DNA of 64,000 nt. Origin: Selaginella moellendorffii (Eukaryota; Plantae; Lycopodiophyta). Shown one piece after another: positions 1-64,000 of this stretch. Within the stretch, counting starts at the first letter, position 1. Every line of letters starts with the position of its first letter. Below the pieces are notes generated by a model. The model searched no databases and was not told the origin of the DNA. It was given only the letters and a program-made list of their open reading frames with translations. Both the position numbers and the translations under genes were made by a program. The stretch lies in the NCBI RefSeq assembly GCF_000143415.4, contig NW_003314297.1, positions 1,093,430 through 1,157,429 of the forward strand. The letters are read 5' to 3'.

Positions 1-419
1 GCCCACACGCACAACAAGGTCCATCTCATCCTGTGCACATGCATGTGTACGGCCGTTGCCATAAAGAATGAAAACTGGTTCTGCTGCACGACGCAAGTGT
101 AGACGACAACAAGTGGCAACAGGTCGAGCAATAGAAAATAAACTCGAACTTGTATCAACCAACACGGAGAAAATAATAGGAGACCTCTTGTTATAAAAAT
201 GAGCTTGGAAAGTAAATACTGGATGAACCGGTGCCGAGTGAACCCCTTGATGATACTCCCGAAAGAAAGATGGAGGGGTCACTGATTTATTCGCGCAAGG
301 TCCCTCCGTTACTCGCGCGACTCCTCGTTTCCCGGATGCATCTCGGTGTCTTGACCTTCCACTGCAGCAACACCCACGAGACGTTGCTGACACCAAGGTC
401 TCCACCCAGGAAATGGAGG

Positions 420-1061
420 TCACCAATCCGGAAAACGACGGCAACGCCGATAAGTATAACCAACTTCATCACACGCCCAGCAGTGAACATCACAGCCACA
501 ACCACGTCCTCGCACTTGTCCTTGGACTCGAGTAGCAACAGCATCAACCTCCATTGGAACAGGACCATCACCCATAGGAAGTGGAGCGGAAGGACGTGCA
601 GCGAAAAGTGGAAGAGGTGACGTCTCATAACGTTGTGCCAAGCGAAGAGCATTATTAAGGGTGGCAGGAGCAAGTGCATGCACAAGTCCGACAAAATCTT
701 GACGAAGTGCTGGCCACAACATTCCTAGCTTGATCCGCTCCGATATATTTGGCTCCGCACGAAGCAAAAGACTTCGGAAACGAATGCCAAATTGCATCAC
801 CGACTCAGATGGCTTTTGGGAAAGACGATACAATTGTTGGAAAGCATCATCACAATCATCAGCATGTCCGAAGGCGCGTTTGAAGACGTCTAGGAGAACA
901 CTCCAATCCCCATGAGTGGTTGCACTCAAACCATTGTACCACTGCAACGCTGTCCTTTGGAGACACGTGGGAAACTCACGAAACCGTCAAGCATCATCCC
1001 AAGAATGATATATGGCAATCACCGTGAAGTGATCGAATCAATGGTACACATCATCCCCAGG
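420..1061 (-). pseudogene. Retrotransposon gag remnant, 3' part, split by the LTR element at 1062-9115
   Basis: ORF 420-947 has gag-like 'ALQWY...L.Q...ESVMQF..RF', 'PMEVD' and a degenerate CX2CX4(H>Y)X4C knuckle. The frame continues upstream through in-frame stops. Confidence 0.8.
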
Positions 1062-2896
1062 TGTAAGCGACTAAATTTTCCATTCTACTTTAGTCACTTA
1101 ACCACACCTCTGACCACTTGGAGGAGTCTTAGTCACAACCTCTATAAATCCATTTCAGGACTTGGGACTTGCTAGCCCCAAGAATGGCATCCATGCCACT
1201 CAACATTTGCACTTGGTCCAAGTGCTCCACGTGTCCGATCCCATAACCAACACTCAAAAGTACCACCGACATGGTAGCCTGTTACGCTAAGGCCATGCCC
1301 AAACACCTTTGCCACACTGGTAGTCCAATACCACTTGCATCACAGTCTTGGCTCTCCAAGACTAGGCAAACCATCCGTGAGTGGTCATCTCAAATCCACT
1401 CTTTAGCATCCTTAGGATGCCCACCGACAAGGGGAATAGCCTCCCCAATAATCCCTCTGTCAGTCCCCACTAAGTCCCTTTCTGCCCTTGGCTATGTTTG
1501 CCAACACTGCCACTGGATCGAGGGCCACAGGCCCGACCACTAAGTCCCACGGTCCTCTGGGACTTCCTCACCACACGACTGTGTCCTTGGTCACTACCCC
1601 AAAGGACTACACCTCTTCCTTTCCACAGTCTGGGCCTTTGGGACAACATTTTGGACACCATGGCCTTACGCCTTCCGCCCTTGGGTGCTCTAGCCATGGG
1701 CTTAGAGCAAGGTTCCATTGAGCCACGCCTGGTATCCAAGTAGGTAGTGCCACCCACACTTGGACTGGGAGCATCGGTCAGTCGATCTCCCGGGGGAACT
1801 AGAGCCGGCTCTTGAACACTTCACCAAGCTACCCCGCTTGTCGGTCCGTGTTCACTTTAGTCTTGGACTTCCCAGTGGTCAGCTCATCACCCAACACTGG
1901 GTCTGGCCTTCCTGGGCCAAACTGGCCTTTCCTGGCCAAACTGGCTCCACTGGGCTCCAACCCCCACACTCTCCCTACTATACTTTTGGAACCCCCCGCA
2001 GCCCCCCCCCCCTGGGGGACGATCGCTTTGGGCTTTCACCCAACTGCCTGTATTAGTATTCGGACTCGGACTCGGGCTCGAACTCGAACTCGGACTCGGA
2101 CTCAGTCTCGGTCTCAGTCTCGGCCTCGGTCTGGGTCTCGGTTCCATCTCGGACTCCATCTTGGACTCCATCTCAGGTCCATCTCGGACTCCATCTCAGA
2201 CTCCATCTTGGGTCCATCTCGGGTCCATCTCGGACTCCATCTCGGACTCCATCTCGGACTCCATCTTGGGTCCATCTCGGGTCCATCTCGGACTCCATCT
2301 CGGGTCCATCTCGGACTCCATCTTGGGTCCATCTCGGGTCCATCTCGGACTCCATCTCGGGTCCATCTTGGACTCCATCTCGGGTCCATCTCGGACTCCA
2401 CCTCAGACTCCATCTCGGGTCCATCTCGGGTCCATCTCGGATTCCATCTCGGACTCCACCTCGGACTCCAACTCGGGTCCATCTTGGACTCCATCTCGGA
2501 CTCCATATCAGACTCCACTTCGGGTCCATCTCGGACTCCACCTCGGACCCCATATCAGACTCCACTTCGGGTCCATCTCGGACTCCATATCGGACTCCAC
2601 TTCGGGTCCATCTCGGACTCCACTTCGGGTCCATCTCGGACTCCAACTTGGGTCTGCCTCGGACACTTCCAGGTGTCATGTGTTGGTCCTTTTTGGGTCC
2701 CTTTTTGGAGCCTCGTTTATGGCTCGCTTCGTGCTCATTCCTCAAGCACTTTGTTAGGGGTTCCACTCCCGCTCTCGACCTTTTAAGGTGGAGCTTTTAG
2801 TCCAAACATGTTATGCTCGTTTGGCTTTCGCTTCGGCCACTACCACGTGGCGCCCCTACGGCTCTACTTTGGGGCTTAGGGATTTTGTGTCTCACA
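1062..2896 (-). repeat. 3' LTR of family-1 element (1835 bp)
   Basis: Starts TGTAAGCG, ends TCTCACA on +; highly similar to 6961-9115. Confidence 0.93.
2060..2660. repeat. 11/12-bp minisatellite (GGACTCCATCTC / GGGTCCATCTC) inside LTR
   Basis: Directly visible tandem array; it generates the spurious SISD/PSRT/VHLG ORFs. Confidence 0.95.
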
Positions 2897-2937
2897 ACTC
2901 TACCACCCATAGACGAAGTTCGATGTCCTCATCGAAC
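2897..2937 (-). other. PPT-like tract plus adjacent 8-bp hairpin
   Basis: Minus strand ATGGGTGGTAGAGT abuts the LTR. GTTCGATG-N4-CATCGAAC at 2918-2937. Homologous to 39534-39574. Confidence 0.75.
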
Positions 2938-5900
2938 GGTAAACCCTTTCATAAAGTAACACCCGCATGTGTTACCATTTCCATCCTTGGCACCCAGCCA
3001 ATATCTATCTATGGTTTGACACGAAAGGCTCACCATGCCTTGTCCATCCTCTAAGGAGCATAGCCTCTCCAACTTAGAAGCTCATTTGACCACTTGTTGT
3101 GGTTCTCTCCTTTTATTGGTTTAGTTCTCACTAAACCTGTTAGAGACACCTTCTCTAACTCGATCCCACTACTCATTCTCAAGTGGTCTCACTTTCCAGC
3201 ACTATAACCCTTGCACTTTGGAACTTTTAATTCTGACTTCTCGAAGTCAATTTCCTAGGTGTCTCAGACACCTTGCATTGCACACATTGTGCAACTCCAC
3301 TTCCTCATCCTAGGAAGTTCTCCACTTGAGGGCGCCATCATCCTCTATTCGATTTCATGCCACCTTTGAGCACTGAGTTCCGGTTATCATATTGTGTGCT
3401 AGGGCTGTCTATGGCTCTATCTTTTGGCTACTTTGCCGCTCCCTCACCGTGAGCTTTTACTTCGCCAAATTGGAGCACTTAAGAATCCATCCTTGAAAGT
3501 CCACTTCCTTTCCCACAAGCCGTTAGCATCAAACACATTAGTGTTCCTTGGCTAACTTTGCCATTTGGATCCCTTCCATTACATTCCATGGCCCAAACTT
3601 GGCCACTAGTCCTTTGCTCTTATCCTTGATTGTTGCACCCAGCAACATAGGATCGCTACCTCCATTTTTGAGGTATCCTTTCGGTTTCATAGCAAAGACT
3701 CTTCTTTGCCAAGTCCGGAGGATGTTCACCCCTAGTATGTCTCTTTAGCATCTTCTACTATGGGCTTTATCCACTGCCCAACTTCGTGACCCTCCCATGG
3801 GTCTCTTATAGAGACTACTTTCCTTAGACTCACTATGCCATCGCACAGACATAGTTTATTTCCATTATGTGCTCTTCCCACTTGGTCATCATGACCAAGC
3901 CACACCACCTTAAACAGTTCAATTTCAATATTTTGAACCAGGAACTTCATTCCTTAGCCAACCAAGGACCTTGTCCTTATTTGGCCATACGATCACCTAG
4001 TGATCTCACCTTGGCACCTTAACAGAGTTGCCAAGAGGTACTTGGTCTTCTAGACCTTCAAATTGTTGACTATAACCCCGGGGGCATCCCCCACACTTGG
4101 CAGTGCACCCAAGCCAGCCCTTACAGCCAAGGGTTCATAGCAACTGAGATTAGGTGTCCCCATCTGACTCACCACGTCCTTGGTGCCACTTGCACCAAAG
4201 CGTTGAAGTTAGATATGCTGAGCTTTCACACTAAGCAATCTAACCGTGCATCACGACTCCGAGGCATCCCTCGCTTGGCGGTGTGCCCAAGCCAGTCTCC
4301 ACACTGAGAGTCCATGACCACCGAAAAATGAGTGTCCTCATATTCCAAACCGTCACCACGCCCTAGTGAGTTGGGACTCGAACCCAAGCACTAGAGGGTC
4401 GGGACTCGAACCCAACCTCTGTATATGCATCTATCGACGGCATCACCCAGGATGCCTGGCGTGACTCCCCACGCCGGTGCACCAACTTATACTCAAAGCG
4501 CGCTATAGATCACAGCTTAGAAACCTAGTTCCTCCCCACTGCCAAGTCCTCTCACTTGACAAGCCTGTGATCATGCATGGACTCCTCCATGCTTGGCCCC
4601 ATGGCCCACCCTTTTTGAAGTTATCACCTTCAACTAGGGTATTTGTTCCCCTGACTTGCCAATCTCGCTTTGGCAAGTCCTCCGACCACTGTAACATGGT
4701 TCCTGCACAAGCGTGAAAGCCCTTGGTCATCGACTTTCGTTCAAAGCCCTCTCTTTGAACACTCGGGAACTACTTCCTTAACCTTGATAGCCTTGCCTTA
4801 TGGCAAGCTTCAAGACCACGCTTCTGTTGCGCCACTCTGATTTCGCGCGTTCCTTGGACCATTTACGCTTGGCCTTTCTAGGTACTAAGCTACCTAGAAT
4901 CATCTTTAGGAACCTTGAAGGAACTCTGTCCCTTAGCTTGTTAAGGCTTTCCTTTTTGCAAGCTTTCCGATTACCATATAGTCTATCATGGACAATTCCA
5001 TATTTTAGACTCTCCATGGCATCACGGTTGCTAGCGGCAACACCCTCGAGCCCCCACTTGATTCTCCACTCCCAGCAGGCATAACCAACCTTGGTTATGC
5101 CCTTCGATTCCTATGGTTTGGTTCTATCCCCTTACTTCTTGCTTTTGGCTTCACACCTTTCTTTCGGTCATTCTCCTCCAGACCAGGAGGATAGCTTTGC
5201 ACTTTCTATCATGCCTTAGCAAGTATTCTTAGGGATGAATCTACCCGATAGCCTAGGGAGTGGTTCCTCAATCCAGGTATGCTCACCCTATAATCCCATA
5301 CAACGAGATTACGTTATTGCTTACGGGTTTTTACATGCCCATCACTAACCTTGCAAAAATTCCCTTTTTGGCTTTGTCCAATTCGAGTAGACAGTCTTCT
5401 CCTGTCTCTGCCACCTTTGGACATTTGGATAGCACCTTCTATCCATCATTCGCTAGGGATTTAGTCCCTTGGGCCTTATTTATTACCCTCACGACATTAA
5501 ACACCACCTCCTGGTGTTCTAGAGTGTTCAGGTGTCCCAATGACGTCTTCCTTGACAATGAGTATTTCCTTTTATGACATGGACTTACTATATCACAACA
5601 TAAGCAACTTATCCCCCATAAGAGTATATCCAACTTCCCTATGCCATTAAGAAGGCTTAGGTAGCTACCTTCTACCCGTTTAACCAATTATTTTGCACCT
5701 TTTGCTTAGTTGCCTCATAATTGTCAAGTCCTACAACTCATTGCTTGGTGCTTCCACACCTCCATCATTATCTGGGTCACCACACTCCAATTGCATGCTC
5801 TGCAGCTTAGGCTATGCCATTCCCATTTCCATTGGGATTCCTTTGGCAAGGGGTTCTCATGAACCCACCAACATAGCCTCAAGGTATCACACCTTGGCAC

Positions 5901-6945
5901 ATTTGGTGTCTCCACACCATCGGCTCCACGAGCTTACTTCTATGACACTTCTTCTTTGTATCTATGTCTTTGCCAAGACCAATACCGCTCTTTATCATGC
6001 CAACCATCTGTTAGCACTGCACCATAAAGGTCACACACAACTTTAAGTCAAAGTTGTTTTCTTCTGGGAACACCTTTCCCATAACTTTAGCATGGCACCT
6101 TTTGCCATCGATGAGATACCCTCTGTTCTCATCCTTGGATCCTATGATCCCCCCCCATCCTTCGTGGGGTACAACACACCTCAGTCCAAATGCTTCCATC
6201 AGTCCTTTTAGGACCATTCCTTGACTCTACTTGAGTCATCCAGCAGTTTTGGACTTAGTTAATCCACAGACCCGTAAGGTCTCACTTGTGAAGCACTAAC
6301 TCACTAGAATACACTTCTTGCATTCTTGTCCTACTTAAAAGGACTATTTTCACAAGTGTTACTTTGACACTTGTTTTTGTTCTCTGGGGCAACCTCTGCC
6401 CCTTAGGACTACTTGTCCATGTGATGAGAATACCAACTCATCTCTAAGTACACCCCCCAACTCCTTAGGTTATTCCAGCATTTATTAAAGGTAGCCCCGG
6501 CTACCATTTCAGGGACTTGAGTCCTCTTCCGTATTTGACCTCCCACGGTCATTACTTCTGGTCTCACATTCATGAGCACCAACCTCAACTATATGAAGAT
6601 AATCTTGTGACTCCCTTATTGCTTTGGAGTCCTTATTTTTCCTGTGATCCCAACTTTAGTTGTTTACCACAACTACATTAGCCATTTACTGAGTCAAACG
6701 CTCATCTAGATCACATCCTCAACTCTCTGAGGAAAACCATATACTGTTCCCAAGATCCCAAAGTCGTTCCCTTACCGGCCCCTTTTCTATCCACCACATC
6801 GCGCTCAAGTCACGCATGAACTTGAGTGGAGAGCCATGTCCTCTCGGCATGCTACTCCTCAAGGATAACCCCAATCCTAGGACCTTCCAATGCGAATATG
6901 AATGGTGATATACTTGAGCACCAATAAAAGTCAGACTAAGGAACA

Positions 6946-6957
6946 GCTCCGATACCA
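6946..6957 (-). other. Primer binding site (tRNA-iMet type)
   Basis: TGGTATCGGAGC on minus strand, 3 nt from the 5' LTR end. Confidence 0.9.
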
Positions 6958-6960
6958 AGT

Positions 6961-9115
6961 TGTAAGCGACTAAATTTTCCATTCTACTTTAGTCACTTAA
7001 CCACACCTCTGACCACTTAGAGGAGTCTCAGTCACAACCTCCATAAATCCATTTCAGGACTTGGGACTTGCTAGCCCCGAGAATGGCCTCCATGCCACTC
7101 AACATTTGCACTTGGTCCAAGTGCTCCACGTGTCCGATCCCATGACCAACACTCAAAAGTACCACCGACATGGCAGCCTGTTACGCTAAGGCCATGCCCA
7201 AACACCTTTGCCACATTGGTAGTCCAATACCACTTGCATCACAGTCTTGGCTCTCCAAGACTAGGCAAACCATCCGTGAGTGGTCATCTCAGATCCACTC
7301 TTTAGCATCCTTAGGATGCCCACCGACAAGGGGAATAGCCTTCCCCAATATCCCTCTGTCAGTCCCCACTAAGTCCCTTTCTGCCCTTGGCCGTGTTTGC
7401 CAACACTGCCACTGGATCGAGGGCCACAGGCCCGACCACTAAGTCCCACAGTCCTCTGGGACTTCCTCACCACACGATTGTGTCCTTGGTCACTACCCCA
7501 AAGGACTACACTCTTCCTTTCCACAGTCTAGGCCTTTGGGACAACATTTTGGAACACCATGGCCTTACGCAAGCCACCTGGGTACTCTCCCCGCCTTCCG
7601 CCCTTGGGTGCTCTAGCCATGGGCTTAGAGCGAGGTTCCGTTGAGCCACGCCTGGTATCCAAGTAGGTAGTGCCACCCACACTTGGACTGGGAGCATCGG
7701 CCAGTCGATATCCCGGGGGAACTAGAGCCGGCTCTTGAACACTTCACCAAGCTACCCCGCTTGTCGGTCCGTGTTCACTCTAGTCTTGGACTTCCCAGTG
7801 GTCAGCTCATCACCCAACACTGGGTCTGGCCTTCCTGGGCCAAACTGGCCTTTCCAGGCCAAACTGGCTCCACTGGGCTCCACACTCTCCCTACTATACT
7901 TTTGGAACCCCCCGCAGCCCCCCCCCCCCCCCCCTGGGGGACGATCGCTTTGGGCTTTCACCCAACTGCCTGTATTAGTATAAGGACTCGGACTCGGACT
8001 CGGTCTCGGTCCCGGTTTTGGACTCAGACTTGGTCTCGGTCTCGGTTCCATCTCGGACTCCATCTCGGACTCCATCTCGGACTCCATCTTGGGTCCATCT
8101 CGGACTCCATCTCGGACTCCATCTCGGACTCCATCTTGGGTCCATCTCGGGTCCATCTCGGACTCCATCTCGGGTCCATCTCGGACTCCATCTCGGACTC
8201 CATCTCGGGTCCATCTCGGACTCCATCTCGGGTCCATCTCGGACTCCATCTCGGACTCCACCTCAGACTCCATCTCGGGTCCATCTCGGGTCCATCTCGG
8301 ATTCCATCTCGGACTCCACCTCGGACTCCAACTCTGGTCCATCTCGGACTCCACCTCAGACCCCATATCGGACTTCACTTCAGGTCCATCTCGGACTCCA
8401 TATCGGACTCCATATCGGACTCCACTTCGGGTCCATCTCGGACTCCACTTCGGGTCCATCTCGGACTCCATCTCGGACTCCATCTTGGGTCCATCTCGGG
8501 TCCATCTCAGACTCCATCTCGGGTCCATCTCGGACTCCATCTCGGGTCCATCTCGGACTCCATCTCGGGTCCATCTCGGACTCCATCTTGGGTCCATCTC
8601 GGGTCCATCTCGGACTCCATCTCGGACTCCACCTCAGACTCCATCTCGGGTCCATCTCGGGTCCATCTCGGATTCCATCTCGGACTCCACCTCGGACTCC
8701 AACTCGGGTCCATCTCGGACTCCACCTCAGACCCCATATCAGACTCCACTTTGGGTCCATCTTGGACTCCATATCGGACTCCATATCGGACTCCACTTCG
8801 GGTCCATCTCAGACTCCACTTCGGGTCCATCTCAGACTCCACTTCGGGTCCATCTCGGACTCCAACTCGGGTCTGCCTCGGACACTTCCAGGTGTCATGT
8901 GTTGGTCCTTTTTGGGTCCCTTTTTGGAGCCTCGCTTATGACTCGCTTCGTGCTCATTCCTCAAGCACTTTGTTAGGGGTTCCACTCCCGCTCTCGACCT
9001 TTCAAGGCGGAGCTTTTAGTCCAAACGTGTTATGCTCGTTTGGCTTTCGCTTCGGCCACTACCACGTGGCGCCCCTCCGGCTCTACTTTGGGGACTAGGG
9101 ATTTTGTGTCTCACA
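6961..9115 (-). repeat. 5' LTR of family-1 element (2155 bp)
   Basis: TG...CA termini, next to the PBS, followed by TSD CCAGG. Confidence 0.93.
7985..8880. repeat. Longer copy of the LTR minisatellite
   Basis: Same 11/12-bp units as 2060-2660, about 300 bp longer. Confidence 0.95.
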
Positions 9116-9186
9116 CCAGGATTCCCGCGAAAGAACTCTGGCCGAATGCAAGGATTGGCACCAAGAGCAACAACTTACAACGCCAT
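9116..9186 (-). pseudogene. 5' part of the same gag remnant
   Basis: Removing 1062-9120 rejoins one frame: MAL*VVALGANPCIRPEFFRGNPG|DDVYH*FDHF...TALQWYNGL, a typical gag N-terminus. Confidence 0.7.
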
Positions 9187-10015
9187 TGTCTTGGGAGAAA
9201 CTCAGTTGATGGCGGCATTCACGGCACGTGGTACAACTCCTCCTTTGTCATTTCTCTTCTTTTGCTCTTTTTTTTTCATTCATCTTCATGGCAGATTAGC
9301 AATCTCCTCCTTTGACTCTAGAGAAGCAGTTGGTACAATTCCTTAATGCTATGTGCTTGCAATTGAACAACCAAAGTTAGAAGGAAATGGTAGATCTAGA
9401 CAACGCAAAAAGCTAGATCTAAACCAAAACCTTGAAAAAAAAGAACAAAAGAAAGGAAATGGAAAAAACTAGAGTTAAACAATGCAAAAGTTAGATCTAA
9501 ACTAAAATCCCAAATCCAAGCACTCTTCAGGGACAATCAAAAGTGCCCCTTACCTCCACCAATGTAAGTGCTTGGAATATAGAAAGAGAATATAGAAATG
9601 TGCATATTAATTAGCCCAAAAACCTTAGTTTATATATAGGAGCAAGTGGTCTAAATTGAAACCAATCCAACAACGGCTACCAAAATCCCACTACACTAAT
9701 ATTAATATACGGCATCGTAACTGTACACTTGGCCCTCACAAATAAAAATTAACAAAATAAATTTGTGATCATCCTGGCTATTGTATATCAATGATTGATG
9801 GCTCCTCCTAAACTTTTGTACCCCGATGAAAGGCCAGGAAGACCTTCCTGTGACTTACTCAAGCCCATAGAAGGGACTGAAGAGAAGGCCAGATAAATGA
9901 CGAGCTTTCGCTCTTCATTCTATTTGTTTTTTACTTGTTCTTATGTTTTGTCTGCAATCAAAGAGTAGCATCTATACAAATTGACTTCGAAGAAACGTAA
10001 AGTTCCCTGTCTCTC

Positions 10016-11671
10016 TCAGAGGTGGAAGAATTCACCAGGATACAGAAAGGCTCGTACCTGGTCAGCGTTTTCACCTGTCAGAGAAGCGTGCCCCGGAGCA
10101 GATGGCTCCACCTCCAAATCACTCTTGACCCGCTTGGGATCATTGGCTGTCAACTTCCGGACGAGGTTCTCGTCGCTCGTGATCTCGGGGCTGTTCTCCA
10201 CATCGCGCTTCCTGATCGATTCAGCTTCATCAGTCCATATTGTCAGCTCAAGTGCAGAGACTACTAACCTGTGGGAAAAAGGCCGGATGCGGGGCTCCAT
10301 CATGATGAACTTCTGCATTTGTTTCTCTATCTCAGCCCGCTTCTTTGCCAGTGCTGCGACATCTCCAGGATCGAACACGGTGCCAGAACGATCCGCCACC
10401 TTTCGTCCTTGTTCCCGTCCATGAAACTGCTCTGGAACCCGGTCGCGTCGAGATGATAGGCGCACTGGGAGCTCGTTTGCAGCCATTTTCTCGCCTGCTG
10501 GATGATGAGAGTAGCCACCAGACGAGAAGAGTGGATCATCCTCCGGAGTGGCTGAGAACAGCCTTCGCTGCTCGTCAACTTCATACGCAGGAAAGACGAC
10601 GAGAGGATCCTCCATCATGACGTTTCCCCGGCTTCCTTGCTGGCCATGCACTGGATCAGCAGCACGAAAGAGTGGATCGTTTCCGGATGCAGACTTGTGG
10701 CGAGCACCAGCGGGAAGAGCAGACGGTGGCAGCCGCCTTGGTGGCCTCAGGAGCTCGCGAATTAGGGGGTCAGCAGCCGCCTTATTCCTGCCGGCATTCA
10801 ACTGCGATGATGGTCGAGGCTCCACTTTGGTAATGAGGTGCTCCCGCTGGTTGCTGCTGCTGCCGCTGTTGCCATCGCTAGGCTCATGGCCATCCTCCAC
10901 CAGGATGTCGTCGTGGTGGATGTCGCCGTGCACCTTGTTCCTTCTCCTCTTCAAGAGTATCCAGACTCCAGTGACGATAGCTACCAGTGCGAGCAGGAGC
11001 ATAACGATGCCTGCCGCGAGCACACCAGGTGATGCAACGAATGCAGCTGCAGCTGCTGCTGCTGAAGATGGTGCTGACGACGCCATAGGCGGAGAGGTGT
11101 CCAAGCCAAGGGGCCTTGGTTGCCACGTTATGGTCGAAGGTGGTGGCGATGGCGGCCTTGGGTTCCACGTTATGCTCGAAGGTGGTGGCGATGGCGGCCT
11201 TGGGTTCCACGTTATGCTCGAAGGTGGTGGCGATGACGGCCCGGCCCTCCTTGGTCGCCAGGTTACAGTGTCGGCCTTGTTGGGCGGCGAAGAAGAAGGT
11301 GACGGCCCTGTAGCAGCTCCATCACCAGCTCGTCGATGTCCATGGTGCCTCTTTGGCTCTGCTGCTGGATGTTCCTTGGTGGGCGGAGAGCTCGGTGGTG
11401 GATGTCCAGCTCCATGATGCTCAGGAGAGCTCGGCGGTGGATGTCCAGCTCCATGATGCTCAGGAGAACTCGGTGGTGGCTTTGCTGGTGAGTGATGTCC
11501 ATCTGTGGGCTTTGGTGGACTGTGCCTCTTGGTTGGCGCCGGTGGAGACCTCTTTGGTGGCGGAGATGAAGTTGTCGGCGCCCTCTTTGGCGATGGTTTG
11601 GGCGGCGGCGTCCTCCTCACGTGCTCCCGGTGAGGCGGCGGGGGCGGTGGCGTGGAGATTTTGCGAGCCAT
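10016..11671 (-). CDS. Proline-rich single-pass membrane protein, 551 aa (PERK-like N-terminal architecture, no kinase)
   Basis: Pro/Ser/His-rich N-terminus with internal repeats (SSPEHHGAGHPPP x2, SITWNPRPPSPPP x3), hydrophobic helix GVLAAGIVMLLLALVAIVTGVWILL followed by KRRR. Confidence 0.7.
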   Translation of the reverse strand: MARKISTPPPPPPHREHVRRTPPPKPSPKRAPTTSSPPPKRSPPAPTKRHSPPKPTDGHHSPAKPPPSSPEHHGAGHPPPSSPEHHGAGHPPPSSPPTKEHPAAEPKRHHGHRRAGDGAATGPSPSSSPPNKADTVTWRPRRAGPSSPPPSSITWNPRPPSPPPSSITWNPRPPSPPPSTITWQPRPLGLDTSPPMASSAPSSAAAAAAAFVASPGVLAAGIVMLLLALVAIVTGVWILLKRRRNKVHGDIHHDDILVEDGHEPSDGNSGSSSNQREHLITKVEPRPSSQLNAGRNKAAADPLIRELLRPPRRLPPSALPAGARHKSASGNDPLFRAADPVHGQQGSRGNVMMEDPLVVFPAYEVDEQRRLFSATPEDDPLFSSGGYSHHPAGEKMAANELPVRLSSRRDRVPEQFHGREQGRKVADRSGTVFDPGDVAALAKKRAEIEKQMQKFIMMEPRIRPFSHRLVVSALELTIWTDEAESIRKRDVENSPEITSDENLVRKLTANDPKRVKSDLEVEPSAPGHASLTGENADQVRAFLYPGEFFHL

Positions 11672-12220
11672 AGTCAGAGATCAAGCTTACCAGAGAAAGT
11701 CGCAGTATTTCAGCTCAAGCTCGCTTGCTTACCAGAGGAAACTCGCGCTTGCTTACTTCCCCCTTTTTTAGGGCATTAAAGTGTCTGAAAGCTAAGTACT
11801 TATAATGTGTACGGTAAACGAATGGTATTTTCGTACAAATAGAAGAATAGTAGTCATTCTTGTACAATCTAGACCGTGCATTTAAAATTTTCTGGACCGT
11901 TCCTTTATATACAATCTACACTGTAAAATCTTGGATGTCGTATTAATTAAATCGAAGCCGCCGCTCAACCGTCCCATATTCAACTGATGATATGGCACAC
12001 ATGCGATTCTGGGCAAAAGTTTTTAACACGGCCGAGGGTCTTGTAAGATGAACTTGTAAAGTTTTAGCAGGCGATTTTGTGGAACTTAGTGATCCTCATT
12101 TGAAGGGTTGGAGAGATATTATAGAAACGAGAAGAAATTCTCAAACACGGAACCAAATTAGATAAGGACTAAGCAATGCCGTCCCACGACAACTCTCTAG
12201 CATTGTGTGCTGGCTCGAGC

Positions 12221-12228
12221 TATAAATA
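12221..12228 (+). promoter_or_regulatory. TATA box of the peptide gene
   Basis: TATAAATA about 60 nt before ATG 12288, conserved in the paralogous promoter at 13512-13519. Confidence 0.7.
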
Positions 12229-12287
12229 TGAGCCCCTCCTGCCTCACAGATCAAACCACTTCTCTCTAATAGAACAAGCAGCAAAGC

Positions 12288-12485
12288 ATGGAGAACAAGG
12301 CTTTCTTCGTGTTGTTTTTGGCACTCGCCATATTTGTCATGATGCTGGCCATGGGCGTGGACGTGGGAGGAATCGCAAAGGCTGCTGCCCAGCGCTGCCA
12401 GTCGGGGTGGTATTGGTATGACAACAGTTGCCACCGTTGCCAGAGGGGTTGGAGCTGGCGCAACAATCGCTGCTGGCGCAACTGA
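12288..12485 (+). CDS. Small secreted Cys/Trp/Arg-rich peptide precursor (65 aa)
   Basis: Signal-peptide-like N-terminus, then QRCQSGWYWYDNSCHRCQRGWSWRNNRCWRN (two RCQxGWxWxxNxC units). TATA box upstream; paralogous remnants nearby. Confidence 0.75.
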   Translation: MENKAFFVLFLALAIFVMMLAMGVDVGGIAKAAAQRCQSGWYWYDNSCHRCQRGWSWRNNRCWRN

Positions 12486-12782
12486 AACCTCCAGTTTCAC
12501 GGGGTAAGGCCAAGTCAAGAATCAGCATCGTAATTGCCTTTGATTTCATCGTTCTGCAGTGCCAAGGGTCTGGAAACAAGAATAAAGACACTGATGACGT
12601 GTTTTCTGTATCGTGCGATGCTGCATGGCATTGCATGAGTTCCAGCAATAAAATATAAATTGTCCAAGACTTGATATAAAATGTCCTCTCTTCTCCAAAT
12701 CCCTCGACTTCCATTCGATTGCTCCAATGATCGGCAAGCAATAAGACTCGATTGGAGCATCAAAACCAGGCCCAGGCACACC

Positions 12783-12920
12783 TAGCGGTGGGAGTGGAGG
12801 TCGGGAGGATCACCAAGGCGATGGCACATCGCTGCTTCAGAGGGATGGATTTCGCTGCGCGCAATGCAATTGGTACGGGTATGACAACAGCTGCCATCGA
12901 GGGTGGCGGCCTCCACTGAA
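12783..12920 (+). pseudogene. Decayed paralogue of the 12288 peptide gene, lacking its 5' end
   Basis: gtgggagtggaggtcgggaggatcaccaaggc...gtatgacaacagctgccatcg aligns by eye to 12351-12440. Confidence 0.65.
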
Positions 12921-13419
12921 GAATTGCCTCGAAGAACCACGGGAACGAATCTCGAATCATGAAAAGGTGAACGAAGATGTTTTGGAGTCTATTCACGTGT
13001 TTGGTGCCCTGAGACTGTCAATGATAAACATGGTGCGTTTTCTGCAAAGTTATATAATATTAAATATATTTTTGTCAATGAAATTGGAAAAGCAACAAGA
13101 TGGAAATATGACGCAGTAGTGGAGACAAATTTGTCCAAGACAAAGTCTAGCAATTACATACCCCAACCACGTATAACCTCTCTCGATCGAAAATGAAATG
13201 AAACACACATTTCTGTTCTAAAGATCGTTAAGATCCAACTATTTATTTGGATTTTTGTTCTTCCCAGTGGCAGTGAAATCTAGCGCGTGGTGATGCATGA
13301 GTTCATATATTATATAAACTGTGAAAAAACTAAAAATGTTGTCTTTACTCGTATGGATTCACAGCTTCACTTCGTGTGTTGTTCTATGTCCCAGCAGTAC
13401 AGAAGAGAAAAGGAATTGA

Positions 13420-13690
13420 CAAACACGGAACCACTTCCTCGACTAACTTTTAAAGGACAAAGAGATGCCGTCCCAAGAGGCGCCACTCAAGCATTGTATG
13501 CTGCCTCGAGCTATAAATACAAGCGGCCTCACAGATCAAATCACTTCTCTCGAATATACTAGAGTTTGTTGAACTCTTTGTTTCATAGGCTTGCTTGGTG
13601 TTGTTTTCGGTTCTCGCCATGTTGCAAAGGTGCTCCCTGCCACCGATGCCCTCGAGGACGGCGCTGGTATGGCGGCTCTGTGATCGATAG
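13420..13690 (+). pseudogene. Second decayed paralogue (promoter plus partial CDS) of the peptide gene
   Basis: Promoter block matches 12141-12267 (aaacacggaacca...ctcgagctataaata...cctcacagatcaaa). Downstream CHRCPRGRRWY; no intact ATG/signal. Confidence 0.65.
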
Positions 13691-13869
13691 TTTCCTCTCA
13701 GGGATTGTTTTGCAAAGTTTGGCTTGTTCTTTGAAAGCGCCTTCAAATAGGAGAGAGCTGAAGAAAAAGTGGCATTGAAAAATCAAAGCTCTATCCAGGA
13801 AAACACCGGTACTTACTCATTCAAGCCTCTAGAACGCGGCAGTCAGTGCTGCCCGGTCCTGCTGGTCGG

Positions 13870-15500
13870 ACAGTTGTCCCCCCGGCTCACCACGGTGGCC
13901 GATCTAGAGCAGCGCGCATTGTCGCTCGACGACGACTACGCGCAACTTCTCACAGCTTGCATCGAATTGCGTCAAGGCGCCACGCGCTCATCCTTGGGAG
14001 CACCCACCACTAATCCAACCTCGCAAATCTTCTCATCCAACTCTATGGAAGGTGCTAGCGCGGATCGAGCATTGGCAGGTGTTTATCAGCATCCACGAGC
14101 CCAACAGATTCTCCTGGAACTTGCTGCTTGGCGCTTATGCCCAAACTGGGTATCTTGAGGAAGAAAAAGAGCCGTTTGATCAGATGCCACAAGGGATGTT
14201 TCTGCATGGATGATTGTTATGACGGCTTGTGAAAACCGTGGAAACTTGGAGGAATGCCAAGCATTGTTTGATCATGTTCCAGAATGGGATGAAGTTTTCT
14301 CGAACTCTCTACTTACAGTATATGCCCATAATGGGCATATGGATCAAGCAAGCCAGGTCTTTGATGGAGTGCTAGAACACAACATAGTTTCTTGGGTTGT
14401 TATGGTTACTGGGTATGCAAGAAAAGTTCTTGTTAAATACGCGCTAAGTGTGTTTTATGAGAATCCCCGAAACCAACGAGCTGGGATGAACTGTTCTTGT
14501 CACTGCATATGCCCAGCTTGAGCATAATGAAAAAGCCAAGGAGCTTTTCAGTAAAATGCCGCACCGCAACTTAATCTCGTGGAACGCAATGCTAGCGGCA
14601 ACGTCCAGCCTGCAAGAAGCAAGGTCTCCGTTTGATGCCATGTCACAGAAGAACGTTGCATCGTGGTCGACAATATCACAGCACTGGCCGAGAGAAACCA
14701 GCTCGAAGAAGCTCGCATTCTCTTCGATCGACATCCCCGACGACGTGGTGTGGACTGACATGATCTTGGCCTACTCCAACCGCGGCCACCTCGAAGAAGC
14801 CATGAAGATGTTTGCACGGATGCCACAGCGCGATCTCGTCGCTTAGACGGCAATGGTGGCGGCAATTGCTTTGCACGGGAGGTTGATGGATGCCATCTTG
14901 TTCGACCAAATGCCACAGCATGATAGCGTCGCGTGAAACACGCTGGGAGCTACATCCAGAGCAATTGCCCTCGTCCAGCGCGGGAGCTCTTCGCGGTCAT
15001 GCTGGTGAGAGACACAGCGAGCTGGATTGCCGCGAGCACTCAAAGGGGGAAGCTCTTGCAGGCCGGGAAGATCTTCTCCACGTTGCCTGATCGGAGCATT
15101 GTGCCGTGGAACGCGATGATCCATGGCTGCGCACAGAATGGCCACGATGAGTTTTTGACAGCATGGCGATGGAGGGCGAGGCGAGAAAAGCTGACTTGTG
15201 GAAGCTCCGAGTGGCACTCAACTACTTTCGATCTATGGTGGCCGCATTTCTCCATGTGATTCACTTCCAGGCAATGGCAGATGTGCCGGGACGAGCCGGG
15301 CTGGTTGCCGAGGCCGAAGGTCTGCTGCTGGTGATGCCCTTCCAGCCGCATTTCCTCGCGTGGAAGAGCTTGATCAGCGCTTGCAAAGTTCATGGCAGCG
15401 GCAAGAACATCGATGCTGCAGCTCGTGCCGCAGAGAAACTCTTGGACTCTGGCGCTCTACGTGCTCATGTCCAATCTGCAAAAGCAGGATTCCAGAGAAA
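13870..15500 (+). pseudogene. Frameshifted PLS-class PPR pseudogene
   Basis: PPR motifs in several short ORFs in different frames (VVWTDMILAYSNRGHLEEAMKMFARMPQRDLV), with E-domain-like AEAEGLLLVMPFQPHFLAWKSLISACKVHG. Confidence 0.85.
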
Positions 15501-17274
15501 TCTTGCCTTCCAACGTTCATGTGTGGCCTTCGAACAGCTCGAACTGGGACAGCACACTGCACCCAAGGAAGAAGAGGGAAAAGTAAGAAACATAAACACA
15601 AAATTTGACCAACCTGATGTGATCTAACTGATGAACAGCAAATTCGTTCAAATGAATTTGCTTGTGCACCAGCGAAGAGGTTTGGGAAGAATTTGGGAAA
15701 TCTAGAGCTGGGGAATAGAGGCATAGTCGAGAATGTGCTCCAATTCTAAATCGAAGGAGGATCTAGTGTGCAATTGGAGTGGCTGCATGATAGAGTGCAG
15801 GTTCAAGCTGTTGTTGAGGATTGATGTATGTGAAATATGGTCCTGCAAGCCATTCCTTAAATGCGAGTCCAACCCAAGAAGTATTAACTATAGGACTTCT
15901 AAGGTTGAGCAGTCCAAGCAACATAACTATGCCACCATCCTTTGTGAAATTCATGATCAAGGTGGATAGAGTCAATGATCATTGCCACATGATTCCTTTA
16001 AGGTGGTAAAGAAAAATTGCATTGTTTCTTTCCATACTTGTACTTTTGTCATACAGAGAATTTCATATAGCATTATGCATCCAGTTTTGAAGTTGTGATG
16101 AAGGAAACTTTCGTTGAGTGCCTCAAGCTGTGATGCCATAAAGGAGAGATGTGGTGACTCTCATAGTAAAATGTTTTCCTTGTATCCCATCTGAAATAGA
16201 CAACATGGACATAGTGCTAAACAGTGAGTAGTAAACTATTTGAGCAGCTGCCTCACACTGTTTCACTGATGTGCGCTTGCAGTGGAGTTGTAGATCAAGG
16301 TACTTCGTAGCTGGTGACTTGGATGATCTCTTCCCCTCTGTAGAGCTGGTGTGGCAGTTCAAGCTGTGTTTTAGCGATGTTGACTGTAATCCCTGTTTCT
16401 TGCAGTAGTCCTGAAGTGTGGTGTGTTGGCACTGCAATTGTGTGCGAACAAGCATTGGTGTAGAGGAGAAGATGTAGGTAGAGTCCTGCTATTTGAATTT
16501 TGAATTGTGGAGAGGGATTGTTGTTCAAAATTGTCTGGAGGGGTCTTGCTTGAACCCAGGATTGTTAATAATAGGAAAAGCATTGAGTTCCACTTGTATG
16601 TGGAGGTAGAATTGGTGTATGGCTACAATCTTAACCAGTGCATGGAGCAGCTCTGACGTTAGATGAGAAATTAGGAGATTGAAAGAAACTTTGGCTTGTG
16701 ATCTATCTTTGGAGTGAACAGGTAGGTATTTATAAAATGGGATGATGACATGTTTTAAGAATTCATTTTGAGTCATTCTTTAAGCCAAACACAGAAAAAG
16801 TCTTCTAAAGACTAAGAGACTTTTTGAAAAATGTTGCTTTGTTAATCTAAGAGACATATTGAAATCCTTATGACCTTAAACATGAATTTGGTGATATTGT
16901 GCTTGTGTACTTGAATAGGTATTGTTCCTACTTGCATGCAGCTTATCATCGGAATATGTTCAAGGTTTTGAAATCTAAAGCTAGGATTTTTACATTTTAA
17001 GATATTTAGATAATTAATGCTGGTCTTCCATGGACTGTTTGGTGAATCCGCGTATGAAGTTTCTAGTAGTCATTTACTCTTACATTTTCTTGTGCGTTCC
17101 AGAAAAGCACAGCTTCTATTCGTGGCAATTTCCGTGACAACAAGTCAGTCGTCATCTTCTAGAGACAAGCTATTGAAATTCGAGGACCACGTCACATAAA
17201 GAGACGAGTTCTTCTGGAGCCGCAAGAACACTCATCCCACTTCTCTTTGTTCAATCCTTGGTCAGGAGAGAGTG

Positions 17275-18251
17275 ATGAAAATTCTCGCGATAGCTTGCTG
17301 CTTCGTCGCGATCGCCATTCTTGGTGCTGCTGCCAGAGGAACGGATTACTATGTGGGCGATTGGACAAATGGCGTGAATTTCACGCAGTGGTCTCAAGGC
17401 AGAGTCTTCCACGCCGGTGATTTACTGAGTAAGTAAAAATTTCTACACCTATCTTCGGTGTGTTCTTGACTTAAACAACAAAATCTCTCGCAGTTTTCAC
17501 AGTGTCCACGAGTGATACCATCCTCAGGGTGTCACAATCTGTCTATAATAACTGCGAGTGGGATTTGCGCTTCCCCAAGATTTTCCCGGCTCCTTGGAAG
17601 ACGACGTGGAACGAGACGGTGGTGCCATGGGTGGGAGAAAACTATTACGTTTCATCGGTCCAGGACAATTGCAAGGCCGGGAAGAAGTTTATGTTGAGCG
17701 TCCAATCTCCGCCGGTTTACACTCCGAGAGAGTACACGGTTGGAGATGATCGAGGATGGGCTCCGGGTGTGAATTACTCGCAGTGGACTGCCAACAAAAA
17801 CTTCTACTTCGGAGACTCTTTCAGTAAGTTCTCTAGATTTTTTCTCTCCATTTCTGGGAATGATCTTGGGATTTTTCCAGGGTTTTTGTTCAATGCCTCG
17901 GAGCACTCAGTGGTGGAAGTGTGGGAGCCCGGCTACCAGCTTTGCAACGAGTCCTACTTCTTGCCGGTGCTCGGACTCCCCACGCGGCAAGATGATGGAA
18001 GAACTTTGTTCAAGGTGGTACCGCCTCAGGGAATGCATTACTACACGAGCGGCAATGGGAACGATTGCCAGTCGGGGCTCAAGATGGCGCTGGAGATCAA
18101 GCCGCAGGACGAGGCATTCGCTCCATCTCCATCGCCGTCGGGTGGAGTTGCTGGGCAAGAAAGTTCCGCTGGTTATAGAACGATAAGTTTCCCGCTCTCG
18201 CTTGGATCTGGAGCAGCGATCGTGGCGCTCTCACTGCTCGCCATGGCTTGA
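17275..18251 (+). CDS. Two-domain phytocyanin / early-nodulin-like protein, predicted GPI-anchored; exons 17275-17428, 17494-17823, 17881-18251
   Basis: Signal peptide MKILAIACCFVAIAILGAAA, 'YYVGDW...WSQGRVFHAGDLL' and 'YTVGDDRGW...FYFGDSF', GT-AG introns of 65 and 57 nt, hydrophobic C-terminus. Most copper ligands appear absent. Confidence 0.88.
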
Positions 18252-18659
18252 TTGTGATTTTTTCTCGGGATTGTTTATAGTATACTTGATTGTTTTTGCT
18301 TTATCTGTTCGTTTCCATTCCAGAAGAGCAAGAGCGTGCTACAACCGGCCCGCGGCACGTACCGCGCTGTGTACGTCACAGTGATTGATGCGTGGCGTAA
18401 CCGCGTTCCAGATAAGCAAAGGAGGTCTCTAGAGTGTTCTTTGCACCTTGTGTGGACACGACATGGCCATGAAATCTCCACGGGCATACAAGCAGCTTCT
18501 GAGCCTTGTTTGCGGGGTGACGGGCGACGAGCGAGAAGTCCCCGGCATGGAAAACTTCCGGCCAAACTCAACACCAAGACTATCCGTCTAGCGGTGTTTA
18601 GCCGAGGACATGCCTGGGTTTTACTTTTCAAAAGTCAGTGTGCCTGGGTCTTGGTGCCG

Positions 18660-18790
18660 GAATAGAACGTCCCGCAAACGATTACAATGGCGACTCGTAC
18701 CCGATCGTGAAGAACTGCAATCACTTCACGAACGACGCGTGCACAGGATTTTCAATTCCGGGTTGGGTGAACAGGCTCGCAATACTACCT
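18660..18790 (+). pseudogene. PPPDE/DeSI-like peptidase fragment
   Basis: DYNGDSYPIVKNCNHFTNDAC-TGFSIPGWVNRLA matches the NCNHF...IPxWVNRLA signature; no intact N-terminus. Confidence 0.7.
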
Positions 18791-19085
18791 TGGTATGTAA
18801 AGAAAAATTCACACTTGCCCAGACAGTACTGTTTTACTACTTCTATCAGATCATAGATATTCTCGTTTTTCTTTCTGCGTTTTTATCTTTTGCTTGGCTT
18901 CAGATTAGTTGTGTATTTTAAGAATCAATAAAAACGAAAAAGGAAGGCAAACAAGCTCAAAGCTGGAAGTTATGGAAGATAGGATTTGAGACGCTGCGTG
19001 TGGCTTGTCCTCTGGAAGGAGTCCCCGTTTTCACGCCCTGCATAAGAGAAAAATCAATAAAACTTTTGGAAAGGAAGATTAATAC

Positions 19086-20321
19086 TTACTCCACCGCCGG
19101 ACAATGGACTGGACAGTGGCAGCACTCCACGTCCTCAACGGCATCCTCGGCAGCGTCTCGCTCGAAGACCAGCTGATAGATCTTCTTCATCTGCTCCAGC
19201 GCAGTGCCACCGTACTGACAGACAAAAGTGGCATAGACCTCAGGCTCTTCGGTGATCCCATGTGGAGCCACTCCTCGGATTGATCGGTGGTCGTAGCCCG
19301 TCCTTGCAAGCGTCGGCACATCAAAACCGATTCCCGATGCCGAAGAGAGAACTGCAATGCGGGTGGGGTCCTGGATGAAGCCGCACCACCACCCAACATC
19401 AGGGACGTCCCCGTTCCAGACCGCATCCGGGAACATGCCTGCTACTTTCACTCTGAATGACTCCACTAGCTTCCTCTTGTACATGGCTTTGAGCGAAAGC
19501 AAGATCGGCGGCATCGAGGGCATCTCCCTTTTCAGTGCAGTGATCTGCTCATTCAGTGAAGTGATCTGCCCCCGCAGCTCCGAGTTCTTGTTTTGCAAAG
19601 CGGTGATCTTCTCCCGCAGCACCGAGTTCTCGTTTTGCAAAGCAGTGATCTTCTCCCGCAGCACCGAGTTCTCGTCTTCCAAAGCAGCGATCTTCGCGTC
19701 CGAAGCAGCGATCTTCACGTTCAAAGCAGTGATCTGGTCCTGGAAGGCAGTGATCAGTGTTGTCACGGAATTGCTACCACTAGACTCAGCTGCCATCTCT
19801 ACCGCTGCCTCCTTCATCTTGCCTTTCTTCTCGTCCTCTGCCTGCGCTGCCTGCGCCGCCACCTCTACCGCTGCCTCCTCCTTCATATTGCCTTTCTTCC
19901 TCTCCTCCGCCTGCGCTGCCGCCTCTTCCACGAGCAACATGCCTGCCTGGGCACTCGCATACTCCTGGGAACGCAGCGCCTGCCGGTACAGTAATCCAGT
20001 GTGATCTTTGCTGTTGGCATTAGGGCAGTACGCAACAAAGCCGCCCTGTTCTATGAACTTACGCACGGCCCAGCCTCCCCTACCATGAGGATGAAGGTTT
20101 CGCTCCACGCCGACCTCTTCCGAGAGGCCAAGGGCGTTGAGCCACTCGTCCACGTCAGCTACAAAACCACTGTCGTTGCATAGATCGTCCATCTTCGACT
20201 CGGCAAGCCTCTGGGGCACCGGCCAGTCCTTGCGAAGCTCGTAGTAGAGGATGGTCAGAGAGACAGGGCTAGCCGGTGGAGCCGCCTTTTTCTTCTGCTT
20301 CTCCTTGGTCTTATGCCCCAT
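19086..20321 (-). CDS. Hypothetical coiled-coil protein, 411 aa, single exon
   Basis: Long ATG-started ORF with 14-aa tandem heptads (ITALQNENSVLREK) and a CCHCPVHC C-terminus; family not recognised. Confidence 0.65.
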   Translation of the reverse strand: MGHKTKEKQKKKAAPPASPVSLTILYYELRKDWPVPQRLAESKMDDLCNDSGFVADVDEWLNALGLSEEVGVERNLHPHGRGGWAVRKFIEQGGFVAYCPNANSKDHTGLLYRQALRSQEYASAQAGMLLVEEAAAQAEERKKGNMKEEAAVEVAAQAAQAEDEKKGKMKEAAVEMAAESSGSNSVTTLITAFQDQITALNVKIAASDAKIAALEDENSVLREKITALQNENSVLREKITALQNKNSELRGQITSLNEQITALKREMPSMPPILLSLKAMYKRKLVESFRVKVAGMFPDAVWNGDVPDVGWWCGFIQDPTRIAVLSSASGIGFDVPTLARTGYDHRSIRGVAPHGITEEPEVYATFVCQYGGTALEQMKKIYQLVFERDAAEDAVEDVECCHCPVHCPAVE

Positions 20322-20509
20322 CGCTCCTCACAACCCTAAAAGCCCCGCCACCCAAAAGTTTGTACAAGTCTCTAAACCTAGAGACCACAAAGCTCGATTT
20401 GTTGAATGGTGTCACCCTACAGCACTGTTACAAAAATGTATGTTGTTTGATTCTTTGTTTCTCTCTTGTACATCTTGTGGAGCTCTCTCTCTGTCTCGCT
20501 CTCTCTCTC

Positions 20510-21505
20510 TCACTTCCAGAGCACCTCGATGGGGATCCCACGGAGCTCCGCCACCTCATGGAAGTGGCGGAGCTGCGACACGGCGTGCAGTGTGGCCCTG
20601 GCGTTGTTGAGCGTGTTGTCGCTCCCCATCTGCTTGCCTAGCGCGTTCTCGATGCCGGCCATCTCCAGGACGACGCGCACCGCGCCGCCCGCGATGATGC
20701 CCGTCCCCGGCGACGCTGGGCGGAGCATCACGTCCGCTGCGTGGTAGTGCCCGTCCACCCTGTGGCGAGAGAGTTAGAACAAAGGAAACCGAGACTCCAA
20801 GGATGACAGGAGTATCAATCACCACACTCTGAGCAAGAACAAGCAGAGTTACCTGTGAGGGAAAGTCTTGTACTTGGTCATCCTCACGGTGACGATGTTC
20901 CTCCTGGCATCCTTGACGGATTTCTGGACAGCCGCGATCACCTCCTTGGCCTTTCCAACTCCAACTCCAACCTTTCCCTTCTTGTCACCCACCACCGATA
21001 CCACCCTGAACTGGAGCTGCTTGCCCCCTTTCACCACCTTGGTCACTCGCCGGACCTGGACCACGGACTCCTCCAATCCATCCTTGGATCCCCCTCGCCG
21101 CCCCCCCATCCCTCCGGGGCCTCCTTCCTCTCCCCGCCGCCTTCTCCCGCCGCCACGCTCCTCCTCCTCCTCCGCCGTGCTCTCGGACGCCTTCTTTCGT
21201 TCCCAGGACGGCCCGTAGAGCGATTCGTAGGCCTCTTTGATCTCCTCCGTGCTCATCCCCACGTCGTCGTTGGGATCGGTCATGGATGGATCCGCGCGGA
21301 GCCGTCCCTTGTATGCGGCGGTCACGAGCAGCGCGGATTGTTTGCTCCTCCTCCCGCTGGCGATGAGAGGATTTGCAATGCCGATGCGCGGCTGCGACTT
21401 GAGGGAGAATGTGGGACGCCTGGCGATGGCGCAGGGCAGGCGTACCTGGGAGGATTCCAGCGCCGTGGCGGCGCCCGAGCTGAGCGAGAGAATCGCCGAC
21501 GCCAT
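20510..21505 (-). CDS. RPS5: Plastid 30S ribosomal protein S5; exons 21505-20853 and 20759-20510
   Basis: Transit peptide, [15 protein letters not shown]...VGVGKAKEV and [23 protein letters not shown]; 93-nt GT-AG intron joins in frame. Confidence 0.95.
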
Positions 21506-21601
21506 TGAGCGATTTCGTTTATCTCTTCTCACGACGCCATAGCCAATCTCGAAATTCTAGCATAAGAGCCCTAATTCTTTCAATCAATCATTACCGAGGG
21601 G

Positions 21602-24162
21602 ATGGAGGCGCACTGCGCTGTGATGGTGCGAATCCGCGGCCCAGTAAGTGATGATCTCGCGCGCGCGCTGGATTTGAGCTGCATTCTCGCTGTTCTTAGG
21701 ATCCAAAGTCGCGGAAGATGCTGCGCCATGCTTTCCACGCATCAGAGTATGGTGTCTCCTTCTTTGATTTCTCCTCACGAGCCCTGTCAGATCGGGCGAG
21801 ACTACTCTCTCGGCATCCGGTTTGCTGCTGCCGATCGCTGGAAAATCCGTGGTGGCGGTGACTTGCGCTTCGATCGTGGAGCCGTATCTATCGCCTAGCG
21901 ATCTTGCGGTAACATTTTGTGATGGCTTTGAAATTGGAGTCACAGCGATCTCTTAGGACCAAGACTCGATCAAACTTGTTCGAGGCGCGACTCTAGAAGT
22001 TCTTCTGCAAGTGATCACTCATTCTTTCTTCTTCGTTGTTTGTTTCCTTCTTATTTCTGAAAGTTTCAGGCTCCTCCTAGCTCAAATGAATTTGGATCCA
22101 GACCACTTTGGCTTCCAGCGCAAATTTTAAAACTGGTAAACAGTAGCAGTTCTTCGCGAAGTCTGTTCTACATGTGTTTGATCCAGGTGCTTGTGAAGCG
22201 GGCATCAGAAGCGGTGAGATCCTTACTCGACGTGCAAGGAGGCGATGAGTTGTGGGAAATGGGCTGGAGTGTGGCAAATCCTCAAGAATCTCGTCCGGAG
22301 AATGCCACAGTGGTAAGTTAAAGTTTGCAATTTATCCTATATCCTAAGCTGCGCTGCGTTCTAGAGCGATTTTTCTCGCAGCAAAGAGGGTGCTGTGCCT
22401 AAGACCACAGCTACGCTAGCAGCAGCTTTTACAAGGATAGCTGTCCTCAGCGTGCAAGCAAATACTACGGTTTGTTTTTCTCTTTTCTTTTCAAGTCTTT
22501 CGTCCTAAAACTTGAAGTACAAATTCTGTGCAGGAACTGGTGCTCTCAAATGTTTGTACCAAAGGCGATTTTGTCCGCGCAATTGGATCACCTTTTGGTG
22601 CGCTATCACCTCTGCATTTTTTTAACAGGTAGAGAGCCATCCCGCAACTGACTGGGTTTTACTGGAATTTGTTTGCCAGCGTTTCGGTTGGCAATGTCTC
22701 CAATTGCTGGCCGTCGTCATCTAGGCTCATTTTAATGGCTGATATCCGTGCTCTTCCTGGTGAGCTCTGATGATATATCGTGTGAGGTCGTTCGATTTTA
22801 ATGCTTCTTTTCGATGATTGCAAACTAAATTCTTGTGTACAGGCATGGAAGGTGGTCCTGTTTTTGATGCTGCTGGTAATCTTGTTGGGATTCTTCTTAG
22901 GCCACTGCGTCAGCGCAGTTCTGGAGTTGAAGTTCAAGTAAGCTGTGTAGAGAAGTTTTATCTTTCTCTCTTATTTCTTTTGAAACAGCTTATCTTACCA
23001 GCCAAGGTTCTAGTGTCAGAACTGGAAGAACTTGGTTTCAACGTCATGTACAACATCTTTGACAACGAGAAGTTGCAAAGTAATAAACACATTCAAATGG
23101 CACTTTCATCAGTAGTTCTTCTAACAACAAGCAACGGAAGCTGGGCATCAGGAACTCTTCTCAACAAGTCGGGCCTTATATTGACAAATGCTCATCTTTT
23201 GGAGCCGTGGAGGTTCAGAAGGTTAACAGTTGATCCGTCGAACCCTTTGCTTCGGGACGATTTTCTAGAGGTGGCCAACGTATCAAATCGTGGCCAGTAT
23301 TCACCCGTTCAAGTACGTCTCGAGCGCCAACAGCGACGTTCTTGGCATTTTGCGACAGTAGTATTTGTCTCGCATGGACCACTGGACGTTGCTCTCTTGC
23401 AACTCACCTCGGTGCCTTACGAGCTCGAACCAATTCCAGTCGACACCACAGAGCCAGTTCCTGGATCAGCAGTAGCTGTGATTGGCCATGGACTTTTTGG
23501 GCCCCGAACAGGCAAGAACCGCTTTTCGTTGGCGTTAACATCCTTCTTGTTAACTTGCAGAGCTAGGACCCTCTATAACAATCGGAGTTATCTCACGAGT
23601 CGTGAATAGCCGCGAGATCGTTTCAAACCCGCAAGAGTGTGAATCAAACACACCTGTGATACTTCAAACGACTGCCGCTGTTCATCCCGGTGGAAGTGGT
23701 GGCGTCGTGGTTAACAGCCAAGGTCGTATGATCGGCTTGGTAACAAGGTACGCTTTTCTTTTCTTCCAGCAGAGAGGAGCTTACACTTCCTTTTACTTGA
23801 CACAGTAACGCAAAACATGGTGGAGTCACAGTGATCCCATACTTAAACTTCAGCATTCCTTCGGCAGCATTACGCCCAGTGCTCCGGTTCGCCGAGTCCG
23901 ATGGTAAGACAGCTATCAAATTCTCCTCGCAGAAGTTTGATCATCTTTGCTTCCAGATTTTTCACTGCTCTCAGAGCTCGACAAGAAAGACACTGGATTG
24001 TCTGCCGTGTGGTCGATGGTGGATCCTCTAAAAACCGCTCCTCGGCCTCCTTTTGATCCCAAGAACCAAGGCAAAGGCTTGCGATTCGCGAAGTTCATCG
24101 CTGACAACGACAAGCACGCGGGGTTCGAATCCCTTCCACCGCAAATCAAGTCGATGCTCTAG
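21602..24162 (+). CDS. DEG15: Peroxisomal/glyoxysomal processing protease (DEG15-like), multi-exon
   Basis: AVMVRIRGP start, GSPFGALSPLHF, GMEGGPV, LTNAHLLEPWRF (His), LDVALL (Asp), AAVHPGGSGG (Ser), C-terminal PTS1-like SML. Confidence 0.9.
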
Positions 24163-24340
24163 GAGGGATATACCGCATCTGGAAATGGAATATCTCTCGT
24201 GGTCTTTCTCCGTTTTTCTTCTTCGCGAGGGAGAATGCGAAGAGCCACGATGTAGCTCCTGGAGAGACTCTGGATTTTCTAGCGACGAGCGCCTCCTTCT
24301 ACGCGATCTCTAGGGTCGCGCCAGGAGGGAGGAAGGAAAA

Positions 24341-25246
24341 ATGGGGTGGAAAGCGTTCGTGGAAGGCGGCGCCGCGTCCATCGTCGCGGGCTCCATGACG
24401 CATCCACTGGATCTCATCAAGGTGAGAATGCAGCTCCCAATCGCAGCGGGAGATTCGCCAGTGGCGGCGGCGGCGGCGGCAAGAACAGGGCCTCTGTCGG
24501 TCGGGATTAGGGTTCTTCAAAAAGAGGGCGCCAAGGCGCTCTTCTCGGGCGTCTCGGCGGCCATTCTCCGCCAGGGGCTCTACTCCACCACGCGGCTAGG
24601 GCTCTACGACGCGATCAAGGAGGCGTGGCGAGAGAAGCGATTGGATCCCAGCAATGCCGATCTGGATCTGGCAGTCCACAAGAAGTTCGCGGCCGGGCTG
24701 ATCGCAGGAGGGATCGGCGCAGCGGTAGGGAATCCCGCGGATGTGGCGCTGGTGAGGATGCAAGGCGATGGGAGGCTCCCAGTGTGGCAGCGGCGGAGAT
24801 ACCTCGGGGTCGGCGACGCCCTGGCCAGGATCGCGCGGCAGGAAGGGGTTGGATCGCTGTGGACGGGGTCGGGGCCGACGATCCAGCGCGCGATGATCGT
24901 CACGGCGGCGCAGCTCACGACCTACGATCAGAGCAAGGAGTTCCTGGCGGGGAGAGGGATCTGCCGCGAGGGATTGGCGACGCACGTCGGGGCGAGCTTG
25001 GTCGCGGGGTTTGTGGCGTCGGTGGCGTCCAATCCCGTGGACGTGATCAAGACGAGGATGATGAGCGTGGGCGCGGGGGACGCCAGGTATAGCGGGAGCT
25101 TGGACTGCGCGATCAAGACTGTGAGGGGAGAGGGCGCCATGGCTCTCTACAGGGGATTTTTGCCGACCTTGACAAGGCAGGCGCCATTCTCGGTGGTGCT
25201 GTTCGTCACCCTGGAGCAAATCAAGGCCATTCTCAAGGATTTCTAG
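24341..25246 (+). CDS. DIC: Mitochondrial carrier, dicarboxylate carrier / PUMP4-5 type (301 aa, intronless)
   Basis: Three PxDxxKxR-like motifs (PLDLIKVR, PADVALVR, PVDVIKTR) and the MGWKAFVEGG start typical of plant DICs. Confidence 0.9.
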   Translation: MGWKAFVEGGAASIVAGSMTHPLDLIKVRMQLPIAAGDSPVAAAAAARTGPLSVGIRVLQKEGAKALFSGVSAAILRQGLYSTTRLGLYDAIKEAWREKRLDPSNADLDLAVHKKFAAGLIAGGIGAAVGNPADVALVRMQGDGRLPVWQRRRYLGVGDALARIARQEGVGSLWTGSGPTIQRAMIVTAAQLTTYDQSKEFLAGRGICREGLATHVGASLVAGFVASVASNPVDVIKTRMMSVGAGDARYSGSLDCAIKTVRGEGAMALYRGFLPTLTRQAPFSVVLFVTLEQIKAILKDF

Positions 25247-25324
25247 CTCTTGGATTTCTAGAAATCCAAAGATCTTTTTGTTCGTCATGGTATAATCTAA
25301 CGACTTAGCTGCAATGTTTTGGAC

Positions 25325-26911
25325 ATGGACCATGAGGTTATCACTTTGATCGGGCGTGCTTCTACCATCTCGCAAGTGAAAGACCTAGAGAGAACTTTGG
25401 TTGAGAGGAAACTCCACCGCCATGTCCAGCTCGTGAATCTAATCGTCAAAGCATATGCCAGGTGTGGCAGCCTCCAAGATGCCCTTTCTGCCTTTCAAAC
25501 GCTCGAGTGTCCCAACCAGCACTCTTGGAATATCCTGCTCTCGGGCTACGTCCGCAATGGAGGTATTGCCCAAGCGGAGGAGCTGTTTGGAGTCTTGCCA
25601 TTGCGAGATCGAGTGACTTGGAATACGCTGGTTGCAGCTTATGCTAATGCTGGGCATTTGCGTAAGGCAAAACAGCTGTTTGATACGATGCCGGACAGGG
25701 ACATTGTTTCTTGGGCGTCACTTCTCCAGGCGTTTGTAAAGAAGGGAGATTTGAGCAGTGCAAAGAGGTTGTTTGATCTGATGCCCAGATGGAACGCCGT
25801 GGTCTTTAATTCCATGATATCTGGATTTGCAAACTTGGGTGATCTCTCCAGCGCCGAGAGTATGTTTGCATGGATCCCAGAAGCGACGCTCGTTACATGG
25901 ACAACCATGGTGGCCGCGTTTTGCGAAAAGGGTCTAATAGCTAGAGCTAAAGACCTCTTCTCCAAAATGCCCGAAAGAAACACGCTAGCCTGGACTGCCA
26001 TGCTTGAAGCGTTTTCTCTGAAAGGTGATCTCACCGAAGCAAAGCGGGTTTTTGATTCCATGCCAGAGTGGGATCTTGTCTCGTGTACGGTGATGCTTCA
26101 GGCATATGCCAACAGAGGGCATCTGGTAGAATGTATTCGTTTGCTCCAAACCATGCACGAGAAAAATGTGGTCTCCTACAATGCGGTGATTTCGGCTTTT
26201 ATTAACGCTGGAGACTTAGAGGGAGCCAAGTCTCGGTTTGATTTGTGCCCAGAATGGGACATTGTGTCGTGGACAACTTTGATTTCGGGATATGCCGTGG
26301 CCAGGTATTTTGATGCTGTGGAGAGCTTTTTTGCAAGAATGCCCGATGTGGACACAATGACGTGGAATACCATGCTAGCGGCGTATGTCGGCGATAGAAA
26401 CATCTCTCGTGCAAAGACAACGTTCTATTCCATGCAAGAGCGAGATAACGTTTCATGGAACGTGATTTTAGCAGCCTATTCCCAAGCTGGAGATTTGGAG
26501 GAGGCAAGGAGGCTGTTCTCCACAATGCCGGAGCGCAACACTGCATCGTGGAACACACTGATTGGCGGCGAGGCCTACTATGGTGAACATGCAATGGATT
26601 TTTTTCGTGGAATGTGTGTCCATGGCTTGGAAGCGAGTGAGATTTCGTTTCTCAATTCTTTGGTGGCTTGCAACCACAAGGGACACATAGTACAAGCGTG
26701 TAACCTGTTCTTGTCTATGAGCTTGGATCACAATCTAGAGCATTGGGAGGAGCATTTCTCACTGATGGTGGATGTTTTGGGGCGGACAGGGCAGCTCAAT
26801 ACCGCAAAGGAACTGGTTCAAGGAATGCCACTGGAACCAAACGTTGGAGCCCAGGGCGCTTTGTTTGAGTCACAAATCAGAGTCACTTGTACTCTAAAAT
26901 CAAAAGCATAA
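25325..26911 (+). CDS. PLS-class PPR protein with short-motif array and partial E-like tail
   Basis: Many tandem 31-aa motifs (VSW..M...Y...G....A...FD.MP..) and HFSLMVDVLGRTGQL; no DYW domain. Confidence 0.88.
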   Translation: MDHEVITLIGRASTISQVKDLERTLVERKLHRHVQLVNLIVKAYARCGSLQDALSAFQTLECPNQHSWNILLSGYVRNGGIAQAEELFGVLPLRDRVTWNTLVAAYANAGHLRKAKQLFDTMPDRDIVSWASLLQAFVKKGDLSSAKRLFDLMPRWNAVVFNSMISGFANLGDLSSAESMFAWIPEATLVTWTTMVAAFCEKGLIARAKDLFSKMPERNTLAWTAMLEAFSLKGDLTEAKRVFDSMPEWDLVSCTVMLQAYANRGHLVECIRLLQTMHEKNVVSYNAVISAFINAGDLEGAKSRFDLCPEWDIVSWTTLISGYAVARYFDAVESFFARMPDVDTMTWNTMLAAYVGDRNISRAKTTFYSMQERDNVSWNVILAAYSQAGDLEEARRLFSTMPERNTASWNTLIGGEAYYGEHAMDFFRGMCVHGLEASEISFLNSLVACNHKGHIVQACNLFLSMSLDHNLEHWEEHFSLMVDVLGRTGQLNTAKELVQGMPLEPNVGAQGALFESQIRVTCTLKSKA

Positions 26912-27426
26912 CTTTCCAAACAAAACAAAAAAAATAAATTGTTATGTGTTGCATCTAGCAACAGTTGTTTTGCTTAATAGTAGTGTTATTATTACTTACT
27001 AATCCAATTGATCAAATAAAGTTTATAATTATAATCATGTTTGTAATTTATAAACACAAGATTAATCTTATTGCATATCAACCATTAGATGATAGAATAA
27101 AAAAGAATATACTAGAAAAAGTTTAAGTAAGTTTATAAACTATAAACATGTTTATAAATTATAAATACATATTAATCTAAATGAATGACAACCGTTAGAT
27201 GGTAGAATATCCTAGAATATCCAAAAATATTTTAGGTATATTCATTACCATCCCAATCCTTTGCTTAAGCAAACCAAAAAAAGTGAAACAAATAATAATA
27301 ATAATAATAATAAGAAAAGCGTTGTAAGTATCGACAAGTGGCTTCTGAGCTGTGGAGTTCGTTGGGCGTTCAATCTGAGGTTCTAATCTATTCTTAATTT
27401 TCTAATAAACTTAGTCACGGAACCTC

Positions 27427-27837
27427 ATGGCACTGTTGAAAGTGTTTTTGATACTGGCAATTTTCTGTGCCGAGGTTTATACTTTCCCGAAGTGTCCAAT
27501 AGCAGGAAGTCCCTTTAGATACAATCACAAATGGTTACGCAAGGGACATCCTTTCCATGCAAATCTAAAGCTCATGTATTCAAGCTTGTACACCTTGAGG
27601 ATCTTGGGTGGCTATCTCCAAGAAGGTAGTGGAAAATTTATTGCCTATGGTTGCTACTCTTGCCCTGTTGGTTTCGACTCGTATGATAGCTGCAGGGCAT
27701 GCATAAGAAACATCCAAGCCATGTTTGACAAGTATGTTCCACTCGCAATTGGTGCTGCTGCTTGCTTGGGTGAAGTGGGGCATATGTGTTACTTGCGATA
27801 TGAAATGTATGACTTTGAGTGTGATGCTCCCTGGTAA
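27427..27837 (+). CDS. Secreted single Gnk2/DUF26-domain cysteine-rich protein (136 aa)
   Basis: Signal peptide, AYG..C-X9-C-X2-C, GA...CYLRYEMYDF, as in ginkbilobin-2-like domains. Confidence 0.8.
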   Translation: MALLKVFLILAIFCAEVYTFPKCPIAGSPFRYNHKWLRKGHPFHANLKLMYSSLYTLRILGGYLQEGSGKFIAYGCYSCPVGFDSYDSCRACIRNIQAMFDKYVPLAIGAAACLGEVGHMCYLRYEMYDFECDAPW

Positions 27838-27931
27838 ACAAAAATATGTCTAAATGGAAGAATTTTCACTCTATTGAGTTTCTTGCTTCTCCATTTGACG
27901 ATTAACCAAAAAAAACCACGAAACAAATAGC

Positions 27932-29693
27932 TTACACAGAGGCGGAACCAGCCTCTTCAAAGGCTTTACTCCACACACTGGCGATTCTCTCGTTATACGT
28001 CACCTACACACAAAAGTCTCACGATTCAAGCACACAGGATGAGAAGAGAAGGAACTTACCTGAGTTTGTACAAAGCCCTTTAGCATGCTGAAAAAGTCTC
28101 TTTGTCGATCGCATTCATAGTTTTCGATTTCACTCCGGTTACGTTCCTGATAGACCGCGTTAGATCTGTATCGAGGGAGACAACAAGGCACACTACCTTG
28201 ATTCGCTCGTACTCCTCTTGCGCTTTGTCCCGGCTCTTCTCCGCTGTCTTGATGGAGTCGTTCAGCTCCTCCACCTTCCGGTTGCTGGATCTATCGCCCC
28301 CGAAAGTTTTCGAGGAAGAAGCATTCAGCTTCTCGATGCGAGCATGCATCGCCGAGAGGTCCGTCATCAGTGTCTGCAAGGTCAGCAAAGCGCTGGAGCG
28401 ATCCGAAAAAGCAGTATGCACGGATTGCATGAGACCAAGATAATCGTGCAAGTGGTCCTGCAAGGCTGGAAGTTCAAGTTCACATTTTTCCCGGATGAAA
28501 AACCAGCGCCTACCAGATGCTTGCAAGATTCAGCGTTGAATTCCTTGTAGAAGCGGCTCACTTTCACTGCTGCCGTTGCCAAGCGCTTGACATCAGTGGC
28601 GTGGACCTTTTGAGCGTTGCCAGTCGCTTCTTGAGACTCATACTTTCCTATGCGTATCAGAGCAAGTCCGAGATCTCCCACCACATCCCCAACCTCTTGC
28701 TGTGCCTTGATCAGAGCTTCAGCCTAAATGAGAAAGTTAAGAGCAAAAAGAAAAGCTGGCCTTGAGAACCCAAACCTGCTGAGAAGCCTCAGTAAGCTCC
28801 AGCTCGAGATCCTGGAGCTTCTCCTTCTTCTCCAAAAACTCCTTGTCTTCCTCAACAACGGGAGGCTTGGACGCCCCCCAGTCATTTGTGACGGACTGCC
28901 GCAGCTCCTTGAAGATTCTAATCAAATCTCTGCCACCTTTGGCAGGCTGTGACGCCTCTTGAGGAGCCAGCACGGTGCTGCTATCGCCAAAGAGCTGCTT
29001 GGGCAGCTTTGCTGCTCCATCCAGCATTCTCGAGGCCATGTCGATGGATGGCTGCAAAGGTAGCTTCCCATTCGTTTGAAGAAACAGCCTGAGCTCCTCG
29101 GACTTCCTCAAAACTGGATGGGCCGCGAGCCGGCTCAAGTACTTCTCCAGAGCCACGCGCCTCTGCTCGATAAACTCCTGCTTTTGCATCACTTGGCTCT
29201 CCACGATGCTCTTGTCCGGGCGAGGAGGTATGAAGTAGCCCCTGTAAGCCAGCGCGAGGCGGTCGGCGAGCGTGACAAAGTCGCGAAATCTTCTTCTCAC
29301 GCTAAACTCCGTACCACCATACTCGGGAATGTTGGTGTGCGATACCACCAGATAGGTCACGTAGATGTTGGGAACCAGCGAGGAGCCCGTGGATTCTTGG
29401 ATCTTCTGAGGCTGCGTGACGGCCATTGTGAGAAATTCTTGAGAAGAATTTCCCCCGTTCCTGGAGATCGGGACCTCCTTGGATGAATCTGAGACCCTAG
29501 GATCTGGTTCTGGCCCTGATTGAGCTCCAAGAAAACCGTCCTCATCGTCCTCCTGATCTGCCGAGGGAGACATCGCCCCACTGGCCGCCATGGCGCTCCT
29601 GTAGTCGCTGCTGGAGAAATACGCCAGCGGTGCCTTGTCCAACGAGATCGACTCCATACCTTCCATACATTCTTCCATGCCCTTCTCCTCCAT
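27932..29693 (-). CDS. SNX2: Sorting nexin 2 (PX + BAR), multi-exon
   Basis: VRRRFRDFVTLADRL...FIPPRPDKSIVESQVMQKQEFIEQRR PX domain; BAR exons; ends VTYNERIASVWSKAFEEAGSASV*. Confidence 0.93.
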
Positions 29694-30675
29694 TTTCTTG
29701 TGCAGATGCAAAAAACCCTTAAAACCCTAGACGGATATTCGCAGCGAATCTAATCTACATTTGAAAAACTTCTTAGTTGTTTTCGATTAAGCCCATCTAT
29801 TTACATTGGACATTAGCACAAATGGTGTCACTTGTATAGCTTTTTACTTTTTTCAAGTGAGAATTCCTTACTTTATTAAAATTATTTTAATGAAAATTCT
29901 TGTGAAAATTTTTAGTTTTCAAACACCTGCTCACAATCTTCATTTTTTAAAGCTCTTTATATGGTGTGCAATTTGTAAACTGTTTGTAGATGATTGTATA
30001 TGGACTCATTTAACTTGGCATAATTTAGATGGTAACACTATTTTGGCCAAATCTTGGTTAAACTTTTTTTCCACATACAAAGTCAAAGTATTCCCTATAA
30101 ATATTCCTTAGAATCCAATGGCCACTCCCATTATATTCATAACCCATATTATACCCATTTTATAGCCATCATAAGCTCATATAAAGTGTTGCATTAAGAG
30201 TTCTTTAGAAGGGTTAAATTTCACAAGTATGATAATATAATGGTTGTTGAACTAACCATAATAAACATAGGCTAGCCAAAGATCTTTAACAACAACTATT
30301 GAAATATAGACTACCACAATCAATAGTAACCACAAGTAAGTTGTATGATATTTTTGCATTAGAAACAATTTTGTGCATTATTAAAGTAATGTGTAAAGAC
30401 TGCTTCCTATTGATTGCAATGTAAGAACAAAATATGAAGCATGAAAACTATGGATGTAATTTAACAAAGAGCTTCACATAATGCATTTTACATTGGACTA
30501 ATGACATCCACAATTTAGTCCCTCAGAAATAAATCTATTATCAAATTCCACTAGTACACACTTTTTCTACCTCTTGTTACCTACCAAAAAAACATAGAAA
30601 AATAGTGAAAAAAAATTAAAAAATTCCACTCCTTGATCTCTATAAAGAAGTGGGTAAAAGATAGCACTAGATGAG

Positions 30676-30677
<2 letters not shown>

Positions 30678-30707
<30 letters not shown>
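30678..30707. repeat. (GA)n microsatellite
   Basis: About 15 GA units. Confidence 0.95.
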
Positions 30708-30709
<2 letters not shown>

Positions 30710-31129
30710 ACTTGACTTTTAATGTAAATAGAATGTGCATAAACTTAATCAAAAGTAATATAAGTGTGGAGATACATGACTTTCCCTACAGCCAGGTATT
30801 TATATTACATGTCTTTAACTACTAAGCATGAAAAGAAATAACTATTTGTTTAAGAAAATTCCTGAGTAAGAGAAAATCCCAACCTACCTTCCATTCCCCT
30901 ACAATTGAATAAGCATATGTCTCATAAAGCTCAATTGGTTGCTACTTAATGCTAACCTTTCATTAACTAAGGATTAATCTTGTTGATGAAGTTGTTGCTT
31001 TCCTAATCGTTGTAGTAGTTCATCCTTGTAAGTTTAGAACTCTACTAGAACTCTTTCTTTTTCGGCATGTTCCTAAGTTAAGAGTAGCTCTCTAACTTGA
31101 TATAGAAGGCTGTCATGCTCTTGAGTCAA

Positions 31130-31930
31130 TTAGGCCTATGGTGGCCAATGCTTTGGAAAGATGTTACAAAGTTTTGTCATGATTGTGACACATGTCAAAT
31201 ACATAAATTAGCTTAAAAGAAGCAATGTCATAAACTTAATCTTATATATATCCATATGAACCATTTTAGAAATAGGGTTTAAATTTTGTTAAACCAATCA
31301 TGATAAACAACAAGAGAAATAAATACTTGCTAGTTGCTACTAATTAAATGGGTGGAAGCAAAACCACTTAAAAATGCTAATAAACAAAGTTAGATAGAAA
31401 CTATAAACAAAGTTTTAAAGACAATCTTAAAAAAGATTATTTAGGAAAATGGAAAAGATTGGAATGATCATATTCTTGATGCTCTTTGGGATATAGAGTT
31501 GTCTATTAAGTTTCCACTAAAATGACACTAACTCCATATAACTTATATGGAGTCGAAGCTCTTACACCAATAGAATATATTGTAAGATTGGCTATAAAAT
31601 ATAATCTTAGAGAGAAATAAGCATTTCAAAAGAGACTAGCAATGCTAGATAAACTCAATGAAGAAAGGGTAAATGCTTTATGGGCACTTTATGCTATTTA
31701 AACCATAAGAAAAACAAGACATGATTGCAAGATTAAAAAAACTAGTCAAGATATAATCCAACATGGAGATAAAGTCTTTTGAAAAATTGACAATTTTAGA
31801 AATAAATTCTAGAGAAAATGGGAAGGACTATACTTAGTCTTAGATCTCAATCCCAAAGGTTGTGCTAAGATCATAGATCTAATAGAAGAATTTTTACAAA
31901 TTGTCAACTTCAATAAGTTGCACAAGTAGC
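31130..31930 (+). pseudogene. Highly decayed gypsy-type (non-chromovirus) integrase remnant
   Basis: Fragments WP.L.KDVTKFCHDCDTCQ, KYLLVAT..KWVEAKPLKNA, KDWNDHILDALW, KWEGLY. Confidence 0.6.
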
Positions 31931-33189
31931 TCATAAATTTTGTTAAGACAAAACACTTAAGAATTTTAGAAATTCCTCTAGGGTTTACCCTAAAAATGCA
32001 GTGACCAAAAGTAACTGTGCTTGTGGAACTCGAGCCCATCAAGGTGAGTACTACCCTTAACCTTGTCAACTAAGCACACTGCAAAAGAATGCTCCCTCTC
32101 ATAGTTGGTTTCCAAGAGTTAATTGCCATTGAGTAAGGAAGACAAATGATTGAAGCATAAGACAACAATTCCCATTCATTTATTTTCCCTCACACATGAC
32201 TCGAAGTTACAGAGGAAGCAATGATAAGGGCCATGGGAATTTTAAGTGGAAGAGAGTTCATCCAATCCTCCAAAGCTCTCAAATTCCTAATGGACTATGT
32301 CTACATCTATAAAATCTTATCATATATGAAGGGGAACAAGATGAACATCTTTTGGATTCGTAAAAAACATTAAGAGAGAATGAAATTTCTCTCTATCATC
32401 CTTGAGGCTAAAAAGAATCTAAAGAGCATTAGCATCAATCTTGCACAACTTTACTAGCTACTAGACAAAGGAGAGTAGGTGAATTTAGTTGAGCAGATCT
32501 ATGACAAATTTCTAAATCTCATGCGAGAAGTTCAAAAAATCCTGAGTAGTGCCAAGCCAAGGAAAAGTATAGTTTTTCTCTACCTTGTTCCACTGAACAA
32601 ACTGATCTTTGCATCAACAGTGTGATTGATGTTAATGCTTCCTCCTGAAGTAGCACAACCAGACTACAATGATGGTACTAACACTAGCGAGGATGAGGAT
32701 CTTATAGTGGTCAAGCTCTCCACTAGCGAGAAAAAACATCAACTCCATTAAAGAGGCCAAGCATGCCATGTTTAAAGTAGGCTTGAATGGTTACCAAAAA
32801 TCCCAGAGCCAAACAGGGAACACTAGACAAGTCTTATGAGTAACTAGCACGATCTACACCAACAAAAACCATGGAGAATGAGGAGAACTAAAAAAATTCT
32901 AAGTAGCAAAGGAGAAGGGAGTGGCACTAAAAATTCCTCCTCTCAAGCTCGTCGGATGAGGAAAACAATGAAGTAGTCTACAATGATGTAAACAACTCCT
33001 TCCATCACAATTTTGACGAAGTGCCATAGCTAGACAAGTCAAAGGATATGACACTCACAAAAAATTCCTGACTCAAGGGATTGTCCAAGTGAAAGGCCAA
33101 GAAGATCCACCACTTGACCAATCACAGCATGACAAACATCAAGAAAGTCACCCCCTAACAAATAGCCCTCTTCACTTGCAAGGCCCAAC

Positions 33190-34337
33190 TGTAAGGAACC
33201 AACTCGCCGAGGTGTCGTAGGCTAAGGGAACCCCGAAAGCATGACCAAAATGACAAAGAGTTCATCGGATGGGACCAAGTCAAAGATCGAGTCCAAGACC
33301 GACTCTAGGACCGAGTTCGAGATCGAGTCCGGAATCGAGTCCGAGACCGACTCGGGGACCGAGTTCGAGTCCGAGTTCGAGACCGAGTTCGAGACGGAGT
33401 CCGAGATCCGAAATCGGGTCCGAGACCGAGTCTGAAGTCGAGTCCGAGGTCGGGCCCGAGATCGGGTCCGAGATCGAGTCCGCGATCGAGTCCGAGACTG
33501 AATCCGAAGTCGGATCCGAAATCGGATCCGAGATCGAGCCAGAGACTAAGTCCAAATACTAATACGGGTCAAGGGGTGAAAGCCCAAAGCGTGCGTCCCC
33601 CAGGGGGGGGGGGCTGCAGGGGGTTCCAAAAGTATAGTAGGGATAGTGAGGTCCAGGAACCAGTTTTGAAGGGACTCTCCAGTTGGGCTTCCAAACCGAC
33701 TTGAGGTTGGGACTGGGACTAAGGGGCCTTGGGTGGGAGTGAGCATGGACTTGGCTGGTGCCGGAGGGGCCATCCAAGGAAGTGCTCAAGAGCAGCTCCC
33801 ACTCCCGAAAGGGAAACCGATTGCGGTGCTCCCGGCTCATGTGGAGTGGTGCCCCACTTGAGTACCATGCGGCTCATTGGTCCTCGCCCTTCCTAGGGGC
33901 TTGGGCCTTCCTTCGGGATGGAAGTGGGGGGCGAGAGGTACCCATACCGGGCCGTTAGGCCACGGTGTTTCGCCCCGACGTCCCGAAGCAAGTGTTGCAC
34001 TCAAGACTTGGGATTTAGAGGGTCCCATGATCAAGTCTTGTGGTACCAAGGGATGTTAGGAACCTGGAAGCTTGGTGTGCTTGGCTGCTTGTGCTTGCGG
34101 GGAGTGTAGCCGAACCTTAAGTCCAGTCTAACCCGGGGAGGGGGATTGGGAGTGATTTGGGAATCCGTGGAAGGATGGCTAACACTCCGTTGCTCGTGCA
34201 GTGAGTAGCTGAAACCAAGTAGGAGCTGGTACCATAGGCGAGAACCTTGGCAAGGGAACTTAGCAAAAGCCAAGGCAGTGTTGGACGGATAGACGAGGTA
34301 AGCTGGCAAATTGGAAAGGAAAAATTTGTGGCTTACA
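33190..34337 (+). repeat. LTR-A (1148 bp)
   Basis: TGTAAG...CTTACA termini; internal GAGTCCGAGATC-type array. Confidence 0.95.
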
Positions 34338-34340
34338 ATT

Positions 34341-34352
34341 TGGTATCGGAGC
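34341..34352 (+). other. PBS (tRNA-iMet type), copy 1
   Basis: TGGTATCGGAGC 3 nt after the LTR. Confidence 0.92.
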
Positions 34353-37300
34353 CTTTTCCTCAGTTCTAGCGAAGGATAGAGGCGGATTGCTGGGAGATGG
34401 CAAGGGCAGGGCATAAGCGAACCCAGGCGGAGACGGAACCTCCACCAGAGCTGGAGCCTCCGGTCGAACAAGAGGCTATGGATGAGGAATCCTTGCATGA
34501 GGAGGACTCCAGTGAGGAAACCTCCAAACAGGAGTCCGGTGGCGAGGTTCGGTCGTCCAAGGCTCGATTGGACGTGCTAGAAGGACAGTTGGCACAGACC
34601 AATGCCCTGCTGGAAACTCTCGTACGCAAGCTAAAGCGTGACGAGAGGCGGAAGAAAAAGAAAAAGACTGCGGATGCTGGCAGCGCAGAAGGTGCGGATC
34701 TTTCGGCCGGGACTGAGGCAAAACCAGACAAAGTCGAACAGACCGAAGTGGAATCAGTCCCTCAGGCAGTTCCCAAGTACAAACCAAAGCCCCCACCGGT
34801 CTTCAAGGGAGTAAATGACTATAAGGTGGTGGAGGATTGGTTTTACGATATGGAGGACTACTTCCGAGTGTTGCGGTTACCAAGCTCGGAGAAGGTCCCA
34901 TGTGCAAAACCATACTTGGCAGATAATGCCAAGTCTTGGTGGAGAACAACGGAGGCCAACGAAGGACCGGTGGTCACTTAGGACATGATGAAGGCGAGGA
35001 TCCGCGCAACATATGTTCCTCCGAATGCCACTCTGCATCTGAGGGATGAACTGAGTAGGCTGAAACAGACAGGAACCATCCAGGAATATATGAATGGGTT
35101 CATGGCAAAGAGGATACTTGTCACGGACATGGGGGATATGGATGCGTTCCATGCCTTCATATCAGGTTTGCAAACCTGGGCTCGCGGCGAGGTGATGAGG
35201 TGGAACCCGACCAACTACAAGGAAGCGTTGGATGCGGCCATCAAGGTGCATTTCAACGATAACCTGCGAAAGGGGAACACGACGGGGTCGGGATCCACAT
35301 TTAGCAAAGGGGCCAAACCAAGGGGAACGTATAGCAAGGGGAAATTCAAAAGGAGTTTCTCTAAGAATGAGTCCTCGGGGTTCCGGAAAGGCAAATCCGG
35401 TGGCCAGCGAGCGAGTACGTGGGGGAGTCAAGCAAAAAAGGACAAACCCACGGATAAGAAGGTCAAGTCGTATAGCAGCGTGGGAAACAACGTATGCTAC
35501 AACTGCGGCGAAGCGGGACACTTCTCGAGGGAATGTCCCTACCCGAAGAAGGCCAGAGCCAATATGGCCATCAAGTCGGGTGAAGTCCAAACTGAGGTAT
35601 GTGATCCAGTCCCTAACTCAAAGTTACTCATTACACGAGCAACTTTGGTAGAGAGTCGTTCGCGACATCTACTAGCCCTCCGAGGGAAGCTCGGAGGTAG
35701 CTTTGTTAAGATCCTTATTGACACGGGTGCTTCGGATAATTTTGTGGCTGCAGACATAGTCCGGCAAGCCGGACTAACGGTGCAGCGGCTAGGCGAACCA
35801 AGGACTATAGAGTTTGTTCAGGGTAGCCAAAGCACCGATGAGGTACTTCGACAAGCGAAAGTCGAAGTGGGGACATGGAAAGTGGACATGGATTTCACCG
35901 TCTTGGATATGGCGGGATTTGACGTGATCTTCGGAATGGATTGGTTTAATCGGTTCGTGGTAGCCCTGCATGGACAAGGTAGGAACCTTGTGGTATTGGC
36001 GAATGCCCAAGGAAGAAGATCTAGGGTGGAGGCCCAGGATCTAAAGGTAGGGCAAAGCAAGGCCAAAGAGTCATGCTTGAACCTGGTGTCCACGAGAGGA
36101 CAACTCACTAAAGGAACTAAGGCAGCCTTTTTGTGCTTACTCTCGGTGAAGAGTGACAAAAAGACAAGAACGGAAGAAGTGCCTTTAGTGATCCAGCGAG
36201 TGTTGGACCAATTCCAGGATACCATGCCGGAGGAGCTACCGGCGGGGTTGCCCCCCGCACGACCGATAGAACATAAGATTGAGCTTGTCGAGGGCGCTGA
36301 GGCGGTAGTTCGTCCCCCCTATCGTTTGAACGAAAAAGAACTCAAGGAGCTCAAGTGCCAACTAGAGGAGTTGGTGGGCAAAGGGTATGTTAGGTTGAGC
36401 AAGTCGCCGTATGGGGCGCCGGTATTATTTGTGAAAAAGAAAGATGGATCTATGCCCATGTGCATAGATTACCGGTTGCTCAACAAGTATACCAAGAAGA
36501 ACAAGTACCCGTTGCCAAGGATTGAGGACCTGTTCGACAGGTTGGGAAAGGCAAAATACTTCTCGAGGATTGACCTAAGGTCAGGATACTACCAGATCAG
36601 GGTAGCCGAGGAAGATGTCGAGAAGACAACCTGTCGAACGAGGTATGGGAGCTTTGAGTTTTTGGTGATGCCCTTTGGGCTGTGCAATGCGCCGGCAACG
36701 TTTTCGGCGTTGATGAACCACGTCTTTGTACCCTATCTGGATCACTTTGTGGTCGTCTATATTGACGACATCCTGATCTATAGCGAGACGCTAGAGGAGC
36801 ATGCCGAACACTTGGCGAAGGTGTTTGAGAAACTAAGGGAACATAAACTGTATGCTAAAGAGAGCAAATGTGACTTTGCTCAGCAAGAGGTAAAGTTTCT
36901 CGGGCATGTGGTGGGCCAGGACGGGCTCAAGGTGGACCCGGAGAAGGTCCAAGCGATCCAGGAATGGGAGCGACCATCGAATGTACATGAGTTGAGGGCG
37001 TTCTTGGGGCTATGCAACTACTATCAAAAGTTTATCAGACACTATTCGAGAGTAGCCCTGCCCTTAACGGATCAAACGGGAAAAGGGAAGATGGTATGGA
37101 CAGCGGAATGCGAGGCGGCATTCGTCCACCTCAAAGGGAAGTTGAGGAAGGCTCCGGTGTTGGCATTACCGGACTTTGGTAAGGACTTTGAGGTAGACAC
37201 GGATGCTTCGGACTTTGCGTTAGGCGCAGTTTTGAAGCAAGACAACCATCCAGTAGCGTTCTTCTCGAAGAAGCTGGACAAGGCTCAACGGAAGTGGCCT

Positions 37301-38270
37301 GCCCACGAGAAGGAATTGTTTGCGGTGGTCAAGGCGCTCAAAGAGTGGCGACACTACCTTGGGAGACACTTCAAGGTTTACACGGACAATGTGGCAACGA
37401 AACACTTCTTGTCACAACCCGACCTGAGAGGGAAACAAGGTCGGTGGGCCAATGCCTTGGCCGAGTTTGATTGCGAGATTCTGTACAAGCCTGGGAAGAG
37501 CAACATCGTGGCAGATGCGCTAAGTCGAAAAGCGAGCTTGAGGTTGGCGATCTCCAGCGCAACAGCAACCTTCTGGGACGATGTGCGGACAGCATATGAG
37601 AACGATGGTCTAGCACAAGAAGTGTTGTTGAGGAATCTGGAGGCACGGGAAGCTCACCAGAGAGGTGAGCCGCCAACGGAAGAGAAAACGGGCTATGCGG
37701 AACGCAATGGACTCATTTATTACAAGCAAACGAGGGTGTATGTTCCAGAAGGTGGACTAAGGAAGGTAGCCTTAGAAGAGTGTCATGACGGACCTCTTGC
37801 GGGACACGGCGGAGTGCCCAAGACGATGGGCTTACTCAAGAGGAAGTACCATTGGCCAGATATGGCTAAGGACGTCCAAGACTATGTAAAGACATGTCCA
37901 ACATGTCAGCAGGTCAAAGCCGTGACTAAGGCTAGTGGGGGCTTGTTGCAAAGCATCCCCATTCCAGATCGTCCGTGGAAATGTCTCACGATGGACTTCA
38001 TCACGGGACTACCCCCAAGCGAGGGGTTCGATGCGATATTCGTGGTGGTGGACCGATTTTCGAAGATGGCACATTTCATACCCACCACAACGGAGGTAGA
38101 TGCGGAAGGTGTGGCGAAACTGTTCTTCGAACAAGTGGTTCGAGTGCGGGGAAGGCCAGAGGAGATTATCTCAGACCGAGATAAGATCTTCACTAGTAGG
38201 TTCTGGAGGACCCTCCTGGAACAGTATCGCACCAAGTTGAAATTCAGCACAGCCTATCACCCACAGACAG

Positions 38271-38317
38271 GTATGGGGTATTAAGTCAAGTTTGGTGGTC
38301 CTAACACTTCTTGACAG
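38271..38317 (+). other. Intron 1 in integrase, copy 1 (47 nt)
   Basis: CAG|GTATGG...CTAAC...TTGACAG|AC; removal gives [16 protein letters not shown]. Confidence 0.88.
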
Positions 38318-38734
38318 ACGGACAAACGGAAAGGGTGAATAGGCAGCTGGAGGATTATTTGCGATGCTATGTCTCGGGAGACCAGACCGATTGGGTAAGT
38401 CATTTGGGACTTGCGGAAATGTGTTATAACAACTCACCACATTCGAGTATCGGGGTGAGTCCATGGGAAGTCATCAATGGGCGAGCTATTGAAGGTCATG
38501 TGGAACTCGGCGTGGCCGAGTATCATGGAGAGTACCCGCAGTGGAGGCATTCACGGCGGAAAGACTCAACATTTGGAATCTAGTGAGGGATTCCTTGGAA
38601 CGGGCTCAACAAAGGCAAACCAAGTACGCAAACCTAAAGCGCCGGGACGTAGAGTTCCAAGCTGGGGAGAAGGTGTGGCTGAACACCAAGAACCTTAGGC
38701 TACCAAGTGGGATCAGCCGAAAGTTGACCCAAAG

Positions 38735-38786
38735 GTAAAAATGCATGTATTCCTGTAAATGAATTGATCTTGAGTTCCTTAAGCAG
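38735..38786 (+). other. Intron 2 in integrase, copy 1 (52 nt)
   Basis: AAG|GTAAAA...TAAGCAG|G; removal gives [13 protein letters not shown]. Confidence 0.88.
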
Positions 38787-39574
38787 GTTCGCGGGGCCTT
38801 ACGAGATTGAGGCACGAATCGGTAAAGTGGCTTACCGACTCCGACTTCCTCGAGAGATGGGGAAGATGCACCCAGTGTTCCATGTGAACTTACTCAAGCC
38901 GTACTTTGAGGATCCGCTTCGCAAAGACCAAGTAAGACCTTTACCTGAGGTTATCCAAGGGGAAGAGGAATATGAAGTCGAGGCCATCCTCAATGCGCGC
39001 AAGAGCAAGCGACAAGGATGCGAGGTGAGAGAGTTCCATGTGAAGTGGAAAGGATTTCCACACTGCGAAGCAACATGGGAACCGGAGGAGAACCTAGCGA
39101 ACGCGCGAGATCTAGTGGAGGAATTTCTGCAAGGCAGAACTCTATGTACTTATGCAAAGTTCAATTAAAAATATCAATTTGCAAAGTTGAGCAAGTGGCA
39201 TATGTTGGGACCCGAAGGCGCGCCAAAGGTGAGCTAATTAGCATGGGTTAGCTAGGTCGACCAGGCGTAGGGAGCTACGCCCGACTCCCTGCGGGGATGT
39301 CGAAACCGTAGACGTATTCTACGGAGGTTGGGTTCGAGTCCCAACCCCCTAGTAAAGCAAGGCTGGGTTCAAGTCCCGACCCCATACTAGGGCGTGGTGA
39401 GGGGAGGAGTATAGGGACACCTATATTCCGTTGTCATGAGCTCTTGGCCGGGGAGGCTAACTTAGGCACACCGCTAAGTGGGGGGATGCCCCCGAAGACA
39501 TGGTCAACAAGTCGTAGGATAAAAAAAAGAGACGTTCGATGTGGGCATCGAACTTCTTCTATGGGTGGTGGAGT

Positions 39575-40723
39575 TGTAAGGAACCAACTCGCCGAGGTGT
39601 CGTAGGCTAAGGGAACCCCAAAAGCATGACCAAAATGACAAAGAGTTCATCGGATGGGACCAAGTCAAAGATCGAGTCCAAGACCGACTCTAGGACCGAG
39701 TTCGAGATCGAGTCCGGAATCGAGTCCGAGACCGACTCGGGGACCGAGTTCGAGTCCGAGTTCGAGACCGAGTTCGAGACGGAGTCCGAGATCCGAAATC
39801 GGGTCCGAGACCGAGTCCGAAGTCGAGTCCGAGGTCGGGCCCGAGATCGGGTCCGAGATCGAGTCCGCGATCGAGTCCGAGACCGAATCCGAAGTCGGAT
39901 CCGAAATCGGATCCGAGATCGAGCTAGAGACTAAGTCCAAATACTAATACGGGTCAAGGGGTGAAAGCCCAAAGCGTGCGTCCCCCAGGGGGGGGGGGGC
40001 TGCAGGGGGTTCCAAAAGTATAGTAGGGATAGTGAGGTCCAGGAACCAGTTTTGAAGGGACTCTCCAGTTGGGCTTCCAAACCGACTTGAGGTTGGGACT
40101 GGGACTAAGGGGCCTTGGGTGGGAGTGAGCATGGACTTGGCTGGTGCCGGAGGGGCCATCCAAGGAAGTGCTCAAGAGCAGCTCCCACTCCCGAAAGGGA
40201 AACCGATTGCGGTGCTCCCGGCTCATGTGGAGTGGTGCCCCACTTGAGTACCATGCGGCTCATTGGTCCTCGCCCTTCCTAGGGGCTTGGGCCTTCCTTC
40301 GGGATGGATGTGGGGGGCGAGGGGTACCCATACCGGGCCGTTAGGCCACGGTGTTTCGCCCCGGCGTCCCGAAGCAAGTGTTGCACTCAAGACTTGGGAT
40401 TTAGAGGGTCCCATGATCAAGTCTTGTGGTACCAAGGGATGTTAGGAATCTGGAAGCTTGGTGTGCTTGGCTGCTTGTGCTTGCGGGGAGTGTAGCCGAA
40501 CCTTAAGTCCAGTCTAACCCGGGGAGGGGGATTGGGAGTGATTTGGGAATCCGTGGAAGGATGGCTAACTCTCCGTTGCTCGTGCAGTGAGTAGCTGAAA
40601 CCAAGTAGGAGCTGGTACCATAGGCGAGAACCTTGGCAAGGGAACTTAGCAAAAGCCAAGGCAGTGTTGGACGGATAGACGAGGTAAGCTGGCAAATTGG
40701 AAAGGAAAAATTTGTGGCTTACA
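39575..40723 (+). repeat. LTR-B, shared central LTR (1149 bp)
   Basis: Preceded by a PPT-like tract, followed by the PBS at 40727-40738. Confidence 0.95.
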
Positions 40724-40782
40724 ATTTGGTATCGGAGCCTTTTCCTCAGTTCTAGCGAAGGATAGAGGCGGATTGCTGGGAG

Positions 40783-43700
40783 ATGGCAAGGGCAGGGCGT
40801 AAGCGAACCCAGGCGGAGACGGAACCTCCGCCAGAGCTGGAGCCTCGGGTCGAACAAGAGGCTATGGATGAGGAATCTTTGCATGAGGAGGACTCCAGTG
40901 AGGAAACCTCCAAACAGGAGTCCGGTGGCGAGGTTCGGTCGTCCAAGGCTCGATTGGACGTGCTAGAAGGACAGTTGGCACAGACCAATGCCCTGCTGGA
41001 AACTCTCGTACGCAAGCTAAAGCGTGACGAGAGGCGGAAGAAAAAGAAAAAGACTGCGGATGCTGGCAGCGCAGAAGGTGCGGATCTTTCGGCCGGGACT
41101 GAGGCAAAACCAGACAAGGTCGAACAGACCGAAGTGGAATCAGTCCCTCAGGCAGTTCCCAAGTACAAACCAAAGCCCCCACCGGTCTTCAAGGGAGTGA
41201 ATGACTATAAGGTGGTGGAGGATTGGTTTTACGATATGGAGGACTACTTCCGAGCGTTGCGGTTACCAAGCTCGGAGAAGGTCCCATGTGCAAAACCATA
41301 CTTGGCAGATAATGCCAAGTCTTGGTGGAGAACAACGGAGGCCAACGAAGGACCGGTGGTCACTTGGGACATGATGAAGGCGAGGATCCGCGCAACATAT
41401 GTTCCTCCGAATGCCACTCTGCATCTGAGGGATGAACTGAGTAGGCTGAAACAGACAGGAACCATCCAGGAATATGTGAATGGGTTCATGGCAAAGAGGA
41501 TACTTGTCACGGACATGGGGGATATGGATGCGTTCCATGCCTTCATATCAGGTTTGCAAACCTGGGCTCGCGGCGAGGTGATGAGGTGGAACCCGACCAA
41601 CTACAAGGAAGCGTTGGATGCGGCCATCAAGGTGCATTTCAATGATAACCTGCGAAAGGGGAACACGACGGGGTCGGGATCCACATTTAGCAAAGGGGCC
41701 AAACCAAGGGGAACGTATAGCAAGGGGAAATTCAAAAGGAGTTTCTCTAAGAATGAGTCCTCGGGGTTCCGGAAAGGCAAATCCGGTGGCCAGCGAGCGA
41801 GTACGTGGGGGAGTCAAGCGAAAAAGGACAAACCCACGGATAAGAAGGTCAAGTCGTATAGCAGCGTGGGAAACAACGTATGCTACAACTGCGGCGAAGC
41901 GGGACACTTCTCGAGGGAATGTCCCTACCCGAAGAAGGCCAGAGCCAATATGGCCATCAAGTCGGGTGAAGTCCAAACTGAGGTATGTGATCCAGTCCCT
42001 AACTCAAAGTTACTCATTACACGAGCAACTTTGGTAGAGAGTCGTTCGCGACATCTACTAGCCCTCCGAGGGAAGCTCGGAGGTAGCTTTGTTAAGATCC
42101 TTATTGACACGGGTGCTTCGGATAATTTTGTGGCTGCAGACATAGTCCGGCAAGCCGGACTAACGGTGCAGCGGCTAGGCGAACCAAGGACTATAGAGTT
42201 TGTTCAGGGTAGCCAAAGCACCGATGAGGTACTTCGACAAGCGAGAGTCGAAGTGGGGACATGGAAAGTGGACATGGATTTCACCGTCTTGGATATGGCG
42301 GGATTTGACGTGATCTTCGGAATGGATTGGTTTAATCGGTTCGTGGTAGCCCTGCATGGACAAGGTAGGAACCTTGTGGTATTGGCGAATGCCCAAGGAA
42401 GAAGGTCTAGGGTGGAGGCCCAGGATCTAAAGGTAGGGCAAAGCAAGGCCAAAGAGTCATGCTTGAACCTGGTGTCCACGAGAGGACAACTCACTAAAGG
42501 AACTAAGGCAGCTTTTTTGTGCTTACTCTCGGTGAAGAGTGACAAAAAGACAAGAACGGAAGAAGTGCCTTTAGTGATCCAGCGAGTGTTGGACCAATTC
42601 CAGGATACCATGCCGGAGGAGCTACCGGCGGGGTTGCCCCCCGCACGACCGATAGAACATAAGATTGAGCTTGTCGAGGGCGCTGAGGCGGTGGTTCGTC
42701 CCCCCTATCGTTTGAACGAAAAAGAACTCAAGGAGCTCAAGTGCCAACTAGAGGAGTTGGTGGGCAAAGGGTATGTTAGGTTGAGCAAGTCGCCGTATGG
42801 GGCGCCGGTATTATTTGTGAAAAAGAAAGATGGATCTATGCGCATGTGCATAGATTACCGGTTGCTCAACAAGTATACCAAGAAGAACAAGTACCCGTTG
42901 CCAAGGATTGAGGACCTGTTCGATAGGTTGGGAAAGGCAAAATACTTCTCGAGGATTGACCTAAGGTCAGGATACTACCAGATCAGGGTAGCCGAGGAAG
43001 ATGTCGAGAAGACAACCTGTCGAACGAGGTATGGGAGCTTTGAGTTTTTGGTGATGCCCTTTGGGCTGTGCAATGCGCCGGCAACGTTTTCGGCGTTGAT
43101 GAACCACGTCTTTGTACCCTATCTGGATCACTTTGTGGTCGTCTATATTGACGACATCCTGATCTATAGCGAGACGCTAGAGGAGCATGCCGAACACTTG
43201 GCGAAGGTGTTTGAGAAACTAAGGGAACATAAACTGTATGCTAAAGAGAGCAAATGTGACTTTGCTCAGCAAGAGGTAAAGTTTCTCGGGCATGTGGTGG
43301 GCCAGGACGGGCTCAAGGTGGACCCGGAGAAGGTCCAAGCGATCCAGGAATGGGAGCGACCATCGAATGTACATGAGTTGAGGGCGTTCTTGGGGCTATG
43401 CAACTACTATCGAAAGTTTATCAGACACTATTCGAGAGTAGCCCTACCCTTAACGGATCAAACGGGAAAAGGGAAGATGGTATGGACAGCGGAATGCGAG
43501 GCGGCATTCGTCCACCTCAAAGGGAAGTTGAGGAAGGCTCCGGTGTTGGCATTACCGGACTTTGGTAAGGACTTTGAGGTAGACACGGATGCTTCGGACT
43601 TTGCGTTAGGCGCAGTTTTGAAGCAAGACAACCATCCAGTAGCGTTCTTCTCGAAGAAGCTGGACAAGGCTCAACGGAAGTGGCCTGCCCACGAGAAGGA

Positions 43701-45555
43701 ATTGTTTGCGGTGGTCAAGGCGCTCAAGGAGTGGCGACACTACCTTGGGAGACACTTCAAGGTTTACACGGACAATGTGGCAACGAAACACTTCTTGTCA
43801 CAACCCGACCTGAGAGGGAAACAAGGTCGGTGGGCCAATGCCTTGGCCGAGTTTGATTGCGAGATCCTGTACAAGCCTGGGAAGAGCAACATCGTGGCAG
43901 ATGCGCTAAGTCGAAAAGCGAGCTTGAGGTTGGCGATCTCCAGCGCAACAGCAACCTTCTGGGACGATGTGCGGACAGCATATGAGAACGATGGTCTAGC
44001 ACAAGAAGTGTTGTTGAGGAATCTGGAGGCACGGGAAGCTCACCAGAGAGGTGAGCCGCCAACGGAAGAGAAAACGGGCTATGCGGAACGCAATGGACTC
44101 ATTTATTACAAGCAAACGAGGGTGTATGTTCCAGAAGGTGGACTAAGGAAGGTAGCCTTAGAAGAGTGTCATGACGGACCTCTTGCGGGACACGGCGGAG
44201 TGCCCAAGACGATGGGCTTACTCAAGAGGAAGTACCATTGGCCAGATATGGCTAAGGACGTTCAAGACTATGTAAAGACATGTCCAACATGTCAGCAGGT
44301 CAAAGCCGTGACTAAGGCTAGTGGGGGCTTGTTGCAAAGCATCCCCATTCCAGATCGTCCGTGGAAATGTCTCACGATGGACTTCATCACGGGACTACCC
44401 CCAAGCGAGGGGTTCGATGCGATATTCGTGGTGGTGGACCGATTTTCGAAGATGGCACATTTCATACCCACCACAACGGAGGTGGATGCGGAAGGTGTGG
44501 CGAAACTGTTCTTCGAACAAGTGGTTCGAGTGCGGGGAAGGCCAGAGGAGATTATCTCAGACCGAGATAAGATCTTCACTAGTAGGTTCTGGAGGACCCT
44601 CCTGGAACAGTATCGCACCAAGTTGAAATTCAGCACAGCCTATCACCCACAGACAGGTATGGGGTATTAAGTCAAGTTTGGTGGTCCTAACACTTCTTGA
44701 CAGACGGACAAACGGAAAGGGTGAATAGGCAGCTGGAGGATTATTTGCGATGCTATGTCTCGGGAGACCAGACCGATTGGGTAAGTCATTTGGGACTTGC
44801 GGAAATGTGTTATAACAACTCACCACATTCGAGTATCGGGGTGAGTCCATGGGAAGTCATCAATGGGCGAGCTATTGAAGGTCCTGTGGAACTCGGCGTG
44901 GCCGAGTATCATGGAGAGTTACCCGCAGTGGAGGCATTCACGGCGGAAAGACTCAACATTTGGAATCTAGTGAGGGATTCCTTGGAACGGGCTCAACAAA
45001 GGCAAACCAAGTACGCGAACCTAAAGCGCCGGGACGTAGAGTTCCAAGCTGGGGAGAAGGTGTGGCTGAACACCAAGAACCTTAGGCTACCAAGTGGGAT
45101 CAGCCGAAAGTTGACCCAAAGGTAAAAATGCATGTATTCCTGTAAATGAATTGATCTTGAGTTCCTTAAGCAGGTTCGCGGGGCCTTACGAGATTGAGGC
45201 ACGAATCGGTAAAGTGGCTTACCGACTCCGACTTCCTCGAGAGATGGGGAAGATGCACCCAGTGTTCCATGTGAACTTACTCAAGCCGTACTTTGAGGAT
45301 CCGCTTCGCAAAGACCAAGTAAGACCTTTACCTGAGGTTATCCAAGGGGAAGAGGAATACGAAGTCGAGGCCATCCTCAATGCGCGCAAGAGCAAGCGAC
45401 AAGGACGCGAGGTGAGAGAGTTCCATGTGAAGTGGAAAGGATTTCCACACTGCGAAGCAACATGGGAACCGGAGGAGAACCTAGCGAACGCGCGAGATCT
45501 AGTGGAGGAATTTCTGCAAGGCAGAACTCTATGTACTTATGCAAAGTTCAATTAA
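40783..45555 (+). CDS. Intact spliced Gag-Pol polyprotein, copy 2 (exons 40783-44656, 44704-45121, 45174-45555; 1557 aa): Gag, CCHC knuckle, protease, RT, RNase H, integrase, chromodomain
   Basis: [35 protein letters not shown](35)E after splicing, [12 protein letters not shown]...VKWKGF...TWEPEENL. The exon sum of 4674 nt is a multiple of 3. Confidence 0.93.
44657..44703 (+). other. Intron 1 in integrase, copy 2 (47 nt)
   Basis: Identical to 38271-38317. Confidence 0.88.
45122..45173 (+). other. Intron 2 in integrase, copy 2 (52 nt)
   Basis: Identical to 38735-38786. Confidence 0.88.
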
Positions 45556-45959
45556 AAATATCAATTTGCAAAGTTGAGCAAGTGGCACATGTTGGGACCC
45601 GAAGGCGCGCCAAAGGTGAGCTAATTAGCATGGGTTAGCTAGGTCGACCAGGCGTAGGGAGCTACGCCCGACTCCCTGCGGGGATGTCGAAACCGTAGAC
45701 GTATTCTACGGAGGTTGGGTTCGAGTCCCAACCCCCTAGTAAAGCAAGGCTGGGTTCAAGTCCCGACCCCATACTAGGGCGTGGTGAGGGGTGGAGTATA
45801 GGGACACCTATATTCCGTTGTCATGAGCTCTTGGCCGGGGAGGCTAACTTAGGCACACCGCTAAGTGGGGGGATGCCCCCGGAGACATGGTCAACAAGTC
45901 GTAGGATAAAAAAGAGACGTTCGATGTGGGCATCGAACTTCTTCTATGGGTGGTGGAGT

Positions 45960-47073
45960 TGTGAGGAACCAACTCGCCGAGGTGTCGTAGGCTAAGGGAA
46001 CCCCGAAAGCATGACCAAAATGACAAAGAGTTCATCGGATGGGACCAAGTCAAAGATCGAGTCCAAGACCGACTCTAGGACCGAGTTCGAGATCGAGTCC
46101 GGAATCGAGTCCGAGACCGACTCGGGGACCGAGTTCGAGTCCGAGTTCGAGACCGAGTTCGAGACGGAGTCCGAGATCCGAAATCGGGTCCGAGATCGAG
46201 TCCGCGATCGAGTCCGAGACCGAATCCGAAGTCGGATCCGAAATCGGATCCGAGATCGAGCCAGAGACTAAGTCCAAATACTAATACGGGTCAAGGGGTG
46301 AAAGCCCAAAGCGTGCGTCCCCCAGGGGGGGGGGGCTGCAGGGGGTTCCAAAAGTATAGTAGGGATAGTGAGGTCCAGGAACCAGTTTTGAAGGGACTCT
46401 CCAGTTGGGCTTCCAAACCGACTTGAGGTTGGGACTGGGACTAAGGGGCCTTGGGTGGGAGTGAGCATGGACTTGGCTGGTGCCGGAGGGGCCATCCAAG
46501 GAAGTGCTCAAGAGCAGCTCCCACTCCCGAAAGGGAAACCGATTGCGGTGCTCCCGGCTCATGTGGAGTGGTGCCCCACTTGAGTACCATGCGGCTCATT
46601 GGTCCTCGCCCTTCCTAGGGGCTTGGGCCTTCCTTCGGGATGGATGTGGGGGGCGAGGGGTACCCATACCGGGCCGTTAGGCTACGGTGCCAAGGCAGTG
46701 TTGGACGGATAGACGAGGTAAGCTGGCAAATTGGAAAGGAAAAATTTGTGGCTTACAGTCCCATGATCAAGTCTTGTGGTACCAAGGGATGTTAGGAACC
46801 TGGAAGCTTGGTGTGCTTGGCTGCTTGTGCTTGCGGGGAGTGTAGCCGAACCTTAAGTCCAGTCTAACCCGGGGAGGGGGATTGGGAGTGATTTGGGAAT
46901 CCGTGGAAGGATGGCTAACACTCCGTTGCTCGTGCAGTGAGTAGCTGAAACCAAGTAGGAGCTGGTACCATAGGCGAGAACCTTGGCAAGGGAACTTAGC
47001 AAAAGCCAAGGCAGTGTTGGACGGATAGACGAGGTAAGCTGGCAAATTGGAAAGGAAAAATTTGTGGCTTACA
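45960..47073 (+). repeat. LTR-C (1114 bp), rearranged
   Basis: 48-bp shorter repeat array; internal copy of the LTR 3' end at about 46689-46757. Confidence 0.92.
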
Positions 47074-48639
47074 CCAACACTTGAGTAGTAGGAGATTCAA
47101 CCCAAGCTTCCACATTCTCTCGACCAGCAACAATCAAGCATGGGAGAAGCACAACACAACGAAGGCAAGCTGCCTTACTTCCACCATGATGATAACAAAA
47201 ACAAACAATAAAAGATGGAAGGTGAGGACAAAGTGGCTAACAACCTTGCTTTTGTACTGGTCAAGTGCACGGATGGCAGTAAAATGCCTGAGCAACTAGC
47301 AATCACCTAGAGGTCTTTAGCTCCAATAAATTACTTCTTGATGAAGACTTCCATTGCTACCTTGCTTGCCACAAAGGAGCCCATGTCATTAAGCTCCTAA
47401 GCTAAAGACCTCAAGGTGATTGCTAGTCACTCGGGCTTTTTACTACCATCCATGCACTTGACTAATGCAAGAACAAGGTCATTAACCACTTTATCCTCAC
47501 CTTCAATCCTTTATTGTTTTATTTGTTGTCATCATGGCAAAAGTAAAGCAACTTGCCTCTGTTGTGTTGTGCTCCTCCTATGTTTGACTATTGCTAGTCG
47601 AGAAGCTCAGGTTGAAACTCCTACTGCTGTTGGGTCTTGCAAGTGTTGGGTCTTGCAAGTGAGGAGGGCTACTTGCTGGAGGGTGGCTTTCTTGATGTTT
47701 GTTATGCTATGATTGGTCAAGTGGTGGATCTTCTTGGCCTTTCACTTGGACAATCCCTTGAGTCAGGAATTTTTTGCGAGTGTCAAATCCCCTGACTTGT
47801 CTAATTGTGGCACCTCATCAAAATTGTGATAGAAGGAGCTATTTACATCATTATAGACTACTTCATTGTTGTTCTCATCCGATGAGTTTAAGAGGAGGAG
47901 TTTTTAGTGCCACTCCCTTCTCCTTTGTTGTTTGGAATTTTTTTAGTTCTCCTCATTCTCCATGGTTTTTGTTGGTGTAGATCGTCTTGGTTGCTCACAA
48001 GACTTGTCTAGTTTCCTTGTTTGGCTCTGGGATTTTTGGTAACCATTTAAGTCTATTTTAAACATGGCATATTCGGCCTCTTTAGTGAAGTTAATGTTTC
48101 TTCCTCACTAGTGGAGAGCTCAACCGCTACAAGATCCTCATCCTCGCTAGTGTTGGTACCATTATTGTAGTTTGGTTGTGTTACTTCGGGAGGAAGCATT
48201 GACATTAGTTAAATTGTTGGTGGAAAGATTAGCTTGTACAGTGGAGCAAGGTAGAGAAAAACTATAGTTTTTCTTGGCTTGCAACTACTCAAGATTTTTT
48301 GAACTCCTCGCATGAAATTTAGAAATTTGTCATGAATCTGCTCAACCAAATCCACCTACTCTTCTTTGTTTAATAGCTAGTAAAGTTGTGCAAGATTGAT
48401 GTTGATGCTTTTCAGATTCTTCTTAGCCTCAAGGATGATGGAGAAAAATTTCACTCTCTCCTAATGCTTCTTGTGAATCCAAAAGATGCTCATCCCCTTC
48501 CCCTTCAAGTATAATAAAATTTTGTGGACATCACAAAGATTAGCTTACATAATGATTGAGTGATGAGCTTGTGGACAACAGTTAAGCACTTGGTGGAAAG
48601 ATCAGCTTGTACAGTGATTGCCAAAAAATTTTGAATCAC

Positions 48640-48990
48640 AATTTTGATTGTCTCATTAATGAATTGAGTTCCTTTTTCAGTCATAATTTCTTAAGGTAGT
48701 CCAAATCTAGAAATTATATTCTCAAAGATGAAATTTATTGTGCTTTTAGCATTAGCATTTTTAAATGGTTTTTCTTCCACCCATTTAGTAACATAATTAA
48801 TAGCACCTAGCAAATATTCATTTCTCTTGCTGTTTGTCATGATTGGTCTAACAAAATCTAAGTCTTCTTTCTAAAATGGTTCATATGGATATATAAGATG
48901 AAATTCATGACTTTACTAATTTATATTTTTGATATGTGTCACAATTATGGCAAAACTTTGTAACATCTTTCTAAAGAAATTTCATGGGCT
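48640..48990 (-). pseudogene. Decayed integrase remnant, inverted partner of 31130-31400
   Basis: Minus strand KDVTKFCHNCDT...NYVTKWVE.KP.KNA...ENIISRFGLP*EIMTEKGTQFIN. Confidence 0.65.
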
Positions 48991-51900
48991 TATTAAATAT
49001 AGTAGATGCCTTTGGTGTTTTTCATTCTCTTTTTCTTTTTTAGCTGTATGTTCACTTTGGCAGGCTCATCAACATCATTAAATTCCATCAAAAATTCTTT
49101 TTTAATGGTTGTAAGTTGCTTCTCCTTAAATCAGTTTTGCATATGCAAGTTCCACATTTCTTACTTTACCTTTAGCACCATAGTAACGTGAAAATTTAAC
49201 CACTAAGGACAATTTTCCCACTCATAATTTGTGACTCTAATATATTTTAGGCAACTTCTCATCCCCATACATATAGGTAGGCAAGGTAGGGATAACCATG
49301 GCTTAATAATATTTGAAATCACCTTCCACAAAGATAGTACCTGAAAAATAAATAAAATTAAAATTTAAAGAGTACAAAGTGATGAAAGCGTTACTTATAT
49401 GCAAAACACTAGCCAACTTTTTGCATTACTACATCATTTTTTTTATCCCTTTGGTCTTCATTGTCATCTTCTTCAATCTTGGCCTTACTAGATACTTCTT
49501 GAAGTTGTAGCCAAATTTATAGAATGTCAAAATATTGTAATATTTTAACATTATTTTGTACTTTGATCGATATGCTTTAAAGAAGAATTCTTCACCCACC
49601 TCTACAACAAACCCAATCACTTTCTCCACCACCTTAATGTTCATCACTTTTTCCTTTACCAAATTTGAAATAGCTTATTAGTAGTCAGAACTGAGAAGTA
49701 GACAACCTTAAATGATCCATTAGTTGCTCTTAACTCTTTGAACACCACTAGCTTGTACAAATTAGAATTTATACTAAATTTATTATGTTCAGCTTTTTGA
49801 CTATGCACTATTTATATTATAGATTCTTTGTATTAAAGCTCGTCACAACATTAAACCATTCCTCCCCAAGATCTGGATACAAGAGTTTGATTAACTTTGT
49901 TATCTTTGGTGTATATTTTTGCTTGATTTTGTACTCCTCTATAACATCAACATCAATATTAAGGCTTTTATTCTTCAATCTCTCGAAGTCCTTATTATAA
50001 TCATACTAAAGAAGCAAAAAAAAAGTTGAAATGAGTACTTTAGCAAATTTAAATACCTCAAATAAGATGTGTATGTAAATATATCAAGGGAGCTTGGCAT
50101 AACTATTGTACTTCTTGTACCTCTTTTCTTTGGCTATTATCATATTCAATTGCATCTTTTCCTCATCTGTAAGCCCATCTATAATTTATAAACTAGCATC
50201 TGCTTAAAAAATGTTTTACACAACCATAATCATATGTGCAAGAGTTGTTTTGACTATCACATCTTCATATTGCTTACATAAGAAAAATTATGTCAATAAA
50301 AAATCTAAAGAAGAAATATATATACCTATTTACTGAAGTCAAAATTGTAATGAATGCTATATGACCTTTGTCTTGGAACTCTATCATTACAACATTTACT
50401 ATTGCATAGTATCTCGAAATCTCTTCGTGAATTTCATCACAACTTTAAAACTGAATGCATAATGCCATATGAAATTCTATGTATGACAGAACTATTACCA
50501 ATGGAAGTACAAGCATGGAAAGAAACAATGCAATTATCCTTACCACCCGAAAAGGAATCACATGGCAGCAATCATTAACTCTATCCACCTTGATTATGAA
50601 TTCCACAAAGGATGGTGGTATAGTTGTGTTGCGTTAGACTCGCATTTAAGGGATAATTTGCAAAACCTAGACATGATCAATCAAGACTGTAAAGATTAGT
50701 CTATTGGTTCAAGTAGTTATGATTATACTTTCTTCTACACTTTTCTCAGATTGGACTAAAGGCAGTGTGAATGCAATTTTAAGGTTTAGTCAAACTTGAG
50801 ATTGAAAAGAGATTCATCAAAAATAAAGGATTAAATATATAATCTTTTCTTAGGGACATGATTTGAATAAAGTGTAATCTCATTACTCGTATTCACATTA
50901 TGCAATCGAAAATCCCTACATCACTGCATGTTGGTTTACAAGTGGTGAATTGTGGGATAGATAGTAGTGAAAAATTAAACTATGTTGTTTAGGCATGCTA
51001 TTAAAAAGTTTAAATTGTAATGCTTAATTATTTTCAAAGAAAACCTTACTATTACTCCTTGAATAATTTAATATTAGATTGATTTTAAGTTTGAGGTGTG
51101 GATACCTTCAAGGGGCAAAGGTGGTGTTTTTGAGGTAATAATAAGGTAGGATATGGTTTCATGGAATGGAATTATCTTAGCGTATGCGAACAATAGTTAA
51201 ATAGATTACTTTCACCATCAACTATTTTAGAGTTGATTATTGTTTGACCGAGAATTTGCCTATCAAGTTATAGAAAGTGTTATAGCATTCATTTGCTAAC
51301 TTGTTGATGAATCTATTAACACTTGGAATAGATTGTTATACAGAAAAGGTGTGTGGTTAAGATATTGATATTGCTAGCATTTACATTGTTATATTAAGTG
51401 AAGATAAATACTTTTTAAAGCTTGATTTTTCATATCATTTTTCTTGGTTAGTGTTTTAGCTTCATACTAGATATTGAAGGTGATTTAAGAAGAGTATAAG
51501 TATAGTATGGATATTTAAAGATATAGTCTTTGTGATCAAGTTTTGGTATTTATTAACATTTGTAAATACCAATATTGGATGTTTTGGGTATGTATGTAAT
51601 GAGTAAAAGTTGTTTTTCTCTAGAATGAAATTTTTTCCACAAATTCCTTAGGTTTTTCAATGGTTAATTTGTTGATCATTTTGCTATTTTTAAAGCTATT
51701 ACAAATGAAAAGGTTGGAATTGACTTTGATGAGATTTTGCATGAGTTTTTATAAAGGAATTTCATGCATGAAGGTGGTTTAAATCAATGTAGGGAAATGT
51801 CAAAAGAATAAAACTTTTTTTAGACATCTTTTGAGAAAATCACTAAGCCTTGATTTTTAACCTTCTAGTTTCTACTTACTTGATTCATAATCATTTTAAA

Positions 51901-53103
51901 ATCACTAATATCAACCATTTAACTCCTAATTTTTTTGTGAATCAAAGCCTTATATACTCAACTTGATTGGAAGTGTGGATATTTATAACAACTTCACCAA
52001 CTTGTGTTTTATGCCTTCTGAGAAGAAATTTTAAAACTTTTCTTTTGTGTGGTTTTTAGTTGCAACAAATAAAATTCAAGTTAAAGAAAAAAGTGGTTGG
52101 CATCATTATAAACCATAAAAGTCACAAAAGAAATGAATTCATTTTTGTTACCTTGAATTGCTATAAAGTAAGTAGTAGCAATCATGAAATGTGACTTTGT
52201 GAGAAGGGTGTTAAATTTATAGCTAAACTTTTCTCACTATAATAATGTTGCCAATGGCAAAAAGAACTTTAAAGTCAAATTCTTTAAATCTTTACACTTG
52301 AACAATTTCAATATATAATTTGAATAGGTGAAAGTACTTGAAAGAACCTTATCCAAAACTATTCATCACTATCACTCATTTGTCCAATCTTTATCTCACA
52401 TGAATATATCTTATCATTGTTTTAAATCAAACATAAATTCTAATCCCCACTACTTAAATGGCTGATATACTAGGAATACTTTAATCCCTATATAAAAGTT
52501 GCACATGAGTGAGTTAATTCCCAAAATATTATAATTCTTGGCTTGTTCTATGTTCAGGCCTGCGTGAGGCTTGTGAGGTCAAGGTGTGTGGAAACTACTT
52601 TAGTGTGCAATGTTGATTGACAGAAGCCACAAGGCATCGAACTCCAATAAGCTTTTAGCTCAAGCTTGCCTCCATAGCTTATGTTTCGCTGTCAGGGCCT
52701 CTTGACATGTGGGCATACCCTTGGAAAGGATGCACTGCGCTCTTTTGCAGATGACAGGTGATGGTTTTGTTGGTGAAGCTGTGGACTGTATGGTATCAGT
52801 TCATATTTTTCAAGTCGTGATCTTAGATAGGCTGAAGTTAAGTGAAGGTTGCTGTTGGGTACAAAGATTGCTGCAGAATCTCTCGGCTCCTGCCAACAAA
52901 AGGTCGCCTGGATCACATGCAGTGACTACCTAGATACCTCACACTTTGTGCTTGTTTCAAGACAAGTAGCACTCATGTGAACTGAGGAGCATTTTATCGA
53001 TCTTGCTCAACGAGCCTAAAGAGCTTCACATGCTCAACATGGTTCACACTTCTTTATTTCTTTCTTTAATTCATAACATAAAGCCAGTAAACCTTTAGAT
53101 TTC

Positions 53104-55400
53104 TCATGGCATACCATTCATGTCAGCAAGGACGGTCGACTCCTCATCTGGGTCCGCAGCCAACAAGGCCTCTGCCGCACTTACAATGTTGTCTCTTTCC
53201 CTCATAATGATTTGTTTAATCATGGGGACGCACAGCGTTTCCAGCGACCAACTGGACACTATCAAGAGATCCTGAGGTTGAATCTCGGCCTCCACCACCT
53301 CCAGTTTTTTAGATGTAAGCCGCTGCCAAAGAAAATAAGAATAAGAAACAATTTAGCTGTGTTCTACCATACCCTGAAGCGATTGCCTCCAACAAGTGCA
53401 ACCAGAAAAGCAGGTCCACTCACGGCTATGTGACTTCCCTTGAGGACAATTACATTTGAGTACAACTCTGGAAGCCACTCGTTATCCTGTCAAAACACCG
53501 ATCACCAAAATTCTTTTTTAAAAGAAATTATTTACCTGAATTGTGCGAATGCTTTCATCCTCATCATCCCAGTCCCAGTCTTCCTCATTTTTTCTTTCCT
53601 CTTTCAATCTTTTTCTCTCATCCTCAAGTCGAATGAGTTCTTGAATTCTTACTCGAATACCCACCTTAACTCTTCACCCCACAAGCACAATGCTGAGCAC
53701 AATACCAAGCACAATCAATTTACCTGCTAAAAAGAGTCTCTATGGCTTGTGCAACAGTGATGCCACTTGTAAGAGTTTCTTGGTAGTAGTTGTTGAACAA
53801 CTCCAACCGATACAAAGCAAGATATGGGGCCCCTGTATGCTTTCACTGTGATCAGCCTTGTGCGGGTCAAACAAGAGATAACTTACATGAATGCCTAAAC
53901 GAGTTCTTTATATATTGCGAGGAGCCACGTAAGAGAGTGCTGGATTATGCATTTCTCCCCAAATTTTGCCTTTCACGCTCATTTCGGCCTTGCCAATCAT
54001 AAAGTTGAAAATGCTGATAGAGTTACAGAAAGAATAAGTGCCTGAGGAGGAGTGCGAGGAGGAGAATCCAGCACAGTCTCGTCATAACTGGATGTCTGGC
54101 AAAGAGAAGAAAAGAGTAAGAGTTTTCCCCCTCTTTCAAACTGCAATGATAACAGGGTGAAAACAGACTTACTTTTATCTTCTTTTGGAACTCAAGTGGC
54201 TACTGGCAACTTTGCTAATCTCGGGTTGCAATGGCCCCCAGATACTAGCAATGATGTTCTGGGGCCACAATGGCCTCTAGCTCGAGTGGCAATTGAAGTT
54301 TTCAAAGTCCTCACACTCCTCCTCCTCGTGCTCTTTCGTCAAACTCCAAATGAGTCAAAAAAGAATGTTTTTTCCACAACTCGAAAATTATTCTAGCTTT
54401 CAAGGACTTACCATCTTCTAGAAGCTCTTTTCAATGCTGATCAAGCGGATTTTCAAAGGACAATAGCTCTGCCGAGGAGCAGGAGGAGCACATGGAAGTG
54501 CTATCACCTGGAAAAAAAAGAAAGAGATAAGAAAAAGCTGATCACTCAGCTCAGGAGAACAAAGCCAGGAGATTGGAATCAGCGGAATTTGAGCTCGCAA
54601 GAACACCATTGTCAGTCACTAGGAAACTCAATGAAAATTGGCAGATGGAAGTGGTGAAGAAAAAGAAAATCTCGTGGCAGTGAAGTCAAATCTAGGAGGT
54701 GGTTTTCAAACGAAAAACTTACTGGTTACCTTCTTTCTGGCCACAAAGCTCTCATCAAAAATGATGGTCGGTAGCGTTGATCGAAAGGATTTGGTTAATC
54801 CCATTCCAATCGAGCTTTGACAAAGTTTACCACTTTTGTTCAACCATTTCAGTTCTGCTAACCCATTCCGAGCGTGCATGAAATCTTTCCTGGCACAGTA
54901 GATGCTGCAAATCAACCAGAATAAACACGCTATAGAAAATCACATAAAACACTGACCTCATCCAGTGTTCTTGCGCTCAGCTGAAAACTTTATCCTCCAA
55001 AGCCTGCTGCTCACGCAAAGATTGTCAGCCCAGCCCGGCAACATTTTGAAGAACACAAGAGCCACCTCAAATGGATTTCCTTGTAACGGGGTGAATTTAA
55101 AGCATTGTTTCCAAGTTATGGCGGTGCAATGTCTGTTAAGGCCGGAAGCAGATTAACGAGGCCAAACAATTGAGCATACCAAAGATGGTGTTCACGCCCG
55201 AGACGGTGTTCACCCTTCGTGCTTTTCCGAGTGCATTTCTATACAAGCCAGCTGCATCACATGTTTAGATTCCAAGAGCAAAAGTGCCCTCATGTGCGCT
55301 CGTGTCAGTACCCTGCTTTTGAAAAGCTCCATAGCAAAAACCCTTGATCTAATAGAACTTCATCCATGGCAAAAGTAATCTGAGAAGGCTCGTTGGCACC
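53104..55400 (-). pseudogene. Multi-exon gene of unknown product, probably decayed
   Basis: Regular short GT-AG intron signals on the minus strand, with stops in several exons. The last exons faintly resemble a PP2C C-terminus (weak). Confidence 0.35.
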
Positions 55401-57979
55401 CACTGAAGAAATATTTCAGTGTAGCTTCGTGCTTAGAATCTAGTGAAGGAACCAAAACAAAAAGAACTTGAGGCTAGATGAGATGCAACCAAAAGAAAGA
55501 AGAAATCAAATGCAAACTTCTCAAGAATTCTCACAAAGAACAATAACAAAAACCAAAAGATTCTCCATGCAGCTTAAGATGATGATACCTTTTACAAGAG
55601 GTGATTACCTTGCAAGACTGTGATATCACAAGCAAAATCCATGTACACTGGCCCAGCTAGCCCAGCAGACACGTCACCACACATCACTGAATACATGTTT
55701 AATATTTGAATTTATTTGGAATATGCAACGATAAATATATTGCATATTTTAGAATTTAGTAATATTAACTCAATAAATATTAAATTAATTCAAACTTTGG
55801 TAGTGTTTTGGATGTTACATATATAGATTTAGGCTATGAATGCTTGTGCTTGGGTTTTCTAAATATGACCAAATCCCCATTGGCAGATTTGATTCTGTTT
55901 TTTAATGTAACATATTCCTTTATTATTTAAGGATGACTTGGAACTTTACACAACACTTTTTTAGTGTTCAAAGTTTCTTTATTCTAGTTATGAGCTGGTG
56001 CTTGGGTCTTTTTCTTCATCAGTATACATTCTAAATTGGTTAGCCCCACCATTTCCAGAGTGGTCCCTTTCCCCCAACCTTCTCCACATAGATGGGATTC
56101 TTTGCCCTTGAGTTCTTCAATTTCAAAAGGTACTTCTCCATATGTACATGTCTCCAAAGCCTTTGTCTCTAAAGGCTTTGTCTCCAAAGGCTTTGTTTCT
56201 AAAGATTTTATCTTTTAAACTTTTGTCTTCTGATGCCAAATTTTGTCTCCCAAGAACAAGCAATAGTTTTAGAAGGCAATGCCATCTTGTTGTGTGATGG
56301 ACACTTTTGGTACTGAATGTGTAGAGTGTGATTGTCTTTCAACATATATCATTTTGAGTTTGGACTTTGAGGAGGAGCAAGGAAAAGACTATCCTAGGAA
56401 GACAATGGGTAATTGGAGAGTTTGTCATATTTTATACCAACTACTATTATGAAGAAGATGTGGAAAAAGACAAAGATGAAGAGACAGTGTAATACAAGAG
56501 TGGATTTCCTTATGCCTAGTGTGTGTTACTTTTCAAGTTTCATTTTATAGTAATAGTATGGATTTTTTTTCTTTTTTTATTTTATTACTTTATATTAGTC
56601 AAAAAACATATATTATATTAATCAAAGTCCTCTAATAAATCTTCCTCTACCAATTTAAAGTTGAAAAGTACTGTGCCTTTATCACTTTCTTCCCTTTTAG
56701 TTGTGGTGTTGAAGTTTCCTTCTCTTTTAGCCCTCTTTTTTTAATATAATTTACAGCTTCTTGGTTTTGTTCCAATGATAATGCATGACAGCCATTATTG
56801 ACAGCTGCGAAAAAGGCACTTCTTATGCCACTAATACAACCCATTTTTCAAGTGTTTTGCAATGCATGAGAAAGTCAAGAAAGTTTGAATTTATCTTTGC
56901 TCTTCTGACCATGTTGCTGTTGTTGGCTCCATGTTTTCCTTAATAAATTTGAAGCACATCATTAAGGTCCCAATGGTAGGCTGTTGTGGCAAATCTTGAA
57001 GATGAGGCCTTTGGTCTTGTCAAAGACATTTTCATTATTGATTTCTATAATGATTTTGTTAATATTGAAAAAACTTATAATTGTGCATATTTGTGTTTTG
57101 CCAAGTTTATTTATCATGTAGTTAAATGAATAGTCACTCAGAATTATGTATAATTGATAGATTTTCAAAATTTGGATAGTTTAAATTTATTTATGACAAC
57201 CATGCCTTGAATCAATGATTTCCTTCCCATACAAGTAGCATCTGATTAAAAAAAACCTTCTTCAATTCAATATAAGTCTCATCTCTTAAACTAGCCTCAA
57301 ATTTCATCAAGCCATTCATTTTAAGAAACTTTTTTTTTATTCAAAAGTGCTAGACACTTTGCCACAATAAACTTGGACAATTGACAATCAAAAAAAAAGT
57401 TCCACCTCCCCAAGTGCTTTTATATTGTATGATTTTGAATCCAATGGTGTAATAAGTGGTGGACATTGTTAACTAATTTAGGTTTTCCATTCAATAATGT
57501 TATAGAAAATTTGAGATAACCTCCATTTTGAACTTCAAGTGATAATTAAATGAATTTGTATCCAAAACCTTTTTTTGTGCTCATGGGTTTATTTTCCATT
57601 TTTCCTTTCCTTTAACTCTATCTTTGGCTCCACCTAATTACTTTATAGTCATTCTTCTTTATGTAATTTGACTCTCCAAAGGGTCAAAGTGATTATTTTC
57701 CTCTTCTTCATCTTGTTGCTACTCCTCGTTGTAGTGCATTGAATCTACTAATCCTTCTATTGTGTAGACCAGCTATTCCATGTGAGACAACTAGTCATCC
57801 ACCTGTACCGCAGTCCCACGGTGGATACCTTCGTCTGGGATGCTCCATAGGAGGAAGGACGTACGCATGGATGCCCAATACGTACGATTTTCTAATTTAG
57901 GGGTAGGAATATACCTTGCTCAAAGGTATATTATATTTTAGATAGCCACTAATCAATGGGAATCGAACCCGTGCTATTT

Positions 57980-60739
57980 GCTCCGATACCAACTATAGCG
58001 CACCTTATCTCTCTCCCCTTAAGCCAATTGGAAAAGGGGCAATTGCTTGATGAGAGAGCCCTTAGTGGCTATTTTATCCCCATTTATCCCCCAAGGTTCC
58101 AAGGATCCACGGTGACAGTATATCCAAATCTCATCCTATGATCACATGCGCTACACTCGTCCTCCTTAGATTCATCTTTAGGAAATTTAGGATTCTCAAT
58201 TTATTCACTTTATTGAGGATTATTTCATGAAGCTTGAGAAAGGTTTTTTCCCCTACACTATGCCAGTGTTCCTTGTAGCATGGATAGTAGTATTCATGTT
58301 AAATATTGCCTTCTTGCATATGTTTGAGCAACTCACTAAAATCTAGAAAGAGCAAGTATAAACATGAAAAAAAAAAAACTAAAACTAAAACTAAAGATTA
58401 GTCATTGCAAATCAAGGTGGCTAAATGCAGGAATTAGCCATAAATCAAGCTACTACATTTAGCACAACTACATTCTAGCTATTGATTTCAAGTTGCCATG
58501 AGAGGAGCCACAGCACCACTCTCCCTCATGTGGCAGCTCAGGTGGCAAGTTTGAGCCACACCCCATCATATGGCAACCATGGCAGCCCAAGCTAGGCAAG
58601 CTCAATCCACCATAGAAGCTCAAGCAGTGCCATGGTGATTCTTGCGGTAGCAAGAAGTGAGTGCTTCTTATCTATATGCTTGCTGCTCCTTGCACATCTC
58701 TCACTCAAAAATCCTAGCTAGCTAAAACAAGATTTTCATGAGCCATGCAAGGTATCTAAGTAGGTAGTGTCACCCACACTTGGATTATGAGCATTTGTAG
58801 CACACTTGAATTTGGAGCCGAACTCCAAGCCCATTACACTACGAAATGAGGGTCCCCGTATCTAGCACTTGCACGCAAAATGGTGTCAAACAAAGTTTGG
58901 CACAATTTTGGCATACTAGTAGCCTAACGCGAGGAGGAGGGTACCCCACTGACTAGAGCAGCATGGAGTTTGGGCTTAGACCCAAGCCGGACGCAGAACA
59001 AAGAGCGACACAACCCAGCGGAAGCCAAACTAATGTCTCAGGTGGTCAAACATGCATTCCAACCACTATCCCTACTNNNNNNNNNNNNNNNNNNNNNNNN
59101 NNNNNNNNNNNNNNNNNNNNNNNNNNNNNNNNNNNNNNNNNNNNNNNNNNNNNNNNNNNNNNNNNNNNNNNNNNNNCTTATCACTCGGTGGCCTGCGTAT
59201 CCATAATAGCAAAGGTGTTTGGCAAACATAATAAGTTATCATCCAACAATATTAAGGGATTAGTTTCAATATCGCAAGGTTTCTTGATACTAGCAAATGC
59301 AAGCAAATGATACGAGTTTTCAAACCAGGCCGAGTATGCTCAGCAAAAAACACATAGGGTTTCTACCTTATGTTTATCCAATTTAAGTGCAAGGTCATTG
59401 ACCAGTTTCTCAACTAACTCAAGTGGGAATGATAAAGGGAACCAATTGTACTAACCTTCTGCTATCATGTTAGTAAGGAAAGAGTGTTTGTAAGGACTAG
59501 CCGACAAATATCTTTTGATACCCGAAGTCACATTTGCGACACCACTAATCATTTGATCTAGAGTTAACTCTTGATCACTTCACCAAGTGTTTATTTATGT
59601 TCACTCTAACCTTGGACTCCTTAGTGGTTATATCATCACCTACCACATGAATGTAACCTCCTTAATCACATTGGCCTTTTCTAACCAAACTAGTTCCACT
59701 AAAATTTTCCCATACACTCTTCCTACTATACTTTTGGAATCTCTTGTAGACCCCTTCCTGAGGGATGTTTGCTTTGAGCTTTCACCCCACAACTTGTATT
59801 CGTATTCAGACTTTGATTCGGACTCAGACTCGGACTTGGTCTCAATCTTAGTCTTGACTATGGCCTCAAACTCAATCTTGGTTTCGGTCTTAGTTTTGGA
59901 CTTGAACTCTATCTCAGACCTAGTCTTACCTCCATCTCAAACTTGGCCATGGGCTTTATCTCAAACTCGGCCTTGACATTTCAAAACACCATGGCCCAAT
60001 GTGGGCCTCATAAGTACTTCCCCCACCTTTTGCCTCTAGGGTGCCCCAGCCATGGCTAGAGCAAGATTCTAATGAGCCACATAAGATATCCAAATAAGTA
60101 ATACCACTCATATTTGGATTAAGAGCATCAACCATTTAATATCCCAAGGGAGCTAAAGTTAGCTTTTGACCACTTTACAAAGTTACTCTATTTATTTATT
60201 GATGTTCACTCTAACTTTGGACTCCTTAATGGTTATATCATCACCCACCACATAAGTGTAGCCTTCCTTGGTTACACTAACCTTTCTTGACCAAATTAAT
60301 TTCACTGAAGTTCTTCCTTATACTCTCCTTATTATACTTTTGGAACCCCCTTTTGGGATCACTTTAGGCTTTCACCTTTGGATTTGGACTCGAACTTAGA
60401 CTCAGTCTTAGTCTTGGTTTCAGTCTTAGTCTTAATCTCAATCTTGAATTTGATCTCAATCTCTGTCTTAGTTTTGGTCTCGCACTCGATCTTAACACTT
60501 CTATATGTCATGACACTTGCCATATGTTGGTCCTTTTTATGTCCCTTTCAAGTGACTCACTTATTGATCACTTTATATTCATTCCTTAAGCACTTATTTG
60601 GGAGTTTCACTCCCACTCTTGACTTTCCGAGTTGGAGTTTTTGGTCCAAATATGTTATGCTTATTAGACTTTTACTTCAGTCACTAGCATTTGACATGGT
60701 TTTGGCTCCACTTTAAGCCTTAGGGATTTGTGTCTTATA
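57980..60739 (-). mobile_element. Decayed family-1-related LTR sequence with PBS, internal duplication, nested insert and gap
   Basis: PBS TGGTATCGGAGC (minus, 57980-57991). 59570-60000 and 60050-60739 align to the family-1 LTR with heavy C>T/G>A decay; ends tagggatttgtgtcttata. Confidence 0.7.
59077..59176. other. Assembly gap (100 N)
   Basis: Run of N. Confidence 1.
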
Positions 60740-62527
60740 GTCCCTTAGATTGCAAATCACATTTGTAGTTGCTTAATAAATATATTTAATTTGAGAAAGT
60801 GTAGCAATGTGGATATTTTAGCTCACAATCTTTCCTAATACCAAGGCATAGTCTCTTCCAACATGTCCTCTCTCCTTGCAATGCTTGATGCATTATTGAG
60901 GACATCTTAAATACCACCATCACAAAACAATTGCTTGAAATTAATCTCAAAAACTTGCAGTAGCTAAGATTGGTTGCCACTCTCGCTAGCATGTCATGGC
61001 ATGATTATTTAGTACATAATATAAAAAAGCCTCACCACCCACTTAAAGAAGTTTGGCAAGGCTAGCAATCATTAAAACCATATTTTCATCCCCACTATTT
61101 CCAATGTCAAAGTTTCCTCCAGATGCTAGAAGTCTAGGTTTTTTATTATTGCTCTCCATCTTTATAACCATATCCAATATTACTCCAACCTCCCACAATG
61201 TAGAACAAATTGAGCTATACATCCTCCTTGCTTGCAAGTGTAATAACATTATTGTATTGGTCACTTGTGTTGAGCCATTGCTTCTAATTGAACAAGAACT
61301 TACATGCATTTATATTATACCCTACACCATGCAATTTAAGGACAACATTTACATAAATATGTTGATGCTATTTAGCAGCTTTATGACTGGCACATGTTCC
61401 CAAGAAAGGGTGGTTTTAGCCCTCTAGTGCCTTCTTTATTGCTGTAAGCAAATAGTGGATGCTCTAAAGAACATACAAGCTGTATAATGAATGTAATGCA
61501 AGTCATGATCGAATGTGAATATTTGGTATTTGCTCCACTTAAGGCAATTAGTTATCCTCAACATCATCATCCATCTCCATATGCTCTTTGTCTACCTCTT
61601 TATGCTCATGTTCTCCTTCAATAGAAACTTCTTGGATGCCAGTAGGGAGGTGCATATCCTCTACTACTGTTTAGACTTCTATAGATTGGACTTTTATGGT
61701 GACATTGTTGTTCTTGGCACATAAATGCATGCAAAAACACTAACACTTCAAACCAAAGTAATATATTCTAAAGCCTACCACATTTTATATTAGCCCCAAA
61801 AGCTAGACCACATGGTTTTCTTTGATATCAATTCCAATGATTGGTGAGATGATGATTTAGAAGGATTCAATGAGCCTCATGTACTTATATAAGTTGGCTT
61901 TTCAAATCCCTGTGCAAATGACTATAACAATGGATATTTTTAACTTACCTCATAAACATTTCTATCCTCAATGGTCTCGCTCTTAAAAACATCAATGCTG
62001 CAGCCCTATATTCTTTATCCTCTACTAGACCCAATTAGAAAATGTAAATTGGAAAACTTCCATATATGTCATTGGCAGTTCAACATTGCAACAATGATCT
62101 ACATAGAAAATAGACTTCAAAAAACTCATCTACTGATTGAATCTAATCTTGGGTACCGGCAATCAAAATTATACTCCATATTGATGCATATGCATGTATG
62201 GTGATAATGGAAATATGCCATCATGGGTGTATTATGGCCATAAAATTGTAGACTAATTGTAGGACAACATGTGGACGGACAACTTGTGTCTCGTTGTTCA
62301 GACACTTCTGACAAACTTCACAACTATTAAACTATCAATCTTGAACAGAGATATTTATACTTAAATAGACTGGGTTTCATGCCCTCTAGACAGTATGAGT
62401 GTGGAATTCTAAATTTATTTTTAGAAGTTTGATGATTTGGCTTTAAGATTTACATAGGTGCAAAAGTTTTTCAAGTTTTACATGGCTTTCCTCCTAGTGG
62501 TTTTATGCTTTCATGCCAGATCCTTGG

Positions 62528-63204
62528 CTAATTGCGGAGCCTTGGAGTAGCATAGAGAGTGACTGTATAGAGAACTGTAATACTAGTTCCACTGTCAGTA
62601 ACATTTGCTAGTGAAACTTGAATGTCACCAAAGGTTCCAAGGTAACGGCCAATACCACTGGTAATGGAGAAAACAAACTTGGAGGAGAGAGATCCATCGG
62701 CTGTGCCAGAAAAGTATATGCTTCCACTTCCATCCTTGAAAGCTATGGTGCCCGTCTGGAATGTAGAAGTGTTTGTGGTGGCACCAATAAAACCCGTGAT
62801 TGTCCCTAGCTGGGCTGAGAAATAATCCAGCGCTTTGGTGAACTTTGCGCTGTACGTTGCCTGGTATCCTGGAGTGTAATTGGGGAACTGCTGTACGGGC
62901 CCCCCGGATACGGGGAACTCGGTTTGAGTCTTGTTGCCTACGGTACGCCCAACAATTTGCACGTAAATCTACAACAGCCAAAAGCAATGCTTAGCGGGAT
63001 CAGGAAAAAACGAGAGAGAGGGAGAGGGAGAGGGGTTTTTCGACCTTTTTTGTGCCTAGAAGATGATACCGACCAGGAAACGATGCGGTAGCCTGGAAAG
63101 AAAAATAGAAGAATCCGAAAATTATTTGTGGAGCTTTAATGCTTTGGATGTACCCCTGCGATGACAACGCCAATCAGGAGCGCCATGATCAGGAGTTGGG
63201 CCAT
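62528..63204 (-). CDS. Secreted dirigent-like protein, 3 exons
   Basis: Signal peptide MAQLLIMALLIGVVIAG and two short introns. GSIYFSG...FSITSGIGRYLGTFG resembles the dirigent GGTG motif. Confidence 0.7.
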
Positions 63205-63443
63205 GCTCGGACTGTGCAGTGAGTGACAAAGCTCTCCGATAAAATATCAAGTGCTGAGCGTAGAAAGTCGTGATTGCCAACCGCAGGAGAAGAAAAGTTT
63301 AAAATCATCTCTGTCGGTGCTCAAAGTCAAACTCCTGATATGATCTCTTTATTTTATCTTTTGTTTGACTTCAGAGAAGACATAAGTCAAGGTGGTGTTT
63401 GCTGCAGTTTACAAAGCGCAAGGATGCCTTGACGGGGTATTTG

Positions 63444-63818
63444 CTATAGTTCACAAAGCTCTAGGATGCCTTTACAGGCTATTTGCTGCATTGTATGGAT
63501 GCTGGTTCCAGTCGCATTGTCTCTGAGTCCAGACATAGCGCAAAATGCGATATGGTCCATCATCCCATCAACACTGGTTGGGGCTTGAGGTCCTCCCAAA
63601 AAGAGCTTGGACGTAATTGCCATAGCGCGCAGTCTGGATATTACAAATTTAGGGTTCTTGGCGGATAGGAGTAGCGAGCTAGGGTTTATTGGCAATGTGA
63701 TCGCCAAGCAATGCAGCTGGTAAGGCAGTTCCTCTCCATAATCTTGCCTAACTTTGTGACGCAGGCACGAACTTTGGAGAATTTCGTGTTTCTCGAGGGA
63801 TGAGTCTATGCAGCTCAA
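63444..63818 (-). CDS. Possible last exon of a gene extending beyond the window
   Basis: 124-codon open frame in coding-like composition; no recognised motif. Confidence 0.25.
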   Translation of the reverse strand: MSCIDSSLEKHEILQSSCLRHKVRQDYGEELPYQLHCLAITLPINPSSLLLSAKNPKFVISRLRAMAITSKLFLGGPQAPTSVDGMMDHIAFCAMSGLRDNATGTSIHTMQQIACKGILELCEL

Positions 63819-64000
63819 CTGCCTTGTAAGCGTTAAGCTCCTCAGTAGAAATGCTTAAAATCTTGGAGTCTCGCAGGCCAGCATCACGAGTATCTGCCAG
63901 CTCCTGGGACAGAGAAATCCCGCAAAAGAATTCCATTAGATTGTTCCCAGGAAGAAGAGGAGCACTGACGGTGTGTAGCGCTCAACATGACAAGAGTGTG

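Follow-up and report, generated by a model that had tools for sequence, protein, structure and literature searches.

Two short introns almost certainly interrupt the integrase gene of a Ty3/Gypsy retrotransposon of Selaginella moellendorffii. The element lies in the window, i.e. the whole stretch of 64,000 nucleotides that was analysed (contig NW_003314297.1, positions 1,093,430 to 1,157,429), and the two inserts behave as spliceosomal (U2-type) introns: they have GT..AG ends and are skipped precisely in sequence data. Beyond a preliminary description made from the DNA alone, the present analysis adds a splice that removes the primer-binding site (PBS), a splice that leaves only Gag, and the identity of the family.

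Organization of the element

Three LTRs and two internal regions form a tandem array (LTR-internal-LTR-internal-LTR, 33190-47073; all the parts of the element are on the forward strand), which is enclosed as a whole by a single target-site duplication of 5 bp (TSD; left copy 33185-33189, right copy 47074-47078). LTR 1 (33190-34337; 1148 bp, TG..CA) shows 9 mismatches in 1148 with LTR 2 (39575-40723; 1149 bp), which is common to both copies of the element. LTR 3 (45960-47073; 1114 bp) lacks 48 nt and repeats the 69-nt LTR end internally (46689-46757); this extra LTR end, in which the donor of intron A (see below) is included, replaces an internal stretch. The internal region of copy 1 (34338-39574) holds all four splice segments (34298-34363, 35597-35753, 38271-38317 and 38735-38786), the counterparts of those of copy 2. 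Its gag contains a stop and its exon 2 lacks 1 nt, neither of which had been mentioned in the preliminary description.

In copy 2, the PBS (40727-40739, of the tRNA-Met type according to PMC3350952) falls within intron A. Coding exon 1 (40783-44656) encodes Gag, the zinc knuckle, protease, reverse transcriptase (RT), RNase H, the HHCC motif and the first two catalytic Asp residues of integrase; exon 2 (44704-45121) encodes the catalytic Glu and the remainder of the integrase core, and exon 3 (45174-45555) the SH3/GPY-F region and the chromodomain. The polypurine tract (PPT, 45946-45959) precedes LTR 3. If left unspliced, the open reading frame (ORF) of copy 2 (40783-44670) amounts to 1295 aa, from Gag through most of the integrase core. 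The domain order Gag-PR-RT-RH-INT, the TG..CA LTRs, the PBS, the PPT and the TSD are those of a Ty3/Gypsy element, and the chromodomain of exon 3 (PF00385, E 1e-16), which is joined to integrase only after splicing, is that of a chromovirus.

Together, the two flanks of the tandem (31151-33189 and 47645-48976) make up long inverted repeats, with arms of 60-430 nt that are 86-90% complementary, so that the array lies within an older inverted-repeat structure. Within the single TSD (33185-47078), what look like two distinct family lineages stand in tandem. This suggests that a cDNA or a one-LTR circle recombined into a resident LTR, or that the two copies integrated jointly; as a speculation, integrase-poor particles might favour the formation of such tandems.

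Two introns in the integrase gene

Intron 1 (44657-44703; 47 nt, GT..AG, phase 1) separates the second catalytic Asp from the Glu, and intron 2 (45122-45173; 52 nt, GT..AG, phase 2) lies directly before the GPY/F motif; each carries an in-frame stop. Positions, lengths, ends and stops proved to be as the preliminary description had given them, and so did the identity of both inserts with those of copy 1 (38271-38317 and 38735-38786). It should be noted that this identity is weak evidence when taken alone, as it concerns 99 nt in copies that are about 99% alike. Frame arithmetic also confirmed the 1557-aa polyprotein that had been predicted after excision of both introns, and the D,D(35)E spacing: the catalytic residues are D1200 and D1260, and 35 residues lead from D1260 to the Glu once intron 1 is removed.

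Removal of both inserts restores collinearity with the homologs together with the D,D(35)E spacing. At junction 1, exactly one residue stands between the flanking peptides in 89 of the 90 scorable homologs (out of 120). At junction 2, 76 of 79 homologs fall within -3 to +6 residues, and 19 of them, the closest relatives included, have exactly one.

The ends of intron 1 share a 5-letter direct repeat (44652-44656 and 44699-44703), and those of intron 2 a 4-letter one (45120-45123 and 45172-45175). Such repeats would agree with an origin of the introns by insertion into an AG|G site, while the splice consensus accounts for part of them.

The stated match in size with the introns of the host is based on a single predicted in-frame host intron of 51 nt (22938-22988), in the gene of a trypsin-like protease. 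Mean lengths reported in a transcriptome study are 285 bp for all introns and 106 bp for retained ones (PMC5310277).

Evidence for splicing

Four sequencing runs from two studies were mapped to the element. Run X1 consists of Logan contigs (25.8 million letters), whose RNA status was guessed by a tool and is not recorded, while X17 is on record as raw RNA reads. Contig 3 of X1 (2500 nt, 42904-45502) reads straight across both inserts, leaving out precisely their 47 and 52 nt, and the 47 nt of intron 1 are also skipped in one of the eight reads of X17 that mapped. Contig 3 shows 80 differences from the window and no gaps, and because of these differences it represents another copy of the family or another strain. 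The raw-read runs X17, X18 and X19 gave 8, 1 and 0 mapped reads among 9.2 million raw records each, so the element is nearly silent in X18 and X19. The skip of intron 1 was seen in two studies, those of introns A, 0 and 2 in the X1 run alone.

Alternative intron 0 (41983-42139; 157 nt, GT..AG), whose joint is in contig 2 of X1, includes the codon of the protease catalytic Asp (42106-42108); after its removal the frame ends at 401 aa and encodes Gag only. Intron A (40684-40749; 66 nt, GT..AG) takes in the entire PBS as well as the final 40 nt of the LTR. It was deduced from the loose end of a single contig, not from a called joint: contig 1 of X1 has a 110-nt loose end before 40748, of which the 30 letters shown correspond to 40652-40681 with 2 mismatches. 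Its donor is strong, its acceptor is pyrimidine-rich, and it is identical in both tandem copies. Three of the best five U1-like donors on the forward strand between 40500 and 45960 are those of introns A, 0 and 1; the remaining fourth donor in use scores 6/9. A strong donor and an acceptor were found together in 0 of 12 PBS contexts from distant relatives, and RNA structure around the PBS gave no signal (z -0.45). All four splice segments are present in both DNA copies.

The skips in X1 point to splicing, because the same run loses the protease-site and PBS segments, a loss that would be disabling in a DNA copy. Ribosomal frameshifting or hopping is unneeded, because the skips occur in nucleic acid. 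The four joints fall on three separate X1 contigs. No molecule in X1 has the protease kept and both integrase introns lost, the sole contig over the protease being spliced at intron 0, and depth arithmetic gave no X1 contig retaining intron 0. The further suggestion that single splicing acts as a switch for target choice found no support: the sole contig across both integrase sites is spliced at both, although frame arithmetic would allow such a product, 1431 aa long, if intron 1 alone is excised.

A second LTR element, which is non-coding, lies on the reverse strand (1062-9115). Its two LTRs (2154 and 1834 bp) differ by 72 mismatches in 1824, and its TSD measures 5 bp. It has LTR ends, poly-G, PBS and PPT in common with the main element and lacks any pol match; an acceptor-like signal directly follows its PBS, and there is no strong donor. 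It is likely a non-autonomous partner of the main element. Elsewhere in the window, the host genes at 17475-29726 encode a plastocyanin-like protein, a trypsin-like protease, a mitochondrial carrier and proteins of the PPR and PX-domain types, and a frame of 553 aa (10016-11680, reverse strand) contains 42-nt repeats but matches nothing in Pfam. At about 57950-58010 on the reverse strand, a tRNA-T-arm-like stretch comes after a PBS-like motif; it was not called by ARAGORN and is perhaps a tRNA-derived repeat.

Identity of the family

SM1-Galahad is a family of S. moellendorffii with hundreds of copies that are about 95% alike, none of which was found to be intact (PMC3350952). Its LTRs are longer than 1 kb and have poly-G, its PBS is of the tRNA-Met type, and its consensus has an ORF of 3885 bp (1295 aa) followed by short ORFs of 316 and 309 bp, the latter encoding the chromodomain (PMC3350952). 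The ORFs in the window measure 3885, 318 and 309 bp; the 318-bp frame, which starts with ATG within exon 2, is the published 'ORF2', and the 309-bp frame within exon 3 the published 'ORF3'. In ORF sizes, in its poly-G LTRs of about 1.1 kb, in PBS type and in host, the element matches SM1-Galahad and is here called SM1-Galahad-type, an assignment made by these measures and the host and not by alignment to the consensus sequence. A single-exon host gene in the window groups with a protein of S. moellendorffii. The consensus is about 7.5 kb long with LTRs of 1076/1146 bp (PMC3350952), compared with 1148/1149/1114 bp in the window.

The breaks in the consensus are interpreted in PMC3350952 as additional ORFs, whereas here they are read as introns; the words 'intron' and 'splic' have 0 occurrences in the main text of that paper. 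Because the ORF sizes in the window equal those of a multi-copy consensus, the breaks are likely a property of the family and not of this locus, and the integrase inserts would likely be family-wide. SM1-Galahad is a known family whose splicing-dependent design had apparently gone unrecognised. One-off disabling insertions that preceded the local duplication, which the preliminary description had named as the alternative, are rejected, as the consensus has the same breaks and the differences between the tandem copies are mostly synonymous.

Selection and relatives

Contig 3 was compared with the window at the first 40 of 152 rows of differences, all 40 in RT/RNase H; 36 of these are synonymous and 4 are not. 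The tandem internal regions show 27 coding differences, of which 17 are synonymous. Random change would be expected to give 22-34% synonymous differences, and the binomial P is about 1e-13 or less for contig 3 and 1e-3 to 1e-5 for the tandem. This synonymous excess indicates that the intron-carrying lineages diverged under protein-level selection, the test covering exon 1 almost entirely: in exons 2-3, the tandem comparison has only 2 synonymous and 2 non-synonymous changes. As their differences are mostly synonymous, the tandem copies are not merely a post-insertion duplicate that drifts neutrally; they look like two lineages of the family, both of which have kept all four segments. Identity to the closest relatives is 42% in exon 2 and 48% in exon 3, compared with 52% in that part of integrase which exon 1 encodes; this argues against decay of exons 2-3 and is not itself a test of selection.

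For comparison at the nucleotide level, 83 relative loci were used, consisting of the best 80 of 567 metagenome matches and 3 viral ones. None of these loci has an insert at either junction where this is measurable: at junction 1 the distance is 3 nt in 78 loci and 4 nt in 2, the other 3 being continuous though unmeasured, and at junction 2 it is 0-9 nt in the 43 measurable loci. Similarly, 155 of 172 matched protein stretches have one residue at junction 1, and the other 17 have no exon-2 match. Exon 2 was matched as a stand-alone protein by 0 of 11 candidates. The window's own ORFs are absent from the protein collection searched, where Gag gave 5 matches at 28-31%, the best RT-INT matches stayed below 60% across the region, and no relative was more than about 64% identical when the whole RT domain is counted. 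To place the element with respect to the Galadriel/Galahad clade, a quick tree of 40 rows was made, which included no labelled reference elements; in it the element shares a 21-row set (SH-aLRT 99) with elements from Riccia and from angiosperms and with unnamed ones. The simplest reading of these comparisons would be intron gain in this lineage, a direction that rests on distant relatives, because SM2-Galahad was not recovered among the matches. GingerRoot as the origin of the intron-bearing integrase finds no support in the available text of PMC6839031.

How the introns may be retained

It is probable that the element makes its own integrase from spliced RNA. The preliminary description had called this integrase splicing-gated; of that idea, the intron behaviour of the inserts stands and their family-wide occurrence appears likely, while the division of labour, with unspliced RNA as the genome and spliced RNA supplying integrase, is the most likely reading. 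We lean slightly towards a full model in which the introns are spliced from the RNA and kept in the DNA since spliced RNAs lose the PBS and serve only as messages. Three RNA pools would exist. RNA spliced at intron 0 would give Gag only; RNA that keeps intron 0 and has lost introns A, 1 and 2, which we infer to occur as one molecule, would give the 1557-aa Gag-Pol with the whole chromo-integrase; and unspliced RNA would be the genome and the exclusive template of reverse transcription. Removal of intron A would be coupled to that of introns 1 and 2. As is established for LTR elements, minus-strand synthesis cannot be primed on RNA that lacks a PBS. If intron A is lost whenever the others are lost, no spliced RNA can give rise to a new copy, and the introns therefore persist. 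That retrotransposons must avoid copying spliced RNA has been pointed out before (PMC3735527). An RNA that retains the PBS and lacks introns 1 and 2 would quickly erase them, and the model offers no reason for the rarity of such RNA. The chances are evenly balanced for the most far-reaching form of the proposal, namely that true spliceosomal introns, gained in the active-site region of integrase, persist through rounds of reverse transcription since splicing deletes the PBS, that the spliceosome alone parts genome from message, that neither Gag nor integrase is made without splicing, and that the genomic RNA cannot encode a working integrase.

Integrase might also be made from spliced RNA while the introns persist for another reason, either a separate unspliced genomic pool with a start site of the BARE1 type or selective packaging, intron A then being an ordinary 5'-UTR intron. 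BARE1 does have a TATA box of its own for the uncapped, unspliced RNA that alone is replicated (PMC3735527), and with the four splices spread over three contigs their coupling was not seen. However, a strong donor and an acceptor lie tightly around the PBS and are identical in both copies, and the absence of this pair of signals from all 12 PBS contexts of distant relatives also speaks against this explanation, which we regard as unlikely. Less likely still is that the family is integrase-defective and takes integrase in trans from SM2-Galahad, the splicing of the inserts being incidental. This sister family, which has one continuous ORF of 1577 aa and whose copies in this genome number in the hundreds (PMC3350952), could be such a donor, and the integrase-coding isoform was not seen as one molecule in X1; but both splices restore frame and spacing exactly, exons 2-3 are conserved about as well as the upstream part of integrase, and contig 3 is free of gaps there.

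The insert-less contig could, finally, come from intron-free master copies elsewhere in the genome, of which the insert-bearing copies would be a dependent subfamily. The 80 differences of contig 3 from the window and the lack of a record of X1 as RNA would fit such an origin. We consider it very improbable, given that the consensus of many copies is interrupted at these very positions and no intact copy was found (PMC3350952), and that X1 also skips two GT..AG segments, at the protease site and the PBS, whose loss would disable a DNA copy.

Comparison with known systems

That introns disappear when an element retrotransposes is the classic proof of its RNA intermediate. If introns do lie in the integrase core of a high-copy family, an LTR element can gain introns within its enzyme and keep them; the primer-site splice would explain, simply and in a way open to test, how the copying of a retroelement's own spliced messages is avoided. 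In addition, families that, like this one ('no intact copy'), were scored as dead from pol stops and frameshifts may still work, above all where the introns of the genome are short.

Searches of open-access full text gave no account of introns within the integrase of an LTR retrotransposon, nor of a splice that takes out the PBS of a plant element; two papers there mention Galahad together with Selaginella. The available texts of PMC2864245, PMC6839031, PMC9940879, PMC7998251 and PMC5310277 contain nothing on integrase introns. A 2025 review describes plant LTR elements as generally without introns, with Ogre and Evade as the notable exceptions (PMC12786077, in the part available), and splicing has also been reported for CRR and env RNAs (PMC3735527).

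In Evade and the Ty1/Copia elements of Arabidopsis, an alternative intron at the protease yields a frameshifted, Gag-only mRNA (PMC5580714). Evade and BARE1 thus resemble the present element in making a Gag-only mRNA by splicing, as with intron 0 (PMC5580714, PMC3735527). They are, however, Copia elements whose unspliced RNA encodes the whole Pol, whereas here the element is a Gypsy one and unspliced RNA cannot encode a complete integrase; in Arabidopsis Gypsy elements, no conserved splicing of this kind was found (PMC5580714). Penelope-like elements also retain introns after retrotransposition, but they have neither LTRs nor a DDE integrase, and the mechanism of retention is stated to be unknown (PMC8557442, in the part available).

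Further parallels concern how Pol is expressed. In foamy viruses, the major donor lies upstream of the PBS. Their Pol, integrase included, is translated from a spliced RNA separate from the genomic RNA, but it is a single large splice that produces a separate Pol, and the enzyme itself has no intron (PMC7828637). Ogre is a Gypsy element whose intron is retained in the DNA and whose full polyprotein needs splicing, with one intron of about 274 bp at a domain boundary, between the Gag-PR and RT-RH-INT ORFs (PMC6317226, PMC4408406, PMC12786077). Here, in contrast, two short introns split integrase itself, and an additional splice removes the PBS. Moreover, one ORF runs from Gag to mid-integrase and a chromodomain is present, whereas Ogre belongs to the Tat lineage, which has no chromodomain. 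The element works like Ogre in principle, without being a member of that group.
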